In this document: positions 1 to 35,552 of the stretch, piece after piece
Layout of the letters: the number at the start of each line of letters is the position of its first letter
Numbering within the stretch: the first letter of the stretch is position 1
Virus record (IMG/VR): IMGVR_UViG_2645727510_000007
Strand: one strand, 5' to 3'
Source of the DNA: a virus
Lineage: Duplodnaviria; Heunggongvirae; Uroviricota; Caudoviricetes
DNA: 35,552 bases
Program-made: the position numbers and the translations under genes
The notes under the pieces: model-generated
The model's database searches: none
What the model was told of the DNA's origin: nothing
The model's input: only the letters and a program-made list of their open reading frames with translations

Positions 1-583
1 CCGCCCCTCCGGTCAGGATCAGTGAACGCAATAAGGCCCGGTCAGCCTGCTCTGCCTGCCAGGCGGCGGCAGCAAGCGCGGCCAGTACGGCAACCCCGCC
101 ACCTGCCGCCACACGGGCCACCGACATAAATCGTCCCAGCTCACCGGCATTCCGGGCATTTTCAGCCAGTGCATTTGCCGTATCTGACAGCGACTCCTCT
201 GATGATTCAGAGGCATCCCTGATCCCGAGAAGTTCCTCCTTCAGCAGGGTAAGCAGGCTGAGCGGTCCACCGAATGAATCGCTGATCTGCCCCCCCTGCT
301 GCAGCATGATAAGGAAGGGATTCTGACCACCGGCAAGCTGAGTGACAATATCCGTGAACTGTGCGGGCAGTGTGCGCATGGCAGCCTTATACTGTCCGAC
401 TGATATCCCGGCTTTTTGTGCAGCCAGCGCCTGTCGGCTCAGCCCCTGTTCAACAGTACTGGCGGTTTTTCTGGCATCCGCCTCCAGACTGGAAAAATGA
501 CGGTGTACCCGGGCCATCTGTTCATCAAACCGGGCCGCATCCAGACTCAAATCAATAACCAGATCACCCGCTGGCTGGGACAT
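1..583 (-). CDS. H: Tail tape measure protein H, N-terminal part (gene continues past window start)
   Basis: Minus-strand ATG at 583..581 opens a frame starting MSQPAGDLV, resembling the lambda gpH N-terminus; frame stays open to position 1. Sits directly after G-T as in lambda. Confidence 0.75.
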   Translation of the reverse strand, partial: MSQPAGDLVIDLSLDAARFDEQMARVHRHFSSLEADARKTASTVEQGLSRQALAAQKAGISVGQYKAAMRTLPAQFTDIVTQLAGGQNPFLIMLQQGGQISDSFGGPLSLLTLLKEELLGIRDASESSEESLSDTANALAENARNAGELGRFMSVARVAAGGGVAVLAALAAAAWQAEQADRALLRSLILTGGA

Positions 584-1426
584 ATCTCACACCTCCGGAA
601 ATCCCCGCTGAAGCCATCATTAATGCAACATCATCCTCGCTGACATCCACCACATCCGCAGAAGGTGAAATATCGCGCCCTCCGTCCCCTCCGAACCGGA
701 CGCCTCCGGCAACTCCTGTCGCTTTCTGCATCAGCATTTCTTCCTCGTCCGGCATCTCCGTCTGCTCTTCCTCACACGCTGGAGCAAGCAGACTGAAATC
801 CGCCGGATGCATATCCGGATCGCCAAAAAACAGGCTGAGTACGGCGTACATCAGCCCGGAAAAATGAGCGTCCAGTTGGGTATCCTGAAAATAATGCGTG
901 CAGTAAAAACGTCGCCAGTCGGCATATTCGGTGGATGTCATCCCGGCAAGCATGGCGCGCCAGTCGGGTCTCCCCATCTCTCGCGCCAGTTTCAGGACAA
1001 AGTTCAGCTCGCCTTCGAATGCTTTTTTGATGTTACCGGCTCAGTCGCTTCTGCTTTCCCGGTTTGTTCAGGATCGGCATCGTGCCGGTTATCCAGCATA
1101 CCTGAAAGATAAAGCACCCGGTTCGTTGCCTGATTCAGTGCATCAGCAGGCCATCCCAGCATCACTTCACGGCGGATCTGCTGCATCTCTGTCTCCGGAG
1201 AGGCCAGAGTGCCTTTGAGGGAATGGGAATGCCATAGCGACATCGCCACAAGCAGGGATGCCGTTTCCAGATATCGCTGGTTAATGTGCACGACATCATG
1301 CTTCGTTGTCTCCTGTTGTTCTGCGTCTGAAACAAACTTTATATAATCAAACCGCTGCAGCGCAGACAATTCGGAAAGCGTGACGGACACACCGTTATAT
1401 TCAAATTGTTCTGTTTTCAGAAACAT
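564..1426 (-). CDS. Tail assembly chaperone G-T fusion made by programmed -1 frameshift
   Basis: G frame (1004..1426) and the overlapping -1 frame (open from 1040 to stop at 564) are linked by slippery heptamer A AAA AAG at 1028..1022, six codons before the G stop; matches the lambda G/GT arrangement. Confidence 0.7.
1004..1426 (-). CDS. G: Tail assembly chaperone G
   Basis: 140-aa ORF, same length and position as lambda gpG, between V and T. Confidence 0.85.
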   Translation of the reverse strand: MFLKTEQFEYNGVSVTLSELSALQRFDYIKFVSDAEQQETTKHDVVHINQRYLETASLLVAMSLWHSHSLKGTLASPETEMQQIRREVMLGWPADALNQATNRVLYLSGMLDNRHDADPEQTGKAEATEPVTSKKHSKAS

Positions 1427-1439
1427 GTATTACCTCCGT

Positions 1440-2192
1440 TTACCCTGCAGCGCCCGCTTCAGTAACGGTGACTTCAGCCACTGCGGCGAACTGACCATTT
1501 CCGCTCACCACAGGGATCTGCACCTTACCTGTCGCCACGCCGTTTACCGTAATTGTCATATCTTTCACACTAATGGTGGCTTTCGACGGATCGGCGGAAA
1601 CCGCTCTGAACGTCTTGTCGGTTGCACTTTCCGGCTCAAAAGAAACCGTCAGGGTGGTTGTTTTCCCTTTTGCCACCGTACCGGATGTCGGCGTCACCTT
1701 AATCGCAGTGACCGGCGTAATTTTGCTGCGTTCTTCCGCTACAGAAGGTTTGCCCACGTTGGTCACTTTCACCGTGCGGGTGATCACTTCTTTCGCCGTC
1801 ACGGCCTTACCGATACTGCTGACCCAGCCACGGAACACATCCACCGTGCCATTTGGGAAACGGATTTTATAGGCCCGCACATCCCCGCTTTCAAACCAGC
1901 CTATAAGCCCTTTCTGACCTTCTTCTCCCGGTTTCCAGGCCAGCGTAAAACTGGTATCTCCTGCAGACTTCTGCCCCTGCCCGGTCGCGGTCCAGTCCGC
2001 GTCTTCATCATCCAGGTAGTTATCATCGTAGGGTTCTGCCGTCATCTCGCCCGGCGTCAGATCCTTCACCTTAGCCAGTCGCTGCCAGTCATCGTCTGAC
2101 AACGGGTTTGCATAAGCATCACCCTTGCCGTTGTAAACCCACAGAGTGGTACCGGCACCTTTTACCGGCTCAAGGGGATTTGGTGTTGCCAT
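1440..2192 (-). CDS. V: Major tail tube protein V
   Basis: 250-aa ORF with N-terminus ...[12 protein letters not shown]... and an Ig-like C-terminal region, as in lambda gpV. Confidence 0.9.
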
Positions 2193-2199
2193 ATCGTCC

Positions 2200-2595
2200 T
2201 CACATCTCGTATGTAATGGAATAAGTCAGATCTGCAGAACTCCATAACGCCATATCGTCATCACGACGATACTCATAGCCCTGCGTAACCATCGTGGTAA
2301 TCAGTCCTGCCAGTGCCGGGATATCGCTCATCACCGGATAAATCCGGGACTCCATCCACGCATCCAGCTCTGAATCCGGCACCTGAGCAGGCAGGAAAAC
2401 TTCAATATGCAGCTCCGCCTGCCAGGTATCGCTGTCCAGCTCTTCGCCCGTGTATTCAGCGCCGGTGAGATAAACGGCAACTGCCGGAAAATCCGCCTCA
2501 TCAAAAACAGCGGGGCGACCATCAAAAAACGTCGCCCCGGTGTCATGCTTCTCCAGTGCATCCAGTACGGCTGCACGGAGTTCAGTATGTTTCAT
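2200..2595 (-). CDS. U: Tail terminator protein U
   Basis: 131-aa ORF matching lambda gpU in length and sequence ([15 protein letters not shown]...). Confidence 0.9.
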
Positions 2596-3170
2596 CGCTT
2601 TATTACCATTCTCAGTTGATGCTGCAGCGCATAGCCCAGCTCTTTCGGAAGACGTTCACGCCGTATCCGTTCAATATTCTGTTTAAACGCCGTGGTAAGC
2701 GGCACCGCCATCGGGATTTTCACCACATCAATGGGGTAACGGTTTTTCCCGGCCACACGCTGCATGACATGCCACCGGCCATTTTTCAGTTGCTGAATAA
2801 ACGCGCCGGGAATACGACGGTTACCCACCACAAGCACGCTGCCGCCACCTTTCAGGGATGAACGCTGCCCCTTTTTACGACGCCTGCGTCGGGACAGGAC
2901 AACCCGCGCATTCCCCAGCTTGATTACGGGCAAATCCCCCCGGTTAACCTTGATTCTGGCCTGCGGATTTTTAACCGTGGCCCTTTTCAGCCTGGCCCTT
3001 TCCTTTACCAGTTTCCGGCGTACCTTTGTCTCACGGGCAACCTGTGACGCAGACTGCGATATCGCGGATGAAGCAACGCGGTTAATGGCCATTGCTGACG
3101 CACCGGGCACCGCCGTTTTGCTGATACGGCTGAGGTTTTCAACGGCCTGCTCAAGACCTTTTATGGCCAT
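2592..3170 (-). CDS. Z: Tail completion protein Z
   Basis: 192-aa ORF (MAIKGLEQAVENL...) with Arg/Lys-rich segment; lambda gpZ length and position; 4-nt overlap with U. Confidence 0.9.
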   Translation of the reverse strand: MAIKGLEQAVENLSRISKTAVPGASAMAINRVASSAISQSASQVARETKVRRKLVKERARLKRATVKNPQARIKVNRGDLPVIKLGNARVVLSRRRRRKKGQRSSLKGGGSVLVVGNRRIPGAFIQQLKNGRWHVMQRVAGKNRYPIDVVKIPMAVPLTTAFKQNIERIRRERLPKELGYALQHQLRMVIKR

Positions 3171-3181
3171 ACATCCCCCTT

Positions 3182-3535
3182 TCAGCGGCGACGGTTAACG
3201 GCAGGCGGCACGCCACGCCCAAGCCAGAGATGACAGCTTCCGCCATCATCCGGCGAAATCCGGTCTATCCAGAAGTTTTCCTCACCGATGGTCAGCGTGT
3301 CGCCGCGCCGCAGCTGCCGCACATCATCAGTCCGGACAAACAGGGACGGGCTGGAGCCTTCAACGCGCACGCCCTGTCCGGCATAGCTGATATTTTCAGG
3401 GTCATCAAAAACACCACGTATCACAGCACCGGACTGCTCACCGGATGTCATGGTGGCTGACGTTCCCATGTACCCGCGTATCGTTTCATCGGCGCAGGCA
3501 ATGGCAGCATCGAACAGGTTATCGAAATCAGCCAC
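3182..3535 (-). CDS. FII: Head-tail connector protein FII
   Basis: 117-aa ORF (MADFDNLFDAAI...) equal in length to lambda gpFII. Confidence 0.9.
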   Translation of the reverse strand: MADFDNLFDAAIACADETIRGYMGTSATMTSGEQSGAVIRGVFDDPENISYAGQGVRVEGSSPSLFVRTDDVRQLRRGDTLTIGEENFWIDRISPDDGGSCHLWLGRGVPPAVNRRR

Positions 3536-3546
3536 AGCGCCTCCCG

Positions 3547-3927
3547 TTATTGCATTCTGGCCAGGCCGCGCTCTGTCATTTCAGCTGCCACACCGGCAGA
3601 GACACGAAACGCCGTTCCCGGCAGCACAAATGCCACAGCCTCATCCCGCGTGGCGTGAAGTGCATCAGTATGCAGCGTCACCAGTGCCACAACCGTGACC
3701 AGAGCAGCCGTATCCTGAATCACGGTATCCGGCTGCGCTGATACAACCTCATTTTCATGTCCGGTCAGCACATTTTCCGGGCTGACAGACGTGTCCTGAC
3801 CGGCAGCGTCATCCGTGTCATCAAGCTCCTCTTCCAGCTCTGCCACACGGAGCGCCAGTTCTTCTTTCGTCCCCGTCAGGCTGACATCACGGTTCAGTTG
3901 CTCACCCAGCGACCTGAAGACGGGCAA
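3547..3927 (-). CDS. FI: DNA packaging protein FI, N-terminally frame-disrupted (possible pseudogene or TTG start)
   Basis: 126-aa ORF resembles lambda gpFI from about residue 11 on. The SD-preceded ATG at 3946..3944 encodes MTKDELIARLQVAG then stops at 3904..3902; the long ORF is in the +1 frame starting at TTG 3927. Confidence 0.6.
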   Translation of the reverse strand: MPVFRSLGEQLNRDVSLTGTKEELALRVAELEEELDDTDDAAGQDTSVSPENVLTGHENEVVSAQPDTVIQDTAALVTVVALVTLHTDALHATRDEAVAFVLPGTAFRVSAGVAAEMTERGLARMQ

Positions 3928-3987
3928 TCAGTTCATCTTTCGTCATGAACTCCTCCACAGAGAGAAAATGGCCCCGAAGGGCCATGA

Positions 3988-5013
3988 TTACGCCAGTTGA
4001 ACGGACACGAACGCATCAGGATCAGCCAGCAGCATCAGCGGTGCTGACTGAATCATGGTGAACTCACGCGCCGGATCGCCGGTGGTCACCCAGTTTTTCG
4101 GGTAACGGGCAGAGGCGTTAATACCTTCGCGCTGTGCGTCCGCATCCTGAATACAGCCATAGGTACGCAGACCGCGTGCCTGAGTGTTCCCCAGCACCAT
4201 CGTGTTGTCCGGAAGGAAGTTCTTTTTGACGCCGTTTTCCACGTACTGTCCGGAATACACGACGATCGCCACATCGCCATACATACCCTTATAAGACACC
4301 GCTTCGCCCAGGTCTTTTACCGCTGTCTCCAGCTCGGAATGAGAGCCGCGACGGGTATCCAGCTTATCCCTGACGGCTTTGAAGGAACGGAACAGCGCCC
4401 AGCCTTTCGGATCAAACACGATGATATTCACCACACCGCTGGCGTTCAGCGCGTAGGCTTCGATATCGTCGGTCGGGTCATACGTGGACTTGTCACGCTT
4501 GCTCCACTCCGTACCACCGGACTGCGTGATGTTGTTCGCCACACTGCGGCCCATATCCACCTCAACCGGATCAAAGGCTTCACCGGTCATGGTGTATTTG
4601 CCCTTAAGCACGGCAGAAACTGCCTGCATCTCTTCGACCTGAGCAATGGCCAGCTCTTCGTCACGCATGTTCTGCAGGATGATGCGACGGCGGCGGTAAG
4701 CCGGGTCCGCCAGATTCTGCGGATCTTCATCCGGCAGGCGACGCAGGGTCATCTGCGGATTCACCTCATGCTTCGGCTTGACATATCCCGGCGTAAATTC
4801 AGAGGTGGAGCCGCCACGGGAACGGATAACCTCACCGGAAACAATCGGCGAAACGTACAGCGCCATGTTTACCAGTCCCGGAATTTGTGAGAGATAGACT
4901 TTCTCCGTGGTGAAGGGATAGCTCTCACGGAAAAAGAGACGCAGAAACAGCGGATCAAACTTAAATTTCTGCTCATTTGCCGCCAGCAGCTGGGCGGTTG
5001 TGTACATCGACAT
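3988..5013 (-). CDS. E: Major capsid protein E
   Basis: ORF 3988..5040; internal Met at 5013 gives MSMYTTAQLLAANEQKF..., 341 aa, matching lambda gpE. Confidence 0.9.
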   Translation of the reverse strand: MSMYTTAQLLAANEQKFKFDPLFLRLFFRESYPFTTEKVYLSQIPGLVNMALYVSPIVSGEVIRSRGGSTSEFTPGYVKPKHEVNPQMTLRRLPDEDPQNLADPAYRRRRIILQNMRDEELAIAQVEEMQAVSAVLKGKYTMTGEAFDPVEVDMGRSVANNITQSGGTEWSKRDKSTYDPTDDIEAYALNASGVVNIIVFDPKGWALFRSFKAVRDKLDTRRGSHSELETAVKDLGEAVSYKGMYGDVAIVVYSGQYVENGVKKNFLPDNTMVLGNTQARGLRTYGCIQDADAQREGINASARYPKNWVTTGDPAREFTMIQSAPLMLLADPDAFVSVQLA

Positions 5014-5068
5014 AAAAAAATCCCGTAAAAAAAGCCGCACAGGCGGCCTTTAGTGATGAAGGGTAAGG

Positions 5069-5401
5069 TTAAACGATGCTGATTGCCGTTCCGGCAAACG
5101 CGGTCCGTTTTTTCGTCTCATCGCTGGCAGCCTCCGGCCAGAGCACATCCTCATAACGGAACGTGCCGGACTTGTAGAACGTCAGCGTGGTGCTGGTCTG
5201 GTCAGCAGCAACCGCAAGAATGCCAACGGCAGCACCGTCGGTGGTGCCATCCCACGCAACCAGCTTACGGGTGGCGGTGTCCAGCATCAGAGGGGTCATT
5301 GCAGGCGCTTTCGCACTCAATCCGCCGGGCGCGGTTGCGGTATGAGCCGGGTCACTGTTGCCCAGCGGCTGGTAATGGGTAAAGGTTTCTTTGCTCGTCA
5401 T
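5069..5401 (-). CDS. D: Capsid decoration protein D
   Basis: [12 protein letters not shown]... from the Met at 5401, about 110 aa, matching lambda gpD. Confidence 0.9.
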
Positions 5402-5410
5402 AAACATCCC

Positions 5411-6710
5411 TTACACTGGTGTGTTCAGCAAATCGTTAACGGCATCAGATGCCGGGTTACCTGCAGCCAGCGGTGCCGGGGCACCCTGCATCAGACGATC
5501 CAGCGCAGTGTCACTGCGCGCCTGTGCACTCTGTGGTGCTGCGGCCAGAATGCGGCGGGCCGTTTCCACGGTCATACCGGGGGTTTCTGCCAGCACGCGT
5601 GCCTGTTCTTCGCGTCCGTGAGCCTCCTCACAGTTGAGGATCCCCATAATGCGGCTGTTTTCTGCCGCAACCGCTGCGGTGATCTGCGCGTTCACGTCCG
5701 GCTGCGCCGCGCTGGCGTTTTCGCCCTCCGTCGCTGGCACCACGTCAGTAACGTCAGCCTGCGAAGCAGTGGCTGAAACAGTTGTTGATTGAGTCTCTTT
5801 GGTCATTCGCCCTCCTGAGAGACGGGATTTACGTGCATCCAGTGCATCACGCATGACGGTGATCGCATCGGTGCTGTTAACAAGTTCATCAGCCAGTCCG
5901 GCATCAATGGCCTCCTGACCGCTGTACACTGCAGCCTCGGTATCCAGCACAGCCTGCACGGACAGGCCGGTATATGCCGACACCTTCTGCGCAAACATCC
6001 GGCGGGTTGCATCCATCCGGGACTGCAGTGTCTCCCGGACATCACCCGGAAGATGGCTGTAGGGGTTGCCATCCACCTTATGGCTGCCGCTGTAAATCAG
6101 CGTGATTTCCACACCCTGTTTCTCCAGCGCAGCACCGTAATTACTGTGAGCCATCATGACGCCGATGGAGCCTGTCCGGGCGGTCTGCGTGACCAGACGC
6201 CGGGAGGCGGCACTGGCAAGCAACTGACCTGCACTGCAGTTCATGTCGTTGGCAAGCGCCCATACCGGTTTTATGTCACGCACACGGGCGATGATGTCAG
6301 CGCAGTCAAATGCCCCCGCCACCATCCCGCCGGGCGTGTCCATATCGAGCAGAATGCCGTCCACCATCGGATCGCTGGCAGCCTGTTGCAGACGGGCGAT
6401 AATGCCGTTGTAACCGGTCATCCCCGAGTACGGCTGCAGCGCCCGCGTCCGGCTGACCAGCGTGCCGGACACCGGCAGCACGGCGATGCCGTTCATGACC
6501 TGATAACTGCGGGCCTGTCGTGGTCCGTCATCATCAACGGATAACGCCAGCGCCGCGAGTGCCTCCCCGGCAGTCAGGCTGTCGCCGGACACCGCATCCG
6601 TCAGGCGGCTGATCCCAAGCGGGCCTGCAAGCGCACAAAAGAAAACCCGCGCATAGGCGGGTTCAAGCATCAGCGGCTCATTAAAAGCCATACTGGCAAT
6701 ATGCGGGAGA

Positions 6711-6730
<20 letters not shown>
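5411..6730 (-). CDS. C: Capsid maturation protease C (in-frame scaffold Nu3 embedded in the C-terminal part)
   Basis: ORF 5411..6865 overlaps the portal gene; GTG at 6730 gives VTAELRNLPHIASMAF..., 439 aa, as lambda gpC (ClpP/S49-like). Start codon is inferred. Confidence 0.8.
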
Positions 6731-10411
<3,681 letters not shown>

Positions 10412-10437
<26 letters not shown>

Positions 10438-10957
10438 TCAGCAACCCCGGTATCAGTTCATCCAGCGCGGCTGCTTTGTTCATGGCTTTGATGATATCCC
10501 GTTTCAGGAAATCAACATGTCGGTTTTCCAGTTCCGGAAAACGCCGCTGCACCGACAGGGGGATCCCGTCGAGAATACTGGCAATTTCACCTGCGATCCG
10601 CGACAGCACGAAAGTACAGAATGCGGTTTCCACCACTTCAGCGGAGTCTCTGGCATTTTTCAGCTCCTGTGCGTCGGCCTGCGCACGCGTAAGTCGATGG
10701 CGTTCGTACTCAATAGTCCCTGGCTGGAGATCTGTCTCGCTGGCCTGCCGCAGTTCTTCAACTTCCCGGCGCAGCTTTTCGTTCTCAATTTCAGCATCCC
10801 TTTCGGCATACCATTTTATGGCGGCGGCAGAGTCATAAAGCACTTCATTACCCTTGCCACCACCCCGCAGAACGGGCATTCCCTGCTCCTGCCAGTTCTG
10901 AATGGTACGGATACTCGCGCCGAAAATGTCAGCCAGCTGCTTTTTGTTGACTTCCAT
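10412..10957 (-). CDS. Nu1: Terminase small subunit Nu1
   Basis: 181-aa ORF (MEVNKKQLADIFGASIRTIQNWQEQGMP...) with winged-HTH N-terminus; lambda gpNu1 length; next to cos. Confidence 0.95.
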
Positions 10958-11200
10958 TGTTCATTCCACGGACAAAAACAGAGAAAGGAAACGACAGAGG
11001 CCAAAAAGCTCGTTTTCAGCACCTGTCGTTTCCTTTCTTTTCAGAGGGTGTTTTAAATAAAAACATTAAGTTACGACGAAGAAGAACGGAAACGCCTTAA
11101 ACCGGAAAATTTTCATAAATAGCGAAAACCCGCGAGGTCGCCGCCCCGTAACCTGTCGGATCGCCGGAAAGGACCCGCAAAATGATAATAATTATCATCT
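10958..11200 (-). other. cos: cos site (cosB, cosN, cosQ); 12-nt cohesive-end sequence at 11135..11146
   Basis: Plus strand carries aggtcgccgccc, the reverse complement of lambda cohesive end GGGCGGCGACCT, flanked by sequence almost identical to the lambda left and right genome ends. Confidence 0.85.
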
Positions 11201-11345
11201 ATATGTCACAACGTGCATCTACGCCATCAAACCACGTCAAATAATCAATTATGACGCAGGTATCGTATTAATTGATCTGCATCAACTTAACGTAAAAACA
11301 ACTTCAGACAATACAAATCAGCGACACTGAATACGGGGCAACCTC

Positions 11346-11540
11346 ATGTCAACGAAGAACAAAACCCGCAGAACAACAACCCGCAACATCCGCTTTCCTA
11401 ACCAAATGATTGAACAAATTAACATCGCTCTTGAGCAAAAAGGGTCTGGGAATTTCTCAGCCTGGGTCATTGAAGCCTGCCGTCGGAGACTAACGTCAGA
11501 AAAGAGAGCATATACATCAATCCAAAGTGATGATGGATGA
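11346..11540 (+). CDS. Small DUF3950 / YlcI-like protein
   Basis: 64-aa ORF with a ribbon-helix-helix-like segment (NIRFPNQMIEQINIALEQKGSGNFSAWVIEACRRRL); same position as ylcI in prophage DLP12. Recalled from memory, not searched. Confidence 0.5.
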   Translation: MSTKNKTRRTTTRNIRFPNQMIEQINIALEQKGSGNFSAWVIEACRRRLTSEKRAYTSIQSDDG

Positions 11541-11900
11541 ACATCCCGGTTTCTTCCACCATCGCACCGGAAAAGCGACTATGAGGGTAACCCTGCGTCT
11601 GTCAGCACAGTAAAACCCGGTGTGCATCGTTTTTGATTATTCCCGCACACTCACGCAGAAGGAATTCCCCGTCGGGCTACGGTCATGGTTAATGCGGGAA
11701 TACGGCGACGATACAGCGCAGCTAAAAGGGTAATGGACAGATAGAGCGGTTTATTTCATTCCACAGGATTCTGAGTGCCCCCCCTCCTCCAATAGGCTGA
11801 GCATCCACCTATATAGTTTTAATTTTCATCAATCCATTTAACTATCGTTTAATTGTTGTCACATAGGATTCTGCCGTTTTTAACAATGCAGGATAATAAG

Positions 11901-12194
11901 ATGAAAAAAATGTTGTTTTCTGCCGCTCTGGCAATGCTTATTACAGGATGTGCTCAACAGACGTTTACTGTTGGAAACAAACCGACAGCAGTAACACCAA
12001 AGGAAACCATCACCCATCATTTCTTCGTTTCGGGAATTGGACAGGAGAAAACTGTTGATGCAGCCAAAATTTGTGGCGGCGCAGAAAATGTTGTTAAAAC
12101 AGAAACCCAGCAAACATTCGTAAATGGATTTCTCGGTTTTATTACTTTAGGCATTTATACTCCGCTGGAAGCGCGTGTGTATTGCTCACAATAA
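11901..12194 (+). CDS. bor: Bor lipoprotein (serum-resistance outer-membrane lipoprotein)
   Basis: MKKMLFSAALAMLITGCAQQTFTV... has a lipobox (LITGC) and is near-identical in length (97 aa) and sequence to lambda Bor; SD aggataa upstream; opposite to the lysis genes as in lambda. Confidence 0.9.
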   Translation: MKKMLFSAALAMLITGCAQQTFTVGNKPTAVTPKETITHHFFVSGIGQEKTVDAAKICGGAENVVKTETQQTFVNGFLGFITLGIYTPLEARVYCSQ

Positions 12195-12225
12195 TTGCAT
12201 GAGTTGCCCATCGATATGGGCAGCT

Positions 12226-12687
12226 CTATCTGCACTGCTCATTAATATACTTCTGGGTTCCTTCCAGTTGTTTTTGCATAGTGATCAGCCTCTCTCTGAG
12301 GGTGAAATAATCCCGTTCAGCGGTGTCTGCCAGTCGGGGGGAGGCTGCATTATCCACGCCGGAGGCGGTGGTGGCTTCACGCACTGACTGACAGACTGCT
12401 TTGATGTGCAACCGACGACGACCAGCGGCAACATCATCACGCAGAGCATCATTTTCAGCTTTCGCATCAGCTAACTCCTTCGTGTATTTTGCATCGAGCG
12501 CAGCAACATCACGCTGACGCATCTGCATGTCAGTAATTGCCGCGTTCGCCAGCTTCAGTTCTCTGGCATTTTTGTCGCGCTGGGCTTTGTAGGTAATGGC
12601 GTTATCACGGTAATGATTAACAGCCCATGACAGGCAGACGATGATGCAGATAACCAGAGCGGAGATAATCGCGGTTACTCTGTTCAT
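12226..12687 (-). CDS. Rz: Spanin inner-membrane subunit Rz
   Basis: From the Met at 12687: [30 protein letters not shown]..., about 153 aa, lambda Rz-like; N-terminal TM then coiled coil. Confidence 0.9.
12285..12467 (-). CDS. Rz1: Spanin outer-membrane lipoprotein Rz1, embedded in Rz in the +1 frame
   Basis: 60-aa ORF with lipobox (VVGCTS) and proline-rich stretch [15 protein letters not shown], wholly inside Rz as in lambda. Confidence 0.85.
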
Positions 12688-13181
12688 TGCTGACCCCACA
12701 AACAGATTTCACGCTCAATCTCACGACGAGTCATGAGACCTTTCCATTGCTTACCGCCAGCATATGTCCAGCGACGTAGCTGATCACATGCGCCTTTGAT
12801 ATCGCCCTGGTTTATTTTGCGAAGAAGCGTCGATGTTCTGAAATTGCCAGCACCCACGTTGTAAACGAATGAGTAAAGAGCGCCGCGCATTGTTTCCGGT
12901 ATATCGACTTTGATGTACGGGTTAATTTGTCTGGCGACCGTGGCAAGGTCTTTATTCAGGAGGGCTTTGCATTCTGCTTTGGTATACGTTTTACCGAGCA
13001 TGATGTCTTTTCCTGTATGCCCGTGACATACAGTCCATACACCAACAATATCTTTGTATGGTATGTAGCTGACACCTTCCAGACCATCGTTACCACTTGG
13101 GCCAGTGATTAACACTGATGCTATAGCAATTGCTCCGCCACCAATAGCAGCAGCAACGGCTTTTCGTAATGATGGAGGCAT
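12684..13181 (-). CDS. R: SAR endolysin (signal-anchor-release lysozyme, phage 21 type)
   Basis: 165-aa ORF with Gly/Ala-rich weakly hydrophobic N-terminus ([20 protein letters not shown]) typical of SAR domains, then a lysozyme-like region; between holin and Rz. Confidence 0.8.
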
Positions 13182-13396
13182 TATTCACCTCTCGCAGCCT
13201 TGCGCTTATCTTCTTTAATCTTGAAATAAAGGTTTGTCAGGTACGTCAGCAGGCCAAATACCAGGCTACCCAGCACACCTATTGCTGCCCACTGTGAGGG
13301 CGTGACTTTATCGAGCAGCTGTAAAAACCAGTAACCGGCACTACCTGCTGAGGTGCCATAGGCGACACCCGTTGTTAACTTATCCATGGATTTCAT
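13181..13396 (-). CDS. S: Pinholin (S21-like holin/antiholin with dual start)
   Basis: From the Met at 13396: [26 protein letters not shown]..., 71 aa with two TM segments and charged C-terminus, closely resembling phage 21 S; the dual-start motif (Met1, Met4) is present. Confidence 0.8.
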
Positions 13397-13879
13397 AACC
13401 CCACCTCGCAGACAAAGCGGGTGTAAATTGAGGGAATACAACGTATCGCAAAAAAGCAGAAACGTAACAGACTCGGAGTCAGTGAATAACTCAGGTATTG
13501 GGTTATCAGCTAATATCGAGACTCAAAAAATGGAAAAACCCGCTCGACGGCGGGTTTAAGCTGTGTGACGAAGTAACCACTCTTAACAGCATAACCAATT
13601 TTTTACGTACGTAAACCACAAAATGATATTTGCGAGAATGCTACCGAGTATTGAAAACACCACTACAAATACATAAGCAAATCTCAACAAATAACCAACA
13701 AATAATTTCCAGTGTTATTTTTAGCCGATTTAAATTGAACCTTCAAATTACAGAGCACTTATAAATAACAGCCGTTAATATAAATTGGCTAATAGATTTA
13801 TTTTTATTCAGCCAAGATCCATGAATAGGATTCGATAGAAAAAAGTTCAGATAAAAATAGAGATCTACTTCACAAATCA

Positions 13880-13970
13880 AACGAGAAACCAAAACTTACA
13901 TCTTGAAATAATCACATTGATTAGATGAATATTTATCGCGCAGTGACATCATTTTTTAATAATAGTTCAA
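13880..13970 (+). promoter_or_regulatory. Putative porin promoter with OmpR-box-like sequence (ttacatcttgaaataatcac)
   Basis: AT-rich region upstream of the porin gene contains a sequence resembling OmpR-binding motifs of ompC/ompF-type promoters. By resemblance only. Confidence 0.35.
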
Positions 13971-13985
13971 AAAAAAGGGCTCACG

Positions 13986-15068
13986 ATGAAAAAATTAACA
14001 GTGGCAATTTCTGCTGTAGCTGCATCAGTACTGATGGCGATGTCTGCTCAGGCAGCTGAAATTTATAATAAAGACAGTAACAAGCTGGATCTATATGGGA
14101 AAGTTAATGCCAAGCACTACTTCTCCTCTAATGATGCAGATGATGGTGATACTACTTATGCCCGTCTTGGCTTCAAAGGTGAAACCCAAATCAACGATCA
14201 ACTGACTGGTTTCGGTCAGTGGGAATATGAATTCAAAGGCAACCGCGCTGAATCTCAAGGCTCCTCCAAAGACAAAACCCGTCTTGCATTTGCAGGCCTG
14301 AAATTCGGGGACTACGGCTCAATCGATTACGGCCGTAACTACGGTGTAGCATATGACATCGGTGCGTGGACTGACGTTCTGCCAGAATTCGGTGGCGATA
14401 CCTGGACCCAAACAGATGTGTTCATGACTGGTCGCACCACTGGTGTTGCAACTTATCGTAACAACGACTTCTTTGGTCTGGTTGATGGTCTGAACTTTGC
14501 TGCTCAGTATCAGGGTAAAAATGACCGCACTGACGTAACTGAAGCTAATGGTGATGGTTTCGGTTTCTCCACTACTTATGAGTATGAAGGATTCGGTGTA
14601 GGTGCAACCTATGCTAAATCTGACCGCACTAATAATCAGGTTATCTACGGTAACAACAGCCTGAATGCATCTGGTCAAAATGCTGAAGTATGGGCAGCTG
14701 GTCTGAAATATGATGCGAACAACATCTATCTGGCTACCACCTATTCTGAAACCCAGAACATGACTGTTTTTGGTAATAACCATATTGCCAACAAAGCACA
14801 AAACTTCGAAGTAGTTGCACAATATCAGTTCGACTTCGGTCTGCGTCCGTCCGTTGCTTACCTGCAATCTAAAGGAAAAGACTTGGGTGCGTGGGGTGAT
14901 CAGGACCTGGTTGAATATATTGATGTAGGTGCAACCTATTACTTCAACAAAAATATGTCCACTTTTGTTGATTACAAAATCAACCTGATTGATAAGAGCG
15001 ATTTCACGAAAGCATCTGGCGTTGCTACCGATGATATCGTTGCTGTAGGTATGGTTTACCAGTTCTAA
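13986..15068 (+). CDS. Outer-membrane general porin, OmpC/OmpF/PhoE family (NmpC/Lc-like prophage porin)
   Basis: 360-aa ORF with signal peptide ([23 protein letters not shown]), classic porin motifs ([17 protein letters not shown]..., C-terminal ...VAVGMVYQF). Sits between Q and the lysis genes like nmpC in DLP12 and lc in PA-2. Confidence 0.9.
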
Positions 15069-15092
15069 TTTGATTACTAAAAGATATGTTGC

Positions 15093-15139
15093 GGGAGGCT
15101 TTGCCTCCCCAACATATAAGTGGCTCCCTCAAGCCACTT
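15093..15139 (+). terminator. Two tandem hairpins downstream of the porin gene
   Basis: gggaggc-ttt-gcctccc (15093..15109) and aagtggct-ccctca-agccactt (15118..15139); no strong U-run, so function is uncertain. Confidence 0.4.
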
Positions 15140-15205
15140 CCTTTAGGAGCACAACCTTGCTTCTAACTATATAAACCTTCTGTTATATATTACCCTTTAT
15201 TTTTG

Positions 15206-15235
15206 GGGGCGTTGCAACGCCCCATTTTTAATAAT
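15206..15235 (+). terminator. Rho-independent terminator (perfect palindrome plus T-rich tract)
   Basis: ggggcgttg/caacgcccc perfect 18-bp palindrome followed by attttta ataattttta on the plus strand. Confidence 0.55.
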
Positions 15236-15256
15236 TTTTAGTAAACAATTGGCATA

Positions 15257-15655
15257 TTAATTAGAGTTATTAACAACGATATCCATCTCTAACCGGATAT
15301 CTAATGCCATTAACATCCCTTCAATTATGCCCTCAGCCTTCTGTAACCTTTTCCCGATATAACCATCAGAGCAGCAATGCTTACCTGCCAGTGACATGAA
15401 TGTCATACCGACTACATAATAATCTACTAATAAATCGTGCAAATCGCTGTTGTTCTTTTTCAGACGGGCCATGCACCCGCAAATAATCATCGCGTCATCG
15501 TCACAACATTGCGGGCGAGATTTTACTTTTGAAGTAATTAATCCCTTAAAACCGGCGGCAATGGACGACCAGGTCACATCTTCATGATTATTAGCCGCCC
15601 ACGCTCCCCAACGCTCAAGAACCATCTGAATATCACGCATCAACTTACTCCACAA
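15257..15655 (-). CDS. Q: Late-gene antiterminator Q (QuuD-like family)
   Basis: 132-aa ORF with Cys-rich putative zinc motif ([12 protein letters not shown] ... HCCSDG); immediately after rusA/ylcG and before the lysis region; resembles DLP12 QuuD. Confidence 0.75.
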
Positions 15656-15725
15656 AAATCAGACCAGAACGCCAATTACAAGCAAAAATCAACAAAACAG
15701 TATTAGTTGATTGTTATCTCTGACT

Positions 15726-15866
15726 TCATACTCCTGCTCCTGTCAGGGTTTTGGCGTAATTCTTCAGTATTCGGTAATCGGTCAAAACAGAACCGGGGAA
15801 ACGATATAAGCGCAGATGCCCCCAGCGGTGGCGAAGAAGTTCTGCCATATAAAACTCAAACATCAT
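15726..15866 (-). CDS. Small protein YlcG-like (46 aa)
   Basis: ATG overlaps the rusA stop (ATGA); encodes [46 protein letters not shown]; same position as ylcG in DLP12. Below the ORF-track length cutoff; read manually. Confidence 0.5.
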
Positions 15867-16225
15867 TCATTCCCCATTTCGGTGATGGTCAGTTCCAGCC
15901 TCCCACCTTTGGTAACAGGCATCTTCACAACGCGGTAATCAACGACCTGAGCATCATCCAGCCAGAAACCTGCTTTGGTGAGTGCGTCAAAAGCGGCTTT
16001 TTGCAGATTATCCAGGTCACGGCGACGGCGATCCGGCATGTGGCACTCAATGCGGATTTTCACAGGCATAGCCAGGCCGATATCCAGCATTGCGTTTTTA
16101 ATGATTCGGGCGACGTTATCGCGGTATGCCTGCCCCTCTGCACTGACGTGCGTGCGCCCGCGATTATGGCGGTAATAGCGATTATTGCTCGGAGGCCAGG
16201 GTAATGTGATACTGTAGGTATTCAC
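15863..16225 (-). CDS. rusA: Holliday junction resolvase RusA
   Basis: 120-aa ORF ([36 protein letters not shown]...) matching the RusA family in length and motifs. Confidence 0.9.
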
Positions 16226-16512
16226 GCCTTAATAACCCCCTCTTTCAGCCAGATAACCTGTGTTCTCGCCATACCTTCCAGCGCGCATTCTTTTGCATAT
16301 GCAGCATCGACAAAATGTGTGCGGCGGTCGATTTCGTCGTGGCAGGCAGAACATGCAATGGTGGCAATCAGGTCTGGCGGTTTGATACCGGTACCGCACA
16401 ATCCAGCCAGCCGGATATGTGCCAGTACAGACGTTTCAGAATTGCCATTACATACGCCAGGGATTCTTACCTGGCATTCCCGACCACGCGCTGCTTTTCT
16501 CAAATCAGCCAT
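16222..16512 (-). CDS. YbcO-like protein (DUF1364, putative Zn-dependent nuclease)
   Basis: From the SD-preceded ATG at 16512: [37 protein letters not shown]...[11 protein letters not shown], about 96 aa, Cys/His-rich; directly upstream of rusA as in DLP12. Confidence 0.7.
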
Positions 16513-16675
16513 GATTCCTCCTTGCTGCCAGTCGCAACCATTTTTTATCAACCAGGCTAGCGGTATATCCGAGCAGTGTTGGTATTTCGGATGGCTTCAG
16601 CTCAGGCTTACGCTTACGACGATTTGATACTCTGTAGATGTGTCCGTTCATGACACGAATAAGCGGTGTAGCCAT
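16505..16675 (-). CDS. ninE: NinE-like protein
   Basis: 56-aa ORF ([56 protein letters not shown]) overlapping the YbcN stop and YbcO start; C-terminal W-L-R motif resembles lambda NinE. Below ORF-track cutoff; read manually. Confidence 0.5.
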   Translation of the reverse strand: MATPLIRVMNGHIYRVSNRRKRKPELKPSEIPTLLGYTASLVDKKWLRLAARRNHG

Positions 16676-17130
16676 TACGCCTCCTGCTTGTCGCGGAGCA
16701 GCTGGAACTCGCAGCTCTGCGGAATAGTCAGGTGGCAGCCAATATTCACCGCCCAGGCTTCAACCTTACACAGGAAGACATACATCTCTCCGGTATCAAG
16801 ATCGGAGGTATGGCGTAACGACTGGATAGTGGTGATATCACCGGTTACGACATCAACCAGGTCTTTGGTTTCATAACCGAGATATGTGTGTTTGAGAGCA
16901 TCTTTTACCCAAGCTGGAGTGGCGAACGTTTTACCCCTGCTGATGAGGTATTCACTGATTTCGCTGTACCACATGTGGCTGAGTGCATTCTGGGAAAGAC
17001 TGCGTCTCTCGCGCCACGGTTTAAGCACCATGCGAAAGCATTTTCCGTCCTCCAGATAAGGCTGGATCTGCTGACCGATAGCGGTGAAGTTACCGCGATG
17101 CAATTTGATACCGTCTTGTGGGAGGTTCAC
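16675..17130 (-). CDS. NinB/Orf-family recombination mediator (YbcN-like)
   Basis: 151-aa ORF with the R-x-RSL-x-QN motif shared with lambda NinB (Orf); first gene of the nin block. Confidence 0.7.
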
Positions 17131-17555
17131 GCTTCACCTCCGCAGAGGTCAAACGCTAGATGCAAAGAATTGCAGGTGCATTTCTGCATCTGTGAAGGGA
17201 GAAGAGAGTTTGGATTGTATGTGCGCATAAACGTCCCCGTTTAGCGCAACCCCACCACCGGGTGTTCAGGCCGACAGTAACTATATTATTCCCTACTGAT
17301 TTTTGAAAATCAAAGGTCTTTATACGTCACACGAGAGCAAATATTTCCGAAGAAAAAACCTTTCGCCTTGAAAGGATAAAGAGTTCATTTCATAAATTGA
17401 AATATTAAACAAGAATATTGCAAAAAATGAAATTATTTACTAGAGAGTCTATCTAACTGATAATTATGAAGATTGTAAGCGGTGGCAATCACCCGCATAC
17501 ACATTGAACAGGATTTAATAAAAACGTCTTAAATTGTCCGTAAGGAATAGCACGA

Positions 17556-19058
17556 ATGACTCAAACTCCACTATTACTTGCAATCATATTTTTATTGGTT
17601 GTTCTTGTTCTTTATATAGCTGCAATCAAACGCATCAAAAAAATACAATTAGAATTAAGTGATAGCAATCAAAAAAATGAAGAATACAAATCTCGCTTTG
17701 CAGATTATTTTAATGTAGAAGAAGAATGTAAGAAGCTTATTGAGAAAACAGAGCAAGAATGCTCCATAATAAAAGAAGAATCCCAAAAAGTAAAAGAAAA
17801 TGCCAATAATGAACTAACAAACACCATTGAAAAAATGGATGGTATCAATAAACAAATCCAAGAGCTAAGAAGAACTTATAAAGAGAAGAAAGAAATATAT
17901 GATAAACTAGTAAGGCAAATTTCTATTTATTCAGAAGATGTTGAGCTAGCCGAGCTAGGATTTTACGAACCTCATTTTAATTTTGAAGATTCAGAGCAAT
18001 TTAAAAACAAAATAAAATCCATCAGGGATGAACAGAAATTAATGCTGCGGGATAAAACCCACTCTGGCGCAGTATATTGTACAACCCAATGGACTGTTGA
18101 AGGCTCTCGAGCAGAGGGTAAAAAAATGACAGACAGAAATATCAGGTTAACTACTAGAGCATTTAATAATGAATGTGATGCTGCAATTAGCAATTGCACG
18201 TGGAAAAATATCACTAAAATGGAAGAACGCATCACAAAGGCATTTGAGGCCATAAATAAACTAAACGAGCAAAATCACATATATATAAACACTAAATACC
18301 TCAATAAAAAACTTGAGGAATTGTGGCTTACCCATGAATATCGTGAGCAAAAACAGAAAGAAAAAGAAGAACAGGCAGAAATAAGGGCACAAATGAGAGA
18401 GGAGGAGCGTGCACAACGAGAAATAGAAAAGGCCATGCAAGACGCAGAGGCAGAAGAGCGCCGTTATAAAAAAGCAATTGAAGCTGCAAGAAAGGAAATG
18501 GAAAAAGTTACTGGTGACATGAAGCAGCGCCTCGAAAATCGCATTGCCGAACTAGAACAGAGTTTGTCGCAGGCTGAATCAAAGCATCAAAGAGCATTAT
18601 CCATGGCACAACAAACCAAACAAGGTCATGTTTATATTATTTCGAACATAGGTTCTTTTGGGGAGAATGTTTATAAAATAGGCATGACACGACGTCTTGA
18701 TCCGCAAGACCGTGTAAATGAGCTCGGTGATGCATCTGTTCCATTTATTTTTGATGTGCATGCTATGATTTATTCGGAGGACGCTCCATCATTAGAAAAA
18801 AAACTACATGATGTCTTCGATAAAAAGAGAGTCAATCTTGTAAATCGTAGAAAAGAGTTTTTCTATGTTACTCTGGATGAGATCAAAGAAGCTCTTAAAA
18901 AACACTCTGATTCAGAAATTGAATTTATTGAGACAGCAGTCGCAAAAGACTTTAATGAGTCATTGGCTATTCGTAATCATGAAAATAAAAAAAGTGACAA
19001 CAACAACTCATCAATTATACCTGAGCGAAAAACCCCAGAGTTTGCAGATGCAATTTAA
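17556..19058 (+). CDS. Membrane-anchored coiled-coil protein with C-terminal GIY-YIG-like (T5orf172-type) domain; DUF4041-like middle region; candidate defence or exclusion moron
   Basis: 500-aa ORF, strongly AT-rich and Lys/Glu/Asn-rich, on the strand opposite the flanking early-right operon. N-terminal TM helix (LLLAIIFLLVVLVLYIAAI), long heptad-rich K/E segments, C-terminal GHVYIISN...VYKIGMT...RVNELG motif. Domain names are from memory, not searched. Confidence 0.8.
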   Translation: MTQTPLLLAIIFLLVVLVLYIAAIKRIKKIQLELSDSNQKNEEYKSRFADYFNVEEECKKLIEKTEQECSIIKEESQKVKENANNELTNTIEKMDGINKQIQELRRTYKEKKEIYDKLVRQISIYSEDVELAELGFYEPHFNFEDSEQFKNKIKSIRDEQKLMLRDKTHSGAVYCTTQWTVEGSRAEGKKMTDRNIRLTTRAFNNECDAAISNCTWKNITKMEERITKAFEAINKLNEQNHIYINTKYLNKKLEELWLTHEYREQKQKEKEEQAEIRAQMREEERAQREIEKAMQDAEAEERRYKKAIEAARKEMEKVTGDMKQRLENRIAELEQSLSQAESKHQRALSMAQQTKQGHVYIISNIGSFGENVYKIGMTRRLDPQDRVNELGDASVPFIFDVHAMIYSEDAPSLEKKLHDVFDKKRVNLVNRRKEFFYVTLDEIKEALKKHSDSEIEFIETAVAKDFNESLAIRNHENKKSDNNNSSIIPERKTPEFADAI

Positions 19059-19306
19059 TTAATTTGTAGTGGCAATAAAGCAGGCATCGTTGAGAATATT
19101 TTGTCAGCGATGCTTACTTCTCTAACAAAAACGGTGATTACCAACGAACTAACGGACATCAGGTAATCATAAGACAAATGGAACGACTCTCCGGTGATTA
19201 GATCCCTGCAATAACAGTAATTTTCTACTAACTGAAAAATCTTTAACTGCCGCTCCTATTTCTAAGCTGACTGCTAGATTACATGGTGTGTTACCGATGA
19301 AAACCG

Positions 19307-19609
19307 TCACAGCAAGTTTAAGTTCATATCTCCATACACTGCCAACACTCGTTTCATCGCGGCACTCTGGCGACACTCCTTGAAAATCAGATTCGTGCTC
19401 ACCTTTCCTTCCCGTTCTTCCCTGGTAGCGAAGCGGTAATACACCGTTCGCCAGACCTTACCATCAATGACTAAGATTCCTGCCCGTGCCATTTTAACCG
19501 CAGCCTGATTTATACTGGTTACTGTTGCGCCTGTTACCGCAGCAACGTCCTGCGCACAGAAGCTCTTATGCGTCCCCAGGTAATGAATAATTGCCTCTTT
19601 GCCCGTCAT
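19307..19609 (-). CDS. ren: Ren protein (Rex-exclusion resistance) with divergent C-terminus
   Basis: MTGKEAIIHYLGTHKSFCAQDVAAVTGATVTSINQAAVKMARAG... is near-identical to lambda Ren for about 90 residues, then diverges (…AVYGDMNLNLL), marking a recombination junction near 19310-19330. Confidence 0.85.
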   Translation of the reverse strand: MTGKEAIIHYLGTHKSFCAQDVAAVTGATVTSINQAAVKMARAGILVIDGKVWRTVYYRFATREEREGKVSTNLIFKECRQSAAMKRVLAVYGDMNLNLL

Positions 19610-20307
19610 ACACTTGCTCCTTTCAGTCCGAACTTAGCTTTGATTTCTGCGATCTTCGCCAAAGCCTGTGCACGATTTAGAGGTCTACCGCCCATGACAG
19701 GAAGTTGTTTTACTGGTTCAGGTATCGCCTCACCACGGTTAATTCGCGCGGTCATACAGGTCAGCTCATCGGCAGCCTTACGCCGTAATTCCGCGTCAGT
19801 CAGCGCATTGGCCCGCATGTTCTGGTACAGGTTGGTAACCAGCCAGTAGTGCGCGTTTGATTTCCACGGATAAGACTCTGCATCCGGATACAGTCCACGC
19901 TTCCGGCAATACTCGTAAACCATATCAACCAGCTCGCTGGCGTTTGGCAGTCCGGCAATAACGGATGCTTCTTCACGGCACCAGGCAACAAACTGCCCGG
20001 GTGATGGCAGGAATGGTCGATTCTGCCGACGGGCTACGCGCATTCCAGCGTTAACCTGTTCCATCGTGGTGATCCCATTTTCCCGAAAAGCCAGAACCCA
20101 CTGGCGGCGGATTTCGTTCAGTTCATTCTGGTCACGGTTAGCCAGGCTCGCCGGGAAAGTTGCCAGTAACTGGCTGAACACACCGTTGATGATCTGCGCT
20201 ACCTGCTGTACCTGTGGCTTTTCGTCGTACTGTTCCGGCATGTTGTTGGCGATCCGACGCATCTGCTCACGGTCAAAGTTAACCATCTGTGCGGCGATGT
20301 TTTTCAT
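19606..20307 (-). CDS. P: Replication protein P (DnaB helicase loader)
   Basis: 233-aa ORF essentially identical in length and sequence to lambda P. Confidence 0.95.
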   Translation of the reverse strand: MKNIAAQMVNFDREQMRRIANNMPEQYDEKPQVQQVAQIINGVFSQLLATFPASLANRDQNELNEIRRQWVLAFRENGITTMEQVNAGMRVARRQNRPFLPSPGQFVAWCREEASVIAGLPNASELVDMVYEYCRKRGLYPDAESYPWKSNAHYWLVTNLYQNMRANALTDAELRRKAADELTCMTARINRGEAIPEPVKQLPVMGGRPLNRAQALAKIAEIKAKFGLKGASV

Positions 20308-21233
20308 AAATCCACCCCGTAAATCCAGTCAGTGTTTGTCAGGTCGAGTTTTGGTTTGCTGGCTATCATGCCTGCCTGTTGCTTGTTACGGTTGATTTCG
20401 AGCTGGGTCCACTTGTCGCGGAGTTTGGCCGGACTCAGCACGTTACCGGACCAGAAGTTGTCCTGGCATGCCCAGCGGAACAGTACACACATGTCGCGGT
20501 GGTTACGTCCGTCACGTTCACGCATCAGGCGGATATCGTTAGCCCACCCTGCAAAATTCGGTTTTCTGGCTGATGGCGCAATGGTCTTCACCATGTCAAA
20601 CATCCACTCTGCGGCGGTCAGGTCTTCTGCTGTCCCCCACTTGCTGCCGCTCTGAATTGCAGCATCCGGTTTCACCACAGGAAGATCGTTTTCTGGCTGG
20701 TCAGAGGATTCGACAGAATTCTCGGACGAAAAAGGTTTTATATTGTCTTTTGTTAGTTTGTCTTTTGTATTTACCTGATTCGGGTAAACGTCTTTACCTG
20801 ATTTGGGTAAAATTTTCTTACCTGATTCAGGTAAATTTACCTCTTTCAGGTAAACTTTATTTTTCTTACCTGATTCGGGTAATGTTAACCATTCACTGAT
20901 CACATTATTAATGCCGGTATTCCGCCCGCTCTGAATAAAAATCCCACGCTTTACCAGAACACTTTTTGCAGCAGAACACTTGTGCGGCAATATCCCGGTC
21001 AACTCGGAAAGTTGCTCGTTGCTCACCCAATCCAGTTTTTTATTAAAGCCATATGTTTTACGCATGACAGCCAGGAAGACCAGAAGCTGGTGCTGTGTTA
21101 ATCCGGCCAGCATTACAGCTTCCAGCAACTCATTTGCAATGCGCGTATAACCATCATCGAGATCTGCCACGCGCGGCTCCTTTTGTGCCACATCCGGCAC
21201 TGGAAAATTGAATATCTCAGCAGTGTTTGCCAT
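20304..21233 (-). CDS. O: Replication initiator O
   Basis: ORF 20304..21314; SD-preceded ATG at 21233 gives MANTAEIFNFPVPDVAQKEPRVADLDDGY..., lambda O-like; iteron-encoded repeats (LPESGKK) inside; C-terminus ...NTDWIYGVDL. Confidence 0.9.
   Translation of the reverse strand: MANTAEIFNFPVPDVAQKEPRVADLDDGYTRIANELLEAVMLAGLTQHQLLVFLAVMRKTYGFNKKLDWVSNEQLSELTGILPHKCSAAKSVLVKRGIFIQSGRNTGINNVISEWLTLPESGKKNKVYLKEVNLPESGKKILPKSGKDVYPNQVNTKDKLTKDNIKPFSSENSVESSDQPENDLPVVKPDAAIQSGSKWGTAEDLTAAEWMFDMVKTIAPSARKPNFAGWANDIRLMRERDGRNHRDMCVLFRWACQDNFWSGNVLSPAKLRDKWTQLEINRNKQQAGMIASKPKLDLTNTDWIYGVDL
20771..20883. repeat. ori: Origin of replication iterons inside O (five copies of about 18-bp ttacctgattcgggtaaa-like inverted-repeat units)
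   Basis: Five direct repeats at about 23-bp spacing, each itself palindromic (TTACC...GGTAA), as in lambda ori. Confidence 0.8.
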
Positions 21234-21310
21234 AATTCCTCCCGCAATGAGTGTTGCACCTGAAAGTCGGTTCTGTTCGCGCAGACCGGCTTTCGCCATT
21301 TCTGAACCTG

Positions 21311-21850
21311 TCATATTGCCCCCAGCATGGTGGTGACCATCGCCATCAGTGGACCAGCCAGATCCGGGTCCACACGAAACATCGACACAATGCCTTCACT
21401 CATCTCCTTCAGTTTCTGGTGGCGTGGTGCGTTGAGAATGACAGCCTGTTTTGCCTCACTGAGTTCCTTTTCCATTTCAGCCAGCCGAGCCATGTAGCTA
21501 TCCTGCTCAACCAGGTGGCCGCGATATTCCAGCGGTAGTACCGCCAGAATTGCCGGGGTCAGTTCACGCACGTTATTTCGGTATTTTTCAGAATCGAATT
21601 TGTTATCGAGGAAGCGGAACAGCTTCTGGCGTGCACGGCTGACATCATCAGGGAAATCGATGGTGCCGCCGCCCTGCTCCCGATACTCATTCACAATGAG
21701 TGTGGCAACGACATCCTGATTATCTTCAGCCGACCAGGCGCGGACGGCATCACGGATTTTTTCGTGGCCTGGCACCTGTTTTGTTTGAGAACGATTTATC
21801 ACCGCAGTCGGGCTAAATCCGCTAGTCTGTTGGTATGTAAGTTGTTGCAT
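21311..21850 (-). CDS. cII-position regulatory protein, YdaT-like (putative)
   Basis: 179-aa ORF with strong SD (aaggag) between cro-like and O; contains NEYREQGGG motif recalled from YdaT-family proteins. Family assignment is by memory only. Confidence 0.45.
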   Translation of the reverse strand: MQQLTYQQTSGFSPTAVINRSQTKQVPGHEKIRDAVRAWSAEDNQDVVATLIVNEYREQGGGTIDFPDDVSRARQKLFRFLDNKFDSEKYRNNVRELTPAILAVLPLEYRGHLVEQDSYMARLAEMEKELSEAKQAVILNAPRHQKLKEMSEGIVSMFRVDPDLAGPLMAMVTTMLGAI

Positions 21851-21919
21851 AATTGACTCCTTTAGTTTGAATTGACTGCTAAGTTGATTGCTTATTGTTA
21901 AAGAGCGTGAAATGGAAAT

Positions 21920-22150
21920 TTAAGCTGCGTTCTTTTCGGTATGTGGAAACAACTTCGGAAGATCCGGGCGAATCTGGTATGCCTTCACTATTCCACCAGT
22001 AGCCGTAACAATGCTGCCGACATGTTCAGGGGATACCTTTGCTTTGTTGTGAAGCCACTTATAGACGGCCTGCTGTGAAACTTCGCAGGCAGCGCCCAGT
22101 TTCTTTTGTGAACCAACGATATTGATCGCTGTTTTGATAGCTGGGTTCAT
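21920..22150 (-). CDS. cro: Cro-like HTH repressor (YdaS/DUF1019-type)
   Basis: 76-aa ORF divergent from cI across an operator region; HTH-like segment (QKKLGAACEVSQQAVYKWL). Confidence 0.75.
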   Translation of the reverse strand: MNPAIKTAINIVGSQKKLGAACEVSQQAVYKWLHNKAKVSPEHVGSIVTATGGIVKAYQIRPDLPKLFPHTEKNAA

Positions 22151-22254
22151 AACAACCTCCGTGGTTAATTTGAATCAAGATTAAAACTATGGTTGTTTTT
22201 AGCCAACAACCATTTTCGTTTGATGAAATAAAACCTTGGTTGTACATTTGGACT
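22151..22254. promoter_or_regulatory. Divergent immunity promoters and right operator (pR/pRM, OR)
   Basis: Intergenic region between cro-like and cI with a 9-bp perfect inverted repeat atggttgtt/aacaaccat (22189..22213) and two more AACAACC-like half-sites (22205-22225, 22236-22250). Confidence 0.65.
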
Positions 22255-22944
22255 ATGAAAACAACACTCTCAGAAAGACTTAAAGAAGCCAGATTAGCGC
22301 GAGGCCTTACACAAAAGGCGCTTGGGGATTTGGTCGGGGTTAGCCAAGCTGCTATTCAGAAAATCGAAACAGGGAAAGCTAACCAAACAACTAAAATCGT
22401 GGAGATCGCGAACGCTTTGGGTGTGCGCGCAGAATGGTTATCTTCTGGCGTTGGAAATATGTCAGACAGTACAGTGCAACCAATACAATCAACTGTCAGC
22501 CATTCCAAATACTTTAAGATTGACGTTCTTGATATAGAAGTGAGTGCCGGGCCGGGAGTCATCAACCGTGAGTTTGTAGAAGTTCTACGCTCGGTTGAGT
22601 ACTCGTTTGACGATGCTCGTCACATGTTCGATGGTAGGAAGGCAGAAAATATCCGCATCATTAACGTGCGTGGTGACAGCATGTCAGGAACGATCGAACC
22701 AGGTGATCTGCTGTTCGTTGATATCACGGTTAAATCTTTCGACGGTGATGGCATCTATGCGTTTCTGTACGACGACACCGCCCATGTAAAGCGCCTGCAA
22801 ATGATGAAGGATAAGCTGCTGGTTATCTCTGATAACAAGAGCTACTCACCGTGGGACCCGATCGAGAAAGACGAGATGAACCGGGTGTTCATCTTCGGTA
22901 AGGTTATTGGGAGCATGCCCCAGACGTACAGGAAACATGGATAA
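22255..22944 (+). CDS. cI: CI-type repressor (HTH_XRE N-terminal domain, LexA-like S24 self-cleaving C-terminal domain)
   Basis: From the Met at 22255: MKTTLSERLKEARLARGLTQKALGDLVGVSQAAIQKIETGK... (HTH); C-terminal domain has the catalytic Ser context (VRGDSMSGTIEPGDLLFVD) and Lys (HVKRL). Confidence 0.9.
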   Translation: MKTTLSERLKEARLARGLTQKALGDLVGVSQAAIQKIETGKANQTTKIVEIANALGVRAEWLSSGVGNMSDSTVQPIQSTVSHSKYFKIDVLDIEVSAGPGVINREFVEVLRSVEYSFDDARHMFDGRKAENIRIINVRGDSMSGTIEPGDLLFVDITVKSFDGDGIYAFLYDDTAHVKRLQMMKDKLLVISDNKSYSPWDPIEKDEMNRVFIFGKVIGSMPQTYRKHG

Positions 22945-23010
22945 TCAGTACTGTGCTGATGAGTCGTTTAGGGGATAGTAAATTTAATTAGAATTAGACG
23001 AGAGCGATTT

Positions 23011-23874
23011 ATGGATTGTGACGCTTTACAGGATATAAAAATCTCTCTTAGGTATGACGGAAAAGATGCTTTAAATCATGAAATAGATTTGAACTGCCTA
23101 GGAGAATCCCTAAAGGGTTTTTCTAAAGTTCTCTCAACAGCAGCTTCTTTCTCTGTTACACAAAAATATAGTAAATACATTAATTATCAGGAAGTTAAGG
23201 TTTACGCACGCGAAGCAAAAGCTAACTGCTTTACTCTTGAAGCAGTTCTTAACTTCGCCACTCAGAACCAGTTGTTCTCGGGGATCGCCGCAACTATACT
23301 TGGCGCAATACTACAATATATTTTTGCGAGAAATTCTAACAAGAAAGATGAAATGAAAGCTTTGCAGCAGTCACTTGAAAAGGCCATAGAGGCACTAGGA
23401 AACAAGGATGCTGGAACCATTGATAAGTTGATCTCTTTGATTGACCGAATGGCTGTAGAGCTTCGCCCCTCTGTAAGGCAGGCAGTATCACCTATTGGTA
23501 ATACTTGCGATCAGATAAGTGTTGCAACAAATGTTGACGGCTGCCTTCTAAAAGTTAACGAGAGAGATAAAGCTGAAATTGATAGGCTTGATGATGATGA
23601 AGTTCTCGGTCTTCGTGAGTATCGTGCTTTTCTTACAGAATTTGATGCACAAAATATGACAGCTAAAATAATTTTAGATGGTGATGACTCAAAAAAGAGA
23701 ATCACTGCTGAAATTAGCGATCCAGCTGCAGGAAAGAAGAATAACCCGTATATTAGAGCTCTTAGTGCATATATATCAACCAAAGGTGATCCATCTGCAG
23801 TATTCACTATAACCGCAAAGGCTACTGTTAAAAAAGGCCAGATAAACAGGTTATTTATTGTAGATGCGAAATGA
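23011..23874 (+). CDS. Uncharacterised protein at the rexAB position, co-transcribed with cI; candidate exclusion or abortive-infection factor
   Basis: 287-aa ORF 66 nt after cI with no terminator between, followed by a strong terminator; AT-rich versus flanking cI; one hydrophobic segment ([19 protein letters not shown]); no resemblance to RexA/RexB that I can recognise. Confidence 0.75.
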
Positions 23875-23878
23875 TTTC

Positions 23879-23905
23879 CCCGGCCGTCGTGCCGGGTTTT
23901 CTTTT
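23879..23905 (+). terminator. Rho-independent terminator ending the cI operon
   Basis: cccggc-cgtcgt-gccggg hairpin followed by ttttcttttg. Confidence 0.8.
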
Positions 23906-23999
23906 GCCTCCCCTCATCACACACCGTTCAAAAAACCACCACAACCCCGCTTCGGTTATCGCTATGCGATGCAAGTCACAAAATAAATCCATCCTAAAT

Positions 24000-24075
24000 A
24001 CAACCAGTTATATCTAAAACAACCAACAAAACAACTTTTGTTGTTGACGATAAAACAACTATAGTTTTAAATGAA
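24000..24075 (+). promoter_or_regulatory. Left operator and pL region (OL/pL)
   Basis: Repeated AACAAC[C/T]AT-type half-sites (aacaaccaacaaaacaac, ttttgttgttgac, aaaacaactatagtttt) matching the OR half-sites; TTGACG -35-like hexamer oriented toward the early-left genes. Confidence 0.6.
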
Positions 24076-24347
24076 TTCATCGCAACAACACAACGATACG
24101 GCAATCACCTGATTCACCGTTGCGATGACCGCTTAGATCCGCAGCTTGAATTTCAGCAGGCTCCGGGGAGTGCGAGGGGTGAAGCGGACGCGTGAACGTC
24201 GGTGTGACCAGCTGAAATCAACTCAACACTTCATACCTCAGTCGCTTCAACGAGGCGACTTAGTTATGACAACCGGCGGCCATCCACCGCCAGATACTGC
24301 GCAACCCCTTATTTGTTCAGCAGCCCAGCTTACGGGCAGGAGTTTTT

Positions 24348-24554
24348 ATGGTTCATCAACATTACGGAACGCAGACCGTTAATCGAGGTGCGGTCATGCC
24401 AGGAATGCTGGTCAAACACAAAGATGGTACCTGGACTGCATCAGCTAATTTACGCGGACGGCTTTATCTGCATCGCGGCATCGAGCGCACTTATACCCGT
24501 GATTTGCTCGTGGAAGTTTTTCTCGACGGACGCGGCAACGGTCTGAATCACTAA
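24348..24554 (+). CDS. Hypothetical 68-aa protein at the kil position upstream of gam
   Basis: SD (caggag) 7 nt upstream of ATG; no recognisable family from sequence. Confidence 0.5.
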   Translation: MVHQHYGTQTVNRGAVMPGMLVKHKDGTWTASANLRGRLYLHRGIERTYTRDLLVEVFLDGRGNGLNH

Positions 24555-24629
24555 TCCCCTTTCCTGTTTTCCGAATCAGCCTGGCATTCCGCGGGCGATT
24601 TTTTCACAGCCATTTTCAGGAGTTCAGCC

Positions 24630-24926
24630 ATGAACGCTTATTACATTCAGGATCGTCTTGAGGCTCAGAGCTGGGCGCGTCACTACCAGCAGATCGCCCG
24701 TGAAGAGAAAGAGGCAGAACTGGCAGACGACATGGAAAAAGGCCTGCCCCAGCACCTGTTTGAATCGCTATGCATCGATCATTTGCAACGCCACGGGGCC
24801 AGCAAAAAAGCCATTACCCGTGCGTTTGATGACGATGTTGAGTTTCAGGAGCGCATGGCAGAACACATCCGGTACATGGTTGAAACCATTGCTCACCACC
24901 AGGTTGATATTGATTCAGAGGTATAA
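24630..24926 (+). CDS. gam: Gam (RecBCD inhibitor), short GamS form only
   Basis: 98-aa [44 protein letters not shown]... near-identical to the C-terminal 98 aa of lambda Gam. Upstream in-frame sequence still encodes ...FRSSA but has no start codon. Confidence 0.9.
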
Positions 24927-24931
24927 AACGG

Positions 24932-25717
24932 ATGAGTACAGCACTCGCAACGCTGGCAGGGAAGCTGGCTGAACGTGTCGGCATGGATTCTGTCGACCCA
25001 CAGGAACTGATCACCACTCTTCGCCAGACGGCATTTAAAGGTGATGCCAGCGATGCGCAGTTCATCGCATTGCTGATCGTCGCCAACCAGTACGGCCTTA
25101 ATCCGTGGACGAAAGAAATTTACGCCTTCCCTGATAAGCAGAACGGCATCGTTCCGGTGGTGGGCGTTGATGGCTGGTCCCGCATCATCAATGAAAACCA
25201 GCAGTTTGATGGCATGGACTTTGAGCAGGACAATGAATCCTGCACATGCCGGATTTACCGCAAGGACCGTAATCATCCGATCTGCGTTACCGAATGGATG
25301 GATGAATGCCGCCGCGAACCATTCAAAACCCGCGAAGGCAGAGAAATCACGGGGCCGTGGCAGTCGCATCCCAAACGGATGTTACGGCATAAAGCCATGA
25401 TTCAGTGTGCCCGTCTGGCCTTCGGATTTGCTGGTATCTATGACAAGGATGAAGCCGAGCGCATTGTCGAAAATACCGCATACACTGCAGAACGTCAGCC
25501 GGAACGCGACATCACTCCGGTTAACGATGAAACCATGCAGGAGATTAACACTCTGCTGATAGCCCTGGATAAAACATGGGATGACGACTTATTGCCGCTC
25601 TGTTCCCAGATATTTCGCCGCGACATTCGCGCATCGTCAGAACTGACACAGGCCGAAGCAGTGAAAGCTCTTGGATTCCTGAAACAGAAAGCCACTGAGC
25701 AGAAGGTGGCAGCATGA
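24932..25717 (+). CDS. bet: Bet (Red-beta single-strand annealing protein)
   Basis: 261-aa ORF essentially identical in length and sequence to lambda Bet. Confidence 0.95.
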
Positions 25718-26394
25718 CACCGGACATTATCCTGCAGCGTACCGGGATCGACGTGAGAGCTGTCGAACAGGGGGATGATGCGTGGCACAAATTACGGCTC
25801 GGCGTCATCACCGCTTCAGAAGTTCACAACGTGATAGCAAAACCCCGCTCCGGAAAAAAGTGGCCTGACATGAAAATGTCCTACTTCCACACCCTGCTGG
25901 CTGAGGTTTGCACCGGTGTGGCTCCGGAAGTTAACGCTAAAGCGCTGGCCTGGGGAAAACAGTACGAGAACGACGCCAGAACCCTGTTTGAGTTCACTTC
26001 CGGCGTGAATGTTACTGAATCACCGATCATCTATCGCGACGAAAGTATGCGTACCGCCTGCTCTCCCGATGGTTTATGCAGTGACGGCAACGGCCTTGAA
26101 CTGAAATGCCCGTTTACCTCCCGGGATTTCATGAAGTTCCGGCTCGGTGGTTTCGAGGCCATAAAGTCAGCTTACATGGCCCAGGTGCAGTACAGCATGT
26201 GGGTGACGCGAAAAGATGCCTGGTACTTTGCCAACTATGACCCGCGTATGAAGCGTGAAGGACTGCATTATGTCGTGGTTGAGCGGGATGAAAAGTACAT
26301 GGCGAGTTTTGACGAGATGGTGCCGGAGTTCATCGAAAAAATGGACGAGGCACTGGCTGAAATTGGTTTTGTATTTGGGGAGCAATGGCGATGA
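25714..26394 (+). CDS. exo: Exo (lambda exonuclease, Red-alpha)
   Basis: 226-aa ORF matching lambda Exo; overlaps the bet stop. Confidence 0.95.
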
Positions 26395-26573
26395 CGCATC
26401 CTCACGATAATATCCGGGTAGGCGCGATCACTTTCATCTACTCCGTTACAAAGCGAGACTGGGTATTTCCCGGCCTTTCTGTTATCCAAAATCCACTGAA
26501 AGCCCAGCGGCTGGCTGAGGAGATAAATAATAAACGAGGGGCTGTATGCACAAAACATCTCCCGTTGAGTTAA
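26385..26573 (+). CDS. Hypothetical small protein
   Basis: 62-aa ORF, start overlapping the exo 3' end; part of a chain of overlapping small genes. Confidence 0.4.
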
Positions 26574-26737
26574 GGACGAGTATCGAGATGGCACATAGCC
26601 TCGCTCAAATTGGAGTCAGGTTTGTGCCAATACCAGTAGAAACAGACGAAGAATTTCATACGTTAGCCACATCCCTTTCACAAAAGCTGGAAATGATGGT
26701 GGCGAAAGCAGAAGCAGATGAGAGAGACCAGGTATGA
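26546..26737 (+). CDS. Hypothetical small protein
   Basis: 63-aa ORF; its stop overlaps the next ATG (ATGA). Confidence 0.45.
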   Translation: MHKTSPVELRTSIEMAHSLAQIGVRFVPIPVETDEEFHTLATSLSQKLEMMVAKAEADERDQV

Positions 26738-26817
26738 CAACCACTGAATGCATTTTTCTGGCAGCGGGCTTCATATTCTGTGTGCTTATGCTTGCCGACA
26801 TGGGACTTGTTCAATGA
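26734..26817 (+). CDS. Putative 27-aa hydrophobic membrane peptide (MTTTECIFLAAGFIFCVLMLADMGLVQ)
   Basis: ATG overlaps the upstream stop and its own stop overlaps the downstream ATG (ATGA both ends); single predicted TM helix. Read manually. Confidence 0.35.
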   Translation: MTTTECIFLAAGFIFCVLMLADMGLVQ

Positions 26818-27029
26818 CACCTCAGCAAGAAAACGCCCTTCGCAGTATTGCCCGTCAGGCTAATTATGAAATCAAAAAAGCCAGACAGCAGTTTCCGGAT
26901 AAAAACGTCGATGACATTTGCCGTAGCGTACTGAAAAAGCACCGCGAAACGGTAACGCTGATGGGATTCACACCGACTCATTTAAGCCTGGCGATCGGCA
27001 TGTTAAACGGCGTCTTTAAGGAACGGTGA
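26814..27029 (+). CDS. Hypothetical small protein
   Basis: ORF 26748..27029; ATG at 26814 (MTPQQENALRSIARQ...) is translationally coupled to the upstream peptide. Confidence 0.45.
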   Translation: MTPQQENALRSIARQANYEIKKARQQFPDKNVDDICRSVLKKHRETVTLMGFTPTHLSLAIGMLNGVFKER

Positions 27030-27051
27030 ACATGAAAAACAAAATCATCAT

Positions 27052-27072
27052 GGAGCTACAGGCTCCTTTTTT
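27052..27072 (+). terminator. Rho-independent terminator
   Basis: ggagc-tacag-gctcc hairpin followed by tttttt. Confidence 0.6.
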
Positions 27073-27127
27073 ATTGTTCGCATTCACCCTCAAGCGTATT
27101 AACCAACAATTCAGGGATTAATGGAAG

Positions 27128-27349
27128 ATGGCAGACATCATTGATTCAGCATCAGAAATTGAAGAATTACAGCGCAACACAGCAATAAAAATGCGCCGCC
27201 TGAACCACCAGGCTATATCTGCCACTCATTGTTGTGAGTGTGGCGATCCCATAGATGAGCGAAGACGCCTGGCCGTTCAGGGTTGTCGGACTTGTGCAAG
27301 TTGCCAGCAAGATCTGGAGCTTATCCGCAAACAAAGGGGGATTAAGTGA
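27128..27349 (+). CDS. DksA/TraR-family C4 zinc-finger protein
   Basis: 73-aa ORF with CxxC...CxxC pattern (CCECGDPIDERRRLAVQGCRTCASC); SD ggaag; lambda Orf73 is a TraR homologue at a similar position. Confidence 0.8.
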   Translation: MADIIDSASEIEELQRNTAIKMRRLNHQAISATHCCECGDPIDERRRLAVQGCRTCASCQQDLELIRKQRGIK

Positions 27350-27633
27350 TGGCTAACCTGCAACTTGCTGTTAAAAGTGAATACTTCGATGCCATGATTC
27401 GCGGAGAGAAAACGGAAGAGTATCGCCTTGTTAATGACTACTGGAAAAAGCGCCTCGTTAACCGCGAGTATGGCAGTCTGATCATCACGAAGGGGTATCC
27501 GAAGCGCGACGATTCCAGCCGCAGAATTGATGTTCCGTATGGCGGATATGAAATCAAGACAATCACACATCCGCACTTCGGCGATAAACCGGTAAAGGTA
27601 TACGCGATAAAGGTGAATATCGGCAATGAATAA
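27349..27633 (+). CDS. Hypothetical protein (possibly ASCH/PUA-like)
   Basis: ATG overlaps the TraR-like stop (TGATG); 94 aa; family guess is weak. Confidence 0.45.
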   Translation: MANLQLAVKSEYFDAMIRGEKTEEYRLVNDYWKKRLVNREYGSLIITKGYPKRDDSSRRIDVPYGGYEIKTITHPHFGDKPVKVYAIKVNIGNE

Positions 27634-27682
27634 CAATCCTCGCATTGGCGGGGATTTCTTTTATCTGAAAAGGACAGAATAC

Positions 27683-28426
27683 ATGATTAACAATATTGCA
27701 AATCAGTCTTCGTTTCCGGCTGCAACAATTGACAGCCAGATGCTGTTGAAAATGGTTAATGAGGCGCGGAGACTGTGAGGCGAAAAAGAAGTACGCAACA
27801 ACGACTTCATTGCACGCATCAAAGATGAGCTTGAGGGGGAGGGTTACGAAATTTTCGTAACCCCCATGGATAAGAAAAAAGGCGGAGCGGATCAGGTGGT
27901 TATAGTGATGACCTACAAGCAAGCCCTGCGCGTCGCCGCACGTGAGTCGAAAGCCGTCCGTCGTTCGCTGGTCGACAAACTTGAATCAATGCAACAGCAG
28001 TTGCAACAAAAAACGACCACGAAGAAATCACCGGATGGCCTTGAAGAATTCCGTAAGGCACGCGCATTGAAAATGACCGTCGACACAATGAAAGACCTCT
28101 TCGACTTCCTCCCTCACCTCGCACCGGAAGCTAAACAGGTCGTTGCCGCCAGCCTGATTAATCCCGTCGTCGGCTTTAGTGCAATCCCTCTTCCGGTCAT
28201 TGATGAACATCACTACTCTGCGTCGGAGGTTGGCACCATGCTTGGCATTTCAGCCAACAAGGTAGGGCGCATTGCCAACACCTACATGCTCAAAACAGAA
28301 AAGTACGGGAAGTGGTTCATCGACAAATCGGCGCACAGTGACAAGCAGGTCGAGACATTTCGCTACAACGAGGCGGGAGTGCACAAGATCGAGGAACTCA
28401 TCGAAGGAGAACGAAAGGCTGCATGA
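27683..28426 (+). pseudogene. Antirepressor-like gene split by an in-frame TGA at 27776..27778 (C-terminal 186-aa ORF 27866..28426 intact)
   Basis: ATG 27683 opens a frame encoding MINNIANQSSFPAATIDSQMLLKMVNEARRL, stop TGA, then the same frame continues GEKEVRNNDFIARIKDELEGEGYEIFVTPMDKKKGG... to 28426. Confidence 0.5.
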
Positions 28427-28505
28427 TTTTGACAAGATAGTTTTCCCCAAATCTGGGGGAAAAGACCGAATGGCGCGGCTTACAGCAAGATAAAGACCAC
28501 ATGAT

Positions 28506-28604
28506 TTGACAAATCCGCATTAACGGGGCTATATTCCGCTTCATGGTGCTGAACACACCTTGCAAAGCGGAAACCGCACCCGTCAGTCATGCGGCTTTTT
28601 TATG
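28506..28604 (+). ncRNA. Candidate small RNA or transcription attenuator: promoter, about 60-nt structured transcript, intrinsic terminator
   Basis: TTGACA (28506..28511), 18-nt spacer, TATATT (28530..28535); downstream alternative hairpins gcgg-aaa-ccgc (28567..28577) versus ccgca...tgcgg (28574..28594) followed by cttttttat. Confidence 0.35.
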
Positions 28605-28748
28605 TCCATTTCTCAGATATGGTCGGGTAGCGCGTATACCGAAAAACAACCGAAAGGTTAAGGATACGGGCCGACTTTGCACGGTGTTCAAGTACCTGAC
28701 CGCCCTGCTGAACACAGGGCTATCTGAACAAATGCAAAGGACATAAAA

Positions 28749-29372
28749 ATGACCAGTCAACTCATCCCCGTATTCAACGGCACTATCGCCAACGAAACAG
28801 CCCTACTCTGCAATGCCCGCGATCTGCATGCTTTTTTAGGCGTGAAAAAGGTGTTTGCGGCATGGATTACAAATCGCATTTCAGAATACGAATTCATTGA
28901 AAATCAAGACTATATTTTGCTTTCCAATTTGGGAAAGCAAACATCTGGTAGAGGCGGTCACAACCGCAAGGATTACCACCTCACCCTCGACACAGCCAAA
29001 GAGCTGGCAATGGTCGAGCGCAACGAAAAAGGCCGCCAGATACGCCGATACTTCATCGAGTGCGAAAAGAAACTTCGCAGCATGCAACCAGCGCAGCAAT
29101 TCACAGACGAGGAAATCATCCTCCTCTGCTACATGCAGGTACAGATGGAGAAAGCACAGGACATCAGCAAACGCCTGTATCCGATATTGAAGGAACTGAA
29201 CTCATCATACTCGAGCAAGCTGTATGACATCGCGTTTGAGACTTTCTACACGGTGACGAAAAACAGAGACGCACTGCTCAGGGAGGCGACACGACTTGAC
29301 CAGACAAGCGCCCTTTTCGAACGGGCAAGACCAATGCTGAAAAGCCTTCGGGCGAGACAATTCGAATTTTAA
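28749..29372 (+). CDS. AntA/AntB-type phage antirepressor
   Basis: 207-aa ORF with the AntA-like N-terminal motif (NARDLHAFLGVKKVFAAWITNRISEYEFIENQDYIL...GGHNRKDYHLTLDTAKELAMVERNEKGRQIRRYFIECEK). Confidence 0.8.
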   Translation: MTSQLIPVFNGTIANETALLCNARDLHAFLGVKKVFAAWITNRISEYEFIENQDYILLSNLGKQTSGRGGHNRKDYHLTLDTAKELAMVERNEKGRQIRRYFIECEKKLRSMQPAQQFTDEEIILLCYMQVQMEKAQDISKRLYPILKELNSSYSSKLYDIAFETFYTVTKNRDALLREATRLDQTSALFERARPMLKSLRARQFEF

Positions 29373-29377
29373 TCATC

Positions 29378-29403
29378 AAAGGAGCTTCGGCTCCTTTTTT
29401 GTT
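29378..29403 (+). terminator. Rho-independent terminator
   Basis: aaaggagc-ttcg-gctccttt hairpin followed by a T-run (ctcctttttt gttgg). Confidence 0.8.
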
Positions 29404-29456
29404 GGAGAAAATCAACCACTGCTCGCTCCCTTGCGAGTAATTGCGGAGACTTTGCG

Positions 29457-29675
29457 ATGTACTTGACACTTCAGGAGTGGAACGCACGCCAGCGACGCCC
29501 AAGAAGCCCTGAAACAGTTCGTCGATGGGTACGCGAGTGCAGGATATTCCCTCCTCCGGTTAAGGATGGAAGAGAGTATCTGTTCCACGAATCAGCGGTA
29601 AAGGTTGACTTAAATCGACCAGTAACAGGTAGCCTTTTGAAGAGGATCAGAAATGGGAAGAAGGCGAAGTCATGA
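29457..29675 (+). CDS. xis: Excisionase Xis
   Basis: 72-aa ORF MYLTLQEWNARQRRPRSPETVRRWVRECRIFPPPVKDGREYLFHESAVKVDLNRP... near-identical to lambda Xis; overlaps int as in lambda. Confidence 0.95.
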   Translation: MYLTLQEWNARQRRPRSPETVRRWVRECRIFPPPVKDGREYLFHESAVKVDLNRPVTGSLLKRIRNGKKAKS

Positions 29676-30726
29676 GCGCCGGGATTTACCCCCTAACCTT
29701 TATATAAGAAACAATGGATATTACTGCTACAGGGACCCAAGGACGGGTAAAGAGTTCGGATTAGGCAGAGACAGGAGGATAGCAATCACTGAAGCAATAC
29801 AGGCCAACATTGAGTTACTCTCAGACAGCGGACGGGAGTCACTGATAGACAGAATTAAAGGCGCTGACACAATCACTCTTCATACGTGGCTTGACCGATA
29901 TGAAACAATCCTCACCGAAAGGGGTATCAGACCGAAAACTCTACTCGACTACGCCAGCAAAATCAGGGCAATCCGAAGAAAATTGCCGGACAAACCGCTC
30001 ACTGACATATCAACGAAAGAGGTGGCTGCAATGCTAAACACCTACGTCGCAGAAGGTAAAGCAGCGTCCGCAAGAGTAATCAGGTCAACCCTTGTTGACG
30101 TTTTTCGTGAGGCAATAGCCGAGGGGCATGTGGCAACGAATCCGGTAACAGCAACCCGCGCAGCAAAGTCAGAAGTAAGGCGCTCAAGGCTGACAGCTAA
30201 TGAGTATGTCGCGATTTACCATGCAGCCGAACATCTCCCAATCTGGCTGAGGCTGGCAATGGATTTGGCTGTCGTTACAGGGCAGAGAGTAGGCGATTTA
30301 TGCAGAATGAAATGGTCAGACATAAACGACAACCATCTTCACATTGAGCAGGGTAAAACAGGGGCTAAGCTCGCCATTCCGCTGACGCTAACGATTGACG
30401 CGCTCAATATCTCATTGGCTGATACACTACAGAAATGCAGGGAGGCCAGCGGCAGTGAAACAATAATTGCATCAACGCATCACGAACCGCTTTCCCCGAA
30501 AACAGTATCTAAGTATTTTACAAAGGCGAGAAATGCATCTGGACTCTCATTTGATGGAGACCCGCCAACATTCCATGAACTGCGTAGCCTGTCGGCGAGG
30601 CTATACCGGAATCAGATTGGCGATAAGTTTGCTCAACGTCTTCTCGGGCATAAATCAGATTCAATGGCGGCGCGGTATAGGGACAGCCGAGGGAGAGAAT
30701 GGGACAAAATTGAAATCAATAAATGA
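29653..30726 (+). CDS. int: Tyrosine integrase Int (lambda family)
   Basis: 357-aa ORF; N-terminal arm-binding domain identical to lambda Int (MGRRRSHERRDLPPNLYIRNNGYYCYRDPRTGKEFGLGRDRRIAITEAIQANIEL), catalytic region conserved (...HELRSLSARLY...LLGHKSD...) with scattered substitutions. Confidence 0.95.
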   Translation: MGRRRSHERRDLPPNLYIRNNGYYCYRDPRTGKEFGLGRDRRIAITEAIQANIELLSDSGRESLIDRIKGADTITLHTWLDRYETILTERGIRPKTLLDYASKIRAIRRKLPDKPLTDISTKEVAAMLNTYVAEGKAASARVIRSTLVDVFREAIAEGHVATNPVTATRAAKSEVRRSRLTANEYVAIYHAAEHLPIWLRLAMDLAVVTGQRVGDLCRMKWSDINDNHLHIEQGKTGAKLAIPLTLTIDALNISLADTLQKCREASGSETIIASTHHEPLSPKTVSKYFTKARNASGLSFDGDPPTFHELRSLSARLYRNQIGDKFAQRLLGHKSDSMAARYRDSRGREWDKIEINK

Positions 30727-30810
30727 TTTTATTTTGATTAATAATGACCCATGCAATGTAATTTATTGATAATTAAAGAGATTTCAAATATGCAACTTAC
30801 CTTATTTAAG
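30727..30810 (+). other. attL: attL: P'-arm-type Int sites (30727..30755) and putative core / phage-host junction (about 30794..30810)
   Basis: Sequence after the int stop aligns without gaps to the lambda attP P' arm (tgattttattttga.. aataatgaccc vs TGATTTTATTTTGACTGATAGTGACC; ttgataa shared). Where lambda has core TTAGTATAAAAAAGC this has ttaccttatttaagg. Confidence 0.5.
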
Positions 30811-30840
30811 GCCCCTTCCTCGGGAGGGGCTTTCCCGTTT
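30811..30840 (+). terminator. Terminator-like GC hairpin on the host side of attL
   Basis: gccccttc-ctcg-gggagggg c hairpin followed by tttcccgttt. Confidence 0.4.
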
Positions 30841-30998
30841 CAGCATCCGGCTGAAATCTGCGGCTTACCTCCTTTCGCCCTGTATGTAGTCTATCGCTAA
30901 CGCGTAGATAAAATAGTTTCCTGTGTTATTACTGGATGCGTGCTCGCAAATGTGCCCGCCATTCAGACGATTCCCGATAGTGTTTCATAATTCCTCCA

Positions 30999-31019
30999 TT
31001 TTTCTCCCTTATTGGCTGG
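30999..31019 (+). promoter_or_regulatory. BaeR-box-like response-regulator site in the mdtA promoter
   Basis: tttttctcccttattggctgg matches the recalled BaeR consensus (TTTTTCTCCnnnATTGGC), about 50 bp upstream of mdtA. Confidence 0.6.
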
Positions 31020-31069
31020 CTACACTAGTATCATTCCGCGAAACGTTTCAGGAAGAGAAACTCTTAACG

Positions 31070-32317
31070 ATGAAAGGCAGTTATAAATCCCGTTGGGTAA
31101 TCGTAATCGTGGTGGTTATCGCCGCCATCGCCGCATTCTGGTTCTGGCAAGGCCGCAATGACTCCCAGAGTGCAGCCCCAGGGGCGACGAAACAAGCGCA
31201 GCAATCGCCAGCGGGTGGTCGCCGTGGTATGCGTTCCGGCCCATTAGCCCCGGTTCAGGCGGCGACCGCCGTAGAACAGGCAGTTCCGCGTTACCTCACC
31301 GGGCTTGGCACCATTACCGCCGCTAATACTGTTACGGTGCGCAGCCGCGTGGACGGTCAACTGATGGCGTTACATTTCCAGGAAGGCCAGCAGGTCAAAG
31401 CAGGCGATTTACTGGCAGAAATTGACCCCAGCCAGTTCAAAGTTGCATTAGCACAAGCCCAGGGCCAACTGGCAAAAGATAAAGCCACGCTTGCTAACGC
31501 CCGCCGTGATCTGGCGCGTTATCAGCAACTGGCAAAAACCAATCTCGTCTCCCGTCAGGAGCTGGATGCCCAACAGGCGCTGGTCAGTGAAACCGAAGGC
31601 ACCATTAAGGCTGATGAAGCAAGCGTCGCCAGCGCGCAGCTGCAACTCGACTGGAGCCGCATCACCGCACCAGTCGATGGTCGCGTTGGTCTCAAGCAGG
31701 TTGATGTTGGTAACCAAATCTCCAGTGGTGATACCACCGGAATTGTGGTGATCACCCAGACGCATCCTATCGATTTAGTCTTTACCCTGCCGGAAAGCGA
31801 TATCGCTACTGTAGTGCAGGCGCAAAAAGCCGGAAAACCGCTGGTGGTAGAAGCCTGGGATCGCACCAATTCGAAGAAATTAAGTGAAGGCACGCTGTTA
31901 AGCCTCGATAACCAAATCGATGCCACAACCGGTACGATTAAAGTGAAAGCACGCTTTAATAATCAGGATGATGCGCTGTTTCCCAATCAGTTTGTTAACG
32001 CGCGCATGTTAGTCGACACCGAACAAAACGCCGTAGTGATCCCAACAGCCGCCCTGCAAATGGGCAATGAAGGCCATTTTGTCTGGGTGCTGAATAGCGA
32101 AAACAAGGTCAGCAAACATCTGGTGACGCCGGGCATTCAGGACAGTCAGAAAGTGGTGATCCGTGCAGGTATTTCTGCGGGCGATCGCGTGGTGACAGAC
32201 GGCATTGATCGCCTGACCGAAGGGGCGAAAGTGGAAGTGGTGGAAGCCCAGAGCGCCACCACTCCGGAAGAGAAAGCCACCAGCCGCGAATACGCGAAAA
32301 AAGGAGCACGCTCCTGA
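31070..32317 (+). CDS. mdtA: Multidrug efflux RND membrane-fusion protein MdtA
   Basis: From the Met at 31070: [31 protein letters not shown]... 415 aa, membrane-fusion family; followed immediately by mdtB. Confidence 0.95.
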
Positions 32318-35300
32318 TGCAGGTGTTACCCCCGAGCAGCACAGGCGGCCCGTCGCGCCTTTTTATTATGCGTCCTGTCGCCACCACGCTGCTGATGGTG
32401 GCGATCTTACTCGCCGGGATTATCGGTTATCGCGCCCTGCCCGTTTCGGCGCTGCCGGAAGTGGACTATCCGACCATTCAGGTGGTCACGCTCTACCCAG
32501 GTGCCAGCCCGGATGTCATGACCTCTGCCGTTACCGCGCCGCTAGAACGCCAGTTCGGGCAGATGTCTGGCCTGAAACAGATGTCGTCGCAAAGTTCCGG
32601 CGGTGCGTCAGTTATCACTTTGCAGTTCCAGCTAACATTACCGCTCGATGTCGCCGAGCAGGAAGTGCAGGCCGCGATTAACGCTGCGACCAACTTGTTG
32701 CCGAGCGATCTGCCTAACCCGCCGGTTTACAGCAAAGTGAACCCGGCAGATCCGCCGATCATGACGCTCGCCGTCACCTCAACCGCCATGCCGATGACGC
32801 AAGTGGAAGATATGGTGGAAACCCGCGTCGCGCAGAAAATCTCGCAGATTTCCGGTGTCGGACTGGTGACGCTTTCCGGCGGTCAGCGTCCGGCTGTTCG
32901 CGTCAAACTTAACGCTCAGGCGATTGCCGCCCTCGGCCTGACCAGCGAAACCGTGCGCACCGCCATTACCGGCGCTAACGTTAACTCGGCAAAAGGTAGC
33001 CTCGACGGCCCTTCCCGTGCGGTTACGCTTTCCGCTAACGACCAGATGCAATCCGCCGAAGAGTATCGCCAGCTAATCATCGCCTACCAGAACGGCGCGC
33101 CGATTCGTCTTGGCGATGTCGCAACCGTAGAGCAAGGTGCAGAAAACAGCTGGCTTGGCGCATGGGCGAACAAAGAACAGGCCATTGTGATGAATGTTCA
33201 GCGCCAGCCCGGTGCTAACATTATCTCCACCGCCGACAGCATCCGGCAGATGCTGCCACAGCTCACCGAGAGTCTGCCGAAATCGGTGAAGGTAACAGTG
33301 CTTTCCGATCGCACCACCAATATCCGCGCATCGGTCAACGATACCCAGTTTGAATTGATGATGGCTATCGCGCTGGTAGTCATGATTATCTACCTGTTTT
33401 TGCGCAATATTCCGGCGACCATCATTCCCGGCTTCGCAGTGCCGCTGTCGTTAATCGGCACCTTCGCGGTCATGGTGTTTCTCGATTTTTCAATCAATAA
33501 CCTGACGCTGATGGCGTTAACTATCGCCACCGGGTTCGTGGTCGATGACGCCATCGTGGTGATCGAAAATATTTCCCGCTATATCGAAAAAGGCGAAAAA
33601 CCGTTGGCGGCGGCGCTCAAGGGCGCAGGTGAAATCGGCTTTACCATTATCTCGCTGACCTTCTCGCTGATTGCGGTGTTGATCCCACTGCTGTTTATGG
33701 GCGATATCGTCGGGCGACTGTTCCGCGAATTTGCTATTACCCTGGCGGTAGCGATTTTGATCTCAGCGGTGGTGTCGCTGACCCTGACACCGATGATGTG
33801 CGCGCGGATGCTCAGCCAGGAGTCGTTGCGTAAACAGAACCGCTTCTCCCGTGCCTCGGAAAAAATGTTCGACAGGATAATCGCCGCCTATGGTCGTGGA
33901 CTGGCGAAAGTGCTGAATCATCCGTGGCTGACCTTAAGCGTGGCACTCAGCACGCTGCTGCTTAGCGTGCTGCTGTGGGTGTTCATTCCGAAAGGTTTCT
34001 TCCCGGTACAGGACAACGGCATTATTCAGGGCACTTTGCAGGCACCGCAATCCAGCTCCTTTGCCAATATGGCCCAGCGGCAACGCCAGGTCGCGGACGT
34101 GATTTTGCAGGATCCGGCAGTGCAAAGTCTGACCTCATTTGTTGGCGTTGATGGCACTAACCCGTCGCTGAACAGTGCGCGTTTGCAGATCAACCTCAAA
34201 CCGCTGGATGAACGTGATGATCGGGTGCAAAAAGTCATCGCCCGTCTGCAAACGGCGGTGGATAAAGTGCCGGGCGTCGATCTCTTCCTGCAACCAACGC
34301 AGGACCTGACCATCGATACTCAGGTCAGCCGCACCCAGTACCAGTTTACCTTGCAGGCCACCTCACTGGATGCGCTCAGTACCTGGGTGCCAGAGTTGAT
34401 GGAAAAACTCCAGCAACTGCCACAGCTTTCTGATGTCTCCAGCGACTGGCAGGACAAAGGGCTGGTGGCGTATGTCAATGTTGATCGCGACAGCGCCAGC
34501 CGTCTGGGGATCAGCATGGCGGATGTCGATAACGCCCTGTACAACGCGTTTGGTCAGCGGCTGATTTCCACTATTTATACTCAGGCTAACCAGTATCGCG
34601 TGGTGCTGGAACACAACACCGAAAATACCCCAGGCCTCGCGGCGCTGGATACCATTCGCCTGACCAGCAGCGACGGTGGCGTGGTGCCGCTAAGCTCAAT
34701 TGCCAAAATTGAGCAGCGTTTTGCGCCGCTCTCCATCAACCATCTGGATCAGTTCCCGGTAACGACCATCTCCTTTAACGTGCCGGATAACTATTCGCTG
34801 GGTGATGCGGTGCAGGCGATTATGGACACCGAGAAGACGCTGAATCTGCCGGTGGATATCACCACGCAATTCCAGGGCAGCACCCTCGCCTTCCAGTCGG
34901 CGCTGGGCAGCACTGTCTGGCTGATTGTCGCGGCGGTGGTGGCGATGTATATCGTGCTCGGCATTCTGTACGAGAGCTTTATTCACCCGATCACCATTCT
35001 CTCGACGCTACCCACCGCAGGGGTCGGCGCACTGCTGGCATTAATGATTGCCGGAAGTGAGCTGGATGTGATTGCGATTATCGGCATTATTTTGCTGATC
35101 GGTATCGTGAAGAAGAACGCCATCATGATGATCGACTTCGCGCTGGCTGCTGAGCGCGAGCAAGGCATGTCGCCGCGCGATGCCATCTACCAGGCTTGTC
35201 TGTTGCGTTTTCGTCCGATCCTGATGACCACCCTGGCGGCTCTGCTTGGCGCGCTGCCGCTGATGTTGAGTACCGGGGTCGGCGCGGAACTGCGTCGTCC

Positions 35301-35439
35301 GTTAGGTATCGGCATGGTCGGCGGTCTGATTGTCAGCCAGGTGCTGACGCTGTTCACCACGCCGGTGATTTATCTGCTGTTCGACCGCCTGGCATTGTGG
35401 ACCAAAAGTCGCTTTGCTCGCCATGAAGAGGAGGCGTAA
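32317..35439 (+). CDS. mdtB: Multidrug efflux RND permease MdtB
   Basis: 1040-aa ORF with RND transporter architecture (12 TM segments, two large periplasmic loops); start overlaps the mdtA stop. Confidence 0.95.
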
Positions 35440-35552
35440 GTGAAGTTTTTTGCCCTCTTCATTTACCGCCCGGTGGCGACGATTTTACTGTCGGTCGCCA
35501 TTACCCTCTGCGGCATACTGGGCTTCCGTATGCTGCCGGTCGCCCCGCTGCC
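35440..35552 (+). CDS. mdtC: Multidrug efflux RND permease MdtC, N-terminal fragment (continues beyond window)
   Basis: GTG directly after the mdtB stop opens (M)[37 protein letters not shown], an RND N-terminus; window ends inside the gene. Confidence 0.85.

Follow-up and report, generated by a model that had tools for sequence, protein, structure and literature searches.

The porin cassette that carries nmpC in the E. coli K-12 prophage DLP12 and lc in phage PA-2 is long known from lambda-like E. coli prophages. In K-12 the nmpC promoter, PnmpC, is active; CRP activates it, and OmpR, IHF and MprA repress it (PMC11677980). Activation by CRP has been described both for nmpC and for ompD (PMC11677980, PMC3105977, PMC5137417). 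OmpR gives a ChIP-exo peak at nmpC in K-12, with repression as the reported mode (PMC5438342), and knockout of ompR is reported to raise nmpC expression 2.4-fold. The DLP12 porin transcript includes IpeX, a 167-nt RNA that represses OmpC/OmpF (PMC12197685, PMC5069750, PMC8065619). The Stx phage 933W makes a 258-nt PR' transcript with an RNase E site at +173; StxS is the 74-nt, Hfq-binding 3' fragment of this RNA (PMC7547250).

We analysed a window of 35,552 nucleotides of phage DNA (IMG/VR record IMGVR_UViG_2645727510_000007), in which the interval 13442-15256 is an intact copy of this cassette. Many E. coli chromosomes, as well as the induced phages PhiR34_1 and PhiR68_2, carry it at 100% identity, and the PA-2 lc record matches it at 92%; some form of it is present in 3918 of 5426 complete E. 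coli genomes (~72%). Since the cassette, its regulation and its small RNA have been on record since the 1980s-2000s, the interval carries little weight as a discovery. The gene order Q-porin-S-R-Rz-bor equals that of DLP12, and that of PA-2 within its partial record (Rz to lc). The porin gene is convergent with Q and divergent from S, and a tRNA scan of the whole window found none. The genes of the neighbourhood, together with the parts of the porin transcript, are as follows.

11901-12194, plus strand: Bor/Iss
12226-12687, minus strand: Rz
12684-13181, minus strand: lysozyme
13181-13396, minus strand: holin S (EssD, S21 pinholin family), first late lysis gene; Phage_holin_2_1 E 2e-35, annotated essD
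13986..15068, plus strand: porin gene of the nmpC/lc family; ATG start, 360 aa, from the list of open reading frames
13986-14054, plus strand: signal peptide of the porin, first 23 aa, equal in length to the sig_peptide feature of J02580
14501..15068, plus strand: diverged 3' half of the porin gene by nucleotide identity, a mosaic segment with surface loops L4-L8
15064..15229, plus strand: 3'UTR of ~166 nt equivalent to the IpeX sRNA, 95.8-96.3% identical to the sequence downstream of nmpC and lc
15206-15229, plus strand: intrinsic terminator, GGGGCGTTGCAACGCCCC + ATTTTT, from a terminator scan
15257-15640, minus strand: antiterminator Q, QuuD allele; Phage_antitermQ E 2e-52, quuD in RefSeq genomes

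An earlier note on this DNA had described an intact 360-aa OmpC/NmpC-family porin gene between Q and S on the opposite strand, and this description holds. The reading frame at 13986..15068 is uninterrupted: a frameshift or internal stop, the lesions named in that note as counting against it, was looked for in the window sequence and not found. The product matches PF00267 (Porin_1) over the full profile (E 3e-153; residues 29-360 on profile positions 1-337 of 337) and scores 518 bits against the NCBIfam OmpC subfamily, for which the cutoff is 484. PDB chains of OmpK37, OmpC, OmpK36, PhoE and OmpF match residues 24-360 with E-values of 1e-116 to 1e-137. Aligned with OmpC/OmpF, the protein has the hallmarks of a general porin, with a cleavable signal ending in SAQA, a mature AE(I/V)YNKD start, the constriction motif PEFGGD in loop 3 and a C-terminal Phe (VYQF). 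Its 62-64% identity to OmpC and OmpF suggests a trimeric 16-stranded beta-barrel that forms a pore in the outer membrane. Amino acid identity is 73-80% to the chromosomal OmpD-clade porins compared. Against Lc of PA-2 and K-12 NmpC with IS5 removed, the relatives singled out in the earlier note, it is 91.1-91.4%, with promoter and 3'UTR at ~96%. The RefSeq name 'porin OmpC' for this gene masks the prophage nmpC/lc allele.

The porin allele has a mosaic structure. Nucleotide identity to K-12 nmpC and PA-2 lc is 95-98% in the 5' half of the gene and in both flanks (upstream region, 95.8-96.5%; 3'UTR, 95.8-96.3%), and 80.1% in the diverged segment at 14501..15068. Among nine phage alleles, amino acid differences cluster at residues ~181-190, 218-233, 268-272, 306-316 and 340-352.

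The 3'UTR is strongly structured (-61 kcal/mol, z = -7.4), with four more predicted hairpins besides the terminator. Its predicted length of ~166 nt fits the published 167 nt of IpeX, from which it differs by a few substitutions, including two within the terminator loop and one within that of the first hairpin. The hairpin and T-run at 15206-15229 (plus strand) supply the downstream terminator that the earlier note had described. There is no Rfam family for IpeX; Rfam at gathering threshold over the whole window gave neither IpeX nor a late leader, and at E<=1 over 13100-15700 gave only a weak Trp_leader match (E 0.49), which is just the terminator shape of the late leader. IpeX is easily missed, being absent from the features listed for these records. 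It was overlooked in the earlier note, and it is the published route by which the cassette lowers OmpC/OmpF.

We consider it very probable that this porin cassette is a self-contained moron of ~1.64 kb (13617-15256) lying between the Q gene and the late promoter, with the late element on the other strand upstream of S. It has its own promoter and terminator and a composition unlike that of its neighbours (control region 28% GC), the promoter being that published for the identical K-12 sequence. The flank is AT-rich, as had been noted, with 28-30% GC across 13600-13999 as against 42-51% within the porin gene. A sigma-70 promoter in this control region would be activated by cAMP-CRP and repressed by OmpR over its -35, by analogy with K-12. 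PnmpC would drive the intact 360-aa OmpD-like general porin, and the transcript would continue into the structured IpeX counterpart and end at the intrinsic terminator. The lysogen would make the phage porin while IpeX post-transcriptionally lowers OmpC/OmpF. The altered surface receptors and pores would constitute lysogenic conversion, possibly with exclusion of OmpC/OmpF-dependent phages and colicins. In this scheme CRP/OmpR control, the transcription start site (TSS) and IpeX action are carried over from literature on near-identical K-12 and PA-2 sequences. The earlier note's view of the porin as a gene of the lysogenic-conversion type fits the published work on nmpC, lc and IpeX; exclusion, and expression in this particular lysogen, we infer only.

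The cassette might instead be intact and silent ('quiescent') in its host, passively carried and without an ordinary phenotype. AT-rich DNA of the GC content of its control region (28-30%) is of the kind silenced by H-NS. The gene is often disrupted by IS elements, as in K-12, the title of Prilipov 1998 calls nmpC of E. coli B 'quiescent', and the three factors OmpR, IHF and MprA are all reported repressors (PMC11677980). Silence is difficult to reconcile with the activity of PnmpC in K-12, where it gives the sole detectable IS5 transposase fusion transcript (PMC11677980), with the anaerobic induction of nmpC in Shigella or with the implication of NmpC in the heat resistance of a food isolate. 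Moreover, variation across phages is confined to the surface loops, with strong conservation of promoter, N-terminal half and IpeX, which argues for selection on an expressed protein. We regard a silent cassette as unlikely and favour the expressed moron.

The late promoter bears on how this moron meets lytic transcription. The earlier note had late transcription from pR' cross the porin antisense, which presumes a pR' just after Q. All late transcripts would then run 1.8 kb antisense through the porin gene; collision or silencing during lytic growth would then hit the expression of porin and IpeX. This is very unlikely. A complete pR'-like element is found at 13616 to 13527 on the minus strand, beyond the porin, with two predicted features.

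13588..13615, minus strand: predicted pR'; -35 TTTACG (13615 to 13610), 16-nt spacer, -10 TATGCT (13593 to 13588), TSS ~G13582
13527..13557, minus strand: predicted tR'-like hairpin terminator, AAACCCGCCGTCGAGCGGGTTT + TTCCATTTTT, ~130 nt before the S start codon

The element contains -35 and -10 hexamers, a conserved initial transcribed sequence (GxTAAGAGTGGTTAC) and the hairpin. It is homologous to and colinear with the PR' (TTTACG-16-TATCAT) and hairpin that directly follow the Q stop codon in 933W, and its hairpin is homologous to the putative tR' annotated in the 933W record Y10775. The 933W promoter so read reproduces the published 258-nt PR' RNA and its RNase E site; because a 258-nt RNA is reported, the first hairpin of 933W is leaky for PR' transcripts. 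The pR' hexamers here match the consensus at 8/12 positions, and the TSS at ~13582 is placed by homology. The late-element segment is matched in 363 phage records. Its place next to Q in 933W recurs in the other Stx/lambdoid phages sampled, and among the annotated Stx-phage matches listed it sits at the Q end.

The sequence beside Q looks different. Q itself is a distant relative of the solved Q21, with 78% amino acid identity to 933W Q and 85% to PhiR55_1 Q; when Q and its downstream sequence are compared by blastn, similarity to other phages ends at or before the Q stop codon. A consensus promoter scan from the Q stop to the 3' end of the porin gene found no promoter-like site, and 15256 to 15069 read by eye holds only poor hexamer pairs with 19-21-nt spacers. 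A remnant like the start of pR' (TTTACT-AAAAAT, 15243 to 15226) lies beside Q without a -10. A pR' at this place would accord with the bracketing of the opposite-strand porin by Q and S and with the usual lambdoid arrangement, in which pR' directly follows Q, as in 933W. The remnant could be counted in its favour, and the hairpin at 15206-15223, which has no T-run on the minus strand, would let such transcripts pass. With an empty scan, no -10 in the remnant and a complete element elsewhere, we rejected it; in PhiR55_1, too, a different convergent gene stands at this position, with a related Q on one side and the same late element on the other.

The late promoter thus most likely lies beyond the porin on the S side, as judged from sequence homology, and late transcription need not cross the porin. 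Since the late element is at 13616 to 13527, the cassette sits between Q and pR'; these are adjacent in 933W and 1.64 kb apart here. Q-modified late transcription would begin at ~13582 and head away from the porin. Antisense transcripts over the porin could still arise during induction, by antiterminated read-through from the early right operon beyond Q. Models of late-gene and moron expression in DLP12-type prophages should put pR' between the porin and S. No empty site for this exact Q allele was found in 2792 E. coli genomes, and none of 5426 E. coli genomes contained the join when searched with a synthetic sequence fusing the 3' end of Q to pR'. A repeat search for flanking direct repeats resembling target sites gave short, chance-level pairs only. 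There is a TTTAC...TAAAAAT similarity at both cassette ends, for which we claim no repeat.

Three control elements were placed upstream of the porin gene.

13903..13940, plus strand: PnmpC; -35 TTGAAA (13903-13908), -10 GAATAT (13927-13932), TSS G13940
13857..13877, no strand assigned: predicted CRP site 1 (AGAGA-N6-TCACA), annotated in J02580 and mapped by alignment
13561..13581, no strand assigned: putative distal CRP site 2, misc_binding 1067-1087 of PA-2 J02580, mapped by alignment

The PnmpC hexamers are candidates by homology. The TSS at G13940 was derived from the Seo 2017 supplement, published 5'RACE and alignment with the Salmonella ompD +1. The supplement puts the OmpR peak centre 43 nt from the nmpC TSS (PMC5438342); we checked its coordinate offset on ompF, and G13940 hangs on taking the '43', printed without a minus sign, as upstream. 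5'RACE of the nmpC start gave 'G' (PMC11677980), and the Salmonella ompD 5'UTR is 69 nt (PMC3333887). CRP site 1 is centred at 13866.5, ~-73 from the TSS and of class-I type; the chromosomal ompD clade has a conserved TCACA half-site 10 bp farther upstream. The distal site overlaps the ~20 nt with which the predicted pR' transcript would begin.

Around 13890..13910 the earlier note had seen an OmpR-box-like motif. A 20-mer of this kind, CTTACATCTTGAAATAATCA, does lie at 13895-13914 (plus strand) with a 14/20 match to ompC box C1 as read from K-12. It spans -45 to -26, overlapping the PnmpC -35, and coincides with the K-12 OmpR ChIP-exo peak, which maps to 13867-13927 (centre 13897), in a stretch identical to that of K-12. 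The match itself does not exceed chance: 77% of dinucleotide shuffles of 13442-13985 give at least one match of 14/20 to any of six ompF/ompC boxes, and a second 14/20 match occurs at 13668 on the other strand. A position weight matrix built from the six boxes found no match, and an OmpR site called from box matching was rejected. It is the published ChIP-exo, and not the motif, that speaks for OmpR here.

The same note had given the porin its own OmpR-like promoter. The promoter, and its place in a region bound by OmpR in K-12, stand; the likeness to ompC does not, since the tandem array of three OmpR boxes upstream of the -35 is absent at PnmpC, which has a single box over the -35, and OmpR is a reported repressor. 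PnmpC is not a promoter of the ompC kind; its reported activator is CRP, as in Salmonella ompD, and its reported repressor OmpR. An OmpR-activated, osmoregulated promoter of ompC type is hardly credible: the 14/20 match to C1 at 13895-13914 and OmpR binding in K-12 are outweighed by one box over the -35 versus three tandem boxes at ~-100 to -40 in ompC/ompF, by a match no better than shuffles, by a reported effect that is repression and by a box sequence that is the -35 block of a CRP-dependent ompD-type promoter.

The region between the porin and S may hold a further start.

13942..13968, minus strand: candidate sigma-E promoter for the lysis cassette, within the porin 5'UTR; GAACTA-16-TCACT, putative TSS ~13937

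The sigma-E hexamers are our own reading of the sequence. The published DLP12 lysis-operon reporter spans this control region; PMC7918800, citing Rueggeberg 2015, gives a '-121 to +650' regulatory amplicon. Its forward primer maps to 14058 to 14039, which puts +1 at ~13937 on the minus strand. The reverse primer has no match within three mismatches, which leaves the -121 end fixed by the forward primer alone. The starts would be back to back, PnmpC at 13940 (plus) and sigma-E at ~13937 (minus). PnmpC, the sigma-E promoter, pR' and the CRP site over the pR' leader could then form one switch, sensing envelope and nutrients, in which porin and IpeX output would be traded against lysis-cassette output. 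Separately, the porin falls into at least three allele classes, A (nmpC/lc), B (the allele here) and C (ev207-type), that differ in L4-L8 only and could be receptor-escape variants. These classes may be swapped by recombination among lambdoid prophages, and the selective pressure on the loops may come from porin-binding phages, colicins or antibodies; loop-restricted classes could bear on phage receptor use and serology. Taken jointly, the switch and the escape variants are a distinctly doubtful reading.

The closest described relative of the expressed moron is lc of PA-2 (J02580), which has the same place and orientation between Q and S. The two share an upstream region (96.5% identical), a 3'UTR (95.8%), the 23-aa signal peptide and the annotated CRP sites, and the first ~180 porin residues are essentially identical. 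Lc has 365 residues, whereas the porin here has 360, and the 3' halves of the genes are only 80% identical; relative to Lc, the porin has 3-aa and 2-aa deletions and substitutions in predicted loops L4-L8. The nmpC gene of DLP12 (qsr') in K-12 is part of the same cassette, with the same neighbours quuD, essD, rrrD, rzpD and borD, and the two promoter regions do not differ within the OmpR ChIP-exo peak. In K-12, IS5 lies near the 3' end of nmpC in a defective prophage, whereas the copy here is intact and belongs to a prophage of which the window holds head, part of tail, replication, immunity and lysis genes. The 3' halves of the alleles differ, and where DLP12 has ybcK/L/M there is a PD-Lambda-1 gene here. 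Relative to IpeX, the sequence from stop codon to terminator is 95.8-96.3% identical and likewise strongly structured.

The closest non-phage relatives are OmpD of Salmonella and its Citrobacter, Enterobacter and Lelliottia orthologues (73-80% amino acid identity among those compared). The ompD clade shares the promoter layout, with a CRP half-site, a GAAACTTAxxxTTGAA block that includes the -35 and an A-rich -10. These genes are chromosomal and have a different signal peptide, whereas the porin here is prophage-borne; the ompD 5'UTR is 69 nt as against ~46 nt here, and the CRP site of the clade is one helical turn farther upstream.

The 933W-type Stx phages resemble this prophage in a homologous Q (78% amino acid identity), a homologous PR' with its first hairpin, and accessory genes between Q and S. 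The homology with the StxS leader is confined to PR' and the initial ~55 nt, in which the first hairpin lies; the 74-nt StxS region is absent here, and with it a leader of the StxS type, in which a 258-nt PR'-tR' RNA yields a 74-nt Hfq-binding 3' fragment. In Stx phages the late strand carries the cargo, which is downstream of PR' and Q-dependent. In contrast, this prophage has its cargo upstream of pR', encoded on the other strand and under its own promoter.

The porin gene is complete, as the earlier note had claimed: its ORF is uninterrupted from the ATG and encodes 360 aa. The protein aligns with Pfam Porin_1 over its full length (E 3e-153) and scores 518 bits against the OmpC subfamily NCBIfam model (cutoff 484), and solved chains of OmpK37, OmpC, OmpK36, PhoE and OmpF align to its residues 24–360 (E 1e-116 to 1e-137). 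The signal peptide (...SAQA↓AEIYNK), loop-3 motif PEFGGD and C-terminal YQF are all present. Since Q and the holin both lie on the minus strand, the porin is convergent with Q and divergent from S; the holin is followed on that strand by a SAR-type lysozyme and then Rz/Rz1. Every sequence feature named by the earlier note is present, including the location between Q and S on the opposite strand, the AT-rich flank (GC drops to 28–30% over 13600–13999) and the downstream terminator.

15257–15640, minus strand: Q, one flank of the porin
15206–15229, plus strand: canonical terminator downstream of the porin
13986–15068, plus strand: porin ORF
13181–13396, minus strand: S21-type holin, the other flank
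11901–12194, plus strand: Bor/Iss, adjoining the lysis genes

A second gene for lysogenic conversion in the same late region is the Bor homologue (11901–12194), which RefSeq calls Iss, the serum-survival lipoprotein.

Far from being new, the gene is the classic porin of prophages. The interval 13442–15256 has 100% identity to stretches of many complete E. coli chromosomes, among them O55:H7 CB9615 (in a DLP12-type prophage integrated at argU, under the label 'porin OmpC'), and to PhiR34_1 and PhiR68_2, phages induced from natural isolates. Matches occur in 3918 of 5426 complete E. coli genomes (2465 with at least 80% of the interval), at up to five places per genome. The comparison with nmpC and lc proposed in the earlier note shows that the interval is 92% identical to the PA-2 lc gene record (GenBank J02580) and that the K-12 counterpart is nmpC of DLP12, split by IS5. 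Amino-acid identity of the porin is 91% with both Lc and NmpC (IS5 excised), 73–80% with the chromosomal porins of the OmpD clade that were compared (Salmonella arizonae, Citrobacter, Enterobacter, Lelliottia and Klebsiella spallanzanii) and 62–64% with OmpC and OmpF. Nucleotide identity to K-12 nmpC and PA-2 lc varies along the cassette.

Upstream region: 96%
5' half of the porin gene: 95–98%
3' half of the porin gene, 14501–15068: 80%
Porin 3'UTR: 96%

Nine phage-borne porin alleles fall into at least three classes.

nmpC/lc type, 365 aa
The type of the porin here, with ev243 and ev099
ev207/ev017/4C10 type

Apart from one PA-2 substitution, all nine share the same first ~180 residues, and differences cluster at residues ~181–190, 218–233, 268–272, 306–316 and 340–352. 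From the topology of OmpF we take these clusters to be surface loops L4–L8, to which indel positions relative to OmpC and OmpF also point. Such variation would be expected of a surface protein facing phages, colicins or antibody.

The earlier note held that late transcription must cross the porin antisense, which is not borne out. The stretch from the Q stop codon to the 3' end of the porin yielded no promoter-like site. Instead, 13616→13534 (minus strand) is homologous to the segment directly after the Q stop codon in the Stx phage 933W, whose PR' adjoins Q. Something matching this stretch is contained in 363 phage records; Stx-phage rows among the matches listed have 77–78% identity and, where annotated, match at the end of Q. 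The 933W segment comprises TTTACG-16-TATCAT, a conserved GATAAGAGTGGTTAC and a hairpin with a T-run. With its TSS placed 6 nt past TATCAT, two published observations come out exactly (PMC7547250): a PR' transcript of 258 nt that runs to the second terminator, and RNase E cleavage at +173 (GU↓AUU); hence the segment is the genuine PR' belonging to that family of Q. The window's Q shares 78% identity with its 933W counterpart, and the equivalent elements are as follows.

13615→13610, minus strand: pR' -35, TTTACG
13593→13588, minus strand: pR' -10, TATGCT
About G13582, minus strand: predicted pR' TSS
13557→13536, minus strand: late-leader hairpin, with a T-rich tail to about 13527
13396, minus strand: S start codon, downstream of pR' and the hairpin

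Homology starts exactly at GTTTAC. Upstream of this point 933W has Q coding sequence and the window has the porin cassette; PhiR55_1, with a Q 85% identical to the present one, has another convergent ORF. The cassette (13617–15256) thus sits between Q and pR', on whose far side late transcripts would start, at about G13582, and run away from the porin. The only possible source of porin antisense transcription could be early right operon read-through past Q during induction. This Q allele is joined directly to pR' in 0 of 2792 complete E. coli genomes; the association is thus a fixed one in this lineage.

Both cassette ends carry, on the minus strand, TTTAC then TAAAAA(A)T (TTTACTAAAAAT adjoining Q, 15226–15243; TTTACGTACGTAAAAAAT at pR', 13596–13615). 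This pair, too short to tell from chance and not reported by the repeat finder, could be a trace of recombination placing the cassette inside the -35/spacer of pR'. The distal 'CRP site' of the PA-2 record (13561–13581) covers roughly nucleotides +2 to +22 of the pR' transcript predicted here, within a block conserved with 933W, GxTAAGAGTGGTTAC. The block may be a Q-loading or pause region, and 13561–13581 perhaps does not serve the porin as a CRP site.

Accessory genes convergent with Q seem to have settled repeatedly in the interval just past it. PhiR55_1 (L096, 990–1436) has a 148-aa ORF, with no Pfam match, convergent with Q and between Q and the same pR' element. Lambda_2E9 (L088, 1802–2326) has a convergent Blc-type lipocalin gene; before it, just downstream of Q, reading by eye shows a stretch resembling a promoter and a terminator.

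The porin's own promoter was described in the earlier note as OmpR-like. The motif concerned has 14 of 20 positions in common with ompC box C1. A 14/20 match to one of the six ompF/ompC boxes also turns up in 77% of dinucleotide shuffles of the region, and another lies on the other strand; a PWM from those six boxes has no match in the porin upstream region. Judged on sequence alone, the resemblance means nothing. Published ChIP-exo data rescue its location, though not its reading: K-12 OmpR has an nmpC peak at 576106–576166 (mode 'Rep', 43 nt from the TSS), and nmpC expression is 2.4-fold higher in an ompR knockout (PMC5438342). Shifted by +777, an offset verified against the ompF TSS, the peak falls at 13867–13927 (centre 13897), where the window is identical to K-12, and places the TSS at G13940. 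This agrees with the 'G' from 5'RACE (PMC11677980) and with the homologous position of Salmonella ompD +1 (UTR 69 nt; PMC3333887) in our promoter alignment with the ompD clade. With this TSS the box spans -45 to -26 and includes the candidate -35, a placement that fits repression.

13895–13914, plus strand: OmpR-box-like motif
13903–13908, plus strand: candidate -35, TTGAAA, inside the motif
Centre 13866.5, about -73: proximal CRP site AGAGA-N6-TCACA, annotated in the PA-2 record

At PnmpC, CRP reportedly activates at two sites and OmpR, IHF and MprA repress (PMC11677980); ompD is likewise activated by CRP (PMC5137417). The chromosomal ompD clade aligns with the same layout, its TCACA half-site lying one helical turn further upstream and being followed by an invariant GAAACTTATTATTGAA block, the counterpart of the 'OmpR box' here. 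Shared layout, CRP activation and OmpR repression together indicate that the promoter is probably of the ompD type, CRP-dependent and OmpR-repressed. An ompC-type promoter activated by OmpR is rejected. What survives of the earlier description is that the motif, a chance-level match, falls on a mapped OmpR-bound region.

CAGTGGC at 13999–14005 (plus strand), in the signal-peptide codons, is complementary to the 5' seed of RybB, an sRNA that depends on sigma-E. Among the RybB targets cited for E. coli is the nmpC mRNA (PMC3333887).

The DLP12 lysis operon is reportedly controlled by Q, RpoE and Hha, and the same paper uses a '-121 to +650' reporter (PMC7918800). The reporter's forward primer maps to 14058→14039; with this as the -121 end, the reported +1 would lie near position 13937 of the minus strand, within the porin 5'UTR and back-to-back with PnmpC. 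From these positions we infer a candidate promoter.

13968→13942, minus strand: candidate sigma-E-like GAACTA-16-TCACT

Lysogenic conversion, suggested by the earlier note, is indeed the standard view of Lc. In Schnaitman's work, PA-2 reportedly adsorbs to OmpC and its lysogens lose OmpC. NmpC reportedly makes cells more sensitive to certain colicins and phages (PMC11677980). The published route by which the cassette alters the host's own porins, absent from the earlier note, is IpeX, a 167-nt RNA of DLP12 and PA-2 that is transcribed together with the porin and acts as a repressor of OmpC and OmpF (reviewed in PMC12197685; PMC5069750; PMC8065619). The porin 3'UTR (stop codon to terminator, ~15064–15229) is 95.8–96.3% identical to the nmpC/lc downstream regions and folds into four hairpins plus the terminator (z = -7.4 versus shuffles); by this likeness it corresponds to IpeX. 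No IpeX model was found in Rfam, and no ipeX feature among those listed for the K-12 RefSeq stretch.

Elsewhere in the window, 17556–19058 (plus strand) encodes a 500-aa DUF4041 + T5orf172/MUG113 protein (PADLOC defence family PD-Lambda-1, E 9e-198) in a 28–30% GC island replacing ybcK/ybcL/ybcM of DLP12-type prophages. The best full-length matches, in strains CD45 and PS1Thumoskin9, end at ~27308; just to the right, 28621–28709 (plus strand) matches Rfam sRNA-Xcc1 (69 bits, gathering score 53). The CD45 prophage sits at argU, and the right end of the window resembles host mdtA/mdtB. The prophage of the window may occupy an attachment site other than argU.

The feature is thus real, correctly spotted and already known, and its earlier interpretation was partly right. 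Nothing in the cassette would surprise a specialist. The late leader shares no homology with StxS beyond its first ~55 nt. The DLP12 literature already implies two of the details, the placement of pR' past the cassette and the pair of back-to-back promoters, and by every criterion testable here the feature belongs to the nmpC/lc cassette family.

Follow-up and report, generated by a model that had tools for sequence, protein, structure and literature searches.

Vassallo et al. described the single-gene system PD-λ-1, encoded by a 1,503-nt coding sequence of ECOR26 (protein RCP76574.1), in 2022 (Nat Microbiol, PMC9519451); its present name, SNIPE, was given by Saxton et al. in 2026 (Nature, PMC13190303). 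The protein as published has 500 aa, and one of the constructs carried an insertion at "a.a. 500" (PMC13190303). SNIPE is a GIY-YIG nuclease anchored in the inner membrane and equipped with a DNA-binding DUF4041 domain; PhoA-LacZα fusions placed its N-terminus in the periplasm and the remainder in the cytoplasm. Without the transmembrane segment the protein moves to the nucleoid, cuts host DNA and becomes toxic, for which E414 is required and DUF4041 is helpful. The wild-type protein is non-toxic, does not block plasmid transformation, and affects neither adsorption nor the induction of a resident λ prophage, while the number of established λ genomes falls about 30-fold. Injected 32P-labelled λ DNA is converted into a smear in an E414-dependent manner, and the amount injected is unchanged. 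SNIPE associates with ManYZ as well as with the tape measure protein of the phage. Defence requires the DUF4041 domain, a DNA-binding module that also contacts the tape measure protein; gain-of-function mutations were located in this domain and escape mutations in the tape measure protein of Bas14, which crosslinks to SNIPE residue 250. Only siphoviruses are affected, and BASEL phages are blocked even in the absence of ManYZ (all PMC13190303). The importance of SNIPE, as already published, is that self and non-self are told apart by location, since only DNA crossing the membrane via the phage injection apparatus is cut.

Other GIY-YIG nucleases, such as SLX1/HIGLE, I-TevI and the N-terminal domain of UvrC, combine this domain with RING, NUMOD or UvrC domains rather than with a transmembrane segment and DUF4041, and are directed by DNA structure or sequence, whereas SNIPE is targeted by its subcellular position. 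Inner-membrane proteins that halt a superinfecting genome at injection are also encoded by phage and prophage morons, including HK97 gp15 and T4 Imm and Sp. The outcome in the case of HK97 gp15 is governed by the tape measure protein together with a sugar PTS permease. These proteins block entry without nuclease activity, whereas SNIPE admits the DNA and then cuts it. Zorya, proposed to degrade incoming DNA (discussed in PMC13190303), and Kiwa resemble SNIPE in acting at the inner membrane and responding to phage genome injection; however, they are multi-gene systems of unrelated proteins (MotAB-like ZorAB and KwaAB), and SNIPE is one polypeptide with its own GIY-YIG nuclease.

The window, i.e., the whole 35,552-nt stretch of caudoviral DNA that was analysed (IMG/VR record IMGVR_UViG_2645727510_000007), almost certainly carries SNIPE/PD-λ-1, with its published mechanism, as a cargo of about 2.0–2.1 kb with its own promoter in the ren/nin slot of a lambdoid prophage (Table 1). 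The gene is an intact ORF that begins with ATG and encodes 500 aa followed by a stop codon; an AAGGA Shine-Dalgarno sequence (17542–17546) lies 9 nt from the start codon. The GC content of the coding sequence is 0.35, and similarly low values were found in 17249–17555 (0.345) and 19059–19306 (0.387), versus 0.486–0.506 in the backbone on either side. The strand is opposite to that of ren, P, O and the nin/Q genes. The initial annotation had described an AT-rich, oppositely oriented single-gene insertion; the ORF listing, the GC contrast and the gene context bear this out and show a moron whose composition is foreign to the lambdoid prophage that carries it.

Table 1. Features of the SNIPE locus and the surrounding prophage genes (window coordinates)
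Feature	Position	Strand	Basis or remark
Q	15257..15655	-	
rusA	15863..16225	-	
ybcN/orf151	16675..17130	-	
orf33 (phage-82 type), backbone, outside the cargo	17127..17228	-	annotated in phage 82 and in an E. coli locus of identical sequence
Left junction zone	17249..17320	.	high identity to phage 82/Turner stops at 17248, patchy homology after
Candidate sigma-70 promoter of SNIPE, TTTACT-17-GATAAT	17436..17464	+	consensus match only, 9/12
SNIPE (PD-λ-1) CDS	17556..19058	+	ORF, PADLOC PD-Lambda-1 model, 497/500 aa match to PhiR26_1 'PD-lambda-1'
N-terminal transmembrane anchor, residues ~5–24, PLLLAIIFLLVVLVLYIAAI	17568..17627	+	hydropathy, AF2 helix
Charged N-terminal helix, residues ~25–132, variable 'adapter' region	17628..17951	+	AF2, composition, conservation
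DUF4041 core, residues 198–252, inside conserved globular region ~133–258	18147..18311	+	Pfam PF13250
Long charged linker helix, residues ~247–359	18294..18632	+	AF2, composition
GIY-YIG (T5orf172/MUG113) nuclease domain, residues 357–449	18624..18902	+	catalytic Glu414 codon 18795–18797
Right cassette flank, ending at the junction within the ren 3' end	19059..19329	.	stop of λ identity; same flank in PhiR26_1
ren, 100 aa, final 7 codons from inserted DNA	19307..19609	-	PHROG 142 Ren-like exclusion protein (1e-41), λ ren alignment
P	19606..20307	-	
O	20304..21314	-	
YdaT-domain protein, cII slot	21311..21850	-	
Cro-like gene	21920..22150	-	

The window protein matched both PD-Lambda-1 models of PADLOC, PDLC03976 (E = 9.4e-198, residues 1–485, a model of 491 positions) and PDLC03977 (E = 2e-194, end to end), as well as PHROG 1847; against ZorA it obtained only a chance-level PADLOC score (E = 0.055). 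It shares 497 of 500 amino acids (99.4%) and 1493 of 1503 nucleotides with the protein labelled 'PD-lambda-1' in the GenBank record of phage PhiR26_1 (XSB42081.1). Relative to the PhiR26_1/ECOR26 allele there are 10 nucleotide differences and three substitutions, Q77L, L447V and N483S. The first lies in the variable N-terminal helix, the second where the nuclease domain ends and the third in the tail, and none touches a known key residue. Twenty-five of the published SNIPE primers were mapped onto the window, where they cover 550 positions. Besides the designed mutations (for example, E414A, GAA to GCT, 18796–18797), there were three natural differences in these 550 bases, and at all three the PhiR26_1 allele is exactly the primer sequence; therefore, PhiR26_1 carries the experimentally characterised allele. 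All nine residues named in the functional study (E223, N250, L253, W257, E264, K305, I308, T319 and E414; PMC13190303) are kept in the window protein. Judged by these comparisons, the gene is an allele of the published SNIPE (PD-λ-1), a near-identical copy of something already known. The initial annotation had proposed an anti-phage gene matching no named defence system: the defence role agrees with the PADLOC result and with the literature (PMC9519451, PMC13190303), and the name is now supplied. The appropriate label for the gene is SNIPE/PD-λ-1; RefSeq uses 'DUF4041 domain-containing protein' and, more recently, 'SNIPE associated domain-containing protein'. What the window adds is another natural allele, with three substitutions, and its prophage context and junctions.

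The domain order likewise corresponds to that of the characterised protein. The Kyte-Doolittle profile (19-residue window) peaks at the segment starting at residue 6 (mean, 3.37), residues ~5–24 are helical in the AF2 model, and the topology-mapped SNIPE has exactly this segment, so that computationally the protein has the SNIPE transmembrane anchor. Pfam searches returned DUF4041 (residues 198–252, E = 1.2e-19, 70.4 bits versus a cut-off of 27), T5orf172 (357–449, E = 1.2e-16) and MUG113 (373–449, E = 1e-18), each above its own gathering score. The same three families head the published HHpred table for PD-λ-1, at 197–252, 357–448 and 373–449, respectively (PMC9519451). The anchor, DUF4041 middle and T5orf172/GIY-YIG C-terminus read earlier from the sequence were thus recovered by hydropathy and Pfam. 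The coiled coil of roughly 300 residues proposed along with them was only partly recovered: the charged helices are present, but they form two stretches separated by the DUF4041 region rather than a continuous one. In the AF2 model the first helix spans residues 5–132 (pLDDT ~70–87), with a K/E/R/D/Q fraction of 0.47 in its charged part, and the second spans residues 247–359 (pLDDT ~64–82), with a charged-residue fraction of 0.60.

The C-terminal domain is of the GIY-YIG α/β fold and contains the catalytic Glu414. Its motif series consists of V359-Y360-I361, Y373-K374-I375-G376, R386, E414 and N427/N430, presumably equivalent to the Y6/Y17/R27/E75/N90 series of I-TevI. Conservation was computed relative to the window sequence across 121 divergent homologues, each with less than 90% identity. 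At least 90% conservation was found for G357, V359, Y360, Y373–G376, R379, R380, R386, E414, N427 and N430, which include all motif residues except I361. Identity to the window residue was 0.84 in positions 351–400 and about 0.45–0.55 in the DUF4041 region, where the conserved positions of the globular part extend from G135 to L258, and it did not exceed 0.13 in residues 1–100, a region with many gaps. This gradient agrees with Fig. 5 of PMC13190303, in which the nuclease is conserved and the N-terminal adapter variable. The full-length single-sequence AF2 model was confident for the helices only, and the globular domains had a pLDDT of ~30, making it unusable for a fold search. Searches of PDB sequences with residues 346–500 (phmmer) gave only chance matches (nanobodies, polycystin), as did a profile built from 22 nuclease-domain sequences, so no solved relative was found by sequence. 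NCBIfam has no specific model for the SNIPE protein and yielded just sub-threshold SMC/Rad50 coiled-coil noise.

The prophage genes around SNIPE are all on the minus strand and make up a lambdoid early-right operon; λ-type head and tail genes occupy positions 564–10957. The nin genes were initially thought to have been displaced by the single inserted gene, but a phage-82/DLP12-type nin set (orf33, ybcN, ninE, ybcO, rusA, ylcG and Q) sits immediately to its left. On the right, identity to λ ren extends to position 19330 (...AVYG), after which DMNLNLL* replaces VKR*; the divergence of the Ren C-terminus exactly at the junction was recognised correctly. On the left, the first 118 bp (17131–17248) are backbone containing orf33; their GC content is ~0.49, and they match phage 82, Turner and numerous λ-like phages at 94%–100% identity. 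The patches of homology that follow share with phage 82 and Turner an inverted repeat (TGATTTT-N2-AAAATCA, 17297–17312, 7-bp arms). In the phage 82 record the equivalent repeat is described as a 'possible regulator-binding site', with a putative leftward -35/-10 upstream of orf33, and leftward promoter-like hexamers are present in the window at 17313..17280 (-). Since the first 118 bp are backbone and patchy backbone homology continues to ~17320, the cargo-specific upstream DNA measures ~235–305 bp, less than the ~425 bp of AT-rich sequence originally assigned to the insertion. The two junctions delimit a cargo of ~2.0–2.1 kb (~17249/17321 to 19329).

The content of the slot between ren and orf33/ybcN varies among genomes; the flank itself is shared by roughly 2,750 E. 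coli genomes. PhiR26_1 resembles the window in having a 500-aa SNIPE with the same domain order and matching flanks on both sides, located beside ren in a lambdoid prophage, but three genes (a Bro-N/P22AR antirepressor-like gene and two hypothetical genes, one of them small) intervene there between SNIPE and orf151/ybcN. In strain P276M, Bro-N/P22AR antirepressor-like and hypothetical genes lie between orf33 and SNIPE; in the window, orf33 directly adjoins SNIPE. Strain FDAARGOS_1373 has a co-oriented gene for a 515-aa HD-domain protein between SNIPE and ren, and strain PS1Thumoskin9 has an IS3 element in this place. In strain DX6, IS2 splits the matched 2,176-bp interval. The slot of phage Turner is filled by a serine recombinase together with small, unrelated genes. 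PADLOC gave no matches for the HD-domain protein, the Bro-N/P22AR protein or the Turner serine recombinase. A protein with the domains DUF7946 and DUF7947, for which a literature search found no papers, is encoded at 23011..23874, downstream of cI in the slot of rexAB. It is possible, though we regard it as rather doubtful, that phage-82/DLP12-type lambdoid prophages have a recurrent hotspot for cargo at their ren-orf33/ninB junction, that SNIPE moves as a ~2-kb cassette that brings its own promoter, runs antisense to the pR transcript and is in some cases accompanied by co-cargo such as the HD-domain gene of FDAARGOS_1373, and that the DUF7946-DUF7947 protein is a second exclusion gene expressed in the lysogen.

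Phage homing endonucleases include T5orf172/GIY-YIG domains, and an AT-rich insertion with sharp junctions could be produced by a selfish mobile endonuclease that settled beside ren and benefits neither host nor prophage. This explanation is very improbable. The window protein has a transmembrane anchor, DUF4041 and long helices instead, and no DNA-binding module of homing endonucleases (NUMOD, IENR1 or HTH) was detected in it by Pfam at E ≤ 1. A nuclease held at the membrane is incompatible with cleavage of a cognate homing site on the chromosome or in a phage, the same cassette occurs in slots with different neighbours, and a defence phenotype has been published.

A candidate promoter of SNIPE was recognised by its match to the sigma-70 consensus. 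The region 17000–19700 contained 11 promoter-like sites versus 6.8 ± 2.7 in shuffled sequences, a number not clearly above chance, and the assignment is therefore tentative. The -35 part of the candidate is kept even in the divergent upstream region of P276M. Cloned flanks of 62–282 bp sufficed for expression of PD-λ-1 from its 'native promoter' (supplement of PMC9519451), and the candidate falls within this flank length. A tR2-like terminator hairpin at 17375..17359 (-) was rejected, as shuffled sequences fold equally well (z = -0.32).

The action of SNIPE in this prophage could be reconstructed from localisation, cleavage, partner and phenotype data, all of which were published for a 99.4%-identical protein. 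SNIPE would be produced constitutively in the lysogen, and its single N-terminal helix would hold it in the inner membrane, leaving the rest of the protein in the cytoplasm, so that the chromosome stays out of reach and is not cut. Before infection it would be associated with ManYZ, required by λ for genome entry, and the tape measure protein would join during infection. [quoted passage not shown] The cell would live on, in a direct form of defence, and its own prophage could still be induced normally. The effect is expected to be specific to siphoviruses, strong for λ and weak to moderate for many others.

The survival of the cell distinguishes this mechanism from abortive infection, which the initial annotation had considered as an option. 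In an abortive-infection or toxin module, the tethered nuclease would be released or activated on infection and kill the host before phage release. Because SNIPE deprived of the transmembrane segment is toxic at the nucleoid (PMC13190303), it could kill the cell in principle. However, infected cells carrying the near-identical protein do not lyse and grow to confluence, and their cultures survive at high MOI, unlike those with the abortive-infection control PD-λ-3 (PMC13190303). The E414-dependent degradation of injected labelled DNA also speaks against host killing, and Vassallo et al. classed PD-λ-1 as direct immunity (PMC9519451). Abortive infection is thus largely refuted, and we give it a minimal probability. 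With the substitutions Q77L, L447V and N483S, the window allele would probably act as the characterised SNIPE does. Given the λ-like prophage and the published action of SNIPE that spares prophage induction, we infer that the gene serves the prophage as a superinfection exclusion factor against other siphoviruses, leaving its own induction unharmed. Lysogens of this prophage are expected to be resistant to λ-like and some other siphoviruses, which is relevant to phage typing or to therapy with siphoviruses.

Identical or near-identical DNA was found in 131 of 5,426 complete E. coli genomes, in every case on the chromosome, and 108 of these copies showed an identity of 99% or more, pointing to recent spread, purifying selection or both. 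An intact reading frame could still be silent or inactive in this particular prophage, and disrupted copies do exist elsewhere, in DX6 through the IS2 insertion and in P276M as a truncated coding sequence. Yet such decay is very improbable here, if marginally less so than the other alternatives: the frame is full-length, every known functional residue is kept, the functional ECOR26 allele has almost the same 307 bp upstream, and most of the E. coli copies are the highly similar ones just mentioned. Beyond E. coli, quick scans revealed relatives of SNIPE in at least 394 species-representative genomes of many phyla and on 316 viral contigs.

The gene for the DUF7946-DUF7947 protein lies directly 3' of the cI-like repressor gene in the same orientation, the position that rexAB occupies in λ, downstream of the repressor. 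Its product matches PHROG 5147, a family without assigned function, and a PADLOC search returned a weak match to PDC-S42 (E = 1.5e-4); a literature search found neither DUF7946 nor DUF7947 in any paper. The gene is a candidate for a second exclusion or defence gene expressed in the lysogen, besides the anti-phage nuclease gene SNIPE. In E. coli FDAARGOS_1373, SNIPE and ren are separated by a gene for an HD-domain protein with the same orientation as SNIPE. This protein had no match in a PADLOC search, and its gene may be uncharacterised co-cargo or a defence gene sharing the SNIPE slot.

Table. Features of the window and of the FDAARGOS_1373 locus
Feature	Location	Strand	Domain match or remark
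Bor/Iss serum-resistance lipoprotein	11853..12194	+	Pfam Lambda_Bor, 5.7e-30
OmpC/NmpC-like porin, 360 aa	13986..15068	+	
Inverted repeat TGATTTT-N2-AAAATCA	17297-17312		Shares sequence with promoter-like hexamers that point leftward (- strand, 17313..17280)
Terminator-like hairpin CCTTTCAAGGCGAAAGG, then T-run	17359..17375	-	
YdaT_toxin-domain protein, 179 aa	21311..21850	-	YdaT_toxin, 2.5e-29
cI-like S24/HTH repressor	22189..22944	+	
DUF7946-DUF7947 protein, 287 aa	23011..23874	+	Pfam DUF7946, 3.8e-55; DUF7947, 1.4e-18
λ-type integrase	29653..30726		
Host mdtA-like efflux gene	30923..32317		
Host mdtB-like efflux gene	32317..35439		
HD-domain protein, 515 aa	NZ_CP069945.1, 5863..7410	+	Pfam HD, 1e-06

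Flanked by Q on one side and the lysis genes on the other, the porin gene runs in the opposite direction to the late genes and is a further classic lambdoid moron. The DNA ahead of it (about 13600-14050) is AT-rich, with a GC content of 0.30-0.32, and related records annotate its counterpart as ompC/OmpD. The Bor/Iss gene adjoins the lysis cassette. The YdaT_toxin-domain protein is encoded in the cII position, instead of the λ-type CII.

The inverted repeat upstream of SNIPE (within 17280..17320) is conserved in the lambdoid phages 82, Turner and PhiR26_1, and the phage 82 record labels the equivalent repeat, upstream of orf33, as a possible regulator-binding site. Together with the hexamers, the repeat could be a regulated internal promoter driving the nin-Q genes. 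The nearby hairpin has a position analogous to that of λ tR2, but its role as a terminator is doubtful since its predicted stability was no better than that of shuffled sequence (z = -0.32).

Two antirepressor-like genes (PHROG 1726; AntA/P22AR; 27866..29372) are followed by the integrase gene and then by the host mdtA-like and mdtB-like genes, the latter order placing the right end of the prophage near 30.8 kb, beside mdtABC. No tRNA genes were found in the window. An otherwise identical SNIPE-bearing prophage in NZ_CP180607 occupies the argU/DLP12 site instead of mdtABC.

Follow-up and report, generated by a model that had tools for sequence, protein, structure and literature searches.

In phage lambda, the slot downstream of cI and upstream of oL/pL is occupied by rexA and rexB, which are expressed in lysogens. 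RexA, a protein of 279 aa, is a DNA-binding sensor and RexB is a four-TM channel, a two-gene arrangement. Other exclusion genes expressed from prophages and located in the early-left or immunity region are sieB of P22 and lambdoid phages and the genes for the HK97-type Stk kinases. In Salmonella phage BTP1 and its relatives, a single protein of about 300 aa, BstA, is encoded directly downstream of the prophage repressor by a gene that has a terminator of its own. BstA serves in abortive-infection defence, and its gene lies in the cI-N interval, a known mosaic hotspot (bioRxiv 10.1101/2020.07.13.199331). Exclusion has also been described for phi80, lysogens of which resist T4 and lower the yield of P1 tenfold; the paper names no responsible gene, and reports an unusually high inducibility of phi80 by DNA damage (PMC2885432). 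Tai is among the proteins encoded by phi80 (PMC11364771).

Here we describe a gene of 287 codons which occupies the corresponding position in a virus of the class Caudoviricetes (IMG/VR record IMGVR_UViG_2645727510_000007). The whole stretch of 35,552 nucleotides that was analysed is referred to below as the window.

Organization of the immunity region

The immunity region of the window is of the lambdoid type and has the inverted orientation. A cro-like gene of 76 aa (21920..22150, minus strand), an identical copy of which is a transcriptional regulator in RefSeq, is divergent from cI (22256..22944, plus strand), which encodes a repressor with HTH_3 and Peptidase_S24 domains according to Pfam and the annotation. 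Between cro and cI, an exact pattern match located an operator-like palindrome, AAAAC-N7-GTTTT (22183..22199), the putative oR. The identical RefSeq cI protein, WP_000858975.1, starts with MKTT at the position corresponding to 22256. The mechanical start of the open reading frame is at 22189, inside an inverted repeat with 9-bp arms (22189-22213) overlapping the palindrome at 22183-22199, and the 22 codons upstream of the RefSeq start are probably operator/promoter DNA rather than coding sequence.

The 287-aa gene is listed as an open reading frame with an ATG start at 23011..23874 on the plus strand. Because the cI frame ends at 22944, the gap between the two genes is 66 nt. This leader (22945..23010, plus strand) was characterized from its sequence, by a terminator scan and by folding, and has, about 9 nt upstream of the ATG, a GAGAG motif resembling a Shine-Dalgarno sequence. 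A consensus scan found no terminator-like sites in 22945-23010, and no strong internal promoter was reported by the scan of the leader; a weak promoter candidate, TTTAGG-16-TAGAAT, was noticed there by eye only. Four nucleotides past the reading frame, the terminator scan detected a hairpin at 23879-23896 with a six-pair, all-G:C stem followed by TTTTCTTTTG. Together they form the intrinsic terminator of the immunity operon (23879..23906, plus strand; scan, BLAST and fold). The initial annotation, made from the sequence before any database search, had placed the gene in the cI operon at the rexAB position, 66 nt past cI with no terminator between, and had described it as AT-rich relative to cI and as ending at a strong terminator. 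The position, the gap and the composition were all as described, the GC content being 0.38-0.41 for the gene, 0.45-0.48 for cI and about 0.52 for the flanks. The terminator was also present, with a folding energy of -12.1 kcal/mol, which makes it a normal intrinsic terminator, good and not exceptionally strong. Since the gene is situated between the cI stop codon and the terminator shared by the operon, it is most likely transcribed together with cI in lysogens.

Past the 287-aa gene, the order is putative oL/pL, then kil, gam, bet and exo. A pattern search gave putative oL operators at 24028-24044 and 24052-24068 (plus strand), and these sites overlap a putative pL composed of TTGACG (24044-24049) and TTAAAT (24067-24072) separated by 17 nt on the plus strand; both assignments follow the analogy with the annotated oL/pL of phi80. 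No N-like or nun-like reading frame was found between the putative pL and kil (24348-24554), and RefSeq annotates none. The 261-nt leader at 24085-24345 folds somewhat better than shuffled sequences (-87.4 kcal/mol, z -2.4), and a 28-nt stretch at 24262-24289 is identical to phi80 DNA just downstream of N/tL1A. This leader might contain an N-independent (put-like) antitermination element. A search of Rfam with 21800-24700 returned a sub-threshold miRNA match only.

On the other side of the region, the GC content dips to 0.39-0.42 at 20600-21050, inside a replication gene of 336 aa (20304-21314, minus strand), and the peptide encoded there repeats LPESGKK / LPKSGK. These repeats look like lambda-O-type iterons, with a replication origin embedded in the initiator gene.

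Comparison with phi80 gene 40A and with described exclusion systems

In a tblastn search of phage genomes, 99% of the query aligned with phi80 gene 40A, the identity being 62%, and by sequence and position the 287-aa gene is the counterpart of this gene. The phage collection contained only five records with the gene, four of which were phi80 entries. Gene 40A is annotated as PHI80_46 (AFV29182.1) and is split as 40A/40B in the older X13065 entry. Both phages have the order cI, gene, oL/pL and leftward early genes, and the proteins are of almost the same length (288 aa in phi80 and 287 aa here). They differ in the cI allele and the immunity, in the gap between cI and the gene (136 nt in phi80 and 66 nt here), and in the N gene, which follows pL in phi80 and has no equivalent in the window. 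The GenBank label of an acetate kinase superfamily domain on phi80 40A found no support in Pfam, NCBIfam or PDB-profile searches. Gene 40A is a candidate for the T4 effect of phi80 lysogens, for which another phi80 gene could instead be responsible.

The locus shares with lambda the slot between cI and oL/pL. However, the protein is neither a RexA nor a RexB, the hhalign probabilities being 0.2% and 0.1%, respectively. Membership in SieB was rejected as well, as no SieB family appeared among the Pfam or PHROG matches with E values up to 1, and the absence of resemblance to RexA, RexB and SieB suspected in the initial annotation was thus supported. While SieB and the Stk kinases are likewise prophage-expressed exclusion proteins of this part of the genome, the 287-aa protein has neither a SieB nor a kinase domain; a PD-T4-6/Stk2-like kinase fills this very slot in other E. 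coli strains. The gene resembles bstA in encoding a single protein of similar size directly downstream of the repressor, in a putatively shared transcription unit with a terminator behind it, but no KilA-N or BstA-like Pfam match was obtained and the predicted fold is of the OB plus helical type, so it does not belong to BstA.

The remaining candidate was PDC-S42, a PADLOC candidate family of similar size (302-aa model), to which the N-terminal 115 or so residues are weakly similar. The match of the 287-aa protein has an E value of 1.5e-4 and 19.3 bits and covers only model positions 4-113 of 302. About half of the relatives aligned (52 of 106) also match PDC-S42 weakly, with a best E value of 3e-8. 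The score of 19.3 bits is far too low for membership and the C-terminal part is unmatched, which leaves PDC-S42 as a distant relative at best. To our knowledge, the PDC families, PDC-S42 included, are unvalidated candidates. The gene is a putative exclusion-type cargo of a repressor operon, with a family and fold unrelated to those of Rex, SieB, BstA and the kinases.

Protein family and selection

Although the initial annotation called the gene unrecognised and its product undescribed, both are catalogued. The protein matched Pfam DUF7946 over aa 11-191 (23041..23583, plus strand; E 3.8e-55, 187.2 bits) and DUF7947 over aa 201-287 (23611..23871, plus strand; E 1.4e-18, 67.1 bits), the gathering cut-off being 27 in both cases, and the extent of the first domain agreed with the predicted secondary structure and with the conservation. 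PHROG 5147, which is listed with function unknown, was matched end to end (E 1.5e-178). By these profile matches the protein is a member of a two-domain DUF7946 + DUF7947 family (PHROG 5147). Full-text literature searches found no published function for this family, for PDC-S42 or for phi80 40A.

A profile search of 1.84 billion representative proteins gave 502 clusters at E <=0.001 and 100 at E <=1e-30, so that the family amounts to about 500 clusters at 50% identity. The full-length clusters are nearly all 270-300 aa long, and a Pfam scan showed the same two-domain architecture in nine of ten distant relatives of variant length. Members of the family are found mostly in prophages and on mobile islands. 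In comparisons of the 287-aa gene with five homologues, pN was 0.09-0.30 and pS was saturated at 0.76-0.88; pN/pS was used instead of dN/dS because of this saturation (pS >=0.75). The low pN against a saturated pS points to purifying selection on the 287-aa gene and, together with the roughly 500 clusters, indicates that the gene is real.

Of 5426 complete E. coli genomes, 77 have a near-identical copy, which is annotated as hypothetical or as DUF7946 domain-containing protein. In E. coli VG1046-3E9 (NZ_CP128594.1, 3681378-3683205), an IS1A element splits a cI-to-terminator region that is otherwise 100% identical, the match spanning 1828 bp as against the 1051 bp of the query; the insertion may have inactivated the DUF7946 gene or left it intact. 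E. coli UID2309220013 (NZ_CM142663.1, 888182-905232) has the same immunity region in a short prophage remnant next to icd, with integrase and excisionase at one end. An inverse-autotransporter gene there abuts the replication genes, and the late genes thus appear to be missing.

An exchangeable cassette between cI and the operon terminator

The same cI, often as an identical protein, was found in about 1520 E. coli genomes, and the DUF7946 gene in 77. To define the limits of the insertion, window positions 22800-24600 were compared by BLAST with six other versions of the slot, including an empty one. Homology stopped at 22943-22946, that is, at the cI stop codon (at 22972 in one variant), and resumed in all six variants at 23879, where the terminator stem begins. 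These shared breakpoints delimit a cargo of approximately 22945-23878 (plus strand) consisting of the leader, the reading frame and 4 nt, and assign the terminator to the backbone common to all cargo variants.

The alternative states of the slot were collected from a spread sample of 60 genomes and from annotated regions. The empty slot was the commonest single state in the 60-genome sample, and the cI-to-kil span was 1491 bp in the empty slot compared with 2299 bp here. Other states carried DUF6932 with a 310-aa protein, a 353-aa protein with an ASCH protein, a Ser/Thr kinase with a PP2C phosphatase, a Panacea-domain protein with a small partner, or two small hypothetical proteins (O26:H11); further states occur, and one variant has a BamE-like gene. 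In a PADLOC scan, the alternative cargo matched PDC-M63A/B (E 7e-43 and 4e-42), PDC-M11A/B (E 3e-133 and 7e-52) and kinases of the PD-T4-6/Stk2/mad6 type (E 1e-34 to 3e-39). Defence and toxin-antitoxin types account for most of the alternative cargo that could be identified. A survey of what follows cI had been proposed with the initial annotation as a way of finding out whether the slot is a variable site for defence cargo, and with empty, PDC-M63, PDC-M11, kinase plus PP2C and Panacea states it proved to be one. The DUF7946 gene is also linked to a second E. coli immunity type, in which the N-terminal part of cI differs. We conclude that the 287-aa gene is a discrete, conserved and selected cargo gene of a lambdoid immunity operon.

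The slot designated as empty is not entirely so. In E. coli S1-SRL-01-C, the cI stop codon is still separated from the shared terminator by about 121 nt (990-1110 of the locus). This DNA is not similar to the DUF7946 cassette and may be a remnant or a scar left by recombination.

Genomic contexts of the family

Related loci were collected outside E. coli as well; a search with a 17-sequence alignment gave five. Of the 16 distinct contexts counted by us, 11 have the homologue directly behind a repressor gene that points in the same direction, the gap being 24-220 nt as a rule; these 11 range from Enterobacterales to Neisseriales. Homologues of 49-65% identity adjoin unrelated repressor alleles in phi80, Klebsiella, Morganella, Vitreoscilla, Neisseria, Erwinia and an Enterobacter MAG. 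In Klebsiella aerogenes and relatives, one identical protein occurs beside three cI alleles with differing replication modules, and in Morganella the homologue is found beside two cI alleles. The homologue in an Enterobacter MAG lies downstream of a CI-type HTH repressor without S24. The five contexts that are not repressor-adjacent are a Serratia island with Abi_2 and AlpA, a Helicobacter prophage, a Rahnella contig, a Burkholderiaceae contig and one metagenome contig. As far as gene order can tell, these contexts show the repressor operon to be the preferred home of the DUF7946/DUF7947 family.

Several of these loci have additional genes next to the homologue. In Vitreoscilla sp. C1, a SIR2_2-domain gene (6661-8274 of its locus) comes immediately after the repressor-linked homologue, and in Neisseria sp. 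a HigB/HigA pair (4019-4564 of its locus) has the same position; both are cases of defence or toxin-antitoxin genes grouped at this end of the immunity region. In Erwinia sp. CGal63, a Tlde1-domain gene (3188-3721 of its locus, E 1.4e-29), of the L,D-transpeptidase-like toxin type, is located between cI and the DUF7946 gene, which means that the slot can hold two stacked cargo genes.

Predicted structure and conserved residues

An earlier AlphaFold model built from 17 sequences was mediocre (pLDDT 74) and was replaced by an AlphaFold2 model from 106 aligned relatives, with a mean pLDDT of 91.7 and a pTM of 0.76. In this model the N-terminal part is composed of a strand (9-16), a helix (27-50) and two further strands (62-67 and 75-82), followed by a hydrophobic helix (87-108), helices 112-128, 134-150 and 152-158, and then a small hairpin and helix; the DUF7946 domain is accordingly a three-stranded sheet with a long helix and a helical bundle. 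Residues 197-286 form a barrel. The C-terminal DUF7947 domain is thus predicted to have an OB fold, its five-stranded barrel being superposable on known OB folds, with metal-binding SilF as the best structural match. A Foldseek search of viral models (BFVD) returned three uncharacterised distant relatives and, for the C-terminal domain, IF1 or cold-shock OB folds. No structural analogue of the whole protein was found, and the profile search against PDB sequences gave matches at chance level only, with prefoldin (E 0.025) at the top.

Conserved residues are Y15, G17, A20, H23, L30, S33 and G36 in the N-terminal part and P161, G163 and C166 in the middle, and the OB domain has most of the conserved polar residues (E210, D212, K219, R230, D237, P238, N245, Y247, K270 and D285). 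No recognisable catalytic motif was seen in the conservation of the family.

The single hydrophobic stretch remarked on in the initial annotation corresponds to residues 88-106 (23272..23328, plus strand), a Gly/Ala/Ser-rich helix followed by the basic sequence RNSNKK. Its 19-residue Kyte-Doolittle mean is 1.85, the usual threshold being 1.6, and values of >=1.6 were obtained for 58 of the 106 family members, the helix staying hydrophobic and rich in Gly, Ala and Ser. The apparent insertion free energy of 88-106 is about +1.6 kcal/mol (a hand estimate on the Hessa scale). Helix 87-108 lies in sequence blocks with mean pLDDT values of 75-97. Only one such segment is present, with no signal peptide and no clear transmembrane topology, and it is modelled inside the folded domain. 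The idea of a membrane protein is therefore ambiguous, as the helix is only marginally hydrophobic and, being placed within a folded domain, may simply be a buried core helix.

Possible functions of the 287-aa protein

The explanation that best covers all of these results, and to which we give about an even chance, is that of a cassette corresponding to phi80 40A, co-transcribed with cI and encoding an anti-phage factor in which one protein combines an OB sensor with a helical effector. The protein would be expressed from the prophage and would act as a superinfection-exclusion or abortive-infection factor. The OB domain may recognise a product of the infecting phage, either nucleic acid or protein, and the effector would be the helical N-terminal domain, the hydrophobic helix of which might insert into the inner membrane. 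This reading is suggested by the position of the gene, its nature as discrete cargo, the defence-type alternative cargo, its rarity (77 as against about 1520 genomes with the same cI) and the synteny with repressors. The SIR2_2, HigBA and Abi_2 neighbours, the weak kinship with PDC-S42, and the OB fold combined with a conserved helix point in the same direction, as do the T4 and P1 phenotypes of phi80 lysogens (PMC2885432) and the precedent of BstA (bioRxiv 10.1101/2020.07.13.199331). Against it are the weakness of the PDC-S42 match, the absence of a catalytic motif and of a whole-protein analogue among the matches, the marginal helix, and the five of 16 contexts without an adjacent repressor; the phi80 phenotype may also be due to another gene. 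Furthermore, OB folds also bind metals and sugars, and SilF is the top structural match.

A more specific proposal would make DUF7946/DUF7947 a widespread, undescribed family of single-protein abortive-infection systems, in which the OB sensor frees a latent helix that damages the inner membrane. The trigger would be a replication or recombination intermediate of the phage or a phage protein, and the protein would be a one-polypeptide functional analogue of RexA/RexB. On this view, both the T4 resistance and the P1 interference of phi80 lysogens, long without an assigned gene, would be accounted for. We regard this proposal as tentative, and doubt that it will hold in full.

Alternatively, the protein could modulate the lysogeny switch or induction by working with S24-type repressors, for example if the OB domain senses ssDNA or damage and tunes maintenance or induction. 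The tight same-strand linkage to repressors of many specificities in two bacterial orders would be accounted for in this way, OB folds commonly bind ssDNA, and there are reports of an effect of lambda RexA on the lysis-lysogeny switch. The unusual inducibility of phi80 by DNA damage (PMC2885432) would fit as well. However, the identical cI works without the gene in most genomes, the empty slot being common, the slot also takes unrelated cargo, one identical DUF7946 protein is combined with three cI alleles, and some members are far from any repressor. Empty slots, unrelated cargo and three cI alleles fit an autonomous cargo better than a co-adapted partner, and a role in the switch is in our estimation unlikely.

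A gene for lysogenic conversion or host fitness, such as an envelope or stress factor unrelated to phage defence, is an explanation of similarly low probability. Low GC content and putative expression in the lysogen are features of a moron, the helix is a possible membrane helix, metal-binding SilF is the best structural match of the OB domain, and one slot variant has the BamE-like gene. On the other hand, the identifiable alternative cargo is mostly of defence or toxin-antitoxin type, the protein has no signal peptide or clear transmembrane topology, and the family is largely limited to prophages and mobile islands.

It is less probable still that the gene is a selfish addiction or toxin-like element which stabilises the prophage or the cassette and affects other phages only secondarily. 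Toxin-antitoxin modules (Panacea, HigBA) do occur among the neighbouring or alternative cargo, a latent membrane-active helix could be toxic, and the IS1 insertion in one E. coli cI-to-terminator region could reflect a cost, but this is a single gene with no conserved partner antitoxin adjoining; purifying selection acts on it, and 77 E. coli genomes have an intact copy. Finally, a phage structural or housekeeping protein is very improbable: the match of aa 11-121 to NCBIfam NF053583 ('LAPAL motif-containing putative phage structural protein', E 4.7e-6) reaches 26 bits against a curated cut-off of 60, covers the N-terminal part only and concerns a family whose name is itself a guess, and the gene sits in an immunity operon, is dispensable, as the empty slot demonstrates, and is absent from nearly all sequenced phages.

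Significance

A defence gene at the site downstream of cI would not surprise specialists. In favour of this cassette as a subject are the breadth of the family, the clean architecture of the cassette and the availability of phi80 as a ready genetic system. With its exact boundaries at the cI stop codon and the shared terminator, the cassette marks out a compact site in the lambdoid prophages of E. coli where further defence genes can be sought. If the defence role of the 287-aa protein is confirmed, a new protein family and fold would be added to prophage-encoded immunity, with about 500 clusters at 50% identity in Enterobacterales, Neisseriales and beyond. A function would then be available for a gene of a classical phage, phi80 40A, the sequence of which dates from 1988, and this could explain the T4 resistance of phi80 lysogens, which are a frequent laboratory contaminant.

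Follow-up and report, generated by a model that had tools for sequence, protein, structure and literature searches.

In a lambdoid prophage without an N gene, what lies between the early-left promoter pL and gam, and how are the genes behind it expressed? To our knowledge, put is the only mechanism known for the early operons of N-less lambdoid phages. In the DNA analysed here (35,552 nucleotides; hereafter the window), the initial annotation had flagged the interval 24076-24560 as a structured leader with no recognisable N, and had suggested a put-like cis-acting antitermination RNA or a divergent nut site. We show that this interval consists of the untranslated leader with which an N-less lambdoid prophage begins its early-left (pL) transcript and, behind it, the cell division inhibitor gene kil.

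Results

Gene order of the early-left operon

The window is a lambdoid prophage whose early-left operon lies on the plus strand in the orientation used here. Positions 24030-24350, the query stretch, are identical to E. coli PS1Thumoskin9, and the closest isolated phages to the window are Bievrevirus 4A7 and its relatives. The lineage is found in roughly two fifths of sequenced E. coli genomes, including strains LF82 and NC101; in every record examined the pL leader is without annotation. The genes and sites are, in order:

20304-21314, minus strand: O-like replication gene
21311-21850, minus strand: YdaT/cII-like gene
21920-22150, minus strand: cro-like gene
22255-22944, plus strand: cI (S24 peptidase)
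23011-23874, plus strand: 287-aa gene in the rex position
23879-23896: terminator between the rex-position gene and OL/pL
24028-24072, plus strand: OL operators and pL promoter
between OL/pL and kil: leader, 270 nt
24146-24382: TTG-initiated open reading frame (ORF) overlapping the leader and the start of kil
24348-24554, plus strand: kil, a 68-aa FtsZ/septation inhibitor
24579-24596, plus strand: weak terminator-like hairpin with a U-run, in the kil-gam gap
from 24630: gam, then bet and exo

The operators were assigned from direct repeats and the promoter hexamers by reading the sequence: the repeats AAAACAACT(T/A)T(T/A)GTT lie at 24028-24042 and 24052-24066, the operator word recurs at OR, and the hexamers are TTGACG (-35, 24044-24049) and TTAAAT (-10, 24067-24072). 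A consensus promoter scanner did not list pL, because its -10 hexamer has no A at position 2. Homology to prophages of other immunity begins at 24079/24080 and, in a minority, at 24113; the former onset fits a transcript start at about 24079.

The kil gene, identified by PHROG 294 (E = 1.3e-37, residues 1-68) and named 'phage encoded cell division inhibitor protein' in RefSeq, accounts for 207 bp at the end of the flagged interval and had been overlooked in the initial annotation, whose estimate of about 560 bp between pL/OL and gam agrees with the ~558 bp that separate the -10 hexamer from gam at 24630. On the plus strand, no terminator-like site was found between 23896 and 24497. Since a sequence near-identical to the hairpin at 24579-24596 is presumably contained in the coding sequence of lambda gamL, its role as a terminator is doubtful. 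Further terminator-like hairpins lie down the operon on the plus strand, at 27052-27066 and 27635-27656, so antitermination may still be needed.

The arginine-rich reading frame

The initial annotation had seen no N here and had treated the arginine-rich TTG ORF, which lacks an ATG and a Shine-Dalgarno (SD) sequence, as only superficially N-like. Both judgements stand. A PHROGs search of the leader ORFs, the TTG ORF included, returned 0 families and no match to an N family, and tblastn of the TTG ORF against 50,697 phage records retrieved only 16 near-identical phages. Variation among 73 distinct copies collected from viral contigs is also that of a noncoding sequence: C24239T places an in-frame stop in the TTG ORF in 20 of the 73, four of the 73 carry a 5-nt insertion within it, the window and 72 of the 73 relatives differ by a 2-nt indel, and several frequent substitutions are non-synonymous in the TTG frame, with no third-position bias (by our own codon assignment). 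To judge from the sequences, then, 24146-24382 is not a gene. That it encodes a small arginine-rich N-like antiterminator protein, as the stretch RLRGVRGVKRTRERR (superficially like an arginine-rich motif) and the extension of the kil annotation across its frame in some phage records might suggest, is almost certainly wrong, given the stops and frameshifts, the missing ATG and SD upstream, the lack of PHROG matches and of homologues beyond the near-identical phages, and the unbiased substitutions; we reject it on the population data. A search for an N analogue in relatives gave a similar result: for the first pL genes of HK225, KO-TP1 and HK639, the PHROGs matched are all of unknown function.

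Inverted repeats and folding of the leader

The long-range inverted repeat described in the initial annotation is present, with arms 24150-24160 and 24208-24218 matching at 10 of 11 positions and extending to 24146/24221 with one bulge. Its second structure, the hairpin agtcgc...gcgact, proved longer than described (arms 24231-24248 and 24252-24269), and a third repeat, at the 5' end, which had gone unnoticed, pairs 24077-24086 with 24119-24128 (10/10 match). Together the leader repeats exceed the shuffle expectation: three repeats with 11-nt arms and at most one mismatch are observed versus 0.06 expected, any such repeat occurs in only 4% of dinucleotide shuffles, and three or more occur in 0.3%. 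The GC-rich segment is equally real (GC 0.68 at 24158-24210 versus 0.505 for the whole window).

Structure prediction upheld the long stem in part. When 24140-24228 is folded alone, this stem is the minimum-energy fold (MFE), with a pair probability of ~0.89; within the full-leader fold its pair probability is ~0, and a long-range alternative wins by 9.5 kcal/mol. Fold z-scores came to -2.15 (whole leader) and -0.70 (24140-24265). Rfam searches gave only junk at E > 1 in the leader, the one match in the window being sRNA-Xcc1, outside the leader. Because Rfam also fails to detect the annotated put of HK639, its silence says nothing about put. A DicF-like processed sRNA upstream of the division inhibitor was considered and dropped, there being no match to the Rfam DicF family.

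The structural elements of the leader referred to below are:

24079-24128, plus strand: SL1, 5'-terminal bulged hairpin (the 10/10 repeat; in both MFE and centroid folds of the leader)
24113-24232, plus strand: conserved core of the lineage-specific leader, from alignment
24146-24157 with 24211-24221, plus strand: SL2, the long-range stem, from inverted repeat and folding
24231-24269, plus strand: SL3, the hairpin agtcgc...gcgact, from covariation on 43 sequences
24266-24382, plus strand: short leader ORF (MTTGGHPPP...), overlapping the kil start in the window
24275-24291, plus strand: SL4, near-invariant hairpin GGCGG-CCAUCCA-CCGCC
24323-24326 (GCCC) with 24334-24337 (GGGC), plus strand: SL5, read from the sequence
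24338-24342, plus strand: kil SD, AGGAG, directly after SL5

A lineage-specific module at the start of the transcript

Set against HK225, Klebsiella phage KO-TP1, HK639 and 25 kil loci of other Enterobacteriaceae, the leader proves composite and splits at about 24230 into module 1 (24079-24232), which holds SL1 and SL2, and module 2 (24228-24347), which holds SL3 to SL5. SL1 belongs to an immunity-linked variable segment that ends at 24112, and is swapped for other sequence in the O157 and EC20-72C-1 variants. The core that follows (24113-24232) is kept behind three different immunity-linked 5' segments; 2210 of 5426 complete E. coli genomes (~41%) carry it, never with an annotation. Almost all E. 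coli copies of module 1 are at least 95% identical, and the sole copy at 86% differs mainly in the immunity-linked 5' segment. Module 1 was seen only in E. coli prophages: an nhmmer profile of it had no match in 1.87 Mb of loci from related phages, nor anywhere else in the window, and no diverged copies were found in the 25 kil loci of other Enterobacteriaceae.

SL2 encloses two small GC-rich helices (24160-24171 and 24178-24209), and all of the frequent polymorphisms (A24155G, C24163T, G24184A, C24219T) keep its pairing. The commonest of them, G24184A, breaks the competing MFE fold in 38 of the 73 variants, and the population data would thus mildly favour a fold with SL1 and SL2 over the MFE alternative. 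No convincing compensatory double changes were found among the variants in SL2 or module 1. Covariation divides the two structures drawn in the initial annotation, with strong support for the hairpin, SL3 (see below), and none for SL2 or module 1 as a whole.

Nucleotide diversity is 0.032 in the module 1 core, 0.015 in the SL3-SL4 cassette and 0.0009 in SL5 and the kil ribosome-binding site (RBS), as against 0.047-0.062 at third codon positions and 0.004-0.011 at first and second positions. The kil gene itself is an unfair comparator, because the sample had been chosen for an identical Kil protein. At ~0.5-0.7 of the third-position rate, module 1 is only mildly constrained, and its GC-rich stem-loop is best described as an orphan whose function is weakly indicated.

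Comparison with put, nut and the HK225-type leader

In syntenic N-less phages, the pL transcript opens with a shared 5' hairpin that is followed by one of two types of RNA: a true put in the HK639 type; and in the HK225 type a near-consensus boxA (UGCUYUUUAACAA) with a multi-helix RNA of ~115 nt that shows compensatory changes. In both types the RNA in this antiterminator slot is followed by one to four small genes, an intrinsic terminator and then the SL3-SL4 cassette. The window leader was compared with both by covariance models. The put RNA is a conserved two-stem structure of ~70 nt, and the terminator read-through it brings about acts in cis and depends on the zinc-binding domain of the RNA polymerase beta' subunit. 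R1, built from 12 put sequences, had no match in 24079-24350, its best match in the window being at E = 0.38 on the minus strand (25007-25070), whereas held-out put loci scored 95 bits. R2, built from the HK225-type multi-helix core (~115 nt), had no match in the leader at E <= 10, with controls at 135-147 bits. In Smith-Waterman alignments of module 1 with putL, putR, the HK639 put and the HK225 leader, scores were no better than those of shuffles, so that the comparison with HK022 putL and putR proposed by the initial annotation yielded no kinship. The put signature GAACGGC...GUCGG...GGCGGGYUCAGGAnGAnCGGCAAU is absent from module 1. A resemblance of the form AUGACC-GCUUAGAUCC / AUGACCUGUUUAGACCC, with a possible shared long-range stem, was set aside when R2 did not confirm it.

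The search for a matching element downstream of pR, also proposed initially, found none: the nhmmer profile over the window detects no second copy of module 1 behind pR, which is weak evidence because the HK639 record, too, annotates only one put (putL-like). Nor does a nut site fare better. No boxA (CGCUCUUA / UGCUCUUUAACAA) was found within 3 mismatches in 24079-24347, and the only good boxA in the window, CGCUCUUUAACAA, lies on the minus strand at 21895-21907, in the part of the pR transcript that links cro to the following gene. As for boxB, a hairpin with a GNRA-like pentaloop beside boxA, inspection of the sequence and folds by eye showed in SL1 to SL5 no stem of 5 bp closed by a loop of the GAAAA or GACAA type.

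The leader is thus not a member of the put or HK225-type families, and at the level of family membership the put-like or divergent nut identity suggested initially is not supported. The view of the element as a divergent put, or as a nutL of the lambda type (boxA plus boxB), has in its favour a position just downstream of pL, where put too lies, with module 1 starting at the inferred transcript start (~24079), together with the canonical boxA CGCUCUUUAACAA in the pR transcript. It is very unlikely in view of the R1 result and its controls, the alignments to putL, putR and the HK639 put, the missing boxA in the pL leader, and the absence of an N to use a nut site. SL3, for its part, is not the put equivalent, because it co-occurs with a true put in HK639-type phages and, as a weaker copy of SL3 alone, in HK022.

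Like the put of HK022 and HK639, module 1 is a noncoding, structured, GC-rich RNA directly after pL in a phage without N; unlike put, which it resembles in neither sequence nor secondary structure, it has no copy behind pR and no terminator immediately after it. With the HK225-type leader it shares the slot after pL, the downstream cassette and kil, and the general plan of a long-range stem enclosing GC-rich helices; the two are nevertheless not homologous, the window pL leader has no boxA, and the HK225-type RNA shows covariation that module 1 does not. As far as sequence comparison can tell, N-less relatives fall into three mutually exclusive leader classes, namely put, boxA with a structured RNA, and the orphan leader, and the cassette is common to all three.

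A covarying cassette at the head of the delayed-early genes

Module 2 runs in the order CAUAC, SL3, UUAUGA(C)AACC, SL4 (GGCGGCCAUCCACCGCC), a variable tail, SL5 and the SD of the next gene, and is common to HK639, HK225 and many other N-less lambdoid phages. HK639-type phages and the window prophage have a common backbone of the YdaT/cII-like gene, kil, gam and the SL3-SL4 cassette.

Across 43 sequences, 96.9% of the cells in the SL3 alignment are paired, versus 31-45% with slid partners; seven pairs have changed on both sides, and the covariation score is 0.355, versus 0.01-0.07 for slid partners and 0.122 for shuffles. In its apical part CUUC pairs with an SD-like GAGG (YUUY with GAG(G) across relatives), and at its invariant base CAUA pairs with UAUG, which buries the AUG at 24266. 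SL3 is thus a real RNA control element, undescribed but of a conventional kind, and the initial view of the region as RNA rather than protein is borne out by a hairpin that is a conserved RNA structure.

The AUG buried in SL3 opens the short leader ORF. In 72 of the 73 relatives it shares the frame of kil, whereas in the window a 2-nt deletion puts it out of frame; in HK225 and KO-TP1 it is 21-28 codons long; in several phages SL4 is read in another frame with its nucleotides unchanged. Since frame and length vary and the nucleotides stay fixed, the constraint lies on the RNA and not on the peptide, and we discarded the leader ORF as a conserved small protein. In several phages a considerable gap separates the end of this ORF from the next gene, which rules out simple translational coupling as the general mechanism.

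The stem of SL4 does not vary among the 43 sequences; three of them carry one C-to-U substitution, at the first base of the loop. This near-invariance, which extends to the loop, suggests recognition by a specific partner. SL4 occurs once in the window. The GenBank record of HK639 annotates the SL4 sequence with its U-run as a terminator; the U-run after SL4 is missing in the window and in most phages. SL5, in which GCCC/GGGC is replaced by GCGC/GCGC in relatives, forms with the kil RBS (24323-24347) the most constrained stretch of the leader, at the diversity of 0.0009 given above.

A covariance model of SL3 and SL4 (R3) has one match in the window, at 24228-24297 (86.2 bits, E = 2e-24), where the pattern CAUAC-hairpin-UUAUGA followed by GGCGGCCAUCCACCGCC is present. 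Of 100 HK225-type loci fetched independently, ~69 have one R3 match, which lies on the same strand as the leader RNA and follows it, usually by 0.5-1.3 kb. In put-type loci R3 finds diverged copies of the cassette, and in HK022 a weak match (21 bits) in which SL3 is kept and SL4 is absent. R3 finds no copy of the cassette in lambda, and the cassette is not in Rfam. Outside this lineage, 104 of 108 distinct cassette contexts have a T-run of at least 5 within the 16 nt upstream, compared with 0 of 12 contexts in this lineage: the intrinsic terminator that precedes the cassette in relatives is missing here. The three leader classes, the shared covarying cassette at the head of the delayed-early block and this missing terminator make up the three results of this analysis.

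Discussion

Translational gating or antitermination

We lean, by a narrow measure of confidence, towards the view that the leader is a composite cis-acting RNA for post-transcriptional control, with no apparent reprogramming of RNA polymerase. In this scheme, SL3 would pair GAGG with CUUC and the AUG at 24266 with CAU, so that initiation at the leader ORF would have to await opening or cleavage of the stem; SL4, within the first codons of that ORF, and SL5, directly before the kil RBS, would shape access to the latter. SL3 to SL5 would in this way gate the translation, and probably the mRNA fate, of the toxic kil, and in other phages the cassette would likewise gate whichever gene comes after it. 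Module 1 would be a lineage-specific structured spacer with a modest role at most, occupying the slot that in relatives holds the antiterminator RNA, the immediate-early genes and the intrinsic terminator. With none of these three present, transcription from pL would run directly into kil-gam-bet-exo with neither N nor put, and the missing terminator may explain why these genes need neither.

Leader hairpins that sequester an RBS or start codon are familiar from lambda, in the RNase III hairpin of the N leader and in the alternative structures of cIII. SL3 is similarly long and imperfect, would bury GAGG and AUG at the head of the delayed-early block, and lies just upstream of kil, which we take to be the position of cIII in lambda. 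It differs from the N-leader and cIII hairpins in having no sequence homology to them and no match to Rfam Lambda_thermo; lambda, moreover, has no copy of the cassette, and the ORF guarded by SL3 has no conserved peptide.

Against translational gating speaks the location of module 1, in exactly the place where the antiterminator of relatives lies, proven in the case of put and likely in that of the boxA RNA. The terminator-like hairpins at 27052-27066 and 27635-27656 and the early end of the leader ORF in several phages also count against it, as does the near-invariance of SL4, whose suggested partner has no place in the scheme. A tentative and less probable reading is that module 1 (core 24113-24232, with SL2) represents a third class of cis-acting processive antiterminator RNA, unrelated to the other two, a put analogue that modifies its own polymerase to read through the terminators of the pL operon. 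Syntenic N-less relatives do carry put or boxA with a covarying RNA right after pL, the three leader types are mutually exclusive, there is no N, the leader is enriched in long inverted repeats, and terminator-like sites are present on the plus strand at 24579, 27052 and 27635. Lambda nutL begins where immunity-specific DNA ends, and the conserved core of module 1 likewise begins at the immunity boundary. The antiterminator reading is weakened by the lack of any sequence or structure similarity to put or the HK225-type RNA, by a constraint of only ~0.5-0.7 of the third-position rate, by the lack of compensatory changes, by the long stem not being part of the equilibrium fold of the full leader and, to a lesser degree (HK639 again having one put in its record), by the single copy; furthermore, with the relatives' pre-cassette terminator absent here, its most obvious target is gone. 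The analogy of 24113-24232 with put would be purely one of position, right after pL.

In a broader form, the core could be a new cis-acting antiterminator or anti-Rho RNA that replaces both N and put, and/or SL3-SL4 could be a polymerase- or factor-binding RNA of an HK022/HK639/HK225 supergroup; we give this only a minor chance. Should RNA polymerase prove to be the target of the orphan leader, this would constitute a second family of RNA-only processive antiterminators.

A possible link to the host sRNA GcvB

One further feature, at the very 5' end of the pL transcript, recalls a prophage-encoded regulator of another kind:

24083-24094, plus strand: CA-rich tract CAACAACACAAC, complementary to the GcvB R1 seed over all 12 nt (MG1655 gcvB)

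AgvB is a prophage anti-sRNA against GcvB, 51-60 nt long, with its own terminator and located at the pR' moron site (PMC4104026). The tract in the window is not AgvB, which sits elsewhere and whose ~42-nt 3' domain has no match within 3 mismatches anywhere in the window. The two are alike in bringing a CA-rich, CACAAC-type tract complementary to the R1 seed to the 5' end of a prophage transcript, and unlike in that the window tract begins a long mRNA leader and not a short sRNA.

The 5' end of the pL transcript might accordingly be tied to GcvB, either as a sponge, as AgvB is, or as a GcvB/Hfq target. We hold this to be improbable: the match turned up post hoc; a 12-mer at 26934 also matches GcvB, and ~0.8 matches of this kind to some part of GcvB are expected by chance in the window (partly by our own arithmetic); the tract lies partly inside the SL1 stem, and the EC20-72C-1 and O157 variants have lost it or retain less of it; pL is under repression in lysogens; and the conserved 3' half of AgvB is absent. 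In its favour are, besides the perfect 12-nt complementarity, a predicted duplex energy that ranks 11th of 2290 windows, the use of the same CACAACA-type motif by AgvB (PMC4104026), and the near-invariance of the motif in the 69 variants with this 5' segment. In its target form, the link to GcvB would alter transcript stability or Rho access, and would be compatible with the other readings of the leader.

Conserved RNA elements of the pL and pR transcripts

A pL leader RNA, for which Rfam has no entry, is conserved among N-less lambdoid phages; besides the HK225 and KO-TP1 loci, it was found in 120 or more viral contigs (from L238 on).

L003 1240-1460: conserved pL leader RNA, HK225
L005 1840-2060: conserved pL leader RNA, KO-TP1
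21895-21907, minus strand: near-consensus boxA in the window (CGCUCUUUAACAA)

This HK225-type RNA runs from a 5' hairpin through a boxA (UGCUYUUUAACAA) to a core of several helices that spans about 115 nt, and shows compensatory changes at seven pairs, as counted from five sequences only; it is likely a Nus-factor-dependent antitermination site. The window itself carries a boxA in the pR transcript, with a single mismatch to the rrn boxA, in the 70-nt gap separating the cro-like gene from the YdaT/cII-like gene. By our own arithmetic, about 0.04 matches this good are expected by chance in the window. This boxA occupies the position of lambda nutR, although the window phage, unlike lambda, has no N; it is limited to phages with the same immunity region.

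Variation in the conserved leader cassette

The tail of the cassette preceding kil (24292-24313) is a rare variant in the window, differing from 72 of 73 relatives by 12 substitutions and a 2-nt deletion. Because of this deletion the leader ORF and kil are in different frames, with the result that the ORF stops at 24382, within kil. HK022 retains a homologue of SL3, the first cassette hairpin.

L001 4400-4540, minus strand: SL3 homologue, HK022

This homologue (CAUAAC...GCUUCACUCGAGGC...GUUAUG) lies directly 3' of a terminator and just downstream of an IS903 insertion; its ORF has 9 codons, and the second hairpin, SL4, is absent. Close to the pL start, window positions 24083-24094 (CAACAACACAAC) are perfectly complementary to the R1 seed of the host sRNA GcvB (GUUGUGUUGUUG); this window tract is similar to the target mimic of the prophage anti-sRNA AgvB.

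Other features of the window

23011-23874: gene of unknown function, 287 aa, PHROG 5147
27052-27066 and 27635-27656, plus strand: two intergenic pL-operon hairpins that closely resemble intrinsic terminators
28621-28709, plus strand: sRNA-Xcc1 match (RF02221)

The 287-aa gene, a weak PADLOC candidate (PDC-S42, E = 1.5e-4), occupies the rexAB position, with cI on one side and pL on the other. Because relatives carry a SIR2-family, DUF6414 or ASCH gene there, this slot is suggested to be a variable defence or exclusion hotspot. The two hairpins stand before and after a TraR/DksA-like gene and a 95-aa gene; they indicate either where the operon ends or where read-through is needed. In the pR operon of HK639, an 'M3-like RNA' is annotated after the cII-like gene (L089 13911-13970); no counterpart was found in the window, whose cII-like and O-like genes overlap. 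The sRNA-Xcc1 match (Rfam, 69.3 bits, exceeding the gathering score of 53) is flanked by two anti-repressor-like genes, with a strong promoter-like site (11/12) just upstream, at 28506-28535.

Follow-up and report, generated by a model that had tools for sequence, protein, structure and literature searches.

A 27-codon open reading frame (sORF) at positions 26734-26817 of the window, by which we mean the whole 35,552-nt stretch of viral DNA analyzed here, is probably a genuine protein-coding gene of the lambda-type pL early operon, and neither an extension of the adjacent gene orf61 nor a spacer. Judged from its sequence, the product is most likely a single-pass membrane micro-protein translated by termination-reinitiation, with ribosomes passed on to orf61. 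The sORF is the third of four small ORFs downstream of exo; the other three are already known exo-xis genes, and the 27-codon sORF is what is new. The features of this part of the window are as follows.

25714 to 26394, plus strand: exo, lambda exonuclease of the YqaJ family (Pfam YqaJ, E 4e-30); the stop codon shares ATGA with the start of orf60a.
26391 to 26573, plus strand: orf60a (DUF1317; Pfam, E 2e-37), 60 aa; lambda and PGAP annotate this 183-nt form.
26546 to 26737, plus strand: orf63 (DUF1382; Pfam, E 1e-29), 63 aa; matches PDB 8DSB, an NMR structure (E 3e-32).
26734 to 26817, plus strand: the 27-codon sORF, predicted peptide MTTTECIFLAAGFIFCVLMLADMGLVQ (ORF list, polymorphism, conservation, hydropathy).
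26734 to 26813, plus strand: 80-nt cassette that contains the sORF and has the direct repeat ATGACA at its two boundaries, 26734-26739 and 26814-26819 (alignment A4).
26748 to 26813, plus strand: rejected N-terminal extension of orf61 (93-aa model), in a different frame from the sORF.
26814 to 27029, plus strand: orf61 in its true 71-aa form (phrog_303, E 2e-35; PGAP and CPT annotations).
27026 to 27121, plus strand: 31-aa ORF with a GTG start (an alternative ATG at 27032 gives 29 aa), from the ORF list and annotated in phages 21 and 434.
27052 to 27074, plus strand: intrinsic-terminator-like hairpin GGAGCTACAGGCTCC followed by a T-run, inside the 31-aa ORF (scan).
27128 to 27349, plus strand: orf73, a DksA/TraR-type zinc finger and the next conserved exo-xis gene (Pfam zf-dskA_traR, E 5e-9; phrog_54).

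The locus is the exo-xis block of lambda and Stx phages (orf60a, orf63, orf61, orf73) studied by the Wegrzyn and Donaldson laboratories. It lies directly 3′ of gam, bet, and exo (starting at 24630, 24932, and 25714; Pfam), shares their strand, and is followed by orf73 (27128), xis, and int (integrase, 29653-30726); its nucleotide sequence is 95-99% identical to lambda, 434, 21, and Stx phages. Homologs of orf60a, orf63, orf61, and orf73 were all identified with Pfam or PHROGs, with the first, second, and fourth ORFs of the chain being block genes. The first three of these homologs come from a region that has been much studied (PMC8614690, PMC6213356). The exo-xis genes are transcribed from pL, are not essential, and influence the choice between lysis and lysogeny (PMC6213356, PMC8614690, PMC10695390). 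In contrast, the 27-codon ORF is outside the described gene set, where the described orf61 overlaps it in another frame.

A first-pass annotation of this DNA had placed four small ORFs downstream of exo, and all four are present on the plus strand in the ORF list: 26385..26573 (62 aa), 26546..26737 (63 aa), 26734..26817 (27 aa), and 26814..27029 (71 aa). The stop-start overlaps support its description of a tightly coupled chain. The ATGA junctions that it proposed are found between orf63 and the sORF and between the sORF and orf61, but orf60a and orf63 instead share a 28-nt overlap. The bet/exo junction is also ATGA, and the chain runs on beyond orf61, where the stop overlaps the start of the 31-aa ORF as GTGA (27026-27029). 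For the first ORF, the start at 26385 is an in-frame ATG two codons upstream of a better start at 26391, which gives the 60-aa protein of lambda. We prefer 26391 because the exo stop overlaps there as ATGA (26391-26394); a GGGGAG Shine-Dalgarno (SD) sequence lies 8 nt before 26391 and only 2 nt before 26385. The statement that none of the ORFs can be assigned by sequence was mistaken for three of them, which are orf60a/DUF1317, orf63/DUF1382, and orf61 (phrog_303), and holds for the third. Profile searches of Pfam, PHROGs, NCBIfam, and PADLOC with the peptide gave no match, the sole line being a sub-threshold one to MtrF (E 0.03), and tblastn against phages and plasmids found the same cassette only, with no distant homolog.

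The pattern of variation within the sORF is that of a coding sequence. A set of 234 related loci yields 27 variant alleles between 26738 and 26813, and 14 of them are synonymous when read in the sORF frame (expected fraction 0.25, p about 0.003); this is a small allele sample, taken from closely related, recombining sequences. The same 27 alleles give 9 and 5 synonymous changes in the other plus-strand frames; the excess in the sORF frame is to be read with the caveat that one antisense frame has the same wobble positions. When haplotypes were de-duplicated and alleles on at least two haplotypes were considered, 10 were synonymous and 5 non-synonymous (p = 8e-4). Applied elsewhere, the test scores 25/51 alleles as synonymous in the core of orf61, and only 12/37 in orf63, the structure of which has been solved. 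Purifying selection on the sORF is as strong as on orf61. Comparison against the haplotype that diverges most gives a pN/pS of 0.13 for the sORF frame, as opposed to 0.93 for the frame of the orf61 extension. Among alleles present in at least five loci, 6/8 are silent when read as the sORF (26742, 26745 T>G, 26745 T>A, 26766, 26778, and 26805), the other two being 26755 (F8L) and 26798 (D22G), and the common junction allele 26814 A>G keeps Gln27 of the sORF and turns the orf61 start into GTG. The core of the peptide, F13-L20, is invariant. An RNA element is disfavored because the sORF RNA is not unusually structured (z = +2.0); it folds more weakly than shuffled sequence and matches no Rfam family.

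Conservation of the overlap pattern in relatives, which the first-pass annotation had proposed as a check, was found: the arrangement is kept in 210/212 related loci, which is more than chance. The ATG is likewise kept in 210/212 loci (ATA in the other two), there are no indels, and 208/212 have both the ATG and all 27 codons, with a stop at codon 27 in two loci. The change to ATA is a natural G>A variant at 26736 (lambda 31006), seen in L059 and L070, that removes the sORF start and preserves the orf63 stop as TAA. The peptide is identical in 180/212 loci (85%). At the junction of the sORF stop and orf61 start, CAATGA occurs in 173 loci, CAGTGA in 37, and TAATGA in 2. A tblastn search with the peptide matched 176 phage records, with an identity of ≥99% in 138. 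Of 5426 complete Escherichia coli genomes, 3216 (about 59%) carry the segment, and E. coli copies number roughly 4400 in all. In lambda the equivalent ORF is at 30925-31008 on the minus strand. In 100 E. coli genomes orf61 occurs without the sORF cassette and with its own GAGG SD. Because these genomes and the loci with start or stop variants exist, the sORF is dispensable.

Comparison with relatives shows that the sORF occupies an 80-nt cassette between genes. In prophages where a dam methylase gene takes the place of orf63, homology begins exactly at 26734, the ATG of the sORF, so that the cassette occurs after either orf63 or dam. In alignment A4 the 3′ end of dam is homologous up to GCATGAC, after which 80 extra nucleotides are found only in E. 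coli lambda-type loci. In loci L240-L243 dam is followed directly by an orf61-like gene, where E. coli has the sORF between them. Distant relatives of orf61 lie immediately after a Dam or MT-A70 gene, which they overlap by 4 nt, and the sORF is missing there. Because the cassette sits exactly at the ATGA junction, the ATGA overlap is kept both with the upstream gene, whether orf63 or dam, and with orf61. The SD of the sORF is GGGAGG in the dam context (-10.3 kcal/mol) and moderate in the orf63 context (-5.6 kcal/mol). The GC content of the cassette, 0.46, compares with 0.45-0.48 in the flanks, and a scan found no promoter or terminator inside it.

The predicted peptide is strongly hydrophobic (GRAVY 1.62), in line with the earlier description of a single-transmembrane-like peptide. 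Its apolar stretch, C6-V26, comprises 21 residues with a mean Kyte-Doolittle value of 2.4, within the about 19-21 apolar residues that span a bilayer. The six frames of the whole window hold 209 ATG-initiated ORFs with lengths of 20-40 aa, of which only 3 reach a GRAVY of ≥1.5. The summed insertion energy of the apolar stretch on the Hessa scale is estimated at about 0 kcal/mol. The peptide contains two acidic residues and no Lys or Arg, for a net charge of -2, and because of the missing Lys and Arg its topology is not predictable from the positive-inside rule.

These features suggest a model for expression of the sORF. Ribosomes that finish orf63 or dam would reinitiate at the overlapping AUG, probably aided by the SD-like GAGAGAGA, which reads GGGAGG in the dam context. 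The 27-residue acidic, Lys/Arg-free product would insert into the inner membrane as a single helix. Termination at its UGA could then be followed by reinitiation at the overlapping AUG or GUG of orf61, which has a weak SD of its own. More speculatively, the peptide may target either the host envelope or some membrane protein, and might contribute to the phenotypes ascribed to "orf61" and exo-xis, namely the lysis/lysogeny shift and the induction of degP and htpX, two envelope-stress genes of the host. As circumstantial background, infection with a Phi24B from which the exo-xis region is missing leaves degP (-3.0 log2) and htpX (-2.4) at lower levels (PMC10789677). The sORF has no homologs outside the cassette and so no specific function is supported. 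Counting against translation of the sORF, a review that cites the lambda ribosome-profiling study of Liu et al. 2013 lists only a 7-aa and a 31-aa extra ORF in this region (PMC8614690).

If the sORF were untranslated, the region could be the 5′ part of a longer orf61 of 93 or 61 aa, or a conserved spacer or promoter. The 93-aa form is annotated in 933W, in Phi24B, and by many gene callers, the extension frame is open in all loci, and a weak promoter predicted by BPROM, p2-lambda (ATGCAT / TCATATTCT), has been placed inside the stretch (PMC4195576). However, orf61 starts at 26814 and encodes 71 aa. The start codon is ATG here and GTG in 37/212 related loci, preceded by a weak SD (-3.9 kcal/mol). 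In the extension, 26748..26813, synonymous changes make up only 9/27 alleles (p = 0.2), and alleles found in at least five loci are mostly non-synonymous or stop-altering, including the change of Met to Val at the real start. The ATG at 26748 is without a properly spaced SD. Orf61 relatives of about 70-78 aa, with 30-48% identity, all share the start of the 71-aa form, the variant H14, which lacks the sORF and the stretch 26748..26813, has orf61 with its own GAGG SD (-5.6), and the AlphaFold2 (AF2) model of the 71-aa protein is complete (pLDDT 92), with three helices from residue 3. We thus rejected the N-terminal 22-32 residues as a conserved part of Orf61, since remote relatives and H14 start at the 71-aa Met and lambda is frameshifted. 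The same extension supplies the N terminus of the lambda model, which exists only because a T>G change, synonymous in the sORF, removes an in-frame TGA and a +1 A shifts the frame; lambda PaPa has an intact sORF and a frameshift in the real orf61. In published models, residues 1-23 of the 93-aa Orf61 are unreliable (PMC8614690). The reading of the stretch as untranslated or as a longer orf61 is therefore largely refuted, and we regard it as highly improbable. The coding-like pattern could also derive from an antisense gene, a 61-aa minus-strand ORF at 26616-26801 the wobble positions of which coincide with those of the sORF; 12/27 alleles are synonymous in this frame (p = 0.02), which is open in 190/195 loci. 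Yet the part that overlaps orf63 shows no signal (8/26, p = 0.31), and because in the dam context the ORF has 44 aa and an unrelated C-terminal half it is not conserved as a unit, whereas the sense sORF is exactly conserved and the cassette boundaries fit it. Moreover, the only promoter-like site in 26200-27400, on the minus strand at 26294-26267, is downstream of the antisense ORF on that strand, so that it cannot transcribe this ORF or give a transcript antisense to the sORF. The probability of an antisense gene is close to negligible.

Two further alternatives accept that the sORF is translated. It could serve as a cis-acting relay only, coupling orf61 to orf63 or dam, with the peptide an irrelevant by-product. 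This fits the weak SD and frequent GTG start of orf61 compared with the SD carried by sORF-less H14, the ATGA kept at both ends of the sORF, and the position of the cassette exactly at the coupling junction. Against it stands purifying selection at the amino acid level, seen in the synonymous excess, the invariant F13-L20 core, and the identity of the peptide in most loci. A sequence-independent relay also need not be strongly hydrophobic, and no relay is needed, given that in distant relatives orf61 is coupled straight to the methylase gene. We consider a pure relay unlikely. Alternatively, the peptide could be a membrane-damaging toxin or superinfection-exclusion factor resembling type I toxins or phage exclusion proteins, as its small size and high hydrophobicity might suggest. 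The exo-xis region reduces survival of the host and disturbs both its replication and its cell cycle (PMC3824215), and it raises the envelope-stress transcripts degP and htpX (PMC10789677), but these effects have not been mapped to the 27-codon ORF. There is no Rfam RNA in 25500-28000, no antisense promoter-like site, and no PADLOC match, and the sORF is operon-internal and ATGA-coupled, without its own promoter or terminator. The prophage repressor keeps pL transcription off, and because of this repression the prophage is in the wrong expression state for an exclusion factor. The peptide also has no cationic residues, and a toxin or exclusion role appears decidedly unlikely. A translated gene for a membrane micro-protein within the pL operon is the reading that we favor.

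The putative gene can be compared with several known systems. Like the small inner-membrane proteins known from E. coli and its phages, it is shorter than 50 aa, is predicted to form a single hydrophobic helix, and has been missed by annotation pipelines. AcrZ, MgtS, and YohP, which were found by ribosome profiling or tagging, are examples of these proteins. In contrast to that type, the peptide has no basic residues and a charge of -2, is phage-borne, is joined by ATGA to the gene on either side, and has no homolog that could be detected beyond one 80-nt cassette. The type I toxins Hok/Gef, TisB, Ibs, Ldr, and ShoB are also short hydrophobic transmembrane-like peptides, but the sORF is embedded in an operon and lacks an antisense RNA, its own promoter, a long structured 5′ UTR, and the cationic residues that Hok, TisB, and Ldr carry. 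In adding DNA between two genes that abut in relatives (dam and then orf61), the cassette resembles the morons that Hendrix and colleagues reportedly described in HK97 and lambda. Classical morons have their own promoter and terminator and often a deviant GC content, whereas this cassette is only 80 nt long, has neither signal, has a flank-like GC content, and relies on translational coupling. Coupling by termination-reinitiation at overlapping AUGA is used by trpB-trpA and many phage operons, and AUGA or GUGA is found at both boundaries of the sORF and along the chain from bet and exo to orf73; the difference here is that a complete mini-gene has been slotted into a pre-existing junction, which was thereby duplicated. 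The locus illustrates, in clean form, how a mini-gene can enter a junction of translational coupling. Finally, lambda Kil, Rac KilR, and DicB are likewise small products of the pL operon or of prophages that act on the host, but they are soluble division inhibitors without a transmembrane helix and have no sequence similarity to the sORF peptide.

The sORF conflicts with the published orf61 models of 61 aa (lambda) and 93 aa (933W and Phi24B), which overlap it in a different frame. It is absent from the annotations of lambda, 933W, Phi24B, ST2-8624, 21, 434, 1W, mEp332, 4A7, and RefSeq E. coli, and is annotated only sporadically as a "hypothetical protein", for example in UniRef A0A0A2SGE8. 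In the exo-xis literature searched the ORF is not named, and the peptide string was not found in the literature searched. Nor do the supplements of Hucker et al. 2017 contain the peptide, and a literature search for retapamulin profiling with lambda found nothing relevant. Because reference models either omit the sORF or cover it with a mis-drawn orf61, published orf61 knock-outs also removed the sORF. Exo-xis genes have been studied singly, with gene models that are apparently wrong at the sORF and orf61. If the 27-codon gene is real, the orf61 models of lambda (61 aa) and of 933W and Phi24B (93 aa) need correction to 71 aa, the phenotypes of orf61 deletions and frameshifts are confounded by loss of a second gene, and a very widespread prophage membrane peptide, in about 59% of complete E. 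coli genomes, becomes open to functional study. The "orf61" phenotypes of lambda (more lysogens and altered induction) could stem from the peptide because in lambda orf61 is frameshifted, the sORF is intact, and deletions remove the sORF. We hold as doubtful the broader proposal that lambda and the prophages of over half of complete E. coli genomes encode an unrecognized early membrane micro-protein that could cause these phenotypes.

PGAP names Orf61 after the cell-division protein ZapA, but no Pfam or NCBIfam ZapA match was found at E ≤ 0.01 or at E ≤ 1. A Foldseek search of the PDB with the AF2 model gave no match below E = 1, and the published "homeodomain-like" assignment is not reproduced as significant because a homeodomain ranks only twelfth (E 4.3). 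A scan of GTDB with Orf61 returned only Escherichia and lambda DNA contaminating unrelated assemblies, so that no divergence was gained. Three seemingly divergent protein matches were discarded: P0068 is a low-quality, indel-ridden assembly, P0035 has orf61 disrupted by an IS3-family insertion element, and P0025 is a deletion remnant.

The chain continues past orf61 into the 31-aa ORF, in which 14/36 variant alleles are synonymous (p = 0.02). The hairpin inside this ORF, at 27052..27074, is the "t2" of the exo-xis literature (PMC4195576, Table 4). Lambda also has a 31-aa ORF at the position equivalent to 27026..27121, and a review describes for this region of lambda a 31-aa "orf2313" supported by ribosome profiling (PMC8614690).

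The window carries an integrated lambdoid prophage with a terminase, a porin gene, a CI-like repressor, gam-bet-exo and an integrase, after which mdtA/mdtB-like host genes follow. Four ORFs lie downstream of exo on the + strand, as the first-pass annotation described, and lead into a further short ORF and orf73:

25714-26394, +, exo; the four-ORF chain starts downstream
26391-26394, +, exo/ORF 1 junction, ATGA
26385-26573, +, ORF 1, orf60a/DUF1317
28-nt overlap, +, ORF 1/ORF 2 junction
26546-26737, +, ORF 2, orf63/DUF1382 (NMR structure PDB 8DSB)
26734-26737, +, ORF 2/ORF 3 junction, ATGA
26734-26817, +, ORF 3, the small ORF, hydrophobic 27-aa peptide
26814-26817, +, ORF 3/ORF 4 junction, ATGA
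26814-27029, +, ORF 4, orf61 (phrog_303)
27026-27121, +, 31-aa ORF (29 aa from ATG 27032), MNMKNKIIMELQAPFLLFAFTLKRINQQFRD, GTGA-coupled to orf61
next conserved gene after the 31-aa ORF, orf73, DksA/TraR-type

The stop-start (ATGA) overlap is present at the three junctions listed as such; ORF 1 and ORF 2 overlap by 28 nt instead. For ORF 1, a start at 26391 (60 aa) is likelier because it has a correctly spaced GGGGAG and overlaps the exo stop. The earlier view that none of the ORFs is assignable by sequence does not hold for three of the four: they are orf60a, orf63 and orf61 of the exo-xis region, the early pL-operon stretch between exo and xis, and lambda, 434, 21 and many Stx phages (187 phage records) are 95-99% identical to this stretch. 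Work by the Wegrzyn and Donaldson groups describes the region as non-essential, with early transcription from pL and effects on lysogenisation, induction and host physiology (PMC3824215, PMC4195576, PMC6213356, PMC8614690, PMC10695390). Taken together, the chain was known before; the new part is the 27-codon ORF.

The 31-aa ORF, annotated only sporadically, is probably the lambda ribosome-profiling ORF 'orf2313'; its polymorphism is mildly coding-like (14/36 synonymous, p = 0.02) and it contains a terminator-like hairpin at 27052-27066 (t2). The t1 terminator predicted in the exo-xis literature corresponds to a terminator-like hairpin, CTGGGTATTTCCCGG, with a T-rich tail at 26459-26473 inside orf60a. 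Elsewhere in the prophage, the porin gene (Porin_1, E 3e-153; 13986-15068) has the terminase/structural genes on one side and the immunity region on the other, and it probably serves in lysogenic conversion. Two further genes are probable accessory or defence-type genes: 17556-19058, encoding a 500-aa DUF4041 + T5orf172/MUG113 protein, and 23011-23874, encoding a 287-aa DUF7946-DUF7947 protein directly after the CI-like repressor, the position of rexAB in lambda.

Existing gene models conflict over the small ORF. In curated (CPT) and PGAP annotations, orf61 has 71 aa (26814-27029) and the 77 nt behind orf63 stay empty as a 'gap'. 933W and Phi24B (vb_24B_7c) carry a 93-aa orf61 from ATG 26748 that runs across the small ORF in a different frame, and the lambda reference has a 61-aa orf61 that starts still further upstream in the same frame as the 93-aa model. 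Comparison of lambda (NC_001416 30839-31024) with window 26718-26880 accounts for the last of these. Position 26745, T here, is G in lambda, a change that keeps Thr in the small ORF (ACT to ACG) and removes a TGA from the 93-aa frame, and an extra A in a lambda A-run shifts the frame of the real orf61; the 61-aa model results from these two changes. Lambda 'Orf61' is therefore a chimera in which 32 wrong-frame residues precede 23 genuine ones and a tail shifted out of frame (+1 A), and the real 71-aa orf61 is a pseudogene in lambda PaPa-type sequences. The 27-codon ORF is intact in lambda (30925-31008). The A insertion is present in 20 collected loci, mostly lambda DNA. Lambda DNA also occurs as ~48.5-kb contigs or fragments in Shewanella, Pseudomonas, Bradyrhizobium, Paenibacillus, Kitasatospora and other assemblies (L011-L028), as 48,499-bp 'plasmids' of Stenotrophomonas and Paenibacillus (NZ_CP104294.1, NZ_CP068597.1) and as a 'Campylobacter phage' (MW057783.1), almost certainly through sequencing-control contamination.

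The real orf61 start is that of the 71-aa model, 26814. An exhaustive HMMER search returned related proteins of 69-78 aa (30-48% identity) from Cronobacter, Citrobacter, Enterobacter, Leclercia and Tolumonas, and throughout this family the N-termini align with the 71-aa start (M-T-P-E..NALR). AlphaFold2 on the family alignment predicts a complete three-helix protein (pLDDT 92; helices 3-26, 32-49 and 54-64), a modelled fold that would need no N-terminal extension. No significant PDB fold match to this model was found, and sequence comparison with the PDB gave weak ankyrin-repeat-like matches to GFTPTHLSLAIGMLNG (best E 5e-4). RefSeq/PGAP names many Orf61 copies 'cell division protein ZapA', an identity with no Pfam, NCBIfam or structural support; the name seems to be a misnomer passed on from record to record. 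An IS3-family element interrupts orf61 in a single E. coli chromosome (L030 1093-2701), with the upstream 27-codon ORF intact.

Polymorphism across 234 related loci, collected and projected onto the window, distinguishes the overlapping frames. The small-ORF interior (26738-26813) has 27 variant alleles: 14 synonymous, 12 non-synonymous and 1 stop in the 27-aa frame (expected synonymous fraction 0.25, p = 0.003), with 9/27 synonymous in the 93-aa frame (p = 0.2) and 5/27 in the third. Alleles on ≥2 distinct haplotypes divide into 10 synonymous and 5 non-synonymous in the 27-aa frame (p = 8e-4), compared with 4/15 synonymous in the 93-aa frame, and comparison with the most divergent haplotype (E. 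coli TUM13867, 90% identity) gives a pN/pS of 0.13 for the small ORF and 0.93 for the extension. Eight alleles occur in ≥5 loci; six of them leave the peptide unchanged (26742, 26745 T>G and T>A, 26766, 26778, 26805), and the remaining two are 26755 (F8L) and 26798 (D22G). The common junction allele 26814 A>G keeps Gln27 and changes the orf61 start to GTG in 37/212 loci. The same test gives 25/51 synonymous for the orf61 core and 12/37 for orf63, so the small ORF looks as 'coding' as its accepted neighbours. Conservation in related prophages, a check named by the first-pass annotation, is high: the peptide is identical in 180/212 loci, residues F13-L20 are invariant and no indels occur among the 212, the exceptions being ATA for ATG in two loci and a codon-27 stop in two. 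An antisense 61-aa ORF (26616-26801) shares wobble positions (12/27 synonymous) and was considered as the source of the signal, but its part overlapping orf63 carries none and the dam context has a different 44-aa ORF; we regard it as a passenger of the sense signal. These allele patterns show selection acting in the small-ORF frame.

The arrangement of related loci bears on the same unit. The junction of orf63 with the small ORF occurs in 2815/5426 complete genomes and the whole segment in 3216/5426. In 311 complete E. coli genomes a phage dam methylase replaces orf63 upstream; homology to the window then begins exactly at the small-ORF ATG, which the dam stop overlaps as ATGA behind a strong GGGAGG SD. 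When these loci are aligned with distant relatives in which the orf61-like gene directly follows the methylase (A4), the dam 3' ends show homology as far as ...GGGAGGCnGCATGAC, after which E. coli lambda-type loci have 80 extra nt with ATGACA at both borders (26734-26739, 26814-26819). Another 100 genomes show a third arrangement, in which orf61 lacks the cassette and has a GAGG SD of its own. The dam/orf63 alternatives, the 80-nt insert and the cassette-free loci show the small ORF to be an independent mosaic unit, and the cassette borders coincide with the sense reading frame. Genes of the Orf61 family nearly always come straight after a phage DNA adenine methyltransferase, to which they are ATGA-coupled; this includes orf61-like genes of distant relatives, which follow Dam or MT-A70 with a 4-nt overlap (Cronobacter, Citrobacter, E. 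coli and Leclercia prophages, L240-L243; L113 947-1796). This near-constant coupling suggests that Orf61 is functionally linked to the methylase, which in lambda-type phages is replaced by orf63.

When translation of orf63 or dam ends at the shared AUGA, ribosomes would reinitiate there on the small ORF, probably aided by an SD-like purine run (-5.6 kcal/mol with orf63 upstream, -10.3 with dam). Folding of the mRNA is no stronger than in shuffled controls, and rather weaker (z = +2.0), and the region has no Rfam match. The predicted peptide has 27 residues, no Lys or Arg, a net charge of -2, a 21-residue apolar stretch and a GRAVY of 1.62, and would partition into the inner membrane. Ribosomes ending the small ORF would go on to start orf61, which has only a weak SD (-3.9), at its overlapping AUG or GUG. 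That the peptide modulates host envelope or membrane function is speculative. In E. coli infected with Phi24B lacking the exo-xis region, degP and htpX were the most reduced host stress genes (PMC10789677, Table 4), a circumstantial hint, as the deleted region holds many other genes. No defence-system or toxin signature was found at the small ORF, and phages and plasmids yielded no homologues beyond the cassette. We place it, as a putative member, among the small phage membrane proteins that lack annotation and are encoded in translationally coupled operons.

The small ORF was not found in the reference annotations compared or in the searchable exo-xis literature; sequence databases list the exact peptide now and then as a 'hypothetical protein' (called on at least 981 contigs; e.g., UniRef A0A0A2SGE8). 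According to a review, ribosome profiling confirmed expression across exo-xis ORFs and added 7-aa and 31-aa ORFs (PMC8614690). Any footprints over the small ORF would have counted towards the orf61 annotation that overlaps it. The review itself describes lambda Orf61 as truncated and unstructured (PMC8614690). Deletions in lambda and Phi24B replaced the annotated 'nucleotide sequence of orf61' (PMC6213356) and so removed the small ORF wholly in lambda and mostly in Phi24B. Because the true orf61 of lambda was already frameshifted and the small ORF was deleted, the mild phenotypes of the lambda orf61 deletion could reflect the small ORF or polarity. In E. coli B/NEBExpress, the cryptic prophage DLP12 (L114) retains a truncated dam, an intact 27-codon ORF, orf61, orf73 and a DUF4222 gene beside intD and emrE, so common BL21-type laboratory strains carry the small ORF, in two copies if they are lambda-DE3 lysogens.

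Follow-up and report, generated by a model that had tools for sequence, protein, structure and literature searches.

Introduction

Antirepressors help to decide whether a prophage remains silent or is induced, and this includes the Shiga-toxin phages; the Ant protein of Phi24B promotes efficient induction (PMC3064807). Of the phage small RNAs covered in a 2025 review, sar, c4, IsrK and 24B_1 are given as regulators of antirepressors, and Xcc1 is not among them (PMC12197685). The c4 RNA blocks translation of ant by pairing around its ribosome-binding site (PMC12197685), and it has been reported to be a substrate of RNase P (Hartmann et al. 1995, as listed in PMC4919922). Translation of ant in P22 is likewise repressed by the sar RNA, which pairs at the ribosome-binding site (PMC12197685).

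A further RNA family, sRNA-Xcc1, was first found in an integron cassette of Xanthomonas campestris. In Xanthomonas it is a discrete 88-nt RNA, observed by Northern blot and RACE, whose mapped 5′ end is the first base of the P1 stem (PMC2996969). In the published view Xcc1 is a trans-acting, virulence-linked small RNA under the control of HrpG/HrpX with many predicted targets, and such a role has been proposed for Xanthomonas and Xylella. In the integron cassette that is commonest in Xanthomonas, Xcc1 lies upstream of the symE toxin gene, and in APSE phages an Xcc1 RNA has been noted upstream of an ORF6N protein. Full-text searches on sRNA-Xcc1, c4, antisense RNA and antirepressors returned no description of a c4-type mechanism for Xcc1; many subscription papers lie outside this scope, and an earlier description is possible.

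Here we describe a prophage interval in which an Xcc1 RNA lies directly upstream of an antirepressor gene. We propose, at a probability of roughly 0.72, that the interval is a self-contained RNA lock on this gene, arranged as in the immI region of P1, in which a translational repressor of the c4 type is carried on an Xcc1 scaffold.

Results

The interval and the gene that it precedes

The window, i.e. the whole stretch of 35,552 nucleotides that was analysed (IMG/VR record IMGVR_UViG_2645727510_000007), is the early-left end of a lambdoid prophage. Its genes are arranged in the order of a YqaJ-like exonuclease, the small ORFs of the exo-xis region (a TraR/DksA zinc-finger ORF among them), an antirepressor-like ORF, the interval studied here, a gene with AntA and P22_AR_C domains, a terminator, xis, int and a host mdtA-like gene. 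The initial annotation had placed the interval between two antirepressor-like genes, and both neighbours were identified as such:

27866-28426: antirepressor-like ORF, the upstream neighbour (phrog_1726, E 1e-81)
28749..29372, + strand: ant, a 207-aa antirepressor with an AntA N-domain (Pfam, 1.6e-26) and a P22_AR_C domain (1.9e-8); its product matches phrog_377, anti-repressor Ant, at 3e-93
29378..29397, + strand: terminator-like hairpin that closes the ant unit before xis and int (8-bp stem, 4-nt loop, T-run)

The interval is 100% identical to a wrbA prophage record and 99.7% identical to many Stx2a phages. It is also mosaic, in that separate sub-segments of it turn up in separate phages. 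A 67-aa ORF at 28543-28746 is probably not coding: it has no Pfam match, and indels among homologues that are not multiples of three argue against it. The open-frame test across the Xcc1 segment was non-discriminating, as intervals of such short length are usually open. No ORF was present within the 47 nt from the end of P1 to the ATG of ant.

An Xcc1 RNA lies directly upstream of ant

The main element of the interval is a full-length match to the sRNA-Xcc1 family, which lies above the curated cut-off (E 9.7e-11 over the whole window, 1.6e-12 locally). It starts 19 nt past the U-run of the leader and stops 40 nt before the ant start codon. The following features belong to it:

28621-28709, + strand: sRNA-Xcc1 family RNA (RF02221), 89 nt; bit score 69.3 (cut-off 53), covering model positions 1-87 of 87
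28675..28681, + strand: a′, antisense segment 1, CUUUGCA, in the P3 loop
28684..28690, + strand: b′, antisense segment 2, GUGUUCA, on the 3′ side of P3 and the junction strand
28702..28705, + strand: GCCC tail right after P1, tRNA-like R-C-C-N, a possible RNase P recognition signal

The RNA has the three-way junction of the family, comprising P1 (28621-29 with 28693-28701, 9 bp), a long P2 arm and P3 (28670-73 with 28682-85, loop 28674-81); the family's conserved AAUACAA core in P2 is lacking from the window copy. Alignment to the covariance model shows P1, P2 and P3 with four non-standard pairs, and minimum free energy folding recovers P1 and P2. The sequence of P1 varies across homologous loci and its pairing is kept. 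A tail of the form [AG]CC[ACT] follows P1 in 81 of 90 Xcc1 loci. This tail resembles the tRNA 3′ end that is recognised by RNase P, suggesting that Xcc1 may be processed by this enzyme.

The Xcc1 match at 28621-28709 had been missed in the initial annotation, as had a third copy of CUGAACA at 28724-30 and the TGCAAAG repeat at 28561 and 28733.

Two segments of Xcc1 are complementary to sites on both of its flanks

The segments a′ and b′ have complementary sites both upstream of Xcc1, in the leader, and downstream of it, in the 5′ UTR of ant:

28550-28556, + strand: b1, UGAACAC, target in the leader hairpin loop, complementary to b′
28561..28567, + strand: a1, UGCAAAG, target complementary to a′, followed by the conserved CGG of AGCGG
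28703..28719, + strand: tail hairpin CCCUG/CAGGG whose loop presents b2 (UGAACAC, 28709-28715); -5.9 kcal/mol, z -2.5
28725..28730, + strand: b2′, UGAACA, single-stranded target 2 nt upstream of a2
28733..28741, + strand: a2, UGCAAAG (28733-39), target that overlaps the Shine-Dalgarno sequence AAGGA (28737-41)

The Shine-Dalgarno sequence lies 7 nt before the ATG of ant at 28749. Antiparallel pairing with a′ followed by b′ requires targets in the order b then a, and this is the order seen. Most homologous loci likewise carry two downstream copies of b. The direct repeat gctgaacaca, which the initial annotation had reported at 28548 and 28707 with each copy inside a short inverted repeat, was found as described (28548-57 and 28707-16). 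Its two copies form the loops of short hairpins on different stems, GGUG/CACC and CCCUG/CAGGG, and the repeat is part of a bipartite motif. This motif, TGAACA-N0-12-TGCAAAG, occurs three times in the 35.5-kb window against 0.04 expected by chance, all within a single 190-nt stretch, with one of the three copies inverted and inside Xcc1.

The pairings are short (7 bp plus 6-7 bp) and the predicted energy is modest, at -15 kcal/mol for the UTR site. Whole-molecule RNAduplex predictions for Xcc1 produced long artefactual duplexes and were not clearly better than shuffles (UTR, z -1.9; leader, z -2.7); the cofold of the segments is the more meaningful measure here.

The complementary segments co-vary across phages

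The conserved core of Xcc1 was used to search viral contigs; 120 loci were obtained, among which 91 Xcc1 sequences are distinct, and 16 of the 17 loci sampled passed the Rfam cut-off. For 87 distinct loci, the reverse complement of every 6-mer of Xcc1 was sought in the flanks of its own locus and in those of the other loci. Exactly two positions of Xcc1 stood out, on both flanks, and these were the P3 loop and the 3′ junction. The complement of the P3 loop (a′) was present in 45-72% of own flanks versus 3-7% in the cross-locus comparison, and that of the 3′ junction (b′) in 52-69% versus 12-19%.

Permutation tests on 88 loci were applied to these two segments. The a′ complement was observed upstream in 75/88 loci (58 distinct strings, z 17.9) and downstream in 64/88 (51 distinct strings, z 13.1), and the b′ complement upstream in 72/88 (30 distinct strings, z 13.8) and downstream in 75/88 (30 distinct strings, z 10.7); in all four tests, 0 of 5000 permutations reached the observed mean. 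At least 12 classes of junction co-vary with the flank motifs, and the junctions UUUCGAA, UUUUGAG, UUCUUAA, UUCUGAA, UUACGAA, UUUUCAG and UUUCUAA each have their exact complement on both sides. In the junction class AGUUGA, represented by P13374 and EDL933, the b pairing comprises just ~4-5 bp. The position of the downstream targets is also regular: relative to the start codon, the median end of the a target is -9, where it overlaps the Shine-Dalgarno sequence in the typical form ...AG|GA(G), and the b target ends at about -20. A covariation analysis across related prophages had been suggested in the initial annotation; the element is conserved in related phages and its complementarities co-vary, which supports a role of the interval in the RNA-based control of the AntA/P22_AR_C gene downstream.

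An antirepressor-type N-domain was found in 60 of 68 complete downstream ORFs (KilA-N 16, Bro-N 11, AntA 10, Rha 9, ORF6N 8, P22_AR_N 6), and P22_AR_C was also present on 19 downstream ORFs. Since six families of N-domain occur in this position, the RNA module is constant and the protein family is variable, and this fits the ORF6N arrangement of APSE and the symE arrangement of Xanthomonas. The parts occur in a common order, namely promoter, hairpin, AGCGG, hairpin with U-run, spacer, Xcc1, tail, Shine-Dalgarno sequence and ant, and the same order was observed before antB of phage Nil2, antB1 of the O104:H4 phage P13374 and ant of the Aggregatibacter phage Aaphi23.

These observations bear on the explanation that the literature would suggest, in which Xcc1 is a trans-acting small RNA directed at host genes of virulence and physiology and its adjacency to ant is incidental. 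The control by HrpG/HrpX and the many predicted targets speak for it. However, the exposed segments exist in 30-58 variants that track the adjacent flanks and not a fixed host sequence, and the antirepressor-type association in 60/68 would be left as coincidence; we regard this explanation as very improbable. The RNA lock on ant remains the preferred reading.

A conserved promoter precedes the leader

The features of the leader are as follows:

28506..28535, + strand: sigma-70 promoter, TTGACA (28506-11), 18-nt spacer, TATATT (28530-35); 11/12 match
28545..28559, + strand: leader hairpin GGUG/CACC with a 7-nt loop presenting b1; folds at -2.7 kcal/mol
28567..28577, + strand: competing hairpin, GCGG (28567-70) with CCGC (28574-77) and an AAA loop; shares CCGC with the terminator stem; confined to this lineage
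28574..28601, + strand: weak intrinsic-terminator-like element, CCGCA (28574-78) with UGCGG (28590-94), 11-nt loop, U6 at 28596-28601

The near-consensus sigma70 promoter of the initial annotation is present as stated, and its position is conserved in homologues: a promoter of at least 9/12, located 10-15 nt before the first hairpin (b1), was found in 72% of 60 distinct homologous upstream regions versus 5% of shuffles. Transcription is expected to start near 28542. In a promoter scan, this was the sole promoter-like site in 27500-29500. In the window, Xcc1 is separated from the U-run by a gap of 19 nt, which measures 18-76 nt in other loci. Since this gap is so short and no other promoter was detected, Xcc1 and ant would be transcribed by read-through from the promoter at 28506-35 or from the upstream operon.

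Folding of the leader, which had been put forward as a check of the initial annotation, gave no stability signal: the 72-nt leader folded no better than its shuffles (z +0.31). Single-sequence thermodynamics is uninformative here, and a comparison of homologues is needed. The stem of the first leader hairpin varies across loci as GGUG, GAGG, AAGG and GUGG.

The terminator-like hairpin of the leader is conserved and the competing hairpin is not

The hairpin with U-run that had been noted at 28574..28604 is present, and its stem co-varies among homologous leaders. It is a genuine conserved element which is thermodynamically weak. It folds at -5.1 kcal/mol (z -1.2) and was left unflagged by a terminator scan whose loop limit is 8 nt. 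A stem of at least 5 bp abutting the U-run was found in 37 of 53 leaders versus 9% of shuffles, in 15 different versions that all keep pairing, CCGCA/UGCGG, CCAAC/GUUGG, UUCAC/GUGAA and AUCGCA/UGCGAU among them. The conserved loop is CCCGUCAGUCA in the window, and CCG lies within the loop in 36 of the 37. These counts come from a direct search for stems against shuffles, which replaced an analysis of 52 leaders by MAFFT and RNAalifold in which register shifts spoiled some of the counts; that alignment also recovered the terminator stem and showed compensatory changes.

The leader motif AGCGG and the loop CCCGNNAG are strongly conserved, and a c4-type model gives no account of them. An extension of the a1 pairing into the CGG of the leader and the 5′ strand of P3 was considered as the reason for the conservation of AGCGG; it holds in the window and fails in loci of the L012 type, and was rejected. 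A search of 28300-28900 against Rfam at permissive E-values gave nothing for the leader: neither isrK nor c4-a1b1 was matched at E ≤10, and apart from Xcc1 there were chance-level eukaryotic matches alone.

Two functions have been considered for this leader. The transcript from promoter to terminator (~28542-28601) might itself be the regulator, as the initial annotation had proposed for a product of about 60 nt, or the leader might be a classical attenuator in which GCGG-AAA-CCGC and CCGCA...UGCGG compete and decide on read-through into ant. The promoter and the hairpin with its U-run are real and conserved, and the two mutually exclusive hairpins that had been reported do exist in the window with CCGC in common. 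Binding of Xcc1 at a1, which abuts GCGG, could in principle tip the balance towards the terminator. However, the GCGG-N-CCGC pattern was observed in just 37 of 88 homologous leaders and is absent from 51, in which the terminator is kept; attenuation of the classical kind is therefore not conserved among the homologues, and that part of the earlier proposal was not supported. Further, the leader carries the same sequences as the targets in the ant UTR and not their complement, so that it is unable to pair with the ant mRNA. The leader holds the target copies a1 and b1, and the antisense segments sit in Xcc1 some 20 nt downstream. Both functions also ignore the 89-nt Xcc1 that lies between the terminator and the gene. 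Based on these findings, we consider it quite unlikely that the leader acts as the regulator or as a classical attenuator, and favour the reading in which Xcc1 is the repressor of ant.

The homologous RNA of enterohaemorrhagic E. coli is abundant

In E. coli O157:H7 EDL933 (NZ_CP008957), the only Xcc1, at 1394619-1394707, lies directly upstream of a gene annotated as "phage antirepressor Ant", with the same layout and a different specificity class. A study that combined RNA-seq with ribosome profiling lists a single sRNA-Xcc1 entry for this strain, for which 40,293 reads were counted and the ribosome coverage value was 0.02 (PMC5331693); the read count is comparable to those of CsrB and RNase P RNA. 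The published coordinate, 1392052, refers to an older assembly and falls on hok/sok in NZ_CP008957, where the only Xcc1 nearby is that at 1394619-1394707. We have equated the two on the basis of the same length and strand, with the coordinates of the entry being older. The homologous RNA is thus abundant and non-translated in EHEC.

This finding is relevant to the possibility that Xcc1 is purely a cis-acting structure of the 5′ UTR, with the P3 loop and the junction folding onto a2 and b2 so as to mask the ribosome-binding site, and with no free small RNA being formed. Xcc1 is always directly upstream of the gene that it would control and on the same strand, and the complementarity data fit pairing in cis and in trans alike. 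Against this, Xcc1 is a discrete RNA in Xanthomonas and its EDL933 homologue accumulates to the level described above, the tRNA-like R-C-C tail suggests excision, and the second set of targets (a1/b1) upstream is hard to explain by masking in cis alone. In addition, orphan Xcc1 copies without a downstream gene exist (contig L093). We consider an exclusively cis-acting role unlikely, and return below to an excised Xcc1 acting on the ant message.

Discussion

Proposed mechanism

In the mechanism that we propose, transcription would start near 28542 from the promoter at 28506-35, which is probably constitutive. Many transcripts would end at the weak leader terminator (28574-28601), leaving a leader of ~60 nt that carries the b1 and a1 copies. 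Transcripts that read through, or that come from the upstream early-left operon, would run through the 89-nt Xcc1 into ant. Xcc1 would then be excised at the base of P1, after which the R-C-C tail follows, with RNase P as the probable enzyme, and would accumulate as a stable structured RNA. Its P3 loop (a′) and 3′ junction (b′) would pair with a2 and with b2/b2′ in the 5′ UTR of ant. Since a2 overlaps the Shine-Dalgarno sequence, the binding of ribosomes would be blocked and the antirepressor would not be made in the lysogen. The upstream a1 and b1 sites may serve as a decoy; alternatively, they may be a sensor for feedback on the amounts of Xcc1 and of the ant message.

We would further suggest, tentatively, that the Xcc1 module is a portable lock of three parts, namely a decoy leader, a processed antisense RNA and a target that overlaps the Shine-Dalgarno sequence, of which dozens of orthogonal specificities exist. 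Such a module might move among lambdoid and Stx phages, Pasteurellaceae phages, APSE, Xylella prophages and integron cassettes, and might gate dangerous genes, for instance those of antirepressors and of the SymE toxin. In bacteria with many prophages, such as EHEC, the specificity classes could then make up a network of RNA-mediated cross-immunity and cross-induction, in which the leader would be an anti-antisense sponge that sets the threshold for release of the antirepressor during induction.

sRNA-Xcc1 is routinely annotated, with a function guessed as "virulence-linked". The present analysis gives it a concrete and testable mechanism and a natural target, the gene immediately downstream. 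Since antirepressors affect prophage induction, an RNA lock on ant would be relevant to the induction of toxin phages and to cross-talk between co-resident prophages. The many orthogonal a′/b′ specificities on one scaffold are also a possible parts list for synthetic translational repressors.

Comparison with known systems

The initial annotation had likened the interval to the small-RNA control of antirepressors in P22 (sar) and P1 (c4). The likeness to sar was not supported: sar is made from the opposite strand across the ant leader, whereas here the regulator lies upstream on the same strand, and no promoter-like site was detected on the minus strand in 27500-29500.

The CI RNA of P4 and the CB RNA of N15 are processed immunity RNAs that derive from the leader of the operon which they control, with complementary sites on both sides (seqA and seqC in P4), and N15 CB controls an antirepressor operon. 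They act by premature termination of transcription and not by occlusion of a Shine-Dalgarno sequence.

IsrK of Gifsy-1 (RF01394) shares with this locus a promoter-proximal short RNA, an end at a terminator, hairpins of the target type and read-through to the mRNA of a downstream phage regulator. The leader studied here has no sequence or covariance-model match to it (E ≤10). The reported action of IsrK is to activate the translation of the long transcript; the leader of the present locus would do no more than titrate a repressor.

The closest likeness is to c4 and the immI region of P1 and P7 (RF01695, clan CL00128; c4-a1b1, RF03163), and here the comparison of the initial annotation proved apt, the layout a1b1, c4, a2b2, ant being matched. 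There are several differences between the two. The closing stem of c4 has 17 bp versus 9 bp in Xcc1, and the long, highly conserved AAUACAA...CCCGAAAGGGG arm of the Xcc1 family is absent from c4. In the Xcc1 module the b target alone is in a hairpin loop and a1 and a2 are single-stranded, unlike in c4. P1 c4, which is cut from the leader of its operon, pairs around the ribosome-binding site of an icd-ant message, in which translation of the small icd ORF is the direct target, whereas an icd-like ORF is absent between Xcc1 and ant. The carriers also differ, c4 being found in P1-like plasmids and Xcc1 modules in lambdoid and Stx phages. The C4 covariance model gave no match on 28300-28900 at E ≤10, and the same method found C4 in phage Nil2 and in contig L046; homology of Xcc1 to c4 is therefore not demonstrated.

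The shared features concern the architecture of the system. Both loci have, in the same order, a promoter, upstream targets, a structured RNA, targets at a ribosome-binding site and an antirepressor. The two exposed segments of c4 are complementary to ribosome-binding-site targets, as a′ is to a2 and b′ to b2 and b2′ here, and a second copy of the targets (a1, b1) lies upstream of the RNA gene in both; for c4, Rfam treats these upstream sites as a family in their own right, c4-a1b1. The topology of the RNA is the same: two arms on a closing stem, and a 3′ junction strand that is single-stranded and serves for pairing. In either RNA the closing stem is preceded by AUG and followed by CACC/RCC. 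The heteroimmunity of P1 and P7 likewise involves many specificity variants, as observed for the Xcc1 loci. In Nil2 and in contig L046, the Xcc1 module has a true isrK/c4-a1b1 plus C4 module as its immediate upstream neighbour, with the same layout and in front of the adjacent gene, and the c4 and Xcc1 modules of Nil2 have the -10 region cggggctatattcc and part of the leader in common. By its covariance model, then, the element described here is a member of RF02221 and not of the C4 family, and by analogy with immI it would work as c4 does.

Upstream antirepressor-like ORF and its downstream hairpin

Two features lie at the 5' side of the promoter-leader region.

27866-28426: antirepressor-like ORF upstream of the interval, matching the PHROG anti-repressor profile
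28441-28463: perfect hairpin, UUUUCCCC-AAAUCU-GGGGGAAAA, a short way 3' of this ORF

The ORF covers positions 76-264 alone of the 264-position PHROG profile, and a Pfam search gave no match for it. Its reading frame was observed to extend 5' to 27626 and is broken by an in-frame TGA at 27776-78; the stretch from 27626 to 28426 may be a nonsense-disrupted antirepressor gene. The hairpin was scored as terminator-like on the minus strand in a terminator scan. It is contained in an 84-nt segment (28435-28518) whose conservation, about 93% across hundreds of O157/O111 genomes, is independent of the remaining interval.

Leader motifs and the overlapping ORF

The interval is covered in its entirety by one further reading frame.

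28543-28746, + strand: 67-aa ORF with an ATG start

Since this ORF had no match in a Pfam search, and its homologous regions carry indels of lengths other than multiples of three, it is probably not a gene. In the leaders of most loci compared, AGCGG (28566-28570) and the terminator-loop motif CCCGNNAG (28579-28586) are kept despite sequence changes in the stem. The leader GCGG could pair with CCGU of the loop and form a pseudoknot; three loci carry GCGU in the leader along with a GCGU loop.

The leader of one locus, L109, has about eight tandem copies of the 8-nt unit ccaccaag between the b1 hairpin, which holds the b' target, and the leader terminator.

Variant Xcc1 loci

Locus L093 contains two tandem modules of Xcc1 (the sRNA-Xcc1 family RNA, RF02221) with different specificities (7026-7350). 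Behind the first stands a terminator and no gene, which makes its Xcc1 a predicted orphan antisense RNA. Five loci (L004, L008, L025, L026 and L111) form an integron-cassette-like class with the junction CAUCGGA, in which no promoter-leader module was found and the junction has no complement in the flanks. Small ORFs of 83-97 aa lie downstream of Xcc1 in this class, and the sole complement near the start codon is that of the P3 loop (8 nt in L008). The Xcc1 of L004 scores under the RF02221 cut-off.

Neighbouring and tandem modules

In EDL933 (L124), a toxin-antitoxin locus lies about 2.4 kb from the Xcc1-antirepressor module, in the same prophage region.

L124 4094-4268 (EDL933 1391943-1392267): hok/sok type I toxin-antitoxin locus, sok match 113.5 bits

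The GenBank note for phage Nil2 (L001) describes the interval between antA and antB as an insertion of a "putative bacterial retrotransposon". Both Nil2 and L046 carry a c4 module in tandem with an Xcc1 module.

L001 (Nil2) 1494-1692 and 2546-2720: tandem c4 and Xcc1 modules
L046 2349-2547 and 3058-3141: tandem c4 and Xcc1 modules

The c4 module in these two loci consists of isrK/c4-a1b1 plus C4. Each module precedes its own antirepressor-type gene, and the -10 regions of the c4 and Xcc1 modules are near-identical.

Follow-up and report, generated by a model that had tools for sequence, protein, structure and literature searches.

The 30727-31069 interval of the DNA analysed here (a stretch of 35,552 nucleotides, referred to as the window) lies between an integrase gene and mdtA. 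In the explanation that we consider very probable as a whole, it is the attL junction of a lambdoid E. coli prophage, made up of a P' arm, an overlap and host DNA. The prophage would have entered by Int/IHF-mediated site-specific recombination using an HK022-type integrase, and its attP would pair the two core half-sites of HK022 with a different 7-bp overlap, CCTTATT. Comparison of attL, attR and the empty site places the crossover at this overlap, which by itself would retarget the phage from the torS-torT intergenic region used by HK022 to an array of Sib/Ibs type I toxin-antitoxin units upstream of mdtA.

The attL junction and its overlap

A check of the sequence placed the stop codon of int at 30726 and the ATG of mdtA at 31070, so that 30727-31069 is the exact spacer between the two genes. 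The window derives from E. coli; over positions 24548-35552 it shares 99.7% identity with strain ECO2947 (accession number NZ_CP046259.1), rising to 100% in the att region. The prophage in the window is mosaic relative to the ECO2947 prophage and the immunity regions of the two differ. Because the window ends inside the prophage and does not include the P arm, attR was taken from ECO2947, and the attR and attP given here come from this and other genomes whose attL is identical, rather than from the genome of the window itself. When positions 13400-24500 of the window were used as a query for its own attR, 100% matches were found only at other loci of CD45 and PS1Thumoskin9.

The order of elements adjoining int is P' arm, core and host DNA, in agreement with the initial annotation, which had proposed an attL here and had correctly placed the end of int at 30726 and the start of a BaeR box near 30999. 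By homology to lambda, the P' arm (30720-30792) includes the arm-type sites P'3 (30720-30729), P'2 (30731-30740) and P'1 (30741-30750) and an IHF-type H' site on the minus strand (30759-30771), which reads TATCAATAAATTA and fits WATCAANNNNTTR. These predicted arm and IHF sites are in register with the core, as in the att sites of the lambda family. Positions 30727-30799 could be aligned to both phages without a gap, matching lambda attP at 49 of 73 positions and HK022 attP at 62 of 73 (85%), and, counted on this alignment, each of the three arm-type sites matches lambda at 8 and HK022 at 9 of 10 bases. The initial description of the P' arm as aligning base-for-base with lambda attP is therefore right about the register, which is gapless over 73 nt, and wrong about the identity. 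The distance from the int stop codon to the junction is 73 bp, as it is in HK022 (PMC6814406).

The position of the crossover was determined by comparing the two prophage ends with empty sites. The prophage is absent from about 5,300 of 5,426 complete E. coli genomes, whose sequences match the window only from 30796/30800 rightwards. In the window orientation, attB in the last Sib unit of strain A19 reads CATCATGACCCTTT-CCTTATT-TAAGGCCCC (core ACCCTTT-CCTTATT-TAAGGCC) and attL in the window reads GCAACTTA-CCTTATT-TAAGGCCCC (core CAACTTA-CCTTATT-TAAGGCC). The attR of ECO2947 (L005:15621-15627), found approximately 50 kb away at the other end of the prophage, reads GACCCTTT-CCTTATT-AAAGGATGAC (core ACCCTTT-CCTTATT-AAAGGAT), and on that side the match to the empty site stops where CCTTATT ends. 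In sibB of K-12, the left half-site and the overlap are as in A19, but the right end is TATGGCC. CCTTATT (30800-30806) is the only block common to attL, attR and the empty attB, which gives CAACTTA-CCTTATT-AAAGGAT as the reconstructed attP core. CTT or AAG is present in all four of the imperfect inverted half-sites that flank the overlap. The comparison with empty sites, which the initial annotation had proposed, thus placed the junction exactly at the predicted core, and an attR of the kind that it expected at the far end of the prophage was located in ECO2947.

To the left of the overlap is the phage-derived core-type half-site C', CAACTTA (30793-30799), identical to the C' of HK022 and lambda. 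To the right is the host-derived half-site B, TAAGGCC (30807-30813), positioned from the 7-7-7 register of the HK022 core. The B half-site overlaps the left arm of a terminator stem and contains a (T/A)AAG motif that is also found in the half-sites at torS and yfaT and in the C half-site of HK022. The core had been reported to be unlike that of lambda, and it is (TTACCTTATTTAAGG at 30797-30811 versus TTAGTATAAAAAAGC in lambda). The 19-mer across the core occurs once in the window, versus 0 occurrences expected from shuffled sequences.

The closest phage matches found with megablast were HK022, mEp235, mEp506, Gally, H19J and several Stx1a phages, at 94-96% DNA identity, and all matches to HK022-like phages break off at 30799, where C' ends. 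The attP core of HK022, read from its genome, is CAACTTA-TTCACCT-AAAGGAT, and mEp235, Gally and H19J have the same core with the same canonical overlap; CCTTATT occupies the register of TTCACCT. The core of attHK022 in the strict sense (ATCCTTT-AGGTGAA-TAAGTTG) is not present here: although the half-sites agree, the overlap reads AATAAGG, which is CCTTATT in the window orientation. Nor is the host flank the torS-torT intergenic region of the HK022 attB; it consists of the Sib/Ibs array and mdtA.

Identity of the overlaps of the partner sites is required for recombination in the lambda family (PMC4846993). Since strand exchange requires identical overlaps, the swapped overlap would redirect the phage from torS-torT to ACCCTTT-CCTTATT-TAAGGCC, and since both phage half-sites are those of HK022 and only the overlap differs, no new Int specificity need lie behind the shift in site. 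The host B half-site (GGCCTTA on the standard strand) agrees with that of HK022 (GCACTTT) at 4 of 7 positions. This weak match, together with six substitutions private to the Int of the window (below), weighs against attributing the retargeting with certainty to the overlap alone.

Among sequenced phages the CCTTATT overlap was found in none, with every HK022-like record ceasing to match at 30799, and a scan of IMG/VR viral contigs for the attL and attP cores (TATGCAACTTACCTTATT; ATRCAACTTACCTTATTWAAGG) gave no match. As no free phage or viral contig with CCTTATT was found, the activity of attP is deduced from the prophage ends only. A scan of GTDB genomes for the core in other species returned two matches, in related Burkholderiales MAG contigs; these were judged to be due to chance, as the matching sequence is protein-coding and has no similarity to att arms.

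The integrase and its host sites

The xis gene (29457-29675, plus strand) was recognized as an ORF for a 72 aa excisionase (PHROG excisionase match, E 8.5e-23), identical to HK022 Xis at 71 and to lambda Xis at 70 of the 72 residues. The int gene (29653-30726, plus strand) encodes a heterobivalent tyrosine integrase of 357 aa that aligns over its full length with the lambda and HK022 integrases, and is 94.7% identical to HK022 Int and 75.6% identical to lambda Int. Over residues 1-55 it does not differ from lambda Int. By domain, identity to lambda Int is 89% in the N-terminal arm-binding domain (1-64), 68% in the core-binding domain (65-169) and 75% in the catalytic domain, as expected from the earlier remark that the two proteins differ mainly outside the arm-binding domain. 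The catalytic set of the lambda-family integrases is complete (R212, K235, H308, R311, H333 and Y342), and the protein carries the HK022-type residues D99, P282, K283, K287, R319 and R329. Positions 282, 283, 287 and 319 (P, K, K and R) were reportedly named by Dorgai and colleagues in 1995 as further residues that set the specificity of HK022 apart from that of lambda. The specificity determinants N99D and H329R correspond to D99 and R329 of HK022 (PMC10863862). The pattern that had been interpreted as lambda arm recognition combined with an altered core specificity is thus real relative to lambda but not new, as it is the long-known pattern of HK022. Six substitutions (T73, T78, R141, V142, A170 and H194) are private to the Int of the window and could contribute to site choice.

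The distribution of this type of integrase was examined in the 5,426 complete E. coli genomes, where sites were counted with junction-specific queries. An HK022-type int was found in approximately 400 of them, using a threshold of at least 90% identity over the 3' end of int and the P' arm. The site used by HK022 itself, at torS (AACCTTT-TTCACCT-AAAGTGC in the K-12 attB), was occupied in 192 genomes, and yfaT in 177, with an attL that reads CAACTTC-CATGTCA-TAAGTTG, the overlap being putative and read from attL. The gene yfaT is among the disrupted genes recorded previously (PMC3603311). At the Sib/mdtA site, the attL junction was found in 85-86 genomes and the attR junction in 91. These 86 to 91 genomes, which represent about 1.6% of the complete E. 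coli genomes, come from varied hosts and the junctions are 93-100% identical. Some of the prophages at this site carry genes for type III effectors such as nleA, which was seen in ECO2947.

A fourth location, rpnC-panC, was found in 12 genomes. The prophage there is a sibling of the type found in the Sib/Ibs array and also carries nleA. Its attR reads CCTTATT-AAAGGATGAC, with the core CCTTATT-AAAGGAT, which indicates that its attP is the same as that of the sib type, and rpnC-panC is read as a secondary attachment site of the CCTTATT phage. The possibility that the panC prophage has an overlap of its own, ACCTTAT, was rejected on the basis of this attR sequence.

Integrases do not group according to the site occupied, and across sites their identity is 95-99.7%. 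A yfaT-site Int and a torS-site Int are 99.7% identical, differing only at the last residues, and a panC-site Int is 99.2% identical to both. These comparisons support the view that the overlap, rather than the protein, sets the integration site.

Insertion into the Sib/Ibs array upstream of mdtA

In the empty sites of A19 and K-12, mdtA is preceded by two or three Sib/Ibs type I toxin-antitoxin units arranged in tandem. Searches with the Rfam model SIB_RNA (RF00113) gave matches of 141-150 bits that end at the overlap in A19 and in a K-12-type strain, and RefSeq annotates ibs coding sequences there; in these empty sites a full Sib RNA and an antisense ibs ORF are present at the insertion point. 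The window itself yielded no full SIB_RNA match with Rfam and contains only the last 36 nt of Sib. This is the orphaned 3' end of the mdtA-proximal SibB-type antitoxin RNA (30800-30835, plus strand), identified from Rfam and the K-12 sibB annotation. The annotated 3' end of K-12 SibB maps to 30835, and the overlap lies 29 nt before that end and directly precedes the terminator hairpin, which folds as 30808-30833 with -19.3 kcal/mol. The GC hairpin had earlier been suggested to be a displaced host terminator; it is the terminator of the last SibB-type RNA, orphaned by the insertion, but it has not been displaced, its position relative to mdtA being unchanged. In SibC, target-recognition domain 2, the part that pairs with the translation-initiation region of ibs, immediately precedes the terminator (PMC2943612).

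On the minus strand of the empty sites, the ATG of ibs lies 8 nt beyond the overlap, and the overlap falls in the ibs ribosome-binding region. With this spacing, the attL side retains all of the DNA that lies upstream of the ribosome-binding site. The orphaned 5' UTR of ibs and its presumed promoter region would occupy 30807-30930 of the minus strand, an assignment made from the geometry with an approximate outer limit. A consensus scan for the ibs promoter on the attL side was unconvincing, and no clear -10 or -35 element emerged when the regions upstream of the five K-12 ibs genes were aligned.

From the geometry of the site, the insertion is predicted to cut off the ibs coding sequence from its promoter, and likewise Sib from its terminator. 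The ibs ORF at attR would keep its Shine-Dalgarno sequence and lose everything upstream, and this copy of ibs would be silenced through the loss of its promoter. The Sib at attR would keep its promoter and body but lose its terminator, and its transcript would continue for approximately 170-190 nt before reaching tI, the phage terminator. The P arm of attR aligns to those of HK022 and lambda, with conserved arm-type sites and a conserved tI hairpin, which folds at -24 kcal/mol (z = -5). A simple terminator scan misses both this hairpin and the Sib terminator, and the two were folded instead. At attL, the upstream region of ibs would now face the P' arm, antisense to int.

CCTTATT is found only in the sibA and sibB-type copies and is absent from sibC, sibD and sibE. 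In strains Z1323CEC0014 and D1, the prophage occupies, through the same junction, a Sib copy that is not the terminal one, and a whole Sib/Ibs unit separates it from mdtA. The use of different Sib copies indicates that the phage recognizes the Sib core, not the neighbourhood of mdtA.

The mdtA gene (31070-32317, plus strand) was identified from the ORF list and the RefSeq annotation of the identical ECO2947 region, and is followed by mdtB (32317-35439; ORF list and ECO2947 annotation). Upstream of mdtA, as in a BaeR-regulated promoter, is a BaeR box, TTTTTCTCCCTTATTGGC (30999-31016, plus strand), that is identical in A19 and agrees at 17 of 18 positions with the Nishino consensus TTTTTCTCCATDATTGGC, quoted in PMC3799227. 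From the overlap through the mdtA start codon, all 274 bp, the BaeR box included, are identical to the empty site of A19. Given this identity and the terminator that still lies between int and mdtA, the suggestion that integration perturbs mdtABC regulation has no support in the sequence, which upstream of mdtA is the same with and without the prophage, and altered regulation of multidrug efflux is not shown by it. The Sib terminator would insulate mdtA from the prophage.

Alternative explanations and known systems

An effect on mdtA, as raised in the initial annotation, could in principle arise with the insertion rewiring mdtABCD-baeSR through an outward promoter in the P' arm or through read-through from int, as HK022 does with torS. 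The 73-bp P' arm of HK022 holds a transcription start that drives the adjacent torS (PMC6814406), the P' arm here is of equal length and 85% identical to it (62/73), and int and mdtA are co-oriented. A promoter-like sequence, ATGACC-18-GATAAT, is also present on the plus strand (30744-30773), at a chance level of 3 matches versus 1.4 expected. We consider this rewiring unlikely, however, as the strong hairpin terminator (30808-30833, -19.3 kcal/mol) directly follows the junction, all 274 bp are as in the empty-site strain, and proximity to mdtA is not conserved, the prophage lying approximately 330 bp further away when it is in a non-terminal Sib copy. An N-type antiterminator, relevant to read-through from pL, was sought between the repressor gene and kil, and none was recognized.

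It appears still less likely that Int itself has evolved a new core-binding specificity while keeping lambda arm recognition, so that a change in the protein targets the site. Relative to lambda the description is accurate (89, 68 and 75% identity in the three domains), and the private changes R141 and V142 fall in the core-binding domain. Against it, the differences from lambda Int are the known HK022 set, the phage half-sites are identical to those of HK022, integrases that are 99.2-99.7% identical serve three overlaps, and neither R141 nor V142 is present in the sibling prophage that shares the CCTTATT attP. Similarly little weight was given to the junction being a dead scar, i.e. part of a decayed prophage with att sites that are no longer functional. 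The mosaic relationship to the ECO2947 prophage, which has an IS3 element and pseudogenes, would fit decay, as would the separation of attL and attR by 1.5 Mb in strain AMSHJX01 and the lack of any known free phage with a CCTTATT attP. Against decay, neither int nor xis of the window is disrupted and no catalytic residue is missing; the overlap is perfect at both prophage ends, and the junctions recur in 86 to 91 genomes from varied hosts at 93-100% identity. The occupation of more than one Sib copy, and of panC by a prophage with this attP, argues for repeated and fairly recent activity. These repeated insertions and the secondary site are indirect indications that the CCTTATT att sites may be active in recombination.

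Integration through a swapped overlap, the reading that we prefer, can be placed against several known systems. A HK022-type attL is in itself a textbook kind of feature. HK022 shares the Int (94.7%), Xis (71/72), the 73-bp spacing, the C' (CAACTTA) and C (AAAGGAT) half-sites, the P/P' layout and the tI hairpin. It differs in its overlap (TTCACCT, or AGGTGAA on the standard strand, versus CCTTATT here), in its attB (torS-torT versus the Sib/Ibs array) and in the host half-sites (AACCTTT and AAAGTGC at torS versus ACCCTTT and TAAGGCC). HK022 also abuts the torS promoter region, whereas here a terminator separates the prophage from the neighbouring operon. Lambda, at its gal-bio site, has a nearly identical arm-binding domain, the same register of arm sites, IHF site and C', a closely related Xis (70/72) and a tI/sib hairpin beyond the P arm, but differs in the overlap, in part of the C half-site (AAAGCTG versus AAAGGAT here), in lacking the HK022-type specificity residues and in Int as a whole (75.6%).

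With the saf mutants of lambda and engineered att sites, a change in the attP overlap alone reportedly redirects integration to sites whose overlap matches, while Int is unchanged (work attributed to Weisberg et al. in 1983, Bauer et al. in 1985 and Rutkai et al. in 2006). Those variants were made in the laboratory, whereas the CCTTATT swap is natural and is fixed in a prophage lineage. Genes for tRNAs and sRNAs, ryeB and ryeE among them, are known to receive prophages at their 3' ends (Bobay et al. 2013, PMC3603311). The crossover described here likewise falls where a structured small RNA reaches its 3' end, beside the terminator hairpin, but this phage does not rebuild the 3' end of the RNA and Sib loses its terminator. 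Because the 5' region of an antisense toxin gene occupies this target as well, a single insertion divides both members of a type I toxin-antitoxin pair.

In the searchable literature, a prophage at mdtA, ibsB, sibB or yegL was found only as a table entry, 'yegL', for an O145:H25 STEC (PMC7437938), and no description of Sib/Ibs as a phage target came up. An HK022-type attP that has exchanged its overlap in nature, a Sib/Ibs array as attB and the use of several overlaps by near-identical integrases appear to be undescribed.

A broader reading, which we offer tentatively and regard as possible rather than probable, is that the HK022-type integrases may form a natural 'programmable' system, in which one enzyme (95-99.7% identity) serves at least three overlaps and sites arise by overlap swaps alone. 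The CCTTATT lineage would in addition disarm one copy of the Ibs toxin, and it may create new RNAs that couple toxin-antitoxin control to maintenance of the prophage. Such RNAs may include a Sib fused to the P arm and ending at tI, and a transcript from the orphan ibs promoter, antisense into int.

For annotation, a base-precise attB can now replace 'Prophage next to mdtA/yegL', and the Sib/Ibs type I toxin-antitoxin array can be recorded as a prophage target in approximately 1.6% of complete E. coli genomes. The overlap-swap route was foreseen by the laboratory saf mutants and engineered att sites, and we did not find a natural lineage documented. The prophage described here would provide a natural example of a temperate phage that has gained a new site by keeping its integrase and the binding sites of that integrase, and changing only the 7-bp crossover sequence.

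Alternative host sites and the nleA cargo

Among the 5,426 complete E. coli genomes, a sibling prophage carrying nleA and the same CCTTATT attP as the sib-site type was found to occupy the rpnC-panC interval in 12. The empty panC site (attB, L026:146-175) reads GGTAATTA-A-CCTTATT-TAAGTTA, while attL (L013:1993-2015) reads CAACTTA-A-CCTTATT-TAAGTTA and attR (L029:18628-18660) reads GGTAATTA-CCTTATT-AAAGGAT. Comparison of these attB, attL and attR sequences with the products of a simple exchange revealed that a single A has been shifted from attR to attL. Speculatively, this displacement fits a secondary site with a half-site spacing of 8 bp, at which integration would leave a heteroduplex that is then resolved by replication.

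The sib-site and panC-site prophages alike have nleA, a type III effector gene, directly inside attR (L005:16233-17474 in ECO2947 and L029:19227-20597, respectively). The gene is located past the P arm and tI hairpin, at the position that the b region has in lambda.

HK022-type prophages were also found at yfaT in 177 genomes, with the core CAACTTC-CATGTCA-TAAGTTG, as read from the attL side alone (L010:1994-2014, in an O111:H8 genome; the K-12 yfaT used for comparison is at about 945-975 in L020). At this site, the final ~38 codons of yfaT are replaced by codons from the phage, which gives yfaT a new stop codon that overlaps the one of int.

The sibB target in K-12 and a related integrase lineage

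In K-12 MG1655, sibB (L018:1147-1282) includes CCTTATT-TATGGCC, where the window and most strains have TAAGGCC after the CCTTATT. This change is a single base, located in both the presumed B half-site and the terminator stem, and might lower the quality of K-12 as a target.

A further 321 genomes contained an int that was 80-90% identical over the 3' end of the gene. Among the matches listed, which were from O157:H7 and O55:H7 genomes, the identity over the 3' end was 85% and the similarity stopped at position 30748 of the window, within the P' arm. This group is a putative integrase/att lineage that is related yet distinct.

Early-left region, mosaicism and a possible rearrangement

The early-left region of the window prophage is unusually short. 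No N-type antiterminator was recognised between the CI-like repressor gene (22189-22944), a gene of unknown function encoding 287 aa (PHROG 5147, 23011-23874) and kil (24348-24554). The only Rfam match at gathering score in the whole window was sRNA-Xcc1 (28621-28709, plus strand; 69.3 bits, E 9.7e-11), found in the early-left region, with an Ant-like anti-repressor gene (28749-29372) lying shortly downstream of it.

Relative to ECO2947, the window prophage is a mosaic, collinear only at 24548-35552 and in parts of 1347-13355. An 11-kb prophage segment (13400-24500), which includes a gene annotated as porin OmpC in RefSeq, matched loci of strains CD45 and PS1Thumoskin9 at 100% identity, in each case far from the strain's own sib-site attL. 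In strain AMSHJX01 (NZ_CP030939.1), the attL and attR of the sib-site prophage were found near 1,772,800 and near 3,323,500, respectively. This separation of ~1.55 Mb suggests a large chromosomal rearrangement with one endpoint within the prophage.
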